This document shows, piece by piece, positions 1 to 64,000 of a stretch of DNA of 64,000 nucleotides. The position numbers and the translations under genes were made by a program. Source of the stretch: Azolla caroliniana. Taxonomy: Eukaryota > Plantae > Polypodiophyta. The stretch is taken from assembly GCA_043228905.1 (NCBI GenBank), contig JBHGNT010000008.1, positions 434,001 to 498,000 of the forward strand. The letters run 5' to 3'. Position 1 is the stretch's first letter, and every line of letters starts with the position of its first letter. The notes beneath the pieces were generated by a model, which saw only the letters and a list, made by a program, of their open reading frames with translations, was not told the DNA's origin and made no database searches.

Positions 1-3000
1 TCTAGGTATGTCTGGAGAAGTCATTGATGACTGTAACATAGTACCTACAACCACCGAATGTTGTCGTCTAGGTTGGTCCCCATACATTGAATGTATTACA
101 TCCAGGATCCCTTTGCTTGTGTTCCTCTCCTTTGGGAACGGTTGTCGGTGCTATTTGATGAATTGACAAGCTTCGCACACCCCTACAATTTCCTTATTGG
201 TAAAGGTCAGGAGTCCAGGGACAAGACCTTTTGACTGCATTCCCTTGAGTTTTTGGAAATTGACGTAGCCTATCCTCTTGTGCCATAGCTCTATGTCAGT
301 GTCGGCTCTCTAGCCCTTGGCATACATGGCCGAATTCATCTCGTGAGAGTCGAGGATAAACATCTGACCTTCTCTCCGACCCCTAGCGATGAGTCGGCCT
401 TCTTTTTCGATGAAGCGTCCTCCATCATTGAAGCGGACTTGCATGCCTTGTTCGACTATCTGGCCAACTAAGACCAGGTTCTTTGTTATTGTAGGAACAT
501 GCAAAACGTTCATGATGTATGTTTGTTTGCCTTCTTCCCCAAATGGGATGTAGTTTACGAAGGCGCTACGGCTCTTCTGTGTGCACAGTGGATCGTGATG
601 TACTAGATCATTTAGTGCTCAAGACAGAAAGGGGAAGCGGAAGGAAACTTACCTTTGCACAATCCAAAAGCTTCTACTTCATTACACGCAGAGCTCAACT
701 CGCTCTCGTCTATTTTCTATTCTTTTTGTTCTTAAAACTACTCTCAATCTTCTTACTACACTTTTTACCTAACTTATAAGTGACTTATATATGCAGCTAA
801 TTAGCTGTCTATAGCTAAATAGTTGTCAGTAGCTAAATAGTTGTGCATAGCTAAATAGTTGTTTCACCTTTATGTCCACTAGTAGCTAATTAGCTAATAG
901 CTACAATAGCTTATTTCTTAATAAGCATCGCATACCTTTCTTGAGCTTGCTTCTCAACACTCCCCCTCAAGCTCAACTTAGCCTTTCTTGGGATCATCTT
1001 CAATCTTCTTTTCTTCATGCTTTTCAACTACCATGCCGATGGTTATAACTCCCATCATGTCTCTAAACTGTGTATGTTTTTTCATGCACAATCCCTTCGT
1101 AAGAATATCAACAACTTGCTGATTTGTACTTACATACAACAGGTCCACTTCTCCATCAATCACTTTTTCTCTAACAAAGTGATAATGCACTTCAATGTGC
1201 TTTGTTCTTGCATGGAACACTGGGTTTTTTGCCAGCTGAATGCCGCTCATATTGTCACACCAAATTGTGACAGCACCATCTATATATTCTCCCAAATGAG
1301 AAAGCAATCTTCTGATCCATACCTCTTCATAGGTCGTTATTGCAGCTCCTCTATATTCAACTTCAGTACTTGATAGTGCAACAGTAGCTTGTTTCTTGCT
1401 ACTCCATGAAATAGCTGCCCTTCCCAATGTAAACATATAACCACTTGTGGATCTTCTGCCAGTTTGGCTTCCAGCCCAATCAACATTTGTATATCCTTCC
1501 AGCTTTATGATCAAATCAGCCCTGTAAAACAGTCCATAATTTTGAGTAGCTTTTACATACCTCAAGATTCTTCTAATGCAGTCCAAGTGTGGCTTTGTTG
1601 GCTGTTGCATAAACTAGCTGACTAGTCCAACAGCATAACTCAGATCAGGTCTTGTTATAGTCAAATATATGAGGTTGCCCACCATAGACCTATACATGTT
1701 TACATCTTCTATCTTGGCTCCCAAATCAGCCCTCAATTTGCAGTTCTTATCTAGTGGTACACCAATAGGTTTGCATCCAAGCATACCATACTTCTTCAAC
1801 ATAGTTGTTGCATACCATACTTCTTCAACATAGTTGTTGCATATTGTTTTTGGAACATATATATACCACTTTCAGATCTGATCATCTCAATGCCAAGAAA
1901 GTATATCAACTCTCCCAAGTCCTTCATATGAAATTGCATTTCAAGAATTTTTTTTCACCTTGCTTATTTCATACATAGAATCACCTCTGATGATTAAATC
2001 ATCTACATAAATCAAAATCACAACAATGCAATCATTTATCCTTTTTACATATAATGATGGATCATCCTTTGACATTTTGAAGGCAAATTTTTTCAGAGAT
2101 TCTAAAAGTTCTTTATGCCATGCCCTTGGTGCTTGTTTCAATCCATAGAGAGCCTTTTTCAGCTTACAAACATTTTCTGGATGCTTCTTATCTTCAAAAC
2201 CTAGTGGTTACACATATACACTTCTTCTTCTAAGTTACCATGTAAAAAAGCATTTTTTACATCCATATGGTGCAGAACCCATCTTTTGGCTGCACTCACA
2301 GCAAGTAGTGTTCTCAATGTTGCCATCTTTGCAACCGGTGCAAATGTTTCATCATAATCAATTCCATGCATTTGGGCATACCCCTTTGCCACAAGTCTTG
2401 CTTTATGTCTACTAACATTTCCATTGGAATTATGCTTTGTCTTGTAGACCCATTTCCAACCTACAACATTTTTTCCTTTCAGTAACTTTACCAAATCCCA
2501 TGTTATGTTTTCAGCCAATGCATCTATTTCTTCTTGCATTGCATTCACCCATTTCTAATCAGATTTTGCTTTATCAAAACTATTTGGATCAGGTATTTGT
2601 ACCACTTTAGACATGTATGCATAATGCATAGCCATATATGTGTCATAACCAAATCTTTCAATAGTCTTTTTCTCTCTATCTGATCTTCTTAGTTTCTAAT
2701 TTGCATCTTTCATTACCTTTTCCATACTAGGGATTTTCAGGGCTCCTATACCAAGCTCATTATCCAATCATGTATCTAAATCTACATCTTACATGTTTCT
2801 AGACCCATCATCAAGCATTTCATATTCTGGCATCTTCTGTTTTCCCTTTTTATCATCATATTTTTTGTGTCTTGCATTTTTTCCACTCCATGCATTAGAT
2901 TCAGATTTACTACCTGAGCTTTCAGATGGTCTAGTACATTCCATTGATGTGGAACTTTGTTGTCCAACATTGTTTCCATCTCTGTGGTTATCTCTTACAT

Positions 3001-5389
3001 TTTCAGATTTATCCCTGTCTTCATTTTCATTGTCTTCATCGGTTTCTACATTTCCTTTTGGGCTATACCAGCTGCCCAACTCATCAAATATTACATCATG
3101 GCTTACCACAATCTTTTTTGTCAAAGGTTTATAGCATATATACCCTTTTTGCTCCTCTAAATATCCAACAAAAACACATTTTTCAGCTTTTGGATCAAGC
3201 TTACTTCTCACTTTAGCAGGTACATGAACATAGGCAAGGCATCCAAACACTTTTAAGTGTTCTAAACTAGGCTTCCTGCCATAGAATCATTCTTCAGGAG
3301 TTACTTCATGTACTCCAAATGTTATACATCTATTTAGAATAAATTTTGTTGTGTTTACAGCTTCTGCCCAATAATACAATGGCATTTTTTTTTCTGTCGT
3401 CATGGCTCTTACTATGTTCACCAGAGTTCTGTTTTTTCTCTCAGCAACTCCATTTTGTTGTGGAGTATATCTACATGTAAACTGTCTCCTTATTTCTTGA
3501 TTACATAGAAAATCAGAAATTTCATTTGAGAAATACTCTCCTCCTCCATTAGATCTTAAGCATTTTATTCTAGTTCCAACCTGCTTTTCTACCATGCATT
3601 TAAACTTACATGTCTTTAATGAGGGAAAGGCAACCTGTTTTGCTTTCCATATTGACATGCTTCACATATTTTGCTCATCTCATAGTCTTTGAGCTTAGGC
3701 AGTCCAACCACTGCATTTTTGCTCAACATATTTTTCAATGTTTGCATCCTTATGTGACCGATTCTTTTATGCCACATTTCCACATCTGAGATTACACTCA
3801 TTTCTTCTGCAAACATGGTTGTAATCTTTTTAGGCATATCCACATCTAACACAAACATCCTTCCTTGAGGTTTTCCTTTTGCAATAAGTTTTCCCTGTTT
3901 CTCTATAAAGCATCCACTTTGCTTGAACTTAATTTGCATTCCTTGCTCAACTATCTGTCCAACAAAAATCGGATTTTTTGCAAGGTTTGGCACATGCATA
4001 ACATTCAGCATATATTTTGTTTTTCCTTTTTCTTCCCATAATGGGATATCTCCAACATGCTCTATTTGGTGAGTAGTATTATCACCTATCTTTACATGTT
4101 GTTGGGGTGGGGAGTGAAACCTAGAATGGCTTCACCCCCCTCCCAAGGGGGTTACAGTAGGGAGAGATCTAGAGAGAGAGGCAAATAGGAAATGACACAA
4201 ATGTGAGAGGGGGAAATTGTATATTTCATTATACCCCATGGGTGGGGTTTATATAGTACAAGAGGTAACCGTTACAAATAAAGAATGAGACAAGTAGGGA
4301 GTTACATTACTTACCCACTTTCTCACCTTTGTACACATGCACACAAATATGCATGTGTTCATACACATACTCATCCTCATACATTCATTTATAATACACA
4401 TACACAGCAACCACATCATTACACATACCCTTATGCATCCCCGTATATTCTTACGGGTAACACATGGCACGCCTATGGGATAGTGCATTGCACGGTGAAT
4501 CCACTCACCATGGCAACTCTTCTCGACCGGAACTCCATCGATCGTCTCAACGGTCGGAAATCCCTCGACCGGATCATTTCTCTACAATCGATAACTTCAA
4601 TCGGAGCTTGCTTGACTCGAACCTTCTCGTTCGGTCAACCCAAGTCGCGATTGGATCATACACCAATCGGCTAGTTCAATGTGGCATGGGTCGTGAAATC
4701 ATGTTGTGCATTTGTGTATTCTTTCTTTTATCATGTGAGTTGTGTTTTCGAAATTTCATGATTTGTACCCCTTAGTTTTTAAAATTCTAATTTTTACCCT
4801 CACATGTTTAGAATTTTATTAGGTACCCTCCGGTTTTGGAAATCTTCTCTACTACCTTCGAGCTTCTAAAATTCAATTGTGTGCCCTTGAGTTCTTGCAA
4901 ATTTTCTCTGCGTACCCTTCTCTTCTTTCATTTCCTCTCTTCACCTTCTTTCCCTTGTCCTCTTTTCTTCTTCTCTGCGTCTGTATTCTTCTTTTTCCTA
5001 CGTCCTCTTTTCCCCTCCTCTACGTCCGACTCTTCGTCGACTCGTTCGGCCTTCTGTCCGTTGTCTCCCCGTTAGCAGCCGGTTCGGCTGCTGACGTTCG
5101 GCGGCCAACTCTGTTGTTGTCCGCTCTATCGGACTTCGGCCCTCGTTGTCTACCAGTTGTCTGATTACTGTCGGACATCGTTCGTGGTTGTCAATTGTCT
5201 CCGCCGATCGTAGCCAGCAGTCCATTGGCTGCGCTCGCCGGCTGTTGTTGTCCACTGGTCGTGTCTGTCCAGCGGCCATCGCTCTGTCTAGGTGCCTCTC
5301 TCGGCAAACCTCTGTTTGGCTGTCTCTCGGCCGGCTCTTGGCGCTCAGCTGACTCTCGGCTCCCGGCCGTCACTCGGTCGTACTCTTAC

Positions 5390-5750
5390 TCTTGGGCATT
5401 GTTGCGAGCAGGCCCTTGTCGAAGCCAGATAATACTGCATTAGTGTCTTTCCCACCAACTACAAAGAATCTATGGAATGATGTCTGCAGCAGCTGCGAGT
5501 GGTTGTCTTCTTCTGAGGATGGAGAGGTGGAATGGGTGCACGAAGCAGAGGATGTCAATATTTTCGTAATGGAAGATAGTGTCCCTCTCTATAGCGTAGC
5601 AATCTCCTTCCTCCATGTCCATCGGTTGGAGCTCGTTCCCATCAATCCATGAGAACCGGCCTCTTCCTTTGTAGACCACAAATATTGGATCTGTGTCTAT
5701 GTATTGGGATAAGCGGAAGAGCATTTCTCCTGCCTATGTCTTGATGACTA
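5390..5750 (-). pseudogene. Captured, intronless vicilin-like (7S globulin, cupin_1) fragment
   Basis: VIKT*AGEM...SQYIDTDPIFVVYKGRGRFSWIDGNELQPMDMEEGDCYAIERDTIFHYEN...FHRFFVVGGKDTNAVLSGFD follows the N-terminal cupin of vicilin-like proteins. Contains a stop, a deletion and a frameshift. Confidence 0.75.
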
Positions 5751-5884
5751 GGAGGCATAGCTTCGGTTGAGTAGGTACTGATCAAACTCCTGAAGACCTA
5801 ATGCGCATCTGAGATTTGGGATCTGAACGACTGCCATGGAAGCTCTCGATGTTGTTGTGTCAGCTTCCTCTCATGGATTTATTT

Positions 5885-6420
5885 AAAGTTTCAACAGAAA
5901 CAATCTCATCTTCAATGGTCATCATGATCTGCAGCTTTTTTTATTCCACAACGAATAGCTACAAGTTTTGATGCCCCCCCAATGAAGACAAGGCATGGTA
6001 ACACTCTGAATTGCTTCCTTGAGTTTTGCCATTTTAGTTTCATCATCCCATGGCTTCACATCCAAGAGAACAGAGGACTTGCCACTCTCTTTCTTTCTTT
6101 GTACTAGCTTTCTTCTAAGCTTCGCATTCAGCTGCAACTTTCTTTTCCTCTTCAGTTTCTTCCTAGTTTTCCTCTTCAGTTTCTTCCTAGAGAGATCCAG
6201 ATCATCATCATTTGCTTCCTTGGTAGCCTCTACAGTTGGGGCAGCATCACAAACAGGGGCAGGCACTCCCGTAATGTTAACATCAACAAGGGTTCCCAGT
6301 AGAGATTTCTTTAGTAATGCAGAGATGTGGTTATACCAACATGATACATTCACTAAATCACTCTTGGGTGGCTGAGAAAAAGCAAGATATACTAGCAAGT
6401 CGTCTTTTGAGGCATAATAT
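5885..6420 (-). pseudogene. Processed (intronless) elongation factor 1-beta/delta (eEF1B) fragment
   Basis: ASKDDLLVY...[13 protein letters not shown]...DDDLDL...[20 protein letters not shown]..., then after frameshifts [32 protein letters not shown]. No introns across this span; both termini are missing. Confidence 0.93.
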
Positions 6421-9400
6421 CGAGAGCTCGTCTCATCTACAACCTTGCCTGGGTGGCCACCTATATTTGCATCACACAAATGGACTTTTAGGAGATGATT
6501 TTAGGGTTGTCATAGAGAAGCTCTCATAGGAAATGGGTGATGAAATGTACTTTTTCCTATTGTGGGTTTTGGCAAAGATTAGGGTTTGTTGTGGTGGGTT
6601 TTAATAAGGATTGGAGTTTATGCAGAGAATCTGGGGGCTTGATGAAGTGGGCTACAAGCAGAAATAAAGATTTCCAGTAGAAATTAGAGTTTCCTTGTGA
6701 TGTGGGTGATCATAAGGGATGTGCAAGAGAGAAAATGCATAGAATCATCTTATATCATGCACCCTACACACACATACAGAACACATACATGCGGACGAAG
6801 AGAGGGAGAGATAGAGATTAGTGATGGAGAGGGAGAGTAAGGGATAGACTTCCTCTCAAGGGAGGGTAGGCCTTTCAAGTGTGCCAAAAGTGTTGCTGGG
6901 GTGGGGAGTGAAGCCTAGAATGGCTTCACCCCCCTCCCAAGGGGGTTACGATAGGGAGAGAGCTACAAAGAGAGGCAAATAGGAAATGACACAAATGTGA
7001 GAGGGGAAATTTGTATATTTCATTATGCCCCATGGGTGGGGTTTATATAGTACAAGAGGTAATCGTTACAAATAAAGAATGAGACAAGTAGGGAGTTACA
7101 TTACTTACCCACTTTCTCACCTTTGTACACATGCACACAAATATGCATGTGTTCATACACATACTCATCCGCATACATTCATTTATAATACACATACACA
7201 TCAACCACATCATTACACATACCCTTATGCCTCCCCATATATTCTTACGGGTAACAGTACATAACCAGGAATCTCTGGTTCTCTTAGACTTTCAAACCAG
7301 TTTGCATGTCCTTTCATATTATTAGATGGCCCACAATCTACATACCACATAAACTCTTCATTACATCTCTGTGAACATTCAGCCATTGTTGTTGTTTCAT
7401 GTTGCACCACAAATGCATCATCTTTATCACAGGCTTCACTAGTTGAAGCATAGTTATTTTTCTGTCTCTTCCCTCTTTTTTCATCATTTTGCTTTTTATA
7501 GCATTCAGCCTGTGTATGGCCTGGTTTTCCACAATACCAACAGCCATCATCATTCAAATATAAGTTTGCTTACCTCTACCTTGATTGCTCCCCTTGCCTC
7601 TGATGTTGTTTCTTCCACTTACAGCCTGTTGTCCTCTTTCTTGATAACTGTTGTTGTTGGTTCTAGCTGAACCAAATCTTCCATGGCCTCTTCCTTGGCC
7701 TCTTCCAACACTATTGTAGAGGGCTTGCCCCTCAATCTCAAAGTTCCCTTTGTTTACATCATCCATCTGATTTCTTTCTTCCACTACAAGCATTGAAACC
7801 AAATCTAGAAAACTTGGGATGCTATCCCTTGTGAGGATAGATGTTTTGTAGCTTTTATATTGAGGTCCTAAACCTCTTAAGCATATTTCCACCTTATCAT
7901 CGTCTTCTTCCTTCACATTGATAGAAGCAAGTGATTCACATATGCTCTTTATTTTTAGAGCATACTCATTTACTGACATCTTACCTTTTTCCAAGGTATT
8001 TAGCTCAGTCTTCAACTGAAGCTTTCTAGCCTTTGTGTTCACTGCAAACAATTTTTGTAAACTGTCCCAAGCTTCTTTTGGAAGCATAGCATCTTGTATG
8101 TGTCCAAGCATCAAATCTGAGATGCTAAGTGAGAGCCAATGCAATACCTTTCTTGCCCCTTGATTCCATTCTTTAAATGCTTTAATCTCTGCAGTAGTTG
8201 CTTTAATCTCTGCAGAAGAAAATGCAACTACTGCAGAGATTAAAGCATTTTCTTCTAGGATCTCTGGAGCCTCTTCTAGGTCTCCTTCAATGTAATCCCA
8301 ATATCCTTTTCCCATCAGGAAATTTTTCATTCTGAATTTCCACGCCGGGAAATTGTTTTTATCTAATTTTTCTATGACTATTTGGTTTGCATTTTCAGCA
8401 GCCATCTCTCTTTCAATTAGGGCTTTTTTTAATGATTAACTTCACAGGCAACTCTCTGATTCAGATCAGCAAATAGAGAAACAACATTTCTCAGATTTGT
8501 ACTGTTCTAATCTTCTTTATGAGCAACTCTGCTCTAATACCATGTTACGAAGGCGCTACGGCTCTTCTGTGTGCACAGTAGATCGTGATGTGCTGGATGA
8601 TTTAGTGCTCAAGACAGAAAGGGGAAGGGGAAGGAGACTTACCTTTGCACAGTCCAAAAGTTTCTACTTCATTACACGCAGAGCTCAACTCGCTCTCATC
8701 TGTTTTCTATTCTTTTTGTTCTTACAACTACTCTCACTCTTCTTACTACACTTTTTACCTAAGTTATAAGTTACTTATATATGCAGCTAATTAGCTACTA
8801 GGAGCTAATTAGTTGTCTGTAGCTAAATAGTTGTGCATAGCTAAATAGTTGTGCATAGCTAAATAGTTGTTTCACCTTTATGTCCACTAGTAACTAATTA
8901 GCTAATAGCTATTATAGCTTATTTCTCACTAAGCATCGCATACCTTTCTTGAGCTTGCTTCTCAACAGTTTCCACATAGCCGTTCGGGCTTTCGTAGCTC
9001 CTTGAACCAATCCTCGTGGGATGTCATGTGGTTCGATGCGCCCGAGTTGACATACCATACATCTTCTGGTTTGGAGATGTTGGTCGGGTTCGAGGCTATC
9101 ATCGAGTGCGCTCTATGCCTCATCACAAACATTCTGCCACAATTATCGTAGTCGGAGTTGGAGGCGTAGTTTGTGAGTTGTCAACTTGTGGAGGCCGACT
9201 CACTCTTCTTTTTCTGACACTCTGCCTCACATTGGCCAAATTTACCACAGTATCTGCACTGGCCAAATAGTCCTGATTGCTCCCCCTTCTTCAAGACTCT
9301 CCACCTCGCACGTTCGAGACGTCTTGTCGGTAATAGAAGTTGTGTTCTCGGGGTTGCTCTTGGTTGTGTCGCCCTTGGCCAAATCAACCTCTTCTTCCCC

Positions 9401-10220
9401 GACCTTGTCCTCTTCCTCCATCGAAGTTTGAATAGAGCATTTGTCCTTCTTGCGCATTGCTTCTTGTTTGAACATGATTCTCCTCGACCAGCAACATCGA
9501 CTGGAGATTGAAGGAGGAGGGAGGATTCTCCCTTGCGAGAACAACCGACCGAATGGCCCCAAAACGAGGTGCTAAGCCTCTAAGGCAAATCTACACCATT
9601 TCGTCATCGTCAATGCTAACATTGATCGAACTGAGGGCGTCTCACGGCTCCTTGATCTTCAAGGTGTAGGGGTTGATTGACATGTCCCTCTGTTGTATGC
9701 CGTTCAACTCTTGACGGACTTGAAGCTTTCTTGCGGTCGTGTTGGCTGCGAAAATCTTCTTGAGGTTCCCCCATGCCTCCTTCGGCATTTTGGCCTCTCG
9801 AATGTAGCCGAGCATGTGATCATGGACGCATGATGCAAAGCAATACAACACACGACTCGTCGCTTGCTTTCAAGTTGGGTTATCGACATGTGTTGGGTTG
9901 GGTTGATTCTCGTTGGCCCCATCGACATAACTCCAGTAGCCTTGGCCAACAAGGTATTACTCCCACGATGCAAAGTTGTTTATGTCGAGCTTTTCAGTAG
10001 GAAGAGTGCTTCCCATCTGTGTGTTCATGTTGAGCTTCTTCTTCTTCTTCTTCTTCTTGATGCGAGTTGTGTAGATGGTTGCTACAGTGATCAATAGGTT
10101 CTTGTCGAACGCGGAATCGGGCACAGCACACCCAGAGGCGATGGGCTTTGATCAAGCAACCACGTGCTCTGATACCATGTAAAGAATCGGATAGATTCTG
10201 TGCAGCAGAAGAATTGTGTG

Positions 10221-10256
<36 letters not shown>

Positions 10257-10837
10257 CCTTACGATTACTGAAAATCAGAAAACTGTATTACAGAGAAAGC
10301 AAGATCAACCAACATTAAAACGAGAGGGAGAAGGTGCTTATGTAGTCACCTTCTCTCTAAGTTCTCTCACTAGTACAACCTCTTGGGAAAGAGGTTGTGA
10401 CTTAACTACCTAAGGAATATGTGACATAGGACATTAACTTCAATGACACACTAGTTACTATACAAGGAGGTGGGGTGTTCACACACTTTAGTATCTTAGT
10501 GGATGTTCCCACTCACGGGAAGTTGAGTTTGATTCTCAACATAGTCCAATGGCCATATCTTGGCCTACATAAGGAGCTTACCCTCATTATGACAAATTCC
10601 AAATTCCAAATTTCTTATTTCTACTCTCTCCCATTATAATCTTGAACATTCTCTAGCCCCTTAGTCTCTTTTGTTTTGTCCCAACTTTGGGATTGTTGTA
10701 ACCTTGCTTCTCCTTCATATAATATAAATCATCTTTCTCTCCCAATTCTCTTTGTTCTAATTGTGTTTTTCATACGTTTCGAGACCCCCACAATCTAGGG
10801 GCATAACAATAATGTCGACATGATAAGTTCATCTTAT

Positions 10838-12115
10838 CTAGATCGTGTTGTGAAAGGAGTATCGACCGACTGCCACAAACAAGTTCTTACCCAAGAGGAG
10901 AATCAAGTTGAAGATTTACTTCAATGAAGCAACTCGTGTACAAACTCCCTTATGCTTTTCATAAAGTAAGCAAAGGACTATTGGCCACTAGTCCATAGAT
11001 GTTATATAAAGTAATTTGGTAGGAGCTAGTAGACAAGGATTTGAGTTTTTTCTTCATAATATTAAACAACTCAAATAAAGATTCAAGGAGTACTGATGGG
11101 TAAGGGTTCCCTTTGCAAAAGAAAAAGAAAAAGAAATCAATTTTCATTCATGGTAAAGAGTGATCAATGGCACAAGGGAGAGTAAGAAAGAATGAGCAAA
11201 TTAATTAATCATCTGTTCTTCAAATCTTAGAAATGAAATATTTGCCACAAACCAATGTTGGCATGATGTTTAAAAAGGTTCTAGATCATGTTGCAAAAGG
11301 AATATGGATCTACAACACAAACAAATTCATACCCAAGAGGAGAATCAAGGTGGAGTTAATTCAACAAAGGGACTCGCATACAAACTCCCTCATGCTTTTC
11401 ACAAAGTAAGCAAAGGATTATTCGCCACTACTAGTCCATAGATATTATATAAAGTATTTGGTTGGAGCTAGTAGACAAGGATGTGAGAGTTTTTACTTCA
11501 TAATAACATAAACAACTCAAATCAAATATTCGAGGTGTAAGGCCTTTGAGAAAGAGACAAAAATTAACTATCATTCATGGTAAGGAGTCATCGACCAAAC
11601 GAGGAGAGCAAGAAAGAAAGAACAAATCAATTAATCATCCATTCTTCAAATTTTGGAAATGGAATATTTGCCAGAAACCAATGTTGGCATATGTTTAAAA
11701 TGATTCTAGATAGTTTCGCGAAAGGAGTAACGATCTACTACACAAACAAATTGTTACCCAAGAGGAGAATCAAGGTGAAGAATTATTGCAATGAAGGGAC
11801 TCACGTACAAACTCCATTGGAGGACTATTGGCTACTAATCCATAGATGTTATATAAAGTAACGGGTAGTAGATTGTAGAGAAGGATTCAAGATTTTCCTT
11901 CATGATATCATAAACTCAAATAAAGATTCAAGGTGTAAAGATGGGCAAAAGATCCCTTCGACAAAGAGAAAGAGAAAGACATTCATTTTCATTCGTGGTA
12001 AAGAGGTGGTAAAGGGGCATCAAAGGGGCATCGATGACACGAGGGAGAGCAAGAAAGAACAAATCAATTAATCATCCTTCCTTCAAAACAAATCAATTAA
12101 TCATCCCTCCTTCAA
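10838..12115. repeat. Diverged tandem repeat, about 3 copies of a 425-445 bp unit
   Basis: Unit starts CTAGAT...AAAGGA at ~10838, 11281 and 11706. Shared cores such as ACCCAAGAGGAGAATCAAG and AACTCAAAT recur in order. Confidence 0.8.
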
Positions 12116-12471
12116 CTCCATTTTAACTCAAAGGGCCTCCACTTGTTCCCACGTGTCCTAGCCTCTAGGTCCAGATGGGTTTGTTCCAAAATCCTAGTGT
12201 ATGGAATTAACCCATTAAAGTTAGCTATTGTAACCCATTAAAATTAACTATAGAATGGATCAGCAAAGGTACTCATCGTCTAACATAACACATTGATATT
12301 CCCTAAAAAGGGCTTCACTCCGATGGGTATGAATGATACACCACCAGCACTAGCCATCAAAGCACTCGCCATCAAAGACAGGAGGACGTTAAGGGAATCA
12401 ATGTAGGATTCGGCTATGGTTTGATTTAGGCTTAACAGATTTGGCCTTGCCCAAACAAAATCAAGCTCCAA

Positions 12472-12536
12472 TTCCTAAACCGGTTCAAGCTTAATCAGTT
12501 TGATCAAACTGATTAAGCTTAAAACCAGTTTAGGAA
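12472..12536. repeat. Palindrome with perfect 34-bp core inside an AAACCG-rich patch
   Basis: AAGCTTAATCAGTTTGA|TCAAACTGATTAAGCTT (12487-12520), extended imperfectly by TTCCTAAAC...GTTTAGGAA. Confidence 0.85.
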
Positions 12537-13279
12537 CCGGTTTGGCTAAAACCAATTAAACTGGTTCGGTTCAGCTTGACCTTAGCCAAACCGAGATTAA
12601 ACCAGTTACGAAGAAGGCTCAGGCCTGAACGGAACCGCCAAACCATATGCAACAGCTTTTAACGGCTAGGTGTAGCTGTACTCCTAAGCATGATCGAGGA
12701 AATCAATCAAATTTGTGATTACAACAAGAATGGCACCATTGAGGAAACGAACAAATTTGTGATTATGTCAAGCAATTACAATTTCATAGCTCTACACTCC
12801 CAGTATTAACAATGGTATGGCAACAGAATAGCACACATCCCTCAAAAATGAGGAGCTAGCGTTGCTTTAAAATAATGAGTAGAGCGCATTTCTGCCTAGA
12901 AAACTAGAAAGTGTGTACAAGAATTATATGTTTGTGTTAAGTTAAGTGTCTCAAGTATGAACGATAGGAACATAATGATGGATGGTGGAGCAATACTATT
13001 GCTATAAAAACCAAACCAAACCAAAACACACGAGTGTGTACAAACACAAACTCTTGCGATTTCACGGAGACAAAAGTGAATGATATACAATACCATACAT
13101 ATACATTCAAGGGGATCCCCACCCTTCCGATCGATCGATCGATCAAAGAGGATCAGGTGAGAGGGGATGGGCGGCAGCTATCTATACATGTAGGCCACGG
13201 GAGAGAGCTAAGGTTTTCTTCCCCATAAAAAACACAGAGAGAGAGAGAGAGATGGAGGGAGGGAGGGAAAGAAGGAAGG

Positions 13280-14221
13280 TCATGTGTGCGCCGCTTGAAG
13301 GACCAATGTTGACGAATCCCACAACTTGAGACGCATTCCCAGCTTCTCCACCTCCGGTGGCGGCGGCGGAGGCGACGGAAGAGGAAGAGGGCTTTTGGTA
13401 GGGGGACCTGCCGCTGCCTTTGGCAACGAATTCCCCAACAAGCTCTCGCATATGGCTTGCAAGTATGCAGGGCTAGCCACAAATGGCCTGGCCGCCGCCG
13501 CCTCCTCCAATCCCCCGGCCCCACGTGACGACTCCCTGGGAGGCGGGAATTCGCCACCGTTTAGCAGCATTCCATCCCTGATGGCTTGCTGAGCCCTGGC
13601 CGCCGCTGCCGCCGCACTACTCAACGACTCCTCCACCATCCGGCGGCTTTCCACGGCCTCGCGGTGCCATTCCGCTTCCAGATCCGCGATCTGAATTGCC
13701 AGCCGCTCCTCCGCTGCCTCCGCTACCTGCGCCCGCCTCATCATCGCCTCCGCCCTCTCCTTCCACATCATTGCCTCTGCCTGCCATGCCCCATCCTCCT
13801 CTGCTACTGTTCTTGTTATTTCTCCCCCATGGCTATGGCTATGGCTATGGCTATGCCCCTTCCCCTTCATCTCCATTTGCGCCGCCAACACCAACCCCCC
13901 CAATTCAGCCTCCAGATGCATGATGCGATGCGACGCCTCCGCCTCCACCTCCGCCATGTCGGCGGCGAGCCGCTCTTCGGCCACGCGCGCCGCCACGAGC
14001 TCCGCACGCAGCCTCTCCGCTTCTGCGGTGGCCGCGGCTTCTCGCGATTGCGCCGCCGCCAGTTGGGCCCGCATCTCCCGGAGGGCCGCGTCCTTCCCAC
14101 GTGCCGACCACGTCATTGCCTTGAGGCGGCCGACCAGCAGAGAAGGCGGCTCCTTCATCAGCATCTCCTCATGTTCCATCTCCATCTCGATCACAATACC
14201 GGTAGTGGCCATCAGAGACAA
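13280..14221 (-). CDS. Intronless 313-aa coiled-coil protein with two LSU (RESPONSE TO LOW SULFUR/UP9)-like motifs
   Basis: GC-rich uninterrupted ORF with a TATA box ~120 bp upstream. Motifs ARVAEERLAADMAEVEAEA (aa 78-96) and AEAAEERLAIQIADLEAEW (aa 167-185) resemble the LSU signature AEEAEERLCSQLGELEAE. (HS)n linker and Pro-rich C-terminus. Confidence 0.8.
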   Translation of the reverse strand: MSLMATTGIVIEMEMEHEEMLMKEPPSLLVGRLKAMTWSARGKDAALREMRAQLAAAQSREAAATAEAERLRAELVAARVAEERLAADMAEVEAEASHRIMHLEAELGGLVLAAQMEMKGKGHSHSHSHSHGGEITRTVAEEDGAWQAEAMMWKERAEAMMRRAQVAEAAEERLAIQIADLEAEWHREAVESRRMVEESLSSAAAAAARAQQAIRDGMLLNGGEFPPPRESSRGAGGLEEAAAARPFVASPAYLQAICESLLGNSLPKAAAGPPTKSPLPLPSPPPPPPEVEKLGMRLKLWDSSTLVLQAAHT

Positions 14222-14341
14222 GACAGACTAACGGACACAGAGAGAGAGAGAGAGAGAGAAGGAGATATGGAAGGCTTTTTTTAAGTTACATATATGGAGG
14301 AAATATGCTTGTGAGAGGAATGGCCCTGAGCGGCTGCCTGC

Positions 14342-14347
14342 TTTATA
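14342..14347 (-). promoter_or_regulatory. TATA box of the LSU-like gene
   Basis: Minus strand CCTATAAAG, followed by a CT-rich leader up to the ATG at 14221. Confidence 0.7.
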
Positions 14348-14378
14348 GGGGAGGGATAGGCAGCCTGATACAGAATCA

Positions 14379-14398
14379 GGTCTAGATTCAATGAACCT
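14379..14398 (-). promoter_or_regulatory. UPE-box 1 (SLIM1/EIL3-type sulfur-deficiency element)
   Basis: Minus strand AGGTTCATTGAATCTAGACC matches 19/20 of the UPE consensus as I recall it, AG[GA]T[TA]CATTGAA[TC]CT[AG]GAC[AG]. It lies ~31 bp upstream of the TATA box. Confidence 0.85.
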
Positions 14399-14526
14399 GC
14401 CTGATGAGAAAAACAAAAGAAAGAGATTCAATTTCAAGGGGATGAAAGGGAATCCCCGGTTGGATTGAGGAGGAGGAATCGAAAGGATTTGATCCTCAGA
14501 ATATTATTTGGCTTCTCTCGGATCCT

Positions 14527-14546
14527 CGTATAGGTTCAATGAACCT
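14527..14546 (-). promoter_or_regulatory. UPE-box 2
   Basis: Minus strand AGGTTCATTGAACCTATACG, 19/20 to the same consensus and in the same orientation. Core AGGTTCA-n-TGAACCT is a perfect dyad. Confidence 0.8.
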
Positions 14547-14568
14547 TGTCTCCTTCTCCCAACATGTA

Positions 14569-14569
<1 letters not shown>

Positions 14570-14626
<57 letters not shown>

Positions 14627-14701
14627 GCCAATGTCCTTGCGTTGTCAACAAGAAAGTTCCTCGATTGAGTATCTTTGTGTGTGTGTGTGTGTGTGTGTGT
14701 G
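14570..14701. repeat. (CT)n and (GT)n microsatellites
   Basis: Visible runs at ~14570-14623 and ~14677-14701. Confidence 0.95.
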
Positions 14702-17700
14702 GACATAATCTGAACCAAATGGCCTCCCCCTTGCCTATTGACCTTCACAATCGTGATTCGTGGCACAATCCAATGCAAACGCCAGATACACGTTTGCAAA
14801 TCTAAGTCTCTTGTCGCGAGAATCTTTCGTGCTATAGCTCATGCACTAAGTGTAAGTAGAAAATCCATACTTTCTTGCTATTATTAAAAGGCGTATTTTG
14901 CCGCAACCGTCAAGGGCCCTACATTAGATTCAATCCTTTACTTAGAAAACCATATTTCCCCTTTTTATTACTATACTTAGAGAAAACCACACTTCCTCTT
15001 TATTTTGGGGACAGTTGTTAAAGAGCCCCTAGAGGACAAATTTCACTAGTACGTGTTTGCCACACGTCAATGAGAAATCATGAACATCTTTTCACCACAA
15101 AAACCCAGATAGTAGTTGTATGCGATGAAAAGTCATGGATCTCTCTCTGCAACGTGGACGGAAAAGATCTACACTCCATGAACAGTCATGAATCCTTTTT
15201 TCCAAAGTTTGTTTTCAATGAACATTCATGCATCTCTCTTCGAGTCATTTTGTGCATTGAATATTCATGATTATCTTTGCCACACCCAATCGTTGCTTGC
15301 AATGACAAAATGAATGTGATATAATGTTATTTTTCTCACTTGAGTATCAACAACCCATTCCCAAATCATGGTATTGCCTCAATGGTAGAGTCTATCCAAA
15401 AAGTTATCCCTTATCATTCTTGCCCAAACTAACTTGTTTCCTTCATCCAACCTGCTTTAAACATATATTTTATATTCCATTGACAATGAAATTGATACCA
15501 TATATTCTAATATATAATATTTCACAAGGTCTATCACCTTATCCAAGTCAAATTTATTTGCGTGAGAATACAACTATGTTATTATGATATAGTTGCACAT
15601 ATGTAAGTACCCTCAAGGTTCAATGTTAGTTTGGTAAGACGATAATCAGTAATTAATCAATGGATAGATATGCATAGTGCAACCGTTAACATGGTCAATG
15701 CAACAAATAGTGCAACATTTTGGGAGAAGGAAGGGAGGGGCAAAATTTGCACATGATAGATATTGTACATTAAAAGAGATGTGATATTCATACGGTTGTT
15801 GATGGGATGATGGAAGAACTGTACATAATGCTTTTAATGTGATCGATGTGTTCAAACTTCAAATTTACTCATTCCTACAAGAATGTGAATTTATACAACT
15901 ATTTTACCTACCCCCCCCCCCCCTCACAAAAAAAAAAAAAACTCCCAATTAAAATTTGTCCCTTCATAATCAACAAAATGCGTTTTTAATTTCCAAGTTG
16001 AAGGAAAAAATATAATTATTTGTCTAAAATGTCAACATGATATGTGCCTAGTTCCATATTGTAAATATTCTTTGGTAAAGATTACATAAAGAAAATTGCA
16101 CCCTACGCAAAGTGTTTCGATGTACACTTACCTTGCATTGCTTGAGGGATTGAACTCCTTTATACATAGAAGCACGGAAATGTTTGCAAGTAGATCTGCA
16201 CCACACGTAATGCCTTATGTGTTTCATTGAATTCTTATAATAAGCACTATTTATCAATCTTGTAACTTGTAGATAGAATTGCATGTAAATAGACATGTGT
16301 CCAGACTCCAGACACACATATGTTATCGTTATTGGCAAAAGTGTTTTGAGCAGTTGTTCTAGGATATGGGTACACATTCATAGCAACCAATTTGATGACA
16401 ACTTGTCCGATAAAGTGGTAGATCGAATCCATAATATGGAGAAAACTTTTCGGGAAAATAAAAACAAGATGAGATTATTTTAGTGGATGAATTGGGACGA
16501 TATGTATGCACATTATGCTCACTCTTACATATGTCAAAATTTCAACAATTATAATCTCCCCTTCATATGATTGTGAACCATTTGGTATAAAGTCATATAC
16601 AAGAGGCTCAGTGATATATTCTTATATGTTTTCTTCACAAATTTTATCGTTGCCTTTTTTAAGGGACATTGCTATTGTAATGAATCCTTGCATTGTGGAA
16701 AACCTTCCAAAGAGATATTTTGAGGAGCAAAGCATGATAGTGTGCACGATCTCAAACTAAAATTATTGTGAAGATATTATAATGAGCAGACCATCAAAAC
16801 AAGGTATTGGAGACTCCAACACACAAAACATCAATGTTGTAACTAAACTTATTGTAAGTATTTTATAATGAACAAAACATCAAAACAAAAAGTGCTAGGA
16901 ACTCCAACACACAAAACGTTAATGTTGGAAAAGCATTCAATGTAGTTTTACAATCTCTTGTTTATACACTTGATTTGGGATTTTCAAATAGCAATTGCAA
17001 GAATTTTAAAGCATCCATGTTCGGAAATGTTCTAATGTAGACAATAATTTCATATTTGAGAGTTATCACATACTCTCTTGTTTATTATCAAATAAGATGT
17101 AGAAAACTTCACTGCAAAAGTAAGCTATTTTTATGTCGGTCCATTTATATCTTTGTGGATTTGGGGGGTTGATGCTTAAGCTATGTTGAGTAGTCAAGCA
17201 TTTCTCTATCATGTAAATAACTTGATTAACCACAATAATAGTTTGTCTCACCTAGAAACATGTGACACTCAATGGTCTCACAAGGGAGAGCCCCACAATA
17301 AGTCGATACATCAAATGGTTGCGGATATTAACACATGAAAGGATAATTTTGTATCGACGATGTTCTATTATAAGACTTGGTTAGAATAGAATGTTGTGTC
17401 CCTTGGTTAAACCCGACCTTGGACAAGACACATTCAATGATTCAATGGGCCAAAACAAGTAAAACCCTCCTTAGTCCAAGCTTGAAGTACCAAAACTTGA
17501 TACTTTCAATACAAATGGAATGAACACAGAAGAACAATACAATGGTTTATGACAAGAATCCGGGTTGGCTCAGAATACACAACAGGCTGGTGGTTGAACT
17601 TTGGACTTCAACTTAACGTGATCTGCGTGGTTTGAGGAACGGATCTGGTGCGGGATTGGGTGGGCACACATGACGCTATGTGACACATGAATGTAGAGAG

Positions 17701-17829
17701 TAGGAGCGTTTCATTGGATGCTTGGTTGGCATGAGCGTGTGCTATGTCCGCAAGCAACCCTTTGGAATCACACTCGAAAACATAAGGAGGAGGAGACTAA
17801 TGTGAAAGAGACGAGACGAGAAGAAGAGA

Positions 17830-17955
17830 AGCATTCCATTCCATTCCATTCATAGAAGTTGGATGGATGGAAGCGTTTGGCATCCAATCCAATCCATCCA
17901 TCCATCCATCCATCCATCATCATCATCATCATCATCATCGTCATCTCCTCCTCCA
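17830..17955. repeat. Compound microsatellite (CATTC, ATCC, CAT) upstream of CEP41
   Basis: Directly visible short-unit runs. Confidence 0.85.
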
Positions 17956-18095
17956 TCTCTGCAGATAGAAAGATCGGTAATTAAGAATAAGAAAGAAGAC
18001 CAGGGTAAATAAATATCAGACGCCCCCTCCCCCCCTTTCTTCTACCAGAAAAGCAGAAGAAAACAAAACAAAAGAGAAAAAGAAAAAGGAGGAAG

Positions 18096-20715
18096 ATGAG
18101 GCCATGCGACAGTCAATTCATCGTTCGGAGCACATCCTCTACAGCTGTGAGACATGATTGCGTTTATAGTTTTTTCTCACATTGTTGTCGCTGGCTGCAG
18201 GAATATGTCTTCATTTTCTCTTAATAATAAGTCACTCGCTACCTCTGGTTGACCACATTTACAGGGGTCCCGGCCGCGTTCAACAAGAAACAGGCCCACA
18301 ATGCACCCAAAGTATGCACAAATCAAGTCATCTGTTGACAGGTATGTCCTCCATACATGCATACCTGCCTACATATATGTGTATTGTCCTTGTCAGTTGT
18401 AGTCCTCTGCAATGTGTCTCCTCTGCATCCGACGGTTCATGAATATACTCTAAATCCTCCTGTGTTTGGTTTCAGTGGACTGAACATGCTAAAAGTAAAT
18501 GAGAAATTCCCTGAATCGAAAATAAGTATCCTTTGATCCCGTTAGCTTCACCGAGAGTGTGATGACTCACTGGTTTCATTATGCATGGTTAACTTGCGAA
18601 TTTCTACCATATGCCAATTCTTCTCCGTTTTGTTTTCTTATCTTATGTGTTATTGCTCCATTTTCCAACTCTGGCACTACCAAGATGCACGATTTAAGAA
18701 AGAAGAATCATTTCGCCGGATGAAGTCGTCCACACTTGTTCGGCTACTCACTGACACCGAGGTAATGATCAAGTTTATAACTTCTTATAGAAAGAACTCT
18801 GAAGAATATCCTATGTTCACATCAATGTAACATGGCCACTGTACATAGTGAGATTGTCCGTGTAGTATGAAAATGGTGTATATATTCTGAGTTAGGGGTT
18901 CCACAGTAAAGAATTCAATTAAGGATAATGCCTTAGACTAAATTGAAGAGAACAGATATCTTTTTCTATTTGACCTTTCACGAAACATTGTATTGGTATC
19001 CTAAGTTGCAAAGGGAAGGTGGGCACGTGAGACATTATTCTTAAGCAGATGAATTTTCTAGTAAATATGCTTTCCATATTTTCCTGCATTTCATGAAACT
19101 TCATGGTAATGAAGATACTAGGTGTAAACATAAATTTTTCTGTGAGACTACAATTGAGTAGGATTATGCAGACGAAGCGATCATAATCCCTTTGAATCAC
19201 TGATTTAATCGCAACTGTGTAGAAGATTATTAGAGCAGAAAACAGTCTACCTCTTTGTTGAGTTCCAAACTTGGAACCAGACCCATGAATTGACCTTTAC
19301 ATAGCTCTAATGTTGCTTGATATATCTAAAGGTGTTAGTATATATAATATGAAATAGGAACATCTCTTCTGTGAAAACACTTTAAAACAAATTTTGTGGA
19401 AGAGTCATATAAATTTACTCTTACAAGAAAAAGGAGTACCTAGGTTTGAAATATCTGTAGAAATTCTTTTCCAGGAGGAAGTGGAATGCCTCATTCTTGA
19501 TGTTAGAGATCGTGATGCGTTCAATATATGTCATTTAAAAAATGGTATATAATTGAACCAAATCACAAGTTCGCTTTCAGTTGAAATTAATCTTCAAGTG
19601 ATTTATCATTCTTTTTTCTACCCAGCAATCTCGTTTCCAGCACCACTGTTGAAGAGATCAGTGAATATCTTTCCACTTGAGATACGTGACTTTGTAAGAT
19701 ACTTTCACTTGGTTTGCTTCATGAAATAGGATGAGCTTCCTTTCATGTTTTATTAATCATGAAACAGGATTTGGATGTTATTATAGATAAACAAAGAGCC
19801 GAAGAAGATCATTGTGTTCTATGATGATAATGAGATCTCGGCACAGGTATATGTCATCTGCATATACTTAAATATTTAAGACTTGTTCTTCAAACTAGAT
19901 GCATAACAACATAATAAAGTTCAATTATCCAAATAATCGAAACCTTGAGTTATAAATTGTATATGAGACAACATTTTCAGTTGGAATATTGTGTCGAGTC
20001 TCTAGGCCATTTTGATCTTTTAGAGATATTAACACACATCTCTCTCTCAATTTTTTTTGCTGTCTCCCCTCAAGAGGCATTTTGCCCTCCACACTGACTG
20101 TTGCTTATTCTGCTGTATTCTGCTCAACATTTAGTGTATGAATATGATTTGCTTTTATTCATGTAGTCTAGTGCCTCCTGACTTGAGAATGGCTTTTGGA
20201 GAAGAACTTTGGGGGGAACTTGTTGATTTAGGTTGCTCATCTTTCTCTAAAATGATCACCCATCAATAAAAAAAAAGTTAATTTAAGACACCTATTTCTT
20301 GTCACATCTTCCAAAGATGATCTAACATTTCTAGTTAAAAATAATAGAAAACTTTCCATATAGATAATAGAAAAATATATTTTTAGGAAGGATTTGCAAC
20401 TCATTTGCTTTGTTTATCATGTGCAGAACACAGGAAACTTATTCGTTGAGAAAGGTGTGAGCAACATCTTTATGCTGAGTGGTGGTAGGTAGGATCAATG
20501 GTTTTGAGCTGCGTTCCGACGTGCTAATATAATAGTTTTAACACTTACCTTCGTCAGGTATGAAGGAGCTGGGGGTAAATTACCCTGAATTCATTGAAGG
20601 GCAGTTCATGATTGAAAGCCCTTATGTTTCTAGGACAGGAACTCCCTCTGTAAAGACTGAGTGTAGTGGTTGGTCTTGCAGTTCTTCACCAATGGTGTCC
20701 ATCAGAAGGCATTAG
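18096..20715 (+). CDS. CEP41: Centrosomal protein 41-like (ciliary, inactive rhodanese domain), 9 exons, ~222 aa
   Basis: GT-AG exons in consistent phase: 18096-18146, 18265-18341, 18476-18525, 18685-18761, 19475-19544, 19626-19693, 19787-19846, 20427-20484, 20558-20715 (669 nt). Translation HPKYAQIKSSVDSG...RFKKEESFRRMK...LILDVRDRDAFNICHL...KIIVFYDDNE...EKGVSNIFMLSGGMK...YPE parallels CEP41. Exon 1 is the least certain. Confidence 0.88.
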
Positions 20716-21061
20716 CATGTGCGTGTACAACATTTTGAGGTTTCACCAGCAAACAAATCTCACCAACTTTTGATATTTGTCATCCTTTTTAATCTTTGCA
20801 ATCTTTCAGAAAAGAGATGATGGCTTGATTTGGGAAAATATCATATAGTTTGATGGATTGTTGTATATTCAACATTCGAGCTCTCGTAATACTTGCTCCT
20901 ATCATGAGTTTATGGCCACATTCTACCCCTTCATAAATAATGAGCAAGGAGTTTGCAAATTGACTGTATTCTTTATATATGTTCTCAATTAGTGGGAGGC
21001 AATAGATGCTGGGCTCTTAGTCTCTCTCTCTCTCTCTTGTTGGCCGGTCAGGACGGCCCAG

Positions 21062-21684
21062 GTGTGAAAAGGCTAACGGACTATTACGGGTGGGGCCAGA
21101 TAGGGAGCAAAGAGGAAAAGCTAAACAATGCAAATAATTATTAATAGTCGCTGTTCACATTTTAAATGTAACTGCCCATGCTCCCCATAAAAAGGGACAT
21201 GGGAAGGATGTAAAGGGTAATCAATTGTAACAGGGTATTGGGTATTCAGTTGTGTCGTATAATAGAAATTTGTTTTGCTTATACTCACTCTCTGTATTTG
21301 TGTCGAGAGTTTCATCTGTGTCGAGCTATTGTAACCGTGGAGGCTGTGGAGACTCAAACCTGAGCCGGCTACAACCGACTGGTTATGTGCACGTTATACG
21401 GAACAATTAAATAAAGCTTGACACAGATGAAACTCTGAACATAGAGATAAGAGTATAAGCAAAACAGATTTCTATTATAAGACACAACTTAATACCCTCT
21501 TACAATCGATTACCCTTTACATCCTTCTCATGTCCCTTTTTATAGGGAGCATGGGCGGTCACGTTTAAAATGTGAACCGATACTCCTAATAATTATTTTT
21601 GCTGTTTAGCTTTTCCCCTTTGCTCCCTGTCCGGCCCCACCCGTCTTCTATTCGGCTTGTAACCGTCCGTTAGCCTTTTCACAC
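21062..21684. mobile_element. Foldback / long-TIR MITE-like element
   Basis: GTGTGAAAAGGCTAACGGA...TCCGTTAGCCTTTTCACAC termini. Imperfect inverted arms of ~270 bp around a ~80 bp spacer. No TSD found. Confidence 0.85.
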
Positions 21685-21739
21685 AATTATATTAATTGTT
21701 TGTAAAATCTACAATTACAACACTTGTTAGTCTCTTCTA

Positions 21740-22310
21740 CCTACCTATCCTATGTAGGTAGAGGGATGTCTTGTAATGCCATTAGAAAACTTGAATACGC
21801 ATTTGAGCAAGTGATCCCCACATGTTCTAATATCCCGTAACTCCACATAAGAATACCTTTCAACTTCTTCATATAGGCTTTTACCCCATGTTTACTATCA
21901 AGCATGAAAGGATTATGCACATTCCAATTGTGTTGTAATCCCCAATAACATAAAAATTGGAACAAGATCTCCATCTCATCATTTGAACCATTATAAACAC
22001 ATCGAGAAAAAACCCATTGTTGAGGTCTCAAACGAGTTAAAACCTGCCAAATGTTCGATAAATACTTCCAAATAGTACGTGTTATAGGAAATTTAATGAG
22101 CCTATGTTTATTGTTCCCCAGTGGAATGGTGCCAAAAGAAACAAGTGCTTGACCCTAGTCCTCGTATAAGGCTAAACCTAATGGAAGCCTGCCAATCATG
22201 ACTCTCCATATGAATATCTTTGCATGAAAGATTAGATGGAAATGCCAACCACGTAATATTTTTCACTACCTTGCATTTGAATGATCCATAGTTTTTACAA
22301 TAATCAATAT
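21740..22310 (-). mobile_element. Probable degenerate LINE ORF2 3' remnant
   Basis: Trp-rich broken reading (TRTIWKYLSNIWQVL...LCYWGLQHNWN) like the region after the L1 zf-RVT motif. Confidence 0.4.
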
Positions 22311-22599
22311 AATACAAAAAGTAGCTTTTATCCTCTCATGTGACAATACGCTATCTTAATGGTTGAGGTTTTCAATATTCGATTACAAGGTCTTGGGTTC
22401 AAGTTCGGGTGACGCCATAATGGTCATTTTTGAATGATCGTTTGGTTCAGATATGGGGAATCCAACCCATATCCTAAGTGTGTTCACACACATCACTATC
22501 CTAAGTGTGTTCACACATCACTGTCCTAAGTGTGTTCACACACATCACTACCAAAATATGTCAACAAATCCCCCTTGGGAGTGATGCGGTGAACAAGGA

Positions 22600-23280
22600 G
22601 CTGACACTCATGGTTAAACAAGTGCCAAGCTATGTGGATAGAGATCACACCTATAAGGCATACTTGGCTGATGGAAGAGTACAATACATAAAAGGGGCGT
22701 TCATTCATTAGGAATTTTTATTGATAATTATGTAGAAGAAATAGTTTTCTATGTAATGAATCTTTGTACCACTGATGTAATATTGGGTTATCCCTAGTTT
22801 TTTAATAAAAACTCTTCTTTATCAAACTATTGATTGGGTTCACCATTCAATTACTTTTTTACTGAACGATTGTACTCATTTTATTCAATGTGTAAAAAAA
22901 CAATTTCTTTCAATTGTTCTGTCCATCAATATTCGAGTTGATTTGTTCTTCTTTATTTTATTGTGTACTTGATCCGAACATTCATGTTTATAATATTGAT
23001 AGTGTCTCGGGTCATTTATTATATTTTGAATAACAATAACTAGATGAAATCTTAAATGATTTTCGTGATGTTTTTCCGAGTGAACTACCACATAGGTTAC
23101 CTTATAAATGTAATATAGAGTCTAGACCATCATATAGATCTTGTACCTGCCGTTGCACCAATAAGTATACCTCTATATCACTTAAGTTTATCCGAAGAGG
23201 ATAAGGTATCTAAGCAACTCAAGGACTATTTATGAATGGGTTATATACGTTATAGTAAATCTCCATGGGGTGTTGTCATG
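22600..23280 (+). mobile_element. Old Ty3/gypsy protease-RT fragment
   Basis: AYLADGRV...DVILGYP and IDLVPAVAPISIPLYHLS...QLKDYL*MGYIRYSKSPWG. Confidence 0.7.
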
Positions 23281-23575
23281 ATATGGCTCCAAAAAAATTT
23301 GAACCCATGACCTTGTATTACAAGGGTTGAACCTTTACCATTAAACCATGCATTGTAATACAAAAGATATTGCTATAGGAAATTCATGTATATTCCAGAT
23401 TCCTCTAGAATATTCTAGAAACTTTAGGAGTACTCCTGACAGTACTATGAATAGAGGCACATGGCGTTATTAAGAACCAATTCGGTTCAACGCCAATCTT
23501 AAGCCTCCTAGCTGTTCTTGTATCTTTCTTTATATAATATAATATACTTCCTGTTGTCATCATTCTCTCTCTCTT

Positions 23576-23626
<51 letters not shown>

Positions 23627-23864
23627 CCCTTCTCTTGTGATTCTCACACACTTGTTCCCTTCTTAGTACTACTAATCCTCATTCTTCTCCTCTATCTTTA
23701 GTACTAATTCTCCTTGCCTCTAGTACTATCCCGGATAGTTTGAACCAAATTTCCCATCTTTGTATCCCTCATTCCCTTCATACAAGTCTTCTTATCCTTC
23801 CTTCCTCCAATACTATGGCAACTGTTAGCGCTCAAGAATACCAATCTGTCTTCTCGGAGTTGTA

Positions 23865-25130
23865 GTGCTTGAAAGAAAAGTTTGTAGCGCTAGAACAAGA
23901 AAATCAACGGTTGTTGGGGGATCTTCAACAAATCTCATTTGGGCTCCAGGATTACCATCTTTCATGTGGACGCAATTAGAGAGACCATTGGTGATGATGT
24001 TATCACGCCAACTCCGAAGCAAATCGACAGTACCACATGACATTATTAGGGCTGAGTTCATGTTACCCCCAATGTTAGTAGAGGCACTTTTCCAACTTGT
24101 AGTCTTTCTTCATAGGATACATAGCCAACCACATGATAAAATATCTCATCAAGCCTTTAAGGCCTCTCAATCATTGTATGAGTCCGGCTATACTAGCTCA
24201 TGGTATGGCATGATGGTGAGTTGGCTTCTTGTGAATGGTCTAGACATTAATAACCTACCTCCCCTTAGGTACAACCACATGATTGATAACACTTTAATCT
24301 CTCATGAGGACCACAATAAAGTAATACACCAAGACATATGGCAAATTTACACTCGGTATAAATGGATCGCCCCACAAGAGCCACTCCCATCTAAAATGTT
24401 GTACTATAAGGAACACTTCATGCACTTCTCTGAGTTAGGTTTTATCACGTGGCCAAAATATCTAGATGTATTCTTACTACATGCACTAAGGGTTGCCATT
24501 GGACAACTCAGAATATCATCTCACCAACTTGAGATTGAGAATGGCCATACTAATGGAGTCCCTAGGGAGGGAAGGATATGTAGGTTATGTCACATAGAGA
24601 TAGAGGATGAGTATCACTTTACATGCAAGTGCCCAATCTACACCGAGATAAGGGCAAAATACCAAGACATACTTGGTTCCTCTCCCACCCTCCCCAAACT
24701 ATTAGATACTTTAGATATAAAGAAATTAGGCAAATACATTCTAGAGCTAAAACAACACAGAGAGAATAAGTTACAAAATGTTGACAATAATGTTGCTAAT
24801 GTTCACCAACATGTAACAAATGAAGTTTTTTAGGAACATGGGGAGCCAACAAATGTCGACACACTTGCACCACTCGGCCTTTCCCTTGATGAGGCAGAAA
24901 ACCAAAGAACTAGACGTCCTCGATTGCCGGGTTTCAAAGCAACTCAACGTGGTGTGGAAGCAATAATGAAAATAAGGGAACGTGAGCTACACCGCCTAGA
25001 TGCCATGGCTAGGGCACTCTCTACATTGGAACCACGGGTCACACCCACATCAAAACCCTTTGACCCCCCACTTCTTTTCGAGAGGCTTGGGTGGAAATAA
25101 AATTAGGATTAGTGTAAAGTCACTTCCTTT
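23865..25130 (+). mobile_element. 5'-truncated non-LTR retrotransposon (ORF2 C-terminus with zinc finger)
   Basis: ORF 23865-24833 contains LRISSHQLEIENG...REGRICRLC...EDEYHFTCKCPIY. No RT core is present. Confidence 0.75.
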
Positions 25131-25985
25131 ATTGAGTATACCACGTATTGTACACTACTAGAACTCTTTTAGCTTAAGTTCTATGTTTACTTTATTTTAT
25201 TTTAGTTATGATGACTGGATAAATACTGATTTTGTTGTAAACCAATTGTCTCTTGGGCCAAATTTGGCCTTAGAAGATGTTAATATATCTTTCTTTCTTC
25301 TTTCTTTCTTTCTAGAGAAGCAACAAATGCAACAACAATACAGAGAGTTAGAGTTACGTGTGCAACAATTTGAAGCAACCATTGTGTCATTGCAATAACA
25401 AGGACCAAGTACTCAAGGAAATAAGAAAGAAGTCAAGATTAGTCTTTCTACAAAATTCAATGGAACGTGATCACAATTTAGAGGATTCCTTAATTAGGTA
25501 CATCTCGTGATTCAAATGCATCCTTCTCGATATCGCACCGATGCATCACGAGTGGGACTAGCGGGCACGTTAAGTGGCACTGCTTTGGCATGGTTCGCTC
25601 CTTTGTTAAATAATTTTGAGGAATTTATTACTGAGTTTAAATCCTGTTTCGGGGACACTGATAACGTTAGGACGACAATCAATAAAATCCGAAGATTGCG
25701 TTGTCGCGATGTTTCGCGCGCGCATTACTTGGGTGGAACCATAAGGGGGTCTTGGACTAGGGAGTACTGAAGGGATAGAGAAGACCCGAGGTTTGCTTTA
25801 CGACAATACTACTTCCCGATCCCTACCCAAGCAAGGGCTCGTTGCCCCTTTTGTGAGGCCGGTGGCTTTCATTGATCACGACTAGTCGAGTTTTCAAGAT
25901 CACCGCACGAGCTAGTGATCAAATGGGTACAAGCAAAGATGAGCACGCAAGATGAACACACAAGGGGACGATAACACAAACACGA

Positions 25986-26605
25986 ATGCCTGTACGTCTC
26001 TATGAGGAAGAGAGGTGCATGGGCACGCTCGAACGCTCCCTTGTCACAAGACGTCTAACGTACGAGGAAGACAAAAAACACACACACAAAATGCTCGTAC
26101 GCCTTTATGAGGAGGAGAGGTGCATGGGAACGCCCGAAGTGCTCCCTCGTCACAAGACAACTGAACGTACAAGGAAGACACAAACACACACACAAATGCT
26201 CGTATGCCTTTATGAGGAGGAGAGGTGCATGGGCACACCCGGAATGCTCCCTTGTCACAAGACGACCGAATGTACAAGGAAGACACAAACACACGCACAA
26301 AATGTTCGTACGCCTTTATGAGGAGATGAGATGCATGGGCACGCCCGAAACGCTCCCTCGTCACAAGACGGCCGAACGTACAAGGAAGACACAAACACAC
26401 GCACAAAATGCTCGTACGTCTTTGTGAGGAGGAGAGGTGCATGGGCACGCCTGGAAGGCTCCCTCGTCACAAGACGGTCGAACGTACAAGGAAGACACAA
26501 ACACACGCAAGAATGCTCGGACGCCTTTATGAGGAGGAGAGGTGCATGGGCACGCCCGAAAGGCTCCCTCGTCACAAGGCGACCAAACGTACAAGTGGAC
26601 GAGAA
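25986..26605. repeat. Six copies of a ~105-106 bp minisatellite in the E 3' LTR
   Basis: Units start ~25986, 26091, 26197, 26302, 26408, 26513 with core ATGAGGAGGAGAGGTGCATGGGCACGCCCGAA. Confidence 0.95.
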
Positions 26606-26730
26606 CAAAGAAATAAAGAAAGAAAGAAAGAAAGAAAGAAAGAAAAAAAACACGAATGATATTGGCTAAAGAAATAAATACGTGTTCAATTCCAACGCAA
26701 GAGGGCCCTTTATAAAATAGGGTTTGATTA

Positions 26731-29700
26731 TGTTGAGAATCAACCTCAACATAGTGCAACGTGTGAACACACCTTTTGAGAATCCATGATTACTCAAAAG
26801 TCAAGAGTCACACCACTACTCTCTACACATTAACTATGTGTCATAGAATCATATTCTATGACACATAACTAATGAGTTTCATATTCCCCATGACTATGAG
26901 TCTTCACATTCCCCAAGAGAGAGAGTGGTTGTTGTAAAGTTAATGAAGAGAGAGGGTGACTCTATATAAAGCACCCTCCTCATACTTCATACTAAGTCGG
27001 TTGTGACTCCTTGTTATGCTACATTTTGTAAATCTCATTCTACTTGGGAAATGTACACCTTCTTCTTGAGTATTCTATTTTCCTATCATTTATCTATCTT
27101 GAGTTCTCTTTTCTCTCCACTCTTCTTCTCTCACACATATACACACATAACACACATCTATTCCGCTACACAAGAATCACCATTGATTCTTTACATGATC
27201 TCAAAGCGAGGTTGGTAGCTTGATCTAGCCCACTCGCCTCATCGTGATCGTGTGTTGTGCTCTACGCCGACGTTCAAGAAGAACCGGCTCATCACTATCG
27301 TAGTACCACTACATAGCTTGTGTTCAAGAGAGAAGGAAAAGAAGAAAGGAAGCTTAATCGACAATGAATACTCAAATGGGAAGCGCTCTCCCTAGCGAGA
27401 AGTTGGATCGAAACAACTTCGCATCTTGGGAGTACAAGATGCACCAATACCTTGTCGGTCAAGGCTATTGGGGTTACATCAAGGGAGCACAAGAAAACCG
27501 ATCCAAGCCGAAAGACACCGACTATGCAACGTGGGAGCAAGCGGCAAGCCGAGTGATGTATTGCTTGGCGACATGTGTTCACGACCACATGCTCGGCTAC
27601 ATTCGAGAAGCGGAGACACCGAAGGAAGCGTGGGAGAATCTATGAAAGATTTTCGCCGCCAACACGACTGTGAGAAAGCTTCAACTCCGCCAAGAGTTGA
27701 ATAACATTCAATAGCGGGATATGTCCATTACAAGCTACACCTTGAAGTTCAAGGAGCTTTGAGACTCGCTCGGCTCGATAAGCGTCAATGTGGACGATGA
27801 TGAGATGGTGCGAATATGCCTCGGCGGCCTTGCACCACGATTCGGCGCGATGCGGACTGCTGTACGAGCACGAGAGAATCCACCCTCCTTCTTCGATCTT
27901 CAATCCATGTTGTTGGTTGAAGAGAATCATGTTCGAACAAGGAACAACGCCTCGGAAGGCCAAATGCTCTACACGCATTCGGACGGAGGAAGAGGACGCG
28001 ACGCGGCCGTGCAAGAAGAGGCCGATTTGGCCAAGGACGTGGCGGACAAGGTCCGATTTACGAAAACAACTCGCAATTTCGGCATCAAGATGGAAGCCAT
28101 CGAGGAACCTTCGGAAGAAGGGGGAGCTTCCATTCCGGTCCGAACCGACAAAGCTCGGTCGAATGCGGATATTGCGGAAAAATCGGTCACCACGAAGAAG
28201 AATGTTGTAAGAAGATACGCGAGTCGGCTTCCACTAGCCGACAACTCACCAACTACGCCATCAACTCCGATTATGATGATTGCGGCGGAATGTTCGTGAT
28301 GAGACATAGAGCGAATTCTATGTCGGCCTCTACTTCCACTAGTGCCTCCGGTCCGGAAGACGTATGGTTCGTCGATTCTGGTGCCTCGAACTATATGACG
28401 TCGCATCAAGAATGGTTCCGCGAACTTCGAGAGCCGGACTGACCCGGCTATGTCGAAACCATAGACGACACTACGCACCCGATTCGGCACATCGGCAATG
28501 TTCCGTTCGGAGAAGAAGGTAAAAAAACTTATATTAAAAATGTCGTGCATGTACCAACTATCACGAAGAATTTGGTCTCCGTTGGCCAAATTGTAGAGCA
28601 AGGAATGCAAGTACGATTTAATCAAGGTGGTTGCTTCATCGAAAAAGAGGGCTGACTCATTGCTCGCGGACGAAGAGAGGGCCGAATGTTCATTCTCAAG
28701 TCACATGAGATGAAATTGGCCATGTTCGCAAAGGGCGTGAAAACCGACATAGAGTTATGGCACAAGCGGATGGGCGATATAAATCTCCAAAAGCTCAAGG
28801 CAATGCAATCGAAAGTAGTTGTCATCGGGCTCCCGACACTCGCGGAGAAAGAGATTGAAGGCGTGTGTGCCGATTGCCAATTCGGCAAGCAACATCGGCA
28901 CCCATTTTCGAAGGAGCGGAATGTGAGCAAAGGCGTACTCGACGTAATTCATTCCGATGTATGGGGTCTGGCTCAGACGGCGACATTCGGCGGAAGCCGA
29001 TACTACGTGACCTTCATCGACGACTTCTCTAGACACACTTGGATCTACCCGATGTGGCAAAAGAGCGAAGTGTTCGGACACTTCCAAAAATTCAAGAATG
29101 AAGTCGAGAAAACCACGGGCCGACATATACGATGTCTTCGGTCGGATGGAGGCAAGGAGTATTTCTCTGATGAATTTTCGGCGTTTCTACGGAAAGAAGG
29201 AATACGACGAGAGTTTTCGTGTTGACATACGCTGCAACAAAACGGAGTGGCTGAACGCAAGAATTGGCACATCCTCGAAGTGGCACGAGCTATGCTTAAT
29301 GAAAAGCAAATGCCGAAATCGTATTGGGCGGAAGTAGCTAACACGACCGTTTATCTCATGAATCAGTGTACGACATCGGGTGTGCACAAACTTACTTTGC
29401 ACGAGAAGTTCTTCAGAAAGAAGCCGGACCTATTGCATGTTTGGATATTTGGCTCCATTGTGTATGTGCACATCCCCGACGAGAAGCGTCAAAAGCTCGA
29501 CCCAAAGTCGAAGAAATGTATCCTCGTAGGATACTCATTGGAGTAAAAGGGGTACAAGTGCTACAACCCCTCAACTCGAAAATCTCACTTAAGTGGAGAT
29601 GTCGTTTTTGACGAGTCCGCATCTTGGTATGCACCAGAGACAACTTCGACTTCGATTCCGCTCGACCCGAATTCCGCCGAAATAGAGATAGAAGCCGAAG

Positions 29701-30758
29701 ATTGACTCACGCGCATGTTCGAAGAAAGCCTAATTACAACAAGGCTTAGTGGGCCACAAGAGCCCCCGAGCGATCAAAGCACATCTCGGCCAAGTCCAAA
29801 GAAGGACAAAGGGAAGGCGAAAATGCCGGAGTATGAAGAAGATCACTTCGATGACAACGAATCAACTCACTCCCTTGATAGTGAGTTCGAAGGCCTTGAG
29901 ATCCGGACAAATGGAGCGGAAAACGCCGTAGTATCCGCAAACGAGAAGCTCCGCCGATCCACCCGTGAAAAGAACCCCGTAAGCCGATTCGGCTACAATG
30001 ATTATATGGCGTACCATTACGCCTTTATGATGAAGGTAGCAACAGTACGGGAGCCGGAAACCTTTTTTGAAGCCGCAAAGAGCCCGCGATGGATGGAAGC
30101 AATGAACGAGGAGATGCGTGCATTACGCAAGAACGAGACATGGGATCTCGTTCCCCACACACCGCACAAGAAGGCAATCGGTTGTTGATGGATCTACAAG
30201 GTGAAGTATAACGCGGATGGCTCCGTAAACCGCCAAAAAGCTTGACTCATAGCGAAAGGATACACTCAGACGCATGGCGTCGACTATGAAGAGACCTTTG
30301 CCCTGGTGGCAAAGATGACGACGGTGCGGACCGTGATCGCACTTGCAGCGGCAAAAGGGTGGCACCTCCACCAAATGGACGTCAAGAACGCCTTTCTCCA
30401 GGGCGAATTAGATGAGGAGGTCTACATGGTACAACCACCCGGCTTCGAATCGCGTATTCATCCAAAAGCCGTATGCCAACTCTGACAAGAACTACACGCT
30501 CCGATGAACACCGCTCGGCCACAACTGAGCTTAGAATCAAACACAGAAAACGGGGAATGAAAAAAAACACGACACAAAGGAGAGAAGAGTACACAGGATG
30601 TTTAACATGGAAAACCCTGAGAGGGAAAAACCATGGGAGTCCACAGACTCCAAACTATCACTATATCACAATGATTACAACAGTGAGCTCACGGAGGCAA
30701 CAACCTCGCGCACTTGATCTTTGCCACAGACGGCGGTTACAACAGAGACAACGACCTC

Positions 30759-30800
<42 letters not shown>

Positions 30801-33800
30801 CACTGTTACGCGCTCTCTAGTCTTGCACCAACAAGAATGACAACAACAACATATACTAAGTTTGCCCTAAGTCATATTTATACTAATATGACTTTTCGGC
30901 TATTTACAAATATAGCCCCGATGGACTCTCAGAAACATATTTACGAATATGTCCCTTCATCCGGTGAGCACTTCTCACCGGGTCTTCACCATCCGGTTCT
31001 TGCCAGGTACTCTTCATCCGGTTCTCACCGGGTCTTCACCAACCGGCTCTTGCCAGGTACTACTCATCCGGTTCTCACCGGGTCTTTCGTTTCCGGGTAC
31101 TCCACATCCGGTTTCGGCCTCGGCTGAGTTTGCTCATCGGTACTGTTCTTCTCACTTCCCATTCGGAGGGACCTGTTTCCTAACAAACTCCCCCTTCACT
31201 CCAGCATGGGATGTCTTACTAGTCCGATCCGCTTCCGGCATGCATCCAACTTGTTGGGTATCAGTACTTTGGTCAGCATATCTGACCCGTTCTCAGCCGT
31301 GTGGATCTTCGTTAGCGCGAACTCCTGGTCATCTACTCTTTCCCGGATCTAGTGATACCTTCGCTGGATATGATTCGTCCGGGAATGGTAGGCCACATTC
31401 TTAGCAAGGTGGATGGCACTTTGACTGGCGCAATAGAGCCGATATTCATCTTGTCGGATACCGAGCTCTTCGATGAAGTCCTTCATCCATAATATTTCCT
31501 TGCCGGCTTCCACAGCCGCCATGTACTCCGCCTTCGTGGTTGACAACGCAACCGTCTTCTGCAGCCTCGACTGCCACGAAACAGCTCCCCCTGCATATGT
31601 CATTGCATACCCGCATGTAGACCGACTGGTATCCACATCAGCCGACATGTCCGAATCGGTAAAACCGTCAAGTTGAGGTTTTCCGGAGCCGAATCGGAGA
31701 CACATATTTGAAGTGCCCTTCAAGTACCGGAGTATCCATTTGACTGCGTTCCAGTGCTCCTTGCCGGGATTGCTCATAAACCGGCTCACCACTCCGACTG
31801 CGTATCCTATATCCGGTCGGGTACACACCATTGTGTACATTAAGCTCCCGACGGCAGAGGCATATGGAACCTTCATCATATCCTCCTTCTCTGCTTTTGT
31901 TTTTGGGCTTTGCTTACCGGATAGCGTGCAGTTTGCCGGAAGTGTCGATCCGACCTGTTTCGCATCTGACATGTTGAACCGCTGAAGCACCTTTGTCACA
32001 TATTTCTCTTGTGACAGCCACAGTTGCTTCGTTGTCCGGTTCCGGATGATATGCATCCCCAACATCTGTCTTGCCGGACCCAAGTCTTTCATCGTGAAGG
32101 TTCGGTTGAGAGCCTTCTTCAACATCCGTATTTTGGCTTGGTCCCATCCGACGATCAACATGTCGTCCACATACAGAAGGATTATCAGGAAGTCGCCTCC
32201 TTCAAACTTCTTCACAAACACACAGTGATCAGCCTGTGTCTTGTGGTACCCTTGATCGGTCATGAAGGAGTCGAACTTCCGGTACCATTGTCGGGAAGCC
32301 TGCACGGAATACCACAAGACACAGTCGGCGAGCGTCTTGTCCTCCATGAAGATAATATCTCGACTCCGGAATACCTTCTTGTCGACCAGGTCCCATACTT
32401 GGTAGCCAAACTCATTGTCGCCGTAACCGAGGAATATGCATGGCCGGGTCTTTGGATCCAACTTTCCTCTCTAGTCCTTAGCTACATGCACGTACGCAAG
32501 ACACTCGAATACCTTTAGATGCCGGTAGGATACTTCCTTACCGGTCCAGACTCTTTGTGGCGTGTCTCCGTCCAAGGGTACTAAGGGTGATCTGTTTATC
32601 ACATATGTCGCCGTCGATAGTGCCTCAGCCCAAAACTTCTTGGGTAGTTTTGCATGCGCCAGCATAAACCAGACCCTCTCCATTATGGTCCGGTTCATCC
32701 TCTCGGCCAGCCCGTTTAGTTCCGGCGTCTTCGGCACGGTAAATTCGAGCCGGATTCCCTTTGAGCGGTAGTACTCCTCGAACTACCCCTGGTATTCACC
32801 TCCGTTATCTGCTCGAACCACCCTCAGCTTCTGGCCGGTTTCTCTTTCCACTCTTGCGTGGAGCTCTTTGAAGACGAATAGCACCTGATCCTTCGTCTTC
32901 AACGGTGTTGCCCACAACTTCTGGCTGTGGTCATCTATGAACATCACGAAGTACTGCGATCTTGCATGTGACTTCATGTCCACTTGACACACATCAATAT
33001 GCACCAACTCCAGTGGTGCATTACGTCTCATCGATGGCCTTGGTCGAAAGGAGGTCCGGTTTTGCTTACCGGCCAGACAATCAGTGCACTTCTCCAAGTG
33101 CACGTTCTTCACTGGAATGAGGTTGTCTTCTGCAAGCCTCTTCATCCCCTTCTCGCTCATGTGACACAACCTTTTGTGCCATAGCTCACCGGTGGTGTCG
33201 GATGCCAGGTTCACTTCCTCTGGACATAACCAGACATTCATCAGGTACAGAGTGTTTACGTTCTGGGCTCGAGCCACAATCAGGCTCCCTTTGCTAAACT
33301 TCATAACATCGTTCCGGATGCTACCCGTGTAGCCTTCATCATCTAGCCGACCGACTGATATCAGGTTCAATCGAACCTCCGGAACGTGTCAGACATCCTT
33401 CAACAGCAGCTTGCATCCGGTTGGTGTTGTTAGCCACACGTCTCCTATGCCGACAATTCGGCATGTACCTTCATTTCCCATCCGGACACAGCCGTGATCA
33501 CCGACTGCGTAGGATGAGAAGCATTTCCGGTCCGGGGTAAGGTGGAACGACGCTCCGGAGTCGACCACCCAGGTCATCTCGTTGCCGGCAAGGTTTATCT
33601 CACTCTCCTTGGTGATGAGCATCAACTCTTCTTCACTTGCCGCAATTGCCGTTTTTCCCTTCCGGTCCGTTCCGGTCCGGTCTTTACCGTTCCGGTCCGG
33701 TGTCCGCTTCGAATTGGTACTGTCGGTTTCCTTGTCTTTTCGGAAATGCCGACAGTTCTTCTGGAAGTGTCCCGGCTTGCCGGAATAGAAGCAAGTAGGC

Positions 33801-34888
33801 CTCCCCCTTGACTTTGACCGTGTCCCCGACTTTTCCCAGTTCTGGGGACTCCGGTTCCTTTGTCTTCCGCGTTTCGATTCGGTAAGGAGCGCTTTGGAGT
33901 CGGAGCTCGTATCCTTATCTTTCCGATGCGCCTCCTCATCTAGCAAGCTCGACTTCACTCTTGCTAGGGATAACCGTTTCCCTTCCGGCCCGGTGTTGCC
34001 CAAGGTGACAACCAACGTCCCCCAGCTATCTGGGAGGGAACCGAGCAGGAGTAGTGCTAGTACCTCATCGGCAAGAGGTACTTCCAATGATGTTGCCTGG
34101 TGGATCAGCCCTTGGAAGGCATTCATGTGCTCCTCCATGCTAGAGCCATCTTGGTACCGGAGTCTTACTAGCTTCCAAAATACCGAAACCTGATTGACAA
34201 CATTTTTGTTCTTAAACATAATGCCGATCTTCTCCCAGAGCTCATGAGCCTTGCTCTCTTCATTGAAGTTGTTGTATAGACTCATGTTGATGAAGCACCG
34301 TATGTAAGCCGTTGTCTTCATGTGCATCTCCCAGAGCTCATGAGCCTTGCTCTCTTCATTGAAGTTGTTGTATAGACTCATGTTGATGAAGCACCGTATG
34401 TAAGCCGTTGTCTTCATGTGCATCACCTCCCATATCGTCGTGTCGATTTTGTCCGGTCTCTTGTCCCCGAACTGAACCGGCAACCAAAGATCTTTAACCA
34501 CGAGCATGTCCCTCATCTTCGACTTCCACACTGAATAGTTGGAGCCGGTGAGCTTGAACATGCCGCCCAACGATTCGTCCATTTTCTGTGTCGTTTCGCT
34601 CTGATACCACTTTGACAGGAACTACACGCTCCGATGAACACCGCTCGGCCACAACCGAGCTTAGAATAAAACACAAAAAACGGGGAATGAAAAAAAACAT
34701 GACACAAAGGAGAGAAGAGTACACATGATGTTTAACGTGGAAAACCCTGAGAGGGAAAAACCACGAGAGTCCACAGACTCCAAACTATCACTATATCACA
34801 ATGATTACAACAATGAGCTCATGGAGGCAACGGCCTCGCGCTCTCAATCTTCGCCACATGCGGCGGTTACAACAGAGGCAACGACCTC

Positions 34889-34932
<44 letters not shown>

Positions 34933-36685
34933 CACTGTTACACGCTCTCTAGTCTTGCGCCAACAAGAATGACAATAACAACATATACTAAGTTTGCCCT
35001 AAGTCATATTTATACTAATATGACTTTTCGGCTATTTACAAATATAGCCTCGATGGACTCTCAGAAATAAATTTACGAATATGTCCCTTCATCCGGTGAG
35101 CACTTCTCACCGGGCCTTCACCATCCGGCTCTTGCCGGGTACTACTCATCCGGTTCTCACCAGGTCTTCCGTAGTCGGGTACTCTTCATCCGGTTCTCAC
35201 CGGGTCTTCACCAACCGACTCTTGCCGGGTACTACTCATCCGGTTCTCACCGGGTCTTCCGTTGCCGGGTACTCCACATCCGGTTTCGGCCTCGGCCGAG
35301 TTTGCTTATCGGTACTGTTCTTCTCACTTCCCATCCGGAGGGACCTGTTTCCTAACAAACTCAAGAAGCCACTCTACGGTCTTTAGCAAGCACCACGTGC
35401 TTGACATTCGAAGATTACGCACTATCTTCATCAAATCGGCTTTCAAATGTCAAAATCCGACAACTCCTTCTACGTACGACATGACTCTAGAAGCTTAATT
35501 GTCATCATCCTATACGTGGATGATCTGGTCATTGGAGGTGAAAGTCTAGTCGACATCAACAAGGTCAAGTCCCTCCTCTCCAGAAAATTCGAGATGACGG
35601 ACATGAAGGAGCTCCATTACTTCCTTGGCATCGAAGTAATTCGGATTCCGGCCGACATTATGATCTCTCAACCACACTACATTCTCAACTTGTTAAGGAT
35701 GACGGAGTGCAAATCGATCGCTATGCCTCTCGATAGAAACCTCAAACTAGATGCCGATTTCGGCACGAACGAGTGTGCTTCGACTCAATATCGTCAACTA
35801 ATTGGGAGCCTCATCTACCTCACAATCACTCGACCCGATCTTAGCTATCCAGTCAGACTCCTCAGCCAATTCACGCAAAAACCACGCGACACTCACTTGG
35901 ATTGCGCTAAGCGAGTATTACGATATGTGAGCGGTACTATGGATTACGACATTCTCTACGCATCGGCCACACCAATACGACTCGAAGGGTACACAAACGC
36001 AGATTGGGTTGGCAACAAAGATGATTGACGATCGACCTCCAGATTTGTCTTCTCCCTCAGGAGCGGAACGATTTCATGGAGTAGCAAGAAGCAACCTACC
36101 GTCGCTCTTTCGAGTATGGAGGTGGAATACAGGGGTGCAACCGTACCTACGTGTGAAGCCGTATGGCTCAAGAGGATTTTGAAGGATCTGGGCATCCCCA
36201 TCAAGGATCCAACTCCCATTTACTGCGACAATATGAGCAGTGTATATTTGGCTCGGAACTCGGTGTTCCACACGCGGACAAAACACATCGAAGTGTACTA
36301 TCACTTCATTTGAGAGCGCGTACAGGTCGGAGATGTCGACCTTCAACACATCAACACGGATCTTTAGACGGCCGACATCTTCACCAAAGCTTTAGGAGCC
36401 GACAAGTTTCAGCAATTCATGTCAGGCCTTGGATTGACGATCCCTGACTTGCCAAGCTTGAGGGGGAGTACAAGCGAGAACTGGATACCATTCGAACCGG
36501 GTACGAGCCGAAGCGGACACCGGAGATCGTCTGAACCGGATACTAGCCGAAGCGGACACCGATCAAAAGGAACCAACCCAAGTTGAGCTTGAGGGGGCGT
36601 GTTGAGAATCAAGCTCAACATAGTGTAACGTGTGAACACACCTTTTGAGAATCCATGATTACTCAAAAGTCAAGAGTCACACCAC
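26731..36685 (+). mobile_element. Ty1/copia element F (degenerate), inserted in the E LTR and split by H
   Basis: 5' LTR 26731-27195, decayed PBS TGATCTCAAAGC, gag from 27364, protease WFVDSGAS, integrase, RT YVDD, RNase H. PPT TTGAGGGGGCG, then 3' LTR from 36600 truncated at ~36685. Confidence 0.93.
30483..35357 (-). mobile_element. Ty1/copia element H (Tnt1/Tork-like), internally deleted
   Basis: LTRs 30483-31185 and 34613-35357, perfect TSD AACTC, PBS-iMet 34598-34609, PPT from 31186. A 96-bp gag duplication at ~34231-34423 and a ~770-bp INT-RT deletion at ~32300-32325. Confidence 0.96.
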
Positions 36686-39600
36686 AAGGCATAAGGTAGT
36701 AACCGAGGCCAGTTCCTGACTCACCCATCACAAGCTCTTACAATGACTTTTACGATAGGCCCGTGTCCGCGTTCTATCTTTCCATTAGCCTCCGGGTTAT
36801 AGGCGGTCATGAGAGAGAGCTTCATTCCAAGTCGTTCAAAGAGCTCTGTAGCTTTGTGAGCGTTCAACTCTCCTCTGTCGGCAACTATCTTTCCCACACA
36901 TCCGTACCGGTAGATGACATCCTCGAGTAAGAATTTACACACCCCCGCCGTCATTTTGTTTGCTAAGGCTCGCCCTTCTACCTGGTTTGTTAGGTCTTCT
37001 CTTGCTAGCACCAAATATTTCATTTGGCCCATTCCCATTCCCATCGGCATCGAAACCAAATCCACCATCCTTTTGAAGTGTATGGTGAGTGGGTAGGTCG
37101 GGTGCAACTCATCCCTATGGCGTATGTTTGAGTGTATCCGGCAGCTTTCACACGTCCCACGAAATGGACAACATCCTTGTACATTCCCGGCCACCAATAC
37201 TTCTCCTTTAACTTCTCGAATGTTGCCCACGTTCCTCTATGGCCCGCCCAAGGACTCTCATGGAACTCAGGCACCAATGTTGTCTGGTCCTCTTCCTTTA
37301 TGACCACTCGTTGTGGTGTCCCCGTCCTTCTCTTCGGGTGCCTCTAGAGGAATCCCCCTCGTAGGAAGTACTTGTACACTTTCTTTCGAACTCTCTGTGC
37401 TTCCTCCTTTGACCATGAACTATCCACCATCATTGAGCTTAAGAACTTGCCAATGTGTAGCCACTCCCCTTCGTATTCACTTTCGTTGAAGGCGTGGAGT
37501 ACTCTCACATCTCGATCATCTATAGATGCTTGGGCCATCTTAAAGAAGTCAAGAGAGACATCCTCATCTTCAGACACCATGTCGCTTTCGCCCTCGAATC
37601 TTGCCCTTGATAGCATATCTACCATGACATTGTTCTTCCCTGAAATGTGGTGAATCTCCGAGTTCATTGATTTGATGTAAGCAATCCATCTTTGCAGAGC
37701 TAGGTCAAGTGTTGCACATCCCGAAACCATCCCTAGGATTGGAAGACAATCCATTTCTATTACCACCTATGACCCGATTAGGTAATCTTTATCCGCCTTC
37801 ACTGCGGACACAATACCCCAAAGCTCACGTTTTACTTGGGCATATCCTCGTTGTCGCTCACTTAAGAACTTGGCTCCGAACAGGATGGCGTAGCGTGTAC
37901 CATCCTCTCTTTCTTGGTTGATGAACCATCCGATCCTGGTTTGACTCGTATCTACCGTCACGTAGATGGGCACCCCTTCCTTGTATATGGCTTTTCGTAA
38001 AGTTGGTGCCGCTACCAACATTCCTTTGAGCCTCTTCATTGCCTCTCTGTGCTCTTCCTCCCACTTGAACTTCCACCCCTTCTTGAGTAGCCCATACAAG
38101 GGCTCGGCTAGGTGAGCGTAGTGCGGGATCCAGATGTGGTAGAATGCACAAGCACCAAGAAATCACCTCACCTTTGTTTGTGATTTACATTCTTCCCTCA
38201 TGTCTTTGATGGTGTCCACCTTTGCCAGGGATAGCTTCTGTCCATACGCCCCGCGTAAGTGTCCCACCACAAGAATCTCTGGTTGGCCGAATGCCGATTT
38301 CTCACCCGAGAAGGTCAAGCGTGCATCTTTGAGTCTTTGTAGAACCTTCTCGCAATCGAAGATGTGATATGCCACAAAACGTCTGCACCCATCCTCGTCC
38401 AAGGTTTCATCTTTCTCCACTTCAGAGCACCCTTTTATGGGGATGTCATCGAGGAATGGCATGGTGATATCGGGGATGCAATCCCTCAATACCTTGTTCA
38501 TTGCATTTACCATGTGGGGTAAAAAGTTAGTGCCTCCTTGTGGCAGGGTACATATTCGCACTAGGCCAATAGGGATCTGCATCGTCGTGATGTCCCTACT
38601 CTCCACAACTAGTTGGAATTGATCATACCCCGAGTATAGAGCACCGATCGAATAAATAGACCTTCCAGTGAAGGCCTCAGCGAATTCGTCAACGCTCGGC
38701 CCGACCCCTGCATTTTGAATTGTCACTCGATTAAGTGGTTGTAGGTCCTAGATGAAACGTAAGGTGCCATTCTTCTTTGGCACAGTGAACCACTAATTCG
38801 AGTATGGGGCGCTTGATGGCTCGAGGATACCCATCTTGATCTTTTCCTTGAGTAGCTCAATCAACTTCGGGATGTGAGCTCTCGGAACTGGGATTGGTTT
38901 GATGTTCCACGGTACATGCGGTACCGTAAAGATCACCATTGGCTCCACAATCTTAGGGTTTATGCACCCTATCTCACCCGACTAGAAGGCGAAAGACCTT
39001 CCGTGGATTTCGATCATCCTTCTAAATCTTTCCTCCTCCCTAGGCAATAGGAAGCCACCCCCACTAATCCGGAGCTTCTGTTGCGTTGTGCCCTATGCCT
39101 CTTGGGTCCCACAAGCTAGGATTAACCGCTACCCCCTTTATCCGATCCTAACTATCGTTAGGCAATAGGGCAGCCACATGCTTCACCTTCTTGCCCACGA
39201 TCTTGTACTTTGTTTGCACCTTGACCATCCTCGCTTCCTCAATCAACCGCCCAAGCTCTTCGATGGCGATGTACATGTCAACTGAGTTGACTGGAATTAC
39301 CTTGTCTTCATTGAGGCCCGAAACAACTATTGAGAGTGTCTTCGAACAAGACCGCCTCCATGGCGCTGCTTATGGTGTCATCTTCCCCCAATAAATTACC
39401 ATGTTTGAGATACCTTTCGTATCTCTTGGACCTAGGCTTATCTCTATCACTTAAACTAGTAATTTTACAAACTCCATTTTCGGAGAACCAAAGTTGTTTC
39501 CTATTACATTTAATAGTTTTGCAAGGGTTTAGAGTCTTAGTTTGCCTCGGGCTATTGCAGACCCACTCTTTAATAGCCCGCATCAAAAATCCTCTCGGCT

Positions 39601-40239
39601 CTCCCCTTTGAGGGAGGCTCGATTGCGCTCATGGTTGGGCCTCACCGTAAGGAATTGGACCAAATGCTTCCCATCTTGGCTCTTGACCCTCGCATATGCT
39701 GACCCGTTGTCTAGCACCTTCGTCTCCATGCGAGCCGCCATGATGTATGGTTTACCCAAGATGACCGGGTGTGAGGACGTCTCTTGAACAAAGAAATGTT
39801 GATCTATTTCTACGTCCCCCACCTTCACACGTACATTCGGGCAAGCCCCGTATAGCTCCTCGGTTGCTCAGGTTGCCACTCTAATCTTCCACCCGTGCTT
39901 CGTGTTGATCGGCCACTTTCCCTTTTTATAAAAGTCCATGGACATAAGGTTTATCTCAGAGCCATGGTCGATCAATGCTACAACCAACTCTTTTACATCT
40001 CCGACCCGTACCGGTGTCTCCGTTGTCGCTCTTGCCCAATGCGGCCTCGTGTAGTGACTGTCCGCATAGTCTTCGTCTTCCTCGGGAACCTCCGTTGACA
40101 ATGCATTTACAATCGCGGCCATTGCCACTTCTTGCTCTGTCGAGAGCCACTTCCTCATCATTAGGTCGATGATGACCTCGTGGAATTCTTTCTTGGCAAT
40201 TCCGAGGACCTCTCGCAGAGTAAACTCTACGTGACTATC

Positions 40240-43200
40240 TGTCGTGAATCAACGCTCCGATTCACCTTCACCGTTCGGCCACAACCGAGAAATCACGAAT
40301 CAATGCAGCAGAAAATAGGAAACACAGGGAAGGACACGATAACATAGGGATTAACGTGGAAAACCCTAAATGGGAAAAACCACGGGAGTCCTCAAACTCC
40401 AACTATCACTATGAACAGAGATGTACAAAGGTGTAGCTACAAGGCAACAACCTTGAGCTCACTGTCTTCGCCACAGGCGGCGGTAATACACAGAGGCGTC
40501 GACCTCTTCCTCTCTCTCTCTCTCTCGGCTGCTCTCACTTCGCTCTCTCGGCTGAAAACATAAAAATGAGCAACAACATAAACTGTTTGCCCTAAGTCAT
40601 ATTTATGCACATATGACTTTTCGGGCTATTTACAAATAGAGCCTCAAGGGCTCTTAGCAAAACATATTCACAAATATGTCCCCGCATCCGGATCTCTCTC
40701 TCCGGGTACATTCGTCATCCGGCTCCGTAACCGGGATCTTCAGCATCCGGCTCCGTAGCCGGGGTCTTCGTCATCCGGAGAGTGCGCTCACCGGGCCTGT
40801 ATCTTCATCCGGTTCCGTAACCGTAACCGGGCTTGCCGTCTACTCTCCGGACATCCCATCCGGAGGGACCGAAATCCCAACAAACTCCCCCTTCACTTCG
40901 GCATGGGATGTCTCTCCAATCCGATCCTCTTCCGGCATGCTTCCAGCTTGTCGGGTGTGAGCACCTTGGTCAGCATATCTGACCCGTTCTCGTCCGTGTG
41001 GATCTTCGTCAGCACGAACTCCTGGTCTTCTATCCTTTCCCGGATCCAGTGATATCTTCGCTGGATGTGCTTCGTCCGGGAGTGATAGGCCGCGTTCTTC
41101 GCAAGGTGGATGGCACTCTGACTGTCGCAGTAGAGTCGGTACTCCTCCTGCCGGATACCGAGCTCTCTAATGAAGTCCTTCATCCATATTATTTCCTTGC
41201 CGGCTTCAACAGCCGCCATGTACTCCGCCTCCGTGGTTGACAACGCAACCGTCTTCTGCAGCCTCGACTGCCAGGAAACAGCTCCCCCTGCATACGTCAT
41301 CACATACCCTGATGTGGACCGGCTGGTATCTGCATAAGCCGACATATCCGAATCGGTGAAGCCGTCGAGTTCGGGTTTACCGGAGCCGAATCGGAGGCAC
41401 ACGTTTGCTGTGCCCTTCAGGTATCGGAGTATCCACTTGGCCGCGTTCCAATGCTCTTTGCCGGGATTGCTCATATACCGGCTCACCACTCCGACTGCAT
41501 ATCCTATGTCCGGTCTTGTACACACCATTGCGTACATCAAGCTTCCGACGGCAGAGGCATATGGTACTTTCATCATGTCCTCCTTTTCAGCCTTTGTCTT
41601 AGGGCTTTGCTTGCTGGACAACTTGCAGTTTGCCGGGAGGGTCGATCCGACCGGTCTTGCTTCCGACATGTTGAACCGTTGAAGCACCTTTGTCACGTAC
41701 TTCTCCTGTGACAGCCACAACTGCTTCTTCTTCCGGTCTCGGATGATGTGCATCCCTAGTATTTGCCTCGCCGGACCCAGGTCTTTCATTGAGAAGGTTC
41801 TGTGGAGAGCCTTCTTCAGCATCCGTATCTTGACCTGGTCCCGTCCGACGACCAACATGTCGTCCACGTACAGGAGGAGTATTAGAAAGTCTCCTCCTTC
41901 GAACTTCCTCACAAACACGCAGTGATCAGACTGCGTTTTGTGGTACCCTTCGTCGGTCATGAAGGAGTCGAATTTCCGGTACCACTGCCGGGGAGCCTGC
42001 TTCAAACCATAAAGGCTCTTCTTCAACCGGCATACCAAGTGCTCCTTCTCTTTCTTCTCGAATCCTTCCGGTTGCTGCATGTATATCTCTTCTTCGAGGT
42101 CACCGTGAAGGAATGCCGTCTTCACGTCCATCTGTTCTACCTCGAGGTCCATGCTTGCCGCTATGCTCAGCACCGTCCGGATGGAGGTCATCTTCACTAC
42201 CGGGGCAAATATCTCGTCGAAGTCGACGCCCTTCTTCTGCTGGAACCCCTTCACCACGATCCTGGCTTTGTATCTCGGGGGGTTTCCGGCATCTCCCGGT
42301 TTCAGCTTGAACACCCACTTGTTACGGAGTGCCCGTTTTCCTTTCGGCAACTCCACAAGTTCATATGTGTGGTTCTCATGCAGGGAATCCATCTCCTCCT
42401 GCATGGCACTTAACCACCTGCGGCTATGAGTGTCATGCTTCGCTTCTTCAAAGCTCTCCGGCTCCCCCTCGTCGGTTAGCAGCACGTGCTCTAGTTCCGG
42501 AAATCTCCGGGGGGCCCTTCTCTCTCTTAGAGGATATCTCCGTTCCGGAGCTTCGGTAACCGGTTCTTCCGATTCTTCTTCATCCGAATCCATTTCGGGA
42601 TCGGGGCCGGTTCCGGTATCATTTTCATCTTCTTCGGCCGGTTCTGTTTCTTCACCGTCTTCGGCCGGATCTTCGAGTGTTAACCGGTCCCTTGCCGGTC
42701 GGGACTGCTCCTCGTAGAGTTGATCCTCACCGGTCGACTTGGAGCTCTTCATCTTCTTCTCCGACTCCCAGTCGGCGAGTGTCTTGTCCTCCATGAAGAC
42801 GATATCTCGACTCCTGAATATCTTCTTGTCGACCGGGTCCCATACTCGGTAGCCGAACTCGTCGTCGCCGTATCCGAGGAATATGCATGGCCGGGTCTTT
42901 GGATCTAACTTTCCTCTCCGGTCCTTTGCCACATGCACGTATGCGAGACACCCGAACACCTTCAGATGCCGGTAGGACACTTCCTTACCGGTCCACACTC
43001 TCTGCGGCGTGTCTCCGTCCAAAGGTACTGAGGGTGATCTGTTTATCACGTATGTCGCCGTCGACATTGCCTCAGCCCAAAACCCCTTGGGTAATTTCGC
43101 ATGCGCTAGCATACTCCGGACCCTCTCCATTATGGTCCGGTTCATCCTCTCGGCCAGCCCGTTCAGTTCCGGCGTCTTCGGCACAGTAAACTCGAGCCGG

Positions 43201-45640
43201 ATTCCCTTCGAGCGACAGTACTCCGCGAACTGCCCCCGGTATTCCCCTCCGTTATCCGCTCGTATCGCTTTTAGCTTCTTGCCGGATTCCCTTTCCACTC
43301 TTGCGTGGAGTTCTCTGAAGACGGACAACACTTGGTCCTTTGTCTTCAGCGGTGCCGTCCACAGCTTCCGGCTATGGTCATCAATGAATGTTACGAAGTA
43401 CTGGGCTCCGCCATGTGACTTCGTTTCTACCTGACACACATCAGTGTGCACCAACTCCAATGGTGCGCTACGTCTCGTCGGTGGCCTTGAGTGGAAGGAG
43501 GTTCGGTTCTGCTTACCGGCCAGGCAGTCGGTGCACTTCTCCAGGTGCACATGCTTCACTGGAATAAGGTTGTCTTCTGCAAGCCTCTTCATCCCCTTCT
43601 CACTCATGTGGCACAATCTTTTGTGCCACAGCTCACCGGCAGTGTCGGCTGCCACATTCAGCTCTTCCGGACATAACCGGGCATTCATCAGGTACAGTGT
43701 GTTGTCTTTCCGGGCCCGAGCCACTATCAGGCTCCCCTTGCTGAACTTCATTACGCCGTTCCGGATGCTACCTGTGTAGCCTTCATCGTCTAGCCTCCCG
43801 GCCGAAATCAGGTTCAATCGAACCTCCGGAACGTGTCGGACATCCTTCAGCAGCATTTTGCATCCGGTCGGGGTTGTCAACCACACGTCTCCGATGCCGG
43901 CAATCCGGCACGTACCTTCATTTCCCATCCGAACACAGCCATGCTCACCGGCTGTGTAGGATGAGAAGTATCTTCTCTCCGGGGTCAGGTGGAACGATGC
44001 TCCGGAATCGACCACCCAGGTCGTCTTATCGCCGGCAACGTTTAGTTCACCTTCTTCGGTGATGAGCATGATCTCCTCTTCACTTGCCGCGAGTGCCGTC
44101 GTTCCTTTCCGGTCCTGCCCTCGCCGATCCGGACCTCTCCGGTCCGTGGCTCCCCGGTATGCACCGTTTCGCTCCGGTGACTTCTTCGAATCGGTGTCGT
44201 CGGCTCCGTTGTCCTTTCGGTAATGCCGACAATTCTTCCGGAAGTGCCCCGGCTTCCCACAGTGGAAGCATGTGGGCCTTCCTCTTGACTGCGACCGGGT
44301 CCCTGACTTCTCCCGTCTTTGCGGACTCCGGTTCCATTGTCTTCCCCGATCCGATTCGGTAAGCAGCGCCTTCGAGTCGGAGGCCGGTTCTTTATCTCTC
44401 CGACGCGCTTCTTCGTTCAAAATACTTGTCTTTACCGTCTGTAGAGACAAGTTATCTTCGGTGCAGGAGGTGCTGAGAGTCACCACCAAGTTCTCCCAGC
44501 TCTCCGGCAATGTACACATCAGGATGATGGCTTGCATTGCATCCTCCAACGGGAACTTGATCGCCGCAAGCTGGTTCACGAATCCCATGAACGTGCTTAC
44601 GTGTTCCACCATACTCTCGCCGTCGCGGTACTTGAGGTTCACTATTTTCCTCATCAGGGAGGTCCGGTTCAACGCATTCTTCCTCTCGTAGAGGCCCGAC
44701 AGCTTCCGCCACATCTCGTATGCGTTGGTGTCGTTCGCCACATGTTGTAGAACGCTCACATCGACGTATTGCCGAATGGTTGCAACGGCTTTCCGGTTCA
44801 GAAGCCTCCATTCCGTCTCAAGTACCCCCTTCGGTATTTCCGACCTGTCAATCGGTTCGTACAGGTCCCGAACAATCAAAAGATCCTCCATCTTGATCTT
44901 CCAGTCGGCGTAGTTCTGCGCATTCAGCACCATCATTCCCGGCTGCCCGCTACTGCCGCCTTCCATTTTCTGCACTGCCGTCGCTCTGATACCAGTTTGT
45001 CGTGAATCAACGCTCCGATTCACCTTCACCGTTCGGCCACAACCGAGAAATCACGAATCAATGCAGCAGAAAATAGGAAACACAAGGAAGGACACGATAA
45101 CACAGGGATTAACGTGGAAAACCCTAAATGGGAAAAACCACGGGAGTCCTCAAACTCCAACTATCACTATGAACAGAGATGTACAAAGGTGTAGCTACAA
45201 GGCAACAACCTTGAGCTCACTGTCTTCGCCACAGGCGGCGGTAATACACAGAGGCGTCGACCTCTTCCTCTCTCTCTCTCTCTCGGCTGCTCTCACTTCG
45301 CTCTCTCGGCTGAAAACATAAAAATGAGCAACAACATAAACTGTTTGCCCTAAGTCATATTTATGCACATATGACTTTTCGGGCTATTTACAAATAGAGC
45401 CTCAAGGGCTCTTAGCAAAACATATTCACAAATATGTCCCCGCATCCGGATCTCTCTCTCCGGGTACATTCGTCATCCAGCTCCGTAACCGGGATCTTCA
45501 GCATCCGGCTCCGTAGCCGGGGTCTTCGTCATCCGGAGAGTGCGCTCACCGGGCCTGTATCTTCATCCGGTTCCGTAACCGTAACCGGGCTTGCCGTCTA
45601 CTCTCCGGACATCCCATCCGGAGGGACCGAAATCCCAACA
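40240..45640 (-). mobile_element. Intact, young Ty1/copia element J (Tnt1/Tork-like)
   Basis: 643-bp LTRs 40240-40882 and 44998-45640 with 3 differences seen by eye. Perfect TSD CTATC, PBS-iMet, PPT and a single open gag-pol frame. Confidence 0.97.
40893..44966 (-). CDS. Gag-Pol polyprotein of element J, 1357 aa
   Basis: First ATG after the PBS (MEGGSSG). CFHCGKPGH knuckle, WVVDSGAS, LWHKRLCH, integrase D-D-E, RT YVDD and RNase H are all in one frame. Confidence 0.95.
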   Translation of the reverse strand: MEGGSSGQPGMMVLNAQNYADWKIKMEDLLIVRDLYEPIDRSEIPKGVLETEWRLLNRKAVATIRQYVDVSVLQHVANDTNAYEMWRKLSGLYERKNALNRTSLMRKIVNLKYRDGESMVEHVSTFMGFVNQLAAIKFPLEDAMQAIILMCTLPESWENLVVTLSTSCTEDNLSLQTVKTSILNEEARRRDKEPASDSKALLTESDRGRQWNRSPQRREKSGTRSQSRGRPTCFHCGKPGHFRKNCRHYRKDNGADDTDSKKSPERNGAYRGATDRRGPDRRGQDRKGTTALAASEEEIMLITEEGELNVAGDKTTWVVDSGASFHLTPERRYFSSYTAGEHGCVRMGNEGTCRIAGIGDVWLTTPTGCKMLLKDVRHVPEVRLNLISAGRLDDEGYTGSIRNGVMKFSKGSLIVARARKDNTLYLMNARLCPEELNVAADTAGELWHKRLCHMSEKGMKRLAEDNLIPVKHVHLEKCTDCLAGKQNRTSFHSRPPTRRSAPLELVHTDVCQVETKSHGGAQYFVTFIDDHSRKLWTAPLKTKDQVLSVFRELHARVERESGKKLKAIRADNGGEYRGQFAEYCRSKGIRLEFTVPKTPELNGLAERMNRTIMERVRSMLAHAKLPKGFWAEAMSTATYVINRSPSVPLDGDTPQRVWTGKEVSYRHLKVFGCLAYVHVAKDRRGKLDPKTRPCIFLGYGDDEFGYRVWDPVDKKIFRSRDIVFMEDKTLADWESEKKMKSSKSTGEDQLYEEQSRPARDRLTLEDPAEDGEETEPAEEDENDTGTGPDPEMDSDEEESEEPVTEAPERRYPLRERRAPRRFPELEHVLLTDEGEPESFEEAKHDTHSRRWLSAMQEEMDSLHENHTYELVELPKGKRALRNKWVFKLKPGDAGNPPRYKARIVVKGFQQKKGVDFDEIFAPVVKMTSIRTVLSIAASMDLEVEQMDVKTAFLHGDLEEEIYMQQPEGFEKKEKEHLVCRLKKSLYGLKQAPRQWYRKFDSFMTDEGYHKTQSDHCVFVRKFEGGDFLILLLYVDDMLVVGRDQVKIRMLKKALHRTFSMKDLGPARQILGMHIIRDRKKKQLWLSQEKYVTKVLQRFNMSEARPVGSTLPANCKLSSKQSPKTKAEKEDMMKVPYASAVGSLMYAMVCTRPDIGYAVGVVSRYMSNPGKEHWNAAKWILRYLKGTANVCLRFGSGKPELDGFTDSDMSAYADTSRSTSGYVMTYAGGAVSWQSRLQKTVALSTTEAEYMAAVEAGKEIIWMKDFIRELGIRQEEYRLYCDSQSAIHLAKNAAYHSRTKHIQRRYHWIRERIEDQEFVLTKIHTDENGSDMLTKVLTPDKLEACRKRIGLERHPMPK

Positions 45641-47128
45641 CTATCGAGGATCCTTTCCTCCACTACCTTCTTCAAGTCCGTTGCTTGTTCGATCTCCGAG
45701 CAAAGCTTGAAGTTGGGGGGGTTCCCCTTCTCTTTCCATCTTTCATCGCGTGCTTGAGACTGGTTCGGCGCTTCCCTTCTTCATGTGCCTTGAGCGTCGT
45801 ATTTCCTTGATGGACCGAATCCCTCGTCATTTCCTACCTTCTTCTCTTCTACCATTACTTCGTAGTTTTGGCAAGCGTCTTCCACTAAGCCTGTCTTTTC
45901 TTCCACCAAATCATTCAACCCGGTTGCTTCTTGGACCCTTCTTTCCGCTTCGTCTGCTTCTTTTCTTTTGAATTTTCCCGTAGAGAGGCTTCCAAGGGAT
46001 TGACGGCCAAAAGCCAAACTCTTTCTCCTCTTGCCTCCTCACCTCTTTCCCCACTCGGATCCCAGCCGACGCCGAGTAGTGGACGACTTCAACATGTTGT
46101 GCTTCAGCCTCCTCAACTAGCCTTGTCATGCCCCCTCGGCCTTTATTCAATACTAAGGGGCGCCTTGTCTCCGTCGAATAGACCCTATTGTTCCAAAGAT
46201 AGACAATATCCCTTCTTAGGGCCTCTTGAAAGTCTACACACTCCCTTCGTAGGTGGTCGGGATTGTCGCACCACATACATCTTTGCGCGAACAGGGGACA
46301 TCGATCTTCAGGGCCGCCACTCTCTCTCCTAGTTTGCGCTATTTGGAGATCTCACACCATCTTTGTGAGCTCGTCTATTGCCGACCCTCCCGATGGTGCT
46401 TCAACCACGTTTCTCTCGGGGACGAACCTTGCATTTTCTTGCTCTGTTTCTTGAGGTGCTCTACCACCCTTGGGTTCGTGTGTATCACTAATGGATCCTA
46501 TGGATGTTTGGCCGTTCAACGGAGACCTATCATTCCATTCCCTTCTCGTATCGAAGTGACTACAAACCCGTTTTACCATATCCCAATCCGTCGTGAGCCC
46601 ATCATCAGTTTCGAGGAGGAGCCCACCTTCTCTCGGTCTCGTGCATCAACAACTTTTATGAATAGTAGGACCTTGCTGGTGTCAAGCACAATCCTATCGA
46701 GAGCCGAGAGTCGCGTGAAGCGCTTCTCAAATTCTTGTAGAAGTGCCATAGTATTTCTCCCCTTACCGGGAAGCTCAACCCACTCCATTAGATCCCTTTT
46801 CGAAATTCTGAGTAGGTCATCAAGGCTTTACTTCTCGAGGAGTCTTTCTTCGAACTCCACCCAATTGCAACAGTCTGCTTGGACCACATGGGTCTTGGAC
46901 TAGGGAGTATTGAAGGGATAGAGAAGACCCGAGGTTTGCTTTACGACAATACTACTTCCCGACACCTTCCCAAGCAAGGGCTTGTTGCCCCTTTTGTGAG
47001 GCCGGTGGCTTTCATTGATCACGACTAGTCGAGTTTTCGAGATCACCGCACGAGCCAGTGATCAAACCGGTACAAGCAAAGATGAGCACGCAAGATGAAC
47101 GCACTAGGGGACGATAACACAAACACGA

Positions 47129-47745
47129 ATGTCCGTACGTCTTTATGAGGAGGAGAGGTGCATGGGCATGCCCGAACGCTCCCTTGTCACAAGACGTCAA
47201 ACGTACGAGGAAGACACAAAACGCACGCACAAAATGCTCGTACACCTTTATGAGGAGGAGAGGTGCATGGGCACGCCCGAACGCTCCCTTGTCACAAGAA
47301 GTCAAACGTACGAGGAAAACACAAAACGCACGCACAAAATGCTCGTACGCCTTTATGAGGAGGAGAGGTGCATGGGCACACTCGAAATGCTCCATCGTCA
47401 CAAGACAACCGAACGTACAAGGAAGACACAAACACACACACAAATGCTCGTACGCCTTTATGAGGAGGAGAGGTGCATGGGCACGCCCGAAACGCTCCCT
47501 CGTCACAAGACGGCCAAACGTGCAAGGAAGACACAAACACACGCACAAAATGCTCATATGCCTTTATGAGGAGGAGAGGTGCATGGGCACGCTAGAAACA
47601 CTCTCTCGTCACATGACGGTTGAATGTACAAGGAAGACACAAACACATGCAAGAATGCTCGTACGTCTTTATGAGGAGGAGAGGTACATGGGCATGCCCG
47701 AAACGCTCCCTCGTCACAAGCCGGCCGAACGTAGAAGTGGACGAG
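47129..47745. repeat. Six copies of the same minisatellite in the E 5' LTR
   Basis: Units start ~47129, 47234, 47339, 47444, 47550, 47655. Confidence 0.95.
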
Positions 47746-50700
47746 AACAAAGAAAGAAAGAAAGAAAAAAAACACGAATGATATTGGCTAAAGAAATAAA
47801 TACGTGTTCAATTCCAACGGGAGAGGGCCCTTTATAAAATAGGGTTTGATTACAATGTGGCAACTTGTAGTTAACCATAACCTCAACAAAACATAAATAC
47901 TAATGTCCTTAGAGACAAGAGAAAATCCGAACACGGAGCACGAACACACGAGCACCACAAGAATGTCGGCCCCAACGAACCACGACCACCCGAATGGTGA
48001 GCGCACGGGCTCGCAACGACGAATGGGGCGAAGCAATGTCGAACCAACAAAGGTCGGGCTCATGAGCATCGTAAACGAGCACTTCGAGTGCCAACGCAAA
48101 GAAGATGAGCACGTGGCGATGAGGGGATGAAGGTGTATGAGATGAAGAGAAGTGGTGAAGAAGAAGATGAAGAGCTCCGAAGAAAAAATGGCGATAGTCT
48201 CCTCCTCTCAACACGTCCTCCCAAATGAGCCCCCCTCGACCTCCTTTTTATAGGAAAAAAAAAGGGGGGTCGCCAATTTTGTCTTCAATGCAAAAGAAAT
48301 AAAATTCCTTGAATGTCACTGCATTGTAAGGCCGGATTTGGTCCGTGCACCTTTAGCTAGAAGTCAATGTGACTATCCACTAGGCCATTAACTCTCTCTT
48401 ATATAATATATAATTCTATCTCTACAAATTCATAGCTTGTCTCCCCTCTACTTTTTATATCTCCTCTCTCTTACTTTTTACACGAGCTTCTATACATCCT
48501 TTCCACCCTTTCTTTTCCCTTTTCTTTTACATGTGTACAATTAATTGCCTTTGTGTACACACACATTGCTCATGCACATTTTGACCCCCCCTTTCGCCGG
48601 TTCTTCCCACTCTCGAGCACGCCAGCTATTTCGATATGGCTTGCGAAATGATGTCAAAGATTTACTGCTGACTTTCCCTGAAGAACCAAAGTCGCTCACA
48701 GATGCAATCAATCGAGCATTATGTTGCGATAACAGACTTTTCGAACGACGTTTGGAACGTCAGTCACAAATGCCAAGAACAAGATCGGAGCCCACATATG
48801 CCTCAATCATAGCAAAACCATTTGTAAGGGAGTCATATAATGCGTCTTCAACAAACACTCCAACTCCGATGGAAATCAACCCCACACTCGTCGCAGACCA
48901 TTATCGGAAGTGGAAAAGCAGCGACGTTGAGCAAATCGACTATGTCTTTATTGCGGTGGACCAGGGTATATTGTAGTGAACTGTCCCCATAGGGCAAGAA
49001 GACAGGTAAATCAAATAGTCGTTAGTACTAATAGTACTAAACCCAAGTCTTTTATATTTGGAGTGTCTGATAGTCCTAATAGCCCAAGCCTATCAAATGG
49101 ATTTGAAGTCCTTAGTCAACTAGAAGAAGAGTTAAACGACTAAGTCTAGCCAAAATAAGAACCATTTAATTGGACAACCCTTGATCTATGCAACCCATTA
49201 GTGGTTCCATTCCCTCTAAGCAAGTTAACAATGTCTTCCTAGCTCATGTAACAATTAGCACTAAAAGAAACCCTCGAGTACATGTCTTTGGACTCCTTGA
49301 TTTCGGAGCCAATTCTTGCTTCATGGATAAGAATTTCGCCCAAGCTCATCAGATATCCCTAAGAAAACTCCGTTGCCCAACTTCTATTGTAGTCATTGAT
49401 GGGCGCCCCCTTGCTTCCGTAAATATCGTAGATTCTGAAGAATTAGAGCCGATTAGTGTTGTTCTAAATAATTTGGCATGTGTGGTATCATTTAATATAA
49501 TTAGTAGTCCAGAGCATCCAATTATTTTGGGGTTACCATGGTTCGAATTACACAAGCCAAACATAGATTGGAGAATAAGAGAAATCAGGTATCGACAATC
49601 TCGAGAATCTACTCACAAGATTTGAACCATTTCGCCACATCAATTACGTGAGGAAGGACACAAGGAATCAATGTTTGTATTCATAGTATCAATGAAACCT
49701 TCCAACAACGCTAAGGAGGAGTAAACAATTCAACTTCCAAAGAAGTATCATCATTACGCCAACATTTTTGATAAGGTAAAAGCTAGTACTCTTCCTCAAC
49801 ATCAACCGTATGATTGTCCCATTGATTTACAACTAGGAAAAGAGCCACCGTGGGGACCGATCTACAACTTGTCACCAATCGAGCTTGAAGTTCTTTGAGC
49901 CTACATAGTGGAAAATTTAGCAAACGGGTTCATTCGACATTCGAATCTCCAGCCGGCGCACCTATTTTCTTTATCAATAAAAACGATGGCTCACTTCGTC
50001 TAGTCGTGGATTACCGTGGCTTGAATAAGGTCACTATCAGGAATAGGTATGCACTTCCCATGATCTCGAGTCTTTTAGAAAGGATTAATGGCACAAAGTT
50101 TTTCACAAAAATGGATTTACAAGGAGCATATAACCTCGTACGGATTCGACTGGGAGACGAATGGAAGACAACTTTCTGCACCTGGTATGGGCACTTCGAG
50201 TATATAGTTATGCCATTCGGCCTCACCAATGCGCAAGCACTCTTCCAGCACATGGCAAATGATATATTCCAAGATCTTTTGGACATTTGTTTGATCATCT
50301 ACTTGGATGATCTACTAGTTTATTCAAAGACACAGGAGGAGTATGATTCTCATGTACTATTGGTACTAAGATGATTACGAGAACATGGTCTTTATGCAAA
50401 CCTGGAAAAGTGTAGTTTTGACTGTAACCACGTGGAATTTCTAAGCTATGTCATCTCCTTAGAAGGCATATCTATGGATCCAGCTAAAGTCCAAACTGTG
50501 TTAGTGTAGCAAACTCCACATTCGTTGCGAGATGTGCAATGTTGTTTAGGATTTGCAAATTTCTATCGCAAGTTTATACAAGACTACTCAAAGCTTATTT
50601 TACTACTCACATAGCTTACAAAGAAGGGACAATCATTTGTTTGGTCTAAGGAAGTGGACACGGCTTTTGAAGGTCTCAAGAAAGAATTTACTATTAGTAC

Positions 50701-52143
50701 TAAGAGGACTATGAGAACATGGTCTTTATGCAAAGCTAGAAAAGTGTAGTTTTGCCTGTAACAAGGTGGAATTTCTAGGCAACCTATGTCAATTCCTCAG
50801 AAGGTATATCTATGGATCCAGCTAAAGTCCAAACTGTGTTAGAGTGGCAAACTCCACATTTGTTGCGAGATGTGAAATGATTTTTAAGATTTGCAAATTT
50901 CTATCGCAAGTTTATACAGGACTACTCAAAGCTTATTTTACCGCTCACACAACTTACAAAGAAGGTACAATCGTTTGTTTGGTTTAAGGAAGTGGACACG
51001 ACTTTTGAAAGTGTCAAGAAAGCATTTACATTGGCTCCTGTTCTAGCTCATGTTGATATGTGAAAACCATTTATCATTGAAGCAGACACGTCAGATTTCG
51101 CCCTCAGTAGTATTTTGTCACAACAAGGCGACAATGAGAAGCTACATCTCGTGGCTTTCAACTCACGCAAATTTGATGCCGCCGAAATCAACTATGAGAT
51201 ACATGACAATGAGCTATTAGCAATAGTGGACTCTTTTGCACAATGGAGACATTTTTTAGAAGGATCTCCTCATCAAGTCACTCACAAGAATCTTGCCTAC
51301 TTCTAGAATGCTCGCGTGTTAAATAGGCGACAAACTCGGTGGGCTCAGTTCCTCACTCCTTTCGACTTCAAGATTACATATCGTCTGGGCAAGATTACAT
51401 ATCGTCCAGGTAGATGCATTATCACGATGCTTGTATCTAGCTCCTCGTCCTGGTGATCTAGCTTTCGACAATCAAAAGCAAGTAATCCTGGGTCCAACAC
51501 GACTTCAAGCAACGCGGGTTTTTGACACTTCATTAGATTCCCATATTATCAATACCATACGTGAAGATTTGAAGACAGATGTTTTTGCTCAAGCTGTTCT
51601 AGATCAAATCAATCCCTCTCGAGCATCTTGTTCACGGTCACAACAACCACGTATGCATTATTGACAATTCAAATGTCAGGATGGTTTACTCTTCTTTAAG
51701 AAACTTTTGTATGTTCTGAATTATTCTTGTCGCCTTTGAATAGTACAAAATTGTAATGACACATACACAACCGTACATTTTGGTAGTACTAAAACATTTG
51801 ATCTAGTACAACGATCATTTTGGTGGTCCCATATGCGAAGATTTGTCAAAGACTATGTTCGGACATGTGATACATGTTGCAGAGCGATGATGCCTAGACA
51901 TCAACCATATGGTTTGTTGGAGTCGTTACTGATCCCAAGCAAACCTCGACAATCTATTTCTCTCGATTTTATCATAGATCTTCAGGATTCGAAGGGCTTC
52001 AATGCGATCTTAATAGTGGTAGATTGATATACTAAGATGACACATTTCGTGCCCTGTACTAAAGAAATCACTAGTGAAGAAACCGCGAGAATTGTTGTGC
52101 GTGAAGTATTTCGGCATCATGGTCTTCCCGACAATACATCCGT

Positions 52144-53717
52144 TGTTGTGAAGAAAACTGGCCATAGGCGGAATCGGAGAAAAAGGCGCATGAACCGGCT
52201 CTCACATAGGTGGACGTAAGAATTGATATTGTGGACATAATTCATAATTAGGTCGGCTGATGTAAATACTAGGTAGTACATATTTATTAGAGGATTGGTG
52301 CGTATCTCAGTCGAAAGGGACAGGGAATAAAGCGATTTGACTAGGGAAGAATGGTCCCCCCCCCCCTTTGCGAATTATTTAAGGAGGGAGAGAAGGAAGA
52401 AAGGGGATCGCGCGTTGGCGAGGACGAAGTGCTGCTGCAGAACCGAGGGCCGAGCTCTCTCTCTCTCTCTCCTCCGATCGTCGTTCTCTGTGGGTGTCGG
52501 GAGTTCGTTGCCTCTGCTTTGTGGACAACCCGTGTGCTTCCAGCAGAGGCAATGGCGGTAGTCGTCGACCGGCTGGTGAGCGCTCGCGAGGGGACGGGTA
52601 CCCTCGACGGAGCCATTGAATCGATTGTCGGCAGCATAGGCCGATTCGGTGGGAAGAATCCCACCAGTTATTTGGAGGCTTACCGGGCGGAAATGATCAT
52701 GAGGGATATCCTGGTGGACAGGCGGTTGTCCGGATTCCCTTGGGTGGTGACGCCGAGCATCCACGTGGAGGTGCTCGAGGTGTTGGCCGGATGCCAGATT
52801 TGGGAGGAGTTTGAGCTGCAACTCCTCGAGAAGTACGGGTTTGATGACTCGCTTCAGCTGTCGAGGCGGGACTTCATGGTGTGGGTGGAAAGCCCCGGAA
52901 AAGGGAGGAACACGTGGGCGCTCCTCCAAGAGTTCGAAAAACGATTTGCGTGGTTGTCAACGCTGGACCGGACCATGCTCGAAACGAGTCGAGTACTACT
53001 GTTTGTCAGGTCGGTGGACGCGCTCGAAAGGGAAAAGGTGGGTCCCCTATTGGAGACGGACGAAGGGCTCACGATAGACTGGGCCGTGGTAAAATGGGTC
53101 TGCAGCTGATTCGACAAACAACGCGAGTGGAGAGACGAAAGCTCGTCGGAGTCAGGACCGGTCCCGGCGAGGAGGCTTGAGGAGCCGGTATCGGTGCCAG
53201 CTGCTAGGAAGGAAGAGACCCGAATTTGGCTGGAGTCGGGGTCGGCATCGAACGACGTGGTCAAAGGCCCATCTGGAGGAGTGGCTCTGGAGGAGCTGAC
53301 ACAGATGGTGCGCGACCTACAGATTGCACAGGCCCGGAGAGACAGCGGCGAGCAACCTCGTGACCAGAGGCCGCCGGCTTGGCAGCGGTGCATGTGGTGT
53401 GACGCGATCGGTCACATTCGGAGGGATTGTGCAGATTTCGCCGACGCACTCAGGACCAACGTGGTGTACCTCTGGAACGGGCGGGTGCACGCGAGCGAGA
53501 CCCGGAGAGCCCTAGAACTGAATACGGGGCGTGGCGGAATGAAGATTGATGGAAGAGGCCGCGGCACGGCATGTAGAAGCCGTTAACTACTCAGCGTCGG
53601 CGGGAATTCGGGTCAGGGGTGATGAGACCCGGAAGGCGAAGGACTCCGGATTCTGGCCGCTAGTGCTAGAAGGCCTCTCCGGGGTTCGGCTGAAGAAGGA
53701 ACAGGCGGACCGCGCGG
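52144..53717 (+). mobile_element. Phygy/Selgy-like gypsy element K (partial LTR plus gag), interrupted by L
   Basis: LTR start TGTTGTGAAGAAAAC with TATA-like TATTTAAGG. A deletion at ~52545 joins the LTR directly to gag. CMWCDAIGH knuckle present. Confidence 0.85.
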
Positions 53718-55273
53718 TGTCGTGAAGAAAACCGTCCCTTGGCGCAATCAGTGAATAGCGCACATGAACCGGCCCTTCACGTGTGCGCGCTCTTAATGTA
53801 TATAATAGAGAATTAGGTACATAGAGAGATCCTGGGTAGTTAGATTTGGTAGGTAGGAAGTAAATGAGGGAGACGGCTCCCTTCTTGACGCTATAAAGGA
53901 GAGGGAGACGCAGGGAGAAGGGATCGCGCATTGAGGAGGACGAAGTGCTGTCGGACCGTAACCGAACGCTTCTCCTCTGTCTGTTCTCTATCGCTCTTCT
54001 CTGCAGGTTTCGGGAGGCTCGCACTGCTTCGAGGAACGCCCGTGTGCTTCCGGCAACACCTCCATCCTATCCCCTTTACGTGCGCAGACGAACAGGCATT
54101 GACATCTGTTCGCCGGCCTGTTCGGTCGTAACCGCTCGCGTGCTCTGTTGTGTACTTGTTATTCGTTAATATACAAACACTTGTGTCTCCCTGTCTCTGT
54201 GTCCATTCGCGTCTTCTGTGTTGACATGCCATGCCCCTGTGTTTCTTTGCTCATACGTGACCGGGCGTCTCTCTCTTTCTCTTTCCCCTTCTATCACCTG
54301 CTCTTCGGTTCAAGACCCTGGTGGTCCCGCCTCGTTTCTCCACGCACGCGCGTAGCAACGCGACATATTTGGTGAACCCGACGTGAAACAGGCGGCAGAG
54401 GAGCAGAAGATGAGGGGGTCGGATCTTGCAGAGGCAATGGCTTCGGCCGTGGACCGGATAGTGAGCGCGCGCGAGGGTACCGGCACCCTTGACAGGGCTA
54501 TTGAGGCGATCGTTGGTATGATCGGCCGGTTCTGTGGAAAGGATGCCACGAGTTATTTGGCATCCTACCGGGCAGAGATATTGCTGAGGGATATTCCGGA
54601 AGTGAGGCGTCTTGCCGGTGTCGTGAAGAAAACCGTCCACAAGCGGAATCGGTGCACCGGAGCATAGGAACCGGCTCTTCATGCAAGTATGCCTTGTGTT
54701 GTACATAGGAGAGAATTAGGGACATGGTAGATCCTAGGTAGGTAGATTCGGTAGGTAGGAAGTTAATAGGAAACGGCTCCCTTCTTGCCTATAAAAGGAG
54801 GGAGATGAGGAGGAGGAAGGGATCGCGGAAAGTCGAGGACGAAGTGCTGTCGGTTTGTGGGCGAAGGCTCCTCTCTCTCTCTGGCTCACAAACCCCGTGG
54901 CTTCTTGCTGTGCAGGTTTCGGGAGGCTCGCGCTGCTCTGAGGAATGCCCGAGTGCTTCCGGCAGCACCTCCAACCTACTCCTTTCTTTCTGTGCGTTTA
55001 CGAACAGGCATCGGCATCTGTTCGCCGGCCTGTTCGGTTGTAACCGACTTCGTGTTTTGTTGTTTGTCTCTGTTAATATATACTTACATACCGTTGTGCC
55101 TCTCTGTGTTGGTCTCCATGCTCGCGTCTTCGTGTCGAAGGGCCGTGTCCCTGTGGATCTACGCTCGCACGTAGTGGTTCTCCTTTCCCTTCTCTTTTCT
55201 CTCTTGCTCTTCGGTACAAGACCCCCGAGGTCCCGCCTCATCCCACGCATCCGCGAGGAATACCTCGACAACT

Positions 55274-55290
55274 TGGTGAACCCGACGTGA
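55274..55290 (+). other. Primer binding site complementary to the tRNA-Trp 3' end (second copy at 54370-54386)
   Basis: TGGTGAACCCGACGTGA is the reverse complement of UCACGUCGGGUUCA-CCA and lies 3-4 nt after the LTR. Confidence 0.85.
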
Positions 55291-57436
55291 AGGAGGCGGC
55301 AGAAGAGCAGAAGATGAAGGGGTCGGATCTTGCGGAGGCCATGGCTTCGGCAGTGGATCGGATATTGAGCGCACGCGAGGGCACCGATGCCCTCGATAGA
55401 GCCATTGAGGTGGTCGTCGGTACGATCAGTCGGTTCAGCGGAAAGGACGCCACGAAGTATTTGGCGTCATATGGGGCAGAAATGCTGATGCGGGACATTC
55501 CGGAAGAGAGGCGTCTTGCCGGGTTCCCTCGAGTGGCGATGCCGAGCATCCATACGGAGGTGCTCGAGGTGCGGGCGGAGAGCCGTACCTGGGAGGAGTT
55601 CAAAGGTCGACTCCTAGAAAAATACGAGCTGGACGACATGCTCCGGCTTTCGAAACGGGACTTCATGGAGTGGGTGGAGTCCCCCGGCAAGGGAAGAAAC
55701 GCGTCGGCACTCCTTCGGGAGTTCGAAGAACGCTTTGCGCGCCTTTTGGCGCTTGACCGAACCGTTCCGGATACGAGCCGGGTCGTACTGTTCGTCAAGT
55801 CGGTGGACGAGCGGGACCGGGATCAAGTCGGCTCCTTGCTGGAAACCGAAGACGGGCTGACGACCGACTGGGTTGCGGTTAAGAGAGTCTGTGGTCGTTT
55901 CGACAAGCGGCGAGAATGGGCTGACAACGGGGCGGCTGGTGCGGGCTCTGTCACAGCAAGGAGGCTTGAACCGGCACCACAAGGGCGAAGGGAAGAAACC
56001 CTGGAATGGCTCGAAACCGGTCCGACTTCGACCGGCATGGTCAGTGGCTCGTCCGGAGGAGCAGCACTGGAGGAGTTGATGCGGGCGATAAAGGATCTCA
56101 AAATCGCCCAGACTCGAAGGGAAGGCGGCGAACCGGCTCGTGACCGACGGCCGGTAGCAGGGAACAGGTGCATGTGGTGCGACGAGGTCGGCCACATCCG
56201 GAAGGACTGCGGCGATTTCGCAGAAGCATTGAGGAACCGGGTGGTGTACCTGTGGGAAGGCCGGGTGCACGCCGAGGACACTAGAAGGGCCCTAAACCGA
56301 AATGATGCGCGAGGAGGAATGAAGAGACTGATGGAAGAGGCAGCGGCCCGACACGTGGAGGCCATCCACTACTCGGCGTCGGCCGGCATTCGGGTCGGGG
56401 GCAGCGAGGCCCGAAAGGAGGGCAAAGACGGATTCTGGTCTACAATGCTGGAAGGTCTTGCCGGCGCACGGCTAAGGAAAGATGAAACGGACCGCACTGA
56501 GAGACGGGTCCGGGAAATAACCGGTTTAGGGTTATGGTCGAGGAGAAGACAGGCTTCGTAGAAGCCGCCTGCCGGAACTACGAGGCTCTGGTAGAAGACA
56601 AACGAGTTGGGAAAGCCGGAGCAGCCGGGCCCTCACAACGGTACGAGACCCGATTCGGGCAACGACGGAACGATTCCGGTGGGTCCAGCTCGCAAGATAA
56701 CCCCAGGAAGGGCGGATACCGACTGGGGATGGAAATAGAAAGGACTACAGACCTACGAAAGGTCCTAGAAGAACGGATCCTCGACAGCAAAGTGGAGCTG
56801 TCATTGCGAGAGGTGCTAGGGATCGCCAAGAAGGAGTTCCACGACTCCATTATGGACCTGGTGAAACGGAAGAGGCTGTCGACGGAGACGGAACCGGAAA
56901 GACCGGTGGAGGTGCGGACGACGCGCATCGACGACATGGCGCTGGAAGATGAGTGGGCGGAGAGCCACTATTCATGGCCGCATTGGGCCCGAGCGACCAC
57001 GGAGACCCCGGTAAAGATCGGAGATGTTCAGGAACCGGTGGTGGCATTGGTGGACCACGGTTTGGAAATAAACCTGATGTCCATGGACTTCTATAAGAAG
57101 GGACAGTGGCCGATCAACACCAAGCACGGGTGGAAGATACGAGCGGCGACGCGCGCCACCGAGGAACTGCACGGGCCCTGCCCGAACATGCGAGTCAAGA
57201 TTGGCGACGTCGAGATTGACCAGCACTTCTTCGTACAGGAGACGTCCTCGCACCCGATCATATTAGGGGAACCATACAGGAGACGTCACGGCGGCGCGGA
57301 TGGAGACCAAAGTGTTGGACAACGGTTTAGCCTACGCGAGGGTCAAAAGCCAGGACGGGCGCCATTCGGTCCAATTTCTGACGGTGCGACCGAACCACGA
57401 GCGAAACCGCGAATCCCTCGGTGGCGAGAACCGGGA

Positions 57437-57505
57437 GGATTTTTAGAGAGGGCTGCCAAGGCGTGGGGCCGAGACAGTCCGGACACTCGGGAAAGACCCC
57501 ACAGC
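57437..57505 (+). promoter_or_regulatory. Putative -1 ribosomal frameshift signal (G GAT TTT + stop + stem/pseudoknot)
   Basis: Same motif at 62421-62430 (L) and 39583-39592 on the minus strand (E). Gag-PR ends EDF* and pol continues in the -1 frame as GFL. Confidence 0.75.
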
Positions 57506-60500
57506 TGTACGATAGAATCGAAACCGAAGAAACCTTGTACGATAGGCAGGAAATTTTGCTTCTCCGACGACGGAGGATGTATGATAGTCGGCATCGTTGG
57601 CCGAGAAAGGGCAAGGGCGGAGGAGTGACTTCGAGCGTGCGGAGTTCTCGGCCCGGACGAGGAAATCAGCGGAGCCGTGGAGGCGGTCTCCTTCGACGAC
57701 ACCTTGGGGATGTTGAGGAAGGTAGCCGGAGAAGACCTTAACGAAGACCGGACGATACCGGTATGTTCCGAAGAGATGTACGAAGTCATCGCGAACTTTA
57801 GTCGGGGGCCGGAAGGTAAGGCCAGTTGCGGCACCCTTACCGGAGGGCAACGAGTCCCGGATCAGAGGGGTTGCGTCGGACCCCAGTTTGCGAGATCCGG
57901 TCTGCATAGGACACACCTTCACCGACGGGACGCTCCGGGAGCTCAAAATCGGTGGGGGCGGGTTCCTACTGCCGGCGGAGGAAGACCGGTTTCGGAGGAT
58001 GCTCGGAAGGCACGGAAAAGCCTTCGCATTCTCACTGGGAGAGATCGGGTGCGTAGACCCGACGATTGTGGAGCCGATGGTGATATTCACGGTACCGCAT
58101 GTGCCGTGGAATCTCAAGCCGATTCCAGTACCGAGAGCTCACATCCCGGAGTTGATGGAGCTGCTGAGGCAGAAAGTCGATATGGGTATTCTCGAACCGT
58201 CGAGCGCGCCATACTCGAACCGATGGTTTACCGTACCAAAGAAAAACGGAACATTGCGCTTCATTCAGGACCTGCAGCCGGTCAACAGAGTGACCATTCG
58301 GAACGCAGGAATCGGACCGACCATAGACGAGTTCACGGAGGCCTTCGCCGGAAGGTCGATTTACTCGGTCGGTGATCTGTACTCGGGGTACGACCAGTTC
58401 CAGCTAGCCGTGGAGAGCAGAGACATTACGACGATGCGAACTCCCCTCGGCCTAGTGCGAATGTGTACCCTGCCACAAGGAGGGACCAACTCGGTGGCCC
58501 ACATGGTGAATGCAATGAACAAGGTACTGAGGGATTGCATCCCGGACATCACCATGCCATTTCTGGACAACATCCCGATAAAGGGGTGCCCGGTGGAAGA
58601 GAAGGACGAGACAGTCGGGCCGGACGGATGTTGGCGATTCATGGCAACACACATCGACGACTGCGAGAAGGTGCTACAAAGGCTAGAGGATGCGAGGCTC
58701 ACCTTCTCCGGGGAGAAATCGGCCTTCGGGCAATCAGAAATCCTGGTGGTCGGACACCTGTGTGGACCGTATGGCCGGAAGCCGTCCCCGACAAAAGTAG
58801 AAGCCATCTCTGCGATGAAGACCGACTTTAGCTCGGTTACAGAAGTTCGGAGGTTCCTGGGGGCATGTGCATTCTACCACATATGGATCCCGCATTACGC
58901 CCACGTTGCGGAGCCGCTATACGGGTTGCTGAAGAAAGGGCGAAAATTCGAGTGGCGAGACGAACACACGGAGTCGGTTCGGAAGCTGAAGGAAGCTCTT
59001 ACGGCAGCACCGACGCTCCGGAAGGCTGTCTACGAGAAGGGTACCCCGGTATACATAACGGTGGATACGAGCCCGACCGGGATCGGATGGGTCGTCAACC
59101 AAGAAGACGAGGACGGCACCCGGTTCCCGATCCGATTCGGCGCGAAGGTCCTCAGTGAGCGACAATGAGGGTACGCCCAGGTTAAACGCGAACTCTGGGG
59201 TATCGTTTCGGCAGTAAAGGCCGACAAAGACTACCTGATCGGGACGGAAGTGATTATCGAGACGGATTGCCTGCCAATTCTCGGCATGGTTTCTAGATGC
59301 GCGACACCGGACCTGGCGATGCTCAGGTGGATAGCCTACATCAAGTCCCTGGGTCCGGAAATACGGCACATTTCCGGAAAGGACAACACCATGGCCGACA
59401 TGTTTTCGAGGGCGAGGTTTGATGACGAGGGCGGCATGGTTTCGGAGGACGAAGAAGTCGGCGTGGACTTCTTCGAGGCGGCGTACGTGACGACCAATGG
59501 GACGAGCACTCCGGCACTTAACGACTTCGACGAGAGCAAGTATGACGGCGAGTGGCTCCAGATCGGGGGAATTTTGAGGACAATGACGCCGGATGCATCA
59601 TGGACGAAGGACGAGGCCAACCGGATCCGGAAGAAAGCTTACCGATTCTTTCTCCGGGACGGATACTTATGGAAGCACCCGAAGAAGAGGAACGGCGTCC
59701 CGCTCCGGGTGGTGGCGATGAAGGAAGAACAGGAGGAGCTGCTGACGGCCTACCACGACAGCCCTTGGGTTGGACACCGTGGAACATGGGCCACGTTCGA
59801 GAAGATAAAGGGGAAGTACTGGTGGCCGGGACTGTACCGGGATGTGCATCGGTTCGTGACAACTTGCGAGAGCTGTCAGGTGCACTCCATAGTCCGACAT
59901 CGGGACGGGCTTCACCCTACGTACCCTCCGACCATCCACTTCAAATGGATGGTAGACCTGGTGACGATGCCGATGGGAGTAGGACAGATGCGGTATCTGG
60001 TCCTGGCTCGGGAAGATCTGACGAACCAGGTGGAAGGCTGAGCCCTTCAGAACAAAACGACCGCGGCTGTATGTCGGGTCCTGATTGAGGACGTGATATG
60101 CCGGTATGGGTGCGTCGGGAAGATCGTGGCTGATCGCGGGGAGTTGGATGCCGAAGAGGCCGAGGAGCTGTTCGACCAGCTAGGAGTCAAGCTCTCGCTT
60201 ACCACTGCGTACAATCCGGAGGCGAATGGGAAGGTGGAGCGCGGACACGGTCCGATCGTCAAGGCGATAGTTTGGGCATGCGGGGGGCAAGTCGGGAACT
60301 GGCCGCGACTGCTGCCTTACACGTTGTGGGCTGACCGAACTACGCACAGTTCGGTGACCGGGTTCATGCCGGCAGAGCTCATGTTTGGGCAGAAGCCGAT
60401 CATGCCGATGGAACGCACGATCTCCTCGTGGGCAACCGTGGACTGGAGAGACGAGATGAGCCGGGAGGAACTGTTGGCGGCGCGCATACGTCAGCTCGAG

Positions 60501-63500
60501 CGAAGGCCGGAGGACGTGGAGCAGGCTGCGGAAAAGCTTCGGGATGCAAGGACGAGGAACAAAGCCCGGTTCGACCGGACGCACCGGTTCCGACCGAAGA
60601 AGATCGAGGAAGGCGACTGGGTGTTAGTCTATGACAGCAGCCTCGACAACCAGCACCGAGCAACACGGAAGTTCGTAAGAAGGTGGTTCGTGCCTTACAT
60701 GGTACAAAGCGCCAACGACAACGGGACGTACCATCTGGCGGAACTCGACGGCACGAGAGTGGCGATACCGGTAGCTGGGAAGCGGATCAAAGCGTTCAAG
60801 AAGCGTCACGACGACGAGCCGGCTCCTTACTGGAAACCGAAGACGGGCTGACGACCGATTGGGCTGCGGTAAAGAGAGTCTGCGGCCGTTTTGACAAACG
60901 GTGGGAGTGGGCTGATACAGAGGCGACCGGTGCGGGACCTGTCGCGGCAAGGAAGCTCGAACCGGTACCACAGGCGCGAAGGGAAGAGAACCAGGAGTGG
61001 CTCGAAACCGGTTCGTCTTCGACCGGCGTGATAAGAGGCTCGTCTGGGGGAACAGCTCTGGAGGAGTTGACACGAGCAGTAAAGCATCTCCAGATCGTCC
61101 AGGCTTGGAGGGAAGGCGGCGATCAGGTTCGGGACTGACGGGCTTCGGCAGGAAGTAGGTGCATGTGGTGCGACGAGGTCGGCCACATCCGGAAAGACTG
61201 CGGGGACTTTATGGAGGCTTTGAGAAGCCGGGTAGTGTACCTGTGGGAAGGTCGGGTGCACGCCAGCGATACCCGGAGGTCCCTTAACCGAAACAACGGG
61301 AGAGGGGGAATGAAAAGGCTGATGGAAGAGGCGGCAGCCCGGCACGCGGAGACCGTCCACTACTCAGTGTCAGCCGATATTCGGGTCGGGGGTAGCGGGG
61401 CCTGGAAGGAGAGCAAAGCCGAGTTTTGGCCGACGGTGCTGGAAGGCCTCGCCGGTGCTCGACTGAAGAGAGATGAGGCAGACCGCGCGGAGAAGCGAGT
61501 CCAGAAGGTAACTGGGTGGAGTGACCCGATTGAAGAAAAGACGGGTTTCGTCGAAGCAGCTTGCCAGAACTACGAGGCTCTGGTTGAAGACAAATGGGTA
61601 GGTAAGATCGGAGGGGCCAGGCCCTCACAGAGATACGAAACCCGATTCGGGCCGAAATGGAACAAGGCCGGTGAGTCCAGTGCCCGGGATAAACACAAGA
61701 AGGGCGGATACGTTTGGGCACGGAGATCGAAAGGACCACGGACCTACAAAAGGTCCTGGAAGAACGAATCCTCGACAGCAAGGTGGAACTGTCGTTGCGG
61801 GAGGTGCTCGGGATCGCCAAGAAAGGGTTCCACGACTCCATCGTGGACTTGGTGAAGAGGAAGAGGCTGTCGACGGAGGCAGAACCGGAAAGGCCGGTGG
61901 AAGTGCAGACGGTGCACATTGAGGACATCGCGCTGGAAGACGAGTGGGCGGAGAGCCACTATTCGAGGCCACACTGGGCCCGAGCGACCACGGAAACCCC
62001 GGTGAAGATCGGGGATGTTCAAGAACCGGTGGTGGCGCTGGTGGACCACGGTTCGGAAATAAACCTGATGTCCATGGACTTCTACAAGAAGGGGAAATGG
62101 CCGATCAACACTAAGCACGGGTGGAAGATACGGGCGGCGACGTGCGCCACCGAGGAGCTACACGGGGCCTGCCCAAATGTGCGAGTCAACATCGGCGACA
62201 TCGAGATAGACAAGCACTTCTTTGTGCAGGAAACGTCCTCGCACCCGGTCATACTAGGGGAACCGTACATTACGGCAGCGCGAATGGAGACCAAGGTGTT
62301 GGACAACGGGTCGGCTTACGCGAGGGTCAAAAGTCAGGACGGGCATCATTCGGTCTAGTTCCTGACGGTGTGACCGAACCACGAGCGAAACCGCGAGTCC
62401 CTCGGTGGCGAGAACCGAGAGGATTTTTAGAGAGGGCTACCAAGGCGTGGGGCCGCGACAGTCCGGACACTCTGGGAAAACCCCACAAATGTACGATAGA
62501 AGCGAAACCAAAGAAACCTTGTACCATAAGTAGGAAGTTTTGTTTCTCCGACAACGGAGGGTGTACGATAGTCGGCGTTGTAGGCTGAGAAAAGACAAGG
62601 GCGGAAGAGCGACTTCGGGCGTGCGGAGTTCTCGGGCCCAGCGAGGAAATCAACGGAGCCGTGGAGGCGGTCTCCTTCGACGATACCTTGGGAATACTGC
62701 GAGAGGTGGTCGGAGAGGGCCTTAAAGAGGACCGGACGATACCGGTTTGTTCAGAAGAGATATATGAAGTCATCGTGGACTTCAGTCGAGGGCTCGAGTC
62801 GGATCGGACGGCCCGGGTTCACACGAAGTACAAGACTGTGGACCGGAAGGTAAGGCCAGTCGCGGCACCCTTACCGGAGGGCAGCGAGTTTCGAATCAAG
62901 GGGGTCGCGTCGGACCCCAGTTTACGTGATCCGGCCTGCATAGGACACACCTTCACCGATAGAACGCTACGGGAGCTCAAAATCGGTGGGGGCGGGTTCC
63001 TACTGCCGGCGGAAGAAGACCGGTTTCGGAGAATGCTCGGAAGGTACGGGAAAGGCTTCGCATTCTCACCGGAAGAAATTGGGTGCGTAGACCCGACAGT
63101 CGTAAAGCCGATGGTGATATTCACGGTACCGCATGTGCCGTGGAATCTCAAACCGATTCCGGTACCGAGAGCTCACATCCCGGAGCTGATGGAGCTGTTG
63201 AGGCAGAAAATCGATATGGGTATCCTCGAACCGTCGAGTGCCCCGTACTCAAACCGGTGGCTTACAGTACCGAAGAAGAACGGGACGTTGTGCTTCATTC
63301 AAGACCTGCAACCGGTCAACAAAGTGACCATTCGGAACGCAGGAATCCGACCGACGATAGATGAGTTCGCAGAGGCCTTCACCGGAAGGTCGATCTACTC
63401 GGTCGGAGATCTGTATTCAGGGTACGATCAGTTCCAACTAGCCGTAGAGAGCAGAGACATTACCACGATGCAGACTCCTCTCGGCCTAGTGCGAATGTGT

Positions 63501-64000
63501 ACCCGGCCACAAGGAGGGACCAACTCGGTGGCCCACATGGTGAATGCGATGAACAAGGTGCTGAGGGATTGTATCCCGGACATCACCATGCCATTCTTGG
63601 ACGACATCTCGATCAAAGGATCTCCGGTGGAAGAAAAGGACGAAACGATCGGACCGGACGGATGCCGGAAATTCGTGGTGACACACATTGACGACTGCGA
63701 GAGGGTGCTGCAGAGGCTAGAGGACGCGAGGCTCACCTTCTCCAGGGAAAAATCGGCCTTCGGGCAATCAGAGATCATGGTCGTCAGACATCTATGCGGA
63801 CCGTATGGCCGGAAACCGTCCCCGCCAAAGGATCTCCGGTGGAAGAAAAGGACGAAACGATCGGACCGGACGGATGCCGGAAATTCGTGGCGACACACAT
63901 TGACGACTGCGAGAGGGTGCTGCAGAGGCTAGAGGACGCGAGGCTCACCTTCTCCAGAGAAAAATCAGCCTTCGGGCAATCAGAGATCATGGTCGTCAGA

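Follow-up and report, generated by a model that had tools for sequence, protein, structure and literature searches.

An LSU-like gene behind two candidate UPE-boxes in a plant apparently outside the seed plants

In the response of plants to sulfur deficiency, LSU proteins serve as hubs. They are described as Spermatophyta-specific and apparently absent from bryophytes and algae, both in a phylogenomic study of 2022 (PMC9229004) and in a review of 2026 (PMC13621318), and a search for literature on LSU or UPE-boxes in ferns found none. The locus described here lies in a stretch of 64 kb, referred to as the window, from a host that does not appear to be a seed plant. It raises the question of whether an LSU-type protein and the UPE-boxes that accompany it can occur together in such a host. 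An earlier sequence-only reading of the locus had proposed this and had given LSU genes as reported essentially from seed plants alone, which is what the two sources state.

The gene is a minus-strand open reading frame encoding a product rich in Ala, Glu and Leu, without an intron. The features of the transcription unit are the following:

13280..14212, minus strand: coding sequence of the LSU-like protein (310 aa plus stop), with the ATG at 14212 and the stop codon at 13280-13282
14213..14262, minus strand: 5′ UTR containing a CT-rich repeat; RNA-like contigs extend to 14226 and have 33 further letters
12758..13279, minus strand: probable 3′ UTR, with RNA-like contigs of runs X4 and X9 over 12758-13219

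Contigs from four public runs (X2, X4, X9 and X10) were mapped onto positions 12600-15400. X4, X9 and X10 are small, transcriptome-sized runs which come from three studies, carry three organism labels and are presumed to be RNA, while X2 is a DNA run. A contig of 1002 nts from X4 crosses positions 13283-14226 gap-free, therefore the coding sequence is intronless; its sole difference from the window, at 13535, is synonymous. The coverage by X4, X9 and X10 is limited to 12758-14226 and is zero across 14292-15400, and no contig covers positions 12600-12693. The DNA run X2 contains the promoter (14272-14559, with zero differences) as well as sequence further out. The LSU-like gene is transcribed, as seen from the coverage in the runs presumed to be RNA. 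On the 5′ side, the contigs are interrupted by the GA/CT repeat at 14240-14262, short of any readable transcription start.

A second, diverged copy of the gene turns up in RNA-like as well as in DNA runs, with 21 differences and 27 extra letters N-terminally. Its product matches P0001, a protein with 82% identity to the window protein. Comparison of the window gene with this copy over 80 aligned codons gave a dN/dS of 0.14 and a dS of 0.24, and this low ratio indicates that the LSU-like gene is under purifying selection. Six organism labels were found with a near-identical stretch, and the DNA runs hold 76-96% of its words at a depth of about 10.

The 310-aa product can be divided into five parts:

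14081..14119, minus strand: N-terminal motif AMTW-A--KDAAL (aa 32-44), from alignment A1
13877..14116, minus strand: LSU-like core 1 (aa 33-112), with the LSU motif at aa 75-90 (13943-13990)
13829..13858, minus strand: His-Ser linker (aa 119-128), encoded by a hexanucleotide microsatellite
13598..13831, minus strand: LSU-like core 2 (aa 128-205), with the LSU motif at aa 164-179 (13676-13723)
13319..13342, minus strand: C-terminal motif LGMRLKLW (aa 291-298), which is LGMRLKVW in P0004 and looser in P0003

Alignment A1 consists of the window protein and its relatives P0001, P0003, P0004 and P0005. Residues A32, M33, T34, W35, A37, K40, D41 and A42 of the N-terminal motif are invariant in A1, and the motif is absent from the angiosperm LSUs compared. 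The two cores show a weak likeness to each other by BLASTP (E 0.002, 13 of 22 residues identical). An AF2 model computed on the shallow alignment A1 predicts two long helices (pLDDT above 90), one at aa 23-119 and the other at aa 132-217, which would provide the alpha-helical coiled-coil structure of the LSU family. The pLDDT falls below 50 at aa 120-130, in the His-Ser linker, and the C-terminal third is predicted to be mostly disordered. At the DNA level, the Logan contigs are broken at 13821-13881, around the same linker.

The published LSU motif is A-x3-E-E-x-L-C-x2-L-x-[ED]-x-[ED] (PMC9229004). The sequence-only reading had noticed LSU-like motifs in the protein. Two variant copies are present, one in each core, and neither is the strict motif, as Ala replaces the Cys and Met or Ile replaces the second Leu.

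Standard searches came close to overlooking what the protein is. Single-sequence word-index searches with the whole protein and with core 2 returned zero matches, a search of the ESM Atlas with the whole protein gave only unnamed coiled-coil look-alikes with low recognition, and an exact look-up of the 310-aa and 313-aa products found no record. The top Pfam family for the window protein is LSU (PF24980), at 18.5 bits, where the cutoff is 30, and with an E-value of 0.002. The match places aa 157-181 on profile positions 27-51 of 53, and core 2 alone reaches 19.4 bits (E 0.0011). At 18.5-19.4 bits the window protein, and at 28.2 bits its relative P0003, remain under the Pfam gathering cutoff of 30 bits. 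The expectation that homology searches could miss this gene was thus justified by the blank word-index searches and by a Pfam score under the cutoff.

A profile made exclusively from the fern-type family that the window protein represents, A2, was more informative and detects the family where standard searches fail. A2 was built from six domain pieces and searched against a database of 5.77 billion proteins, of which the 8000 candidates with the most words in common were scored, a design which demonstrates specificity and not completeness. At least 92 proteins were retrieved at E<=0.01, the best with an E-value of 7.5e-10. Among the 8000 candidates scored, these 92 matches consist of 86 proteins with PF24980, five with the LSU motif, including the Amborella protein named ‘RESPONSE TO LOW SULFUR 4’, and P0001.

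Profile-profile comparison gave the same answer. A2 was aligned by hhalign with A3, an alignment of 20 named angiosperm LSUs, with a probability of 98.3 and an E-value of 1.2e-14 over 70 columns (LSU columns 21-90 of 106). The whole window protein also aligned with A3, with aa 46-96 on LSU columns 24-74 (E 3.7e-5). The score of the real A2 was 69.6, whereas 200 column shuffles had a mean of 11.3, a standard deviation of 2.4 and a maximum of 20.6, and the reversed profile scored 17.9; the best E-value among the shuffled controls was 0.0033. Because the shuffled and reversed controls lie far below the real score, the homology of the window protein to LSU, as judged from sequence comparison, is well supported. 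The relationship to LSU put forward by the sequence-only reading was hence borne out by the profile search and by hhalign with its shuffle control. In comparisons with LSU profiles, the kind of check that it had asked for, the outcome was 1.2e-14 for A2 in hhalign and 18.5 bits for the window protein in Pfam, under the 30-bit cutoff.

The variation in the motif is also seen within LSU proteins. Among the 8000 candidates scored, 14 of the 91 LSUs retrieved with A2 do without the motif Cys or deviate from the strict motif, and a Cucumis protein has Ser. Canonical LSUs are small proteins of ~90-100 aa, compared with 310 aa for the window protein and 209-284 aa for its relatives. Size, the Cys residue and the Pfam cutoff all speak against strict membership in the family, therefore the window protein is to be called an LSU-like variant rather than a canonical LSU.

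When 1.84 billion cluster representatives were searched exhaustively with phmmer, five proteins came back, P0001 to P0005. P0002, a bacterial surface protein of 1172 aa, was discarded as a spurious coiled-coil match. P0003, P0004 and P0005 are unnamed proteins of 284, 209 and 219 aa, each encoded on a transcript contig of roughly 1 kb. The relatives P0003, P0004/P0097/P0098 and P0005/P0099 share 37-43% identity with the window protein, and have in common with it the N-terminus AMTW-A--KDA, the core AEE-LA-----EAEA and, in part, the C-terminal LGMRLK-W. P0004 and P0005 have one core and P0003 has two. P0003 matches the Pfam LSU family with 28.2 bits (E 1.9e-6) in two stretches. As far as sequence can tell, the window protein is a member of a family that had no name before, whose proteins have 209-310 aa and one or two LSU-type cores. 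No named member of this fern-type family was found in a collection of 15 billion proteins, and a scan of JGI metagenome contigs for genomic copies of the relatives gave 598 pattern matches, none of them real.

When the cores were placed in a rough tree, a single branch (support 88/81) split the fern-type pieces from the 18 angiosperm LSUs. The two cores of P0003 are 68% identical and are sisters (support 95/97), therefore P0003 was duplicated separately from the window protein and the two-core state arose at least twice. P0003 derives from run SRR2103747. The nearby run numbers SRR2103733 and SRR2103737 belong to ferns of the 69-fern RNA-seq project PRJNA281136 (PMC10893450, PMC5795342), which suggests a fern origin for P0003 and no more than suggests it, since SRR2103721, a similar number, is cited elsewhere as rice.

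The second half of the question concerns the promoter, in which three elements were located:

14379-14398, minus strand: candidate proximal UPE-box (box 1), AGGTTCATTGAATCTAGACC, 167-186 nts upstream of the ATG, one mismatch to the consensus
14527-14546, minus strand: candidate distal UPE-box (box 2), AGGTTCATTGAACCTATACG, 315-334 nts upstream of the ATG, one mismatch to the consensus
14341-14347, minus strand: TATAAAG, read from the sequence, 32 nts downstream of box 1

The UPE-box consensus is the 20-nt sequence AGRTWCATTGAAYCTRGACR, i.e., AG[G/A]T[T/A]CATTGAA[T/C]CT[A/G]GAC[A/G] (PMC9229004). It is present twice in the proximal promoter of the window gene with one mismatch each, C at position 20 in box 1 and T at position 17 in box 2. 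When up to three mismatches (<=3) were allowed, box 1 and box 2 were the only matches in the 64-kb window. The number of matches with <=1 mismatch expected by chance, calculated analytically from the base composition of the window, is 2.3e-4 per window, which scales to about three such matches per 0.75 Gb. Both boxes share the orientation of the gene and lie upstream of TATAAAG. The open reading frame and the two 20-nt elements were accordingly found where the sequence-only reading had placed them and with the sequences that it had given, and the same is true of their co-orientation with the gene and their position upstream of the TATA box. Only the distances had to be corrected: the values of 158-177 and 306-325 had been counted from a TTG at 14221 and become 167-186 and 315-334 when counted from the ATG, with the coordinates of the boxes unchanged.

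The two boxes have 19 nts in common and are embedded in unrelated flanks. The limited sharing and the differing flanks rule out that the pair is a recent segmental duplication or a duplicated block, and the pair does not represent the ends of a MITE, as the repeat is direct and not inverted. Both boxes contain, in their sequence, two opposed EIL (tebs) half-sites, the tebs consensus being AYGWAYCT. The boxes include the palindrome AGGTTCA-T-TGAAYCT, which is perfect over the first 15 nts of box 2, and this agrees with published work in which the UPE-box consists of a pair of EIL (tebs) half-sites that overlap in part and point in opposite directions (PMC4206189).

As positive controls, three angiosperm LSU loci were scanned by the same script as the window gene. 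All boxes are in the orientation of the gene:

Amborella LSU4: box at -129, 1 mismatch
Nicotiana sylvestris LSU3-like: boxes at -154 and -337, 0 and 2 mismatches
Arabidopsis halleri LSU: box at -119, 1 mismatch
Window gene: boxes at -167 and -315, 1 and 1 mismatches

Introns are absent from all three control genes. Over 14 nts, the core of the window boxes, GGTTCATTGAACCT, and the Amborella box have the same sequence. The orientation of the window elements and their approximate distance to the ATG correspond to those in angiosperm LSU promoters and support their assignment as putative UPE-boxes. Protein homology and the layout of the cis-elements are evidence of two independent kinds that point the same way, which sustains the earlier argument that the protein motif and the cis-element corroborate each other.

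The locus is probably to be read as an LSU-like gene with two UPE-boxes, induced by an EIL factor under sulfate deficiency and encoding an LSU-like adaptor. Sulfate deficiency would bring an EIL factor of the SLIM1/EIL3 kind onto both boxes, and its binding would switch on the LSU-like gene, making it sulfur-responsive. The predicted helical coiled-coil product may then act as an LSU-like adaptor supporting sulfate-reduction enzymes and other partners, a set of partners that would parallel those of LSU. These steps are modelled on known ones. SLIM1 and the tobacco factor NtEIL2 were shown to bind the UPE-box, which confers the response to sulfur deficiency (PMC4292543, PMC4206189), and EIL factors are present throughout streptophytes (PMC9136324). 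LSUs have ATP sulfurylase, APS reductase and sulfite reductase among their binding partners, and LSU1 raises the activity of SiR (PMC11658185).

It is rather unlikely, and yet deserves consideration, that the LSU homologue is real and that its boxes answer an ethylene signal of the EIN3 type or another EIL signal instead of sulfur starvation. The UPE-box is made up of generic EIL (tebs) half-sites (PMC4206189) and could not be assigned as the prime binding site of SLIM1 (PMC4212615). Moreover, the split between SLIM1-type and EIN3-type EILs may not hold in the host lineage, and most bryophytes and lycophytes have group A EILs only, in a survey that was made without ferns (PMC9136324). However, the match of the window boxes spans the full 20 nts, including the 3′ CTRGAC which lies outside the palindrome, and the layout repeats that of LSU genes induced by sulfur deficiency. 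In Arabidopsis, the full box is reported from only about eight genes, all of which are up-regulated by sulfate starvation (PMC4212615), and this specificity also argues for a sulfur signal.

A chance likeness, in which an Ala/Glu-rich coiled coil mimics the composition of LSU beside two accidental palindromes, is very improbable. The low complexity of the protein, its Pfam score under the cutoff and the uninformative feature search in the ESM Atlas are what such a coincidence would produce. Composition is nevertheless insufficient to account for an hhalign score of 69.6 when the shuffled maximum is 20.6, and the matches of the family profile are all LSU, plus P0001, among the 8000 candidates scored. 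In addition, an accidental origin would leave unexplained two boxes with an expectation of 2.3e-4 per window and a promoter layout common to three angiosperm LSU genes, and the dN/dS of 0.14 argues against an accidental open reading frame. An LSU-like gene answering sulfate deficiency through its UPE-boxes stays the preferred reading.

As to the host, a neighbouring gene gives an indication:

19424..20712, plus strand: exons of a CEP41-like rhodanese neighbour, as stop-free segments

The region of its FMLSGG motif presumably resembles human CEP41. The neighbour has a weak match to Pfam Rhodanese (E 0.035) and falls in a rhodanese cluster of the Atlas at 0.88. The ciliary CEP41 gene announced next door in the sequence-only reading is thus found as a rhodanese neighbour, at the level of a weak match only. 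Such a gene points to a plant with motile sperm; CEP41 by itself is also compatible with cycads and Ginkgo. A cycad or Ginkgo as host, which would leave the module real without taking it beyond the seed plants, is nonetheless very unlikely. The contigs of the DNA runs add up to just 0.4-0.6 Gb, which is at odds with genomes of about 10 Gb, and near-identical sequence under six organism labels is at odds with Ginkgo, of which a single species survives. Taken with the fern run numbers around that of P0003, the host is probably a fern and very probably not a seed plant; a water fern with a small genome, as a conjecture, would suit the runs. An Rfam search of the 64-kb window gave zero matches.

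The module itself is known; what is new here is its lineage and the architecture of its protein. It seems on balance somewhat likely that the EIL/UPE-box/LSU module predates the seed plants, that ferns keep a longer, ancestral or parallel LSU of which the seed-plant LSU would be a trimmed derivative, and that the term ‘Spermatophyta-specific’ is an artefact of search sensitivity. If true, the LSU protein and its cis-wiring would date back to the common ancestor of ferns and seed plants or earlier, and a 20-nt promoter element would have been held in place since that ancestor, which lived roughly 400 million years ago. The family also offers natural variants for the dissection of LSU, namely one in which the motif Cys is missing and another in which the core is doubled.

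Among known systems, the LSU/UP9 family (PF24980; LSU1-4 in Arabidopsis and UP9C in tobacco) is the closest counterpart. As in the window, its genes are intronless and its proteins are all-helical coiled coils, the structure predicted for the window protein. The conserved core AEE-RL---L-ELEAEA of the family aligns with the fern-type family over about 70 columns, and its UPE-boxes, which lie in the orientation of the gene in the ranges of about -120 to -170 and of about -320 to -340, have the arrangement seen upstream of the window gene. In contrast to LSUs of about 90-125 aa, the window protein has 310 aa and two cores with a His-Ser linker between them; its motif has Ala where LSU has Cys, and Met or Ile where LSU has Leu, and it adds the N-terminus AMTW-A--KDAAL and the C-terminus LGMRLK-W; its host is also apparently outside the seed plants, unlike those of the LSU/UP9 family. 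With regard to the pair formed by the UPE-box and SLIM1 (EIL3) or NtEIL2, the putative boxes of the window likewise carry opposed EIL half-sites and lie near the TATA box.

A second, diverged copy of the LSU-like gene was found in RNA-like and DNA runs alike (window 13891-14221; locus L005), which is a paralogue or homeologue of the window gene. Relative to the latter, the second copy carries a 27-nt insertion near the N-terminus. It is matched by the protein P0001 (locus L005; ENA metagenome assembly), which stops early, past the first LSU-like core. A diverged contig of the DNA run X2, with a loose end at window ~14381-14410, meets the window at 14411 and reads CATTGAACCGGCC immediately before this point. 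Within this view of the second-copy promoter, limited to the 30 letters of the contig end, the palindromic box core seems to be kept at the position of the proximal UPE-box, with different flanks.

Two members of the family are expressed together in one species (runs SRR17638748-52; loci L003, L004 and L006-L010). One resembles the fern-type relative P0005 and has 219 aa, and the other, of 209-235 aa, is of the type of a further fern-type relative, P0004, with a C-terminal LGMRLKVW motif.

Within the window gene, one stretch separates the two LSU-like cores:

13829-13858, minus strand: His-Ser linker HSHSHSHSH

This linker is encoded by a hexanucleotide microsatellite. Because the Logan contigs are interrupted there in all four runs, linker length may differ among alleles or species. 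At position 13535, the window reads C, while T is found in each of the four runs, hence the window has the rarer allele; the change is synonymous (Arg226).

The surroundings of the gene comprise the following features:

1-8405 (minus strand) and 26000-50400: nested Ty1/copia-type retrotransposons, either side of the LSU-like/CEP41-like gene pair
40893-45029, minus strand: uninterrupted polyprotein ORF of 1378 aa within these retrotransposons
19424-20712, plus strand: exons of the CEP41-like rhodanese gene, in a head-to-head arrangement relative to the LSU-like gene
14565-14700: long microsatellite tracts of (CT)n and (GT)n, immediately upstream of the distal UPE-box
14548-14552, gene (minus) strand: SURE-type core GAGAC, preceding the distal UPE-box by 1 nt

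The microsatellites sit between the divergent LSU-like and CEP41-like genes. Since no coverage of the CEP41-like gene was seen up to 15400 in contigs of the RNA-like runs, this gene either has its first exon beyond 15400 or is silent in the tissues of these runs. The GAGAC core, being a 5-mer, carries no statistical weight; in Arabidopsis, SURE is often present in UPE genes as well (PMC4212615).
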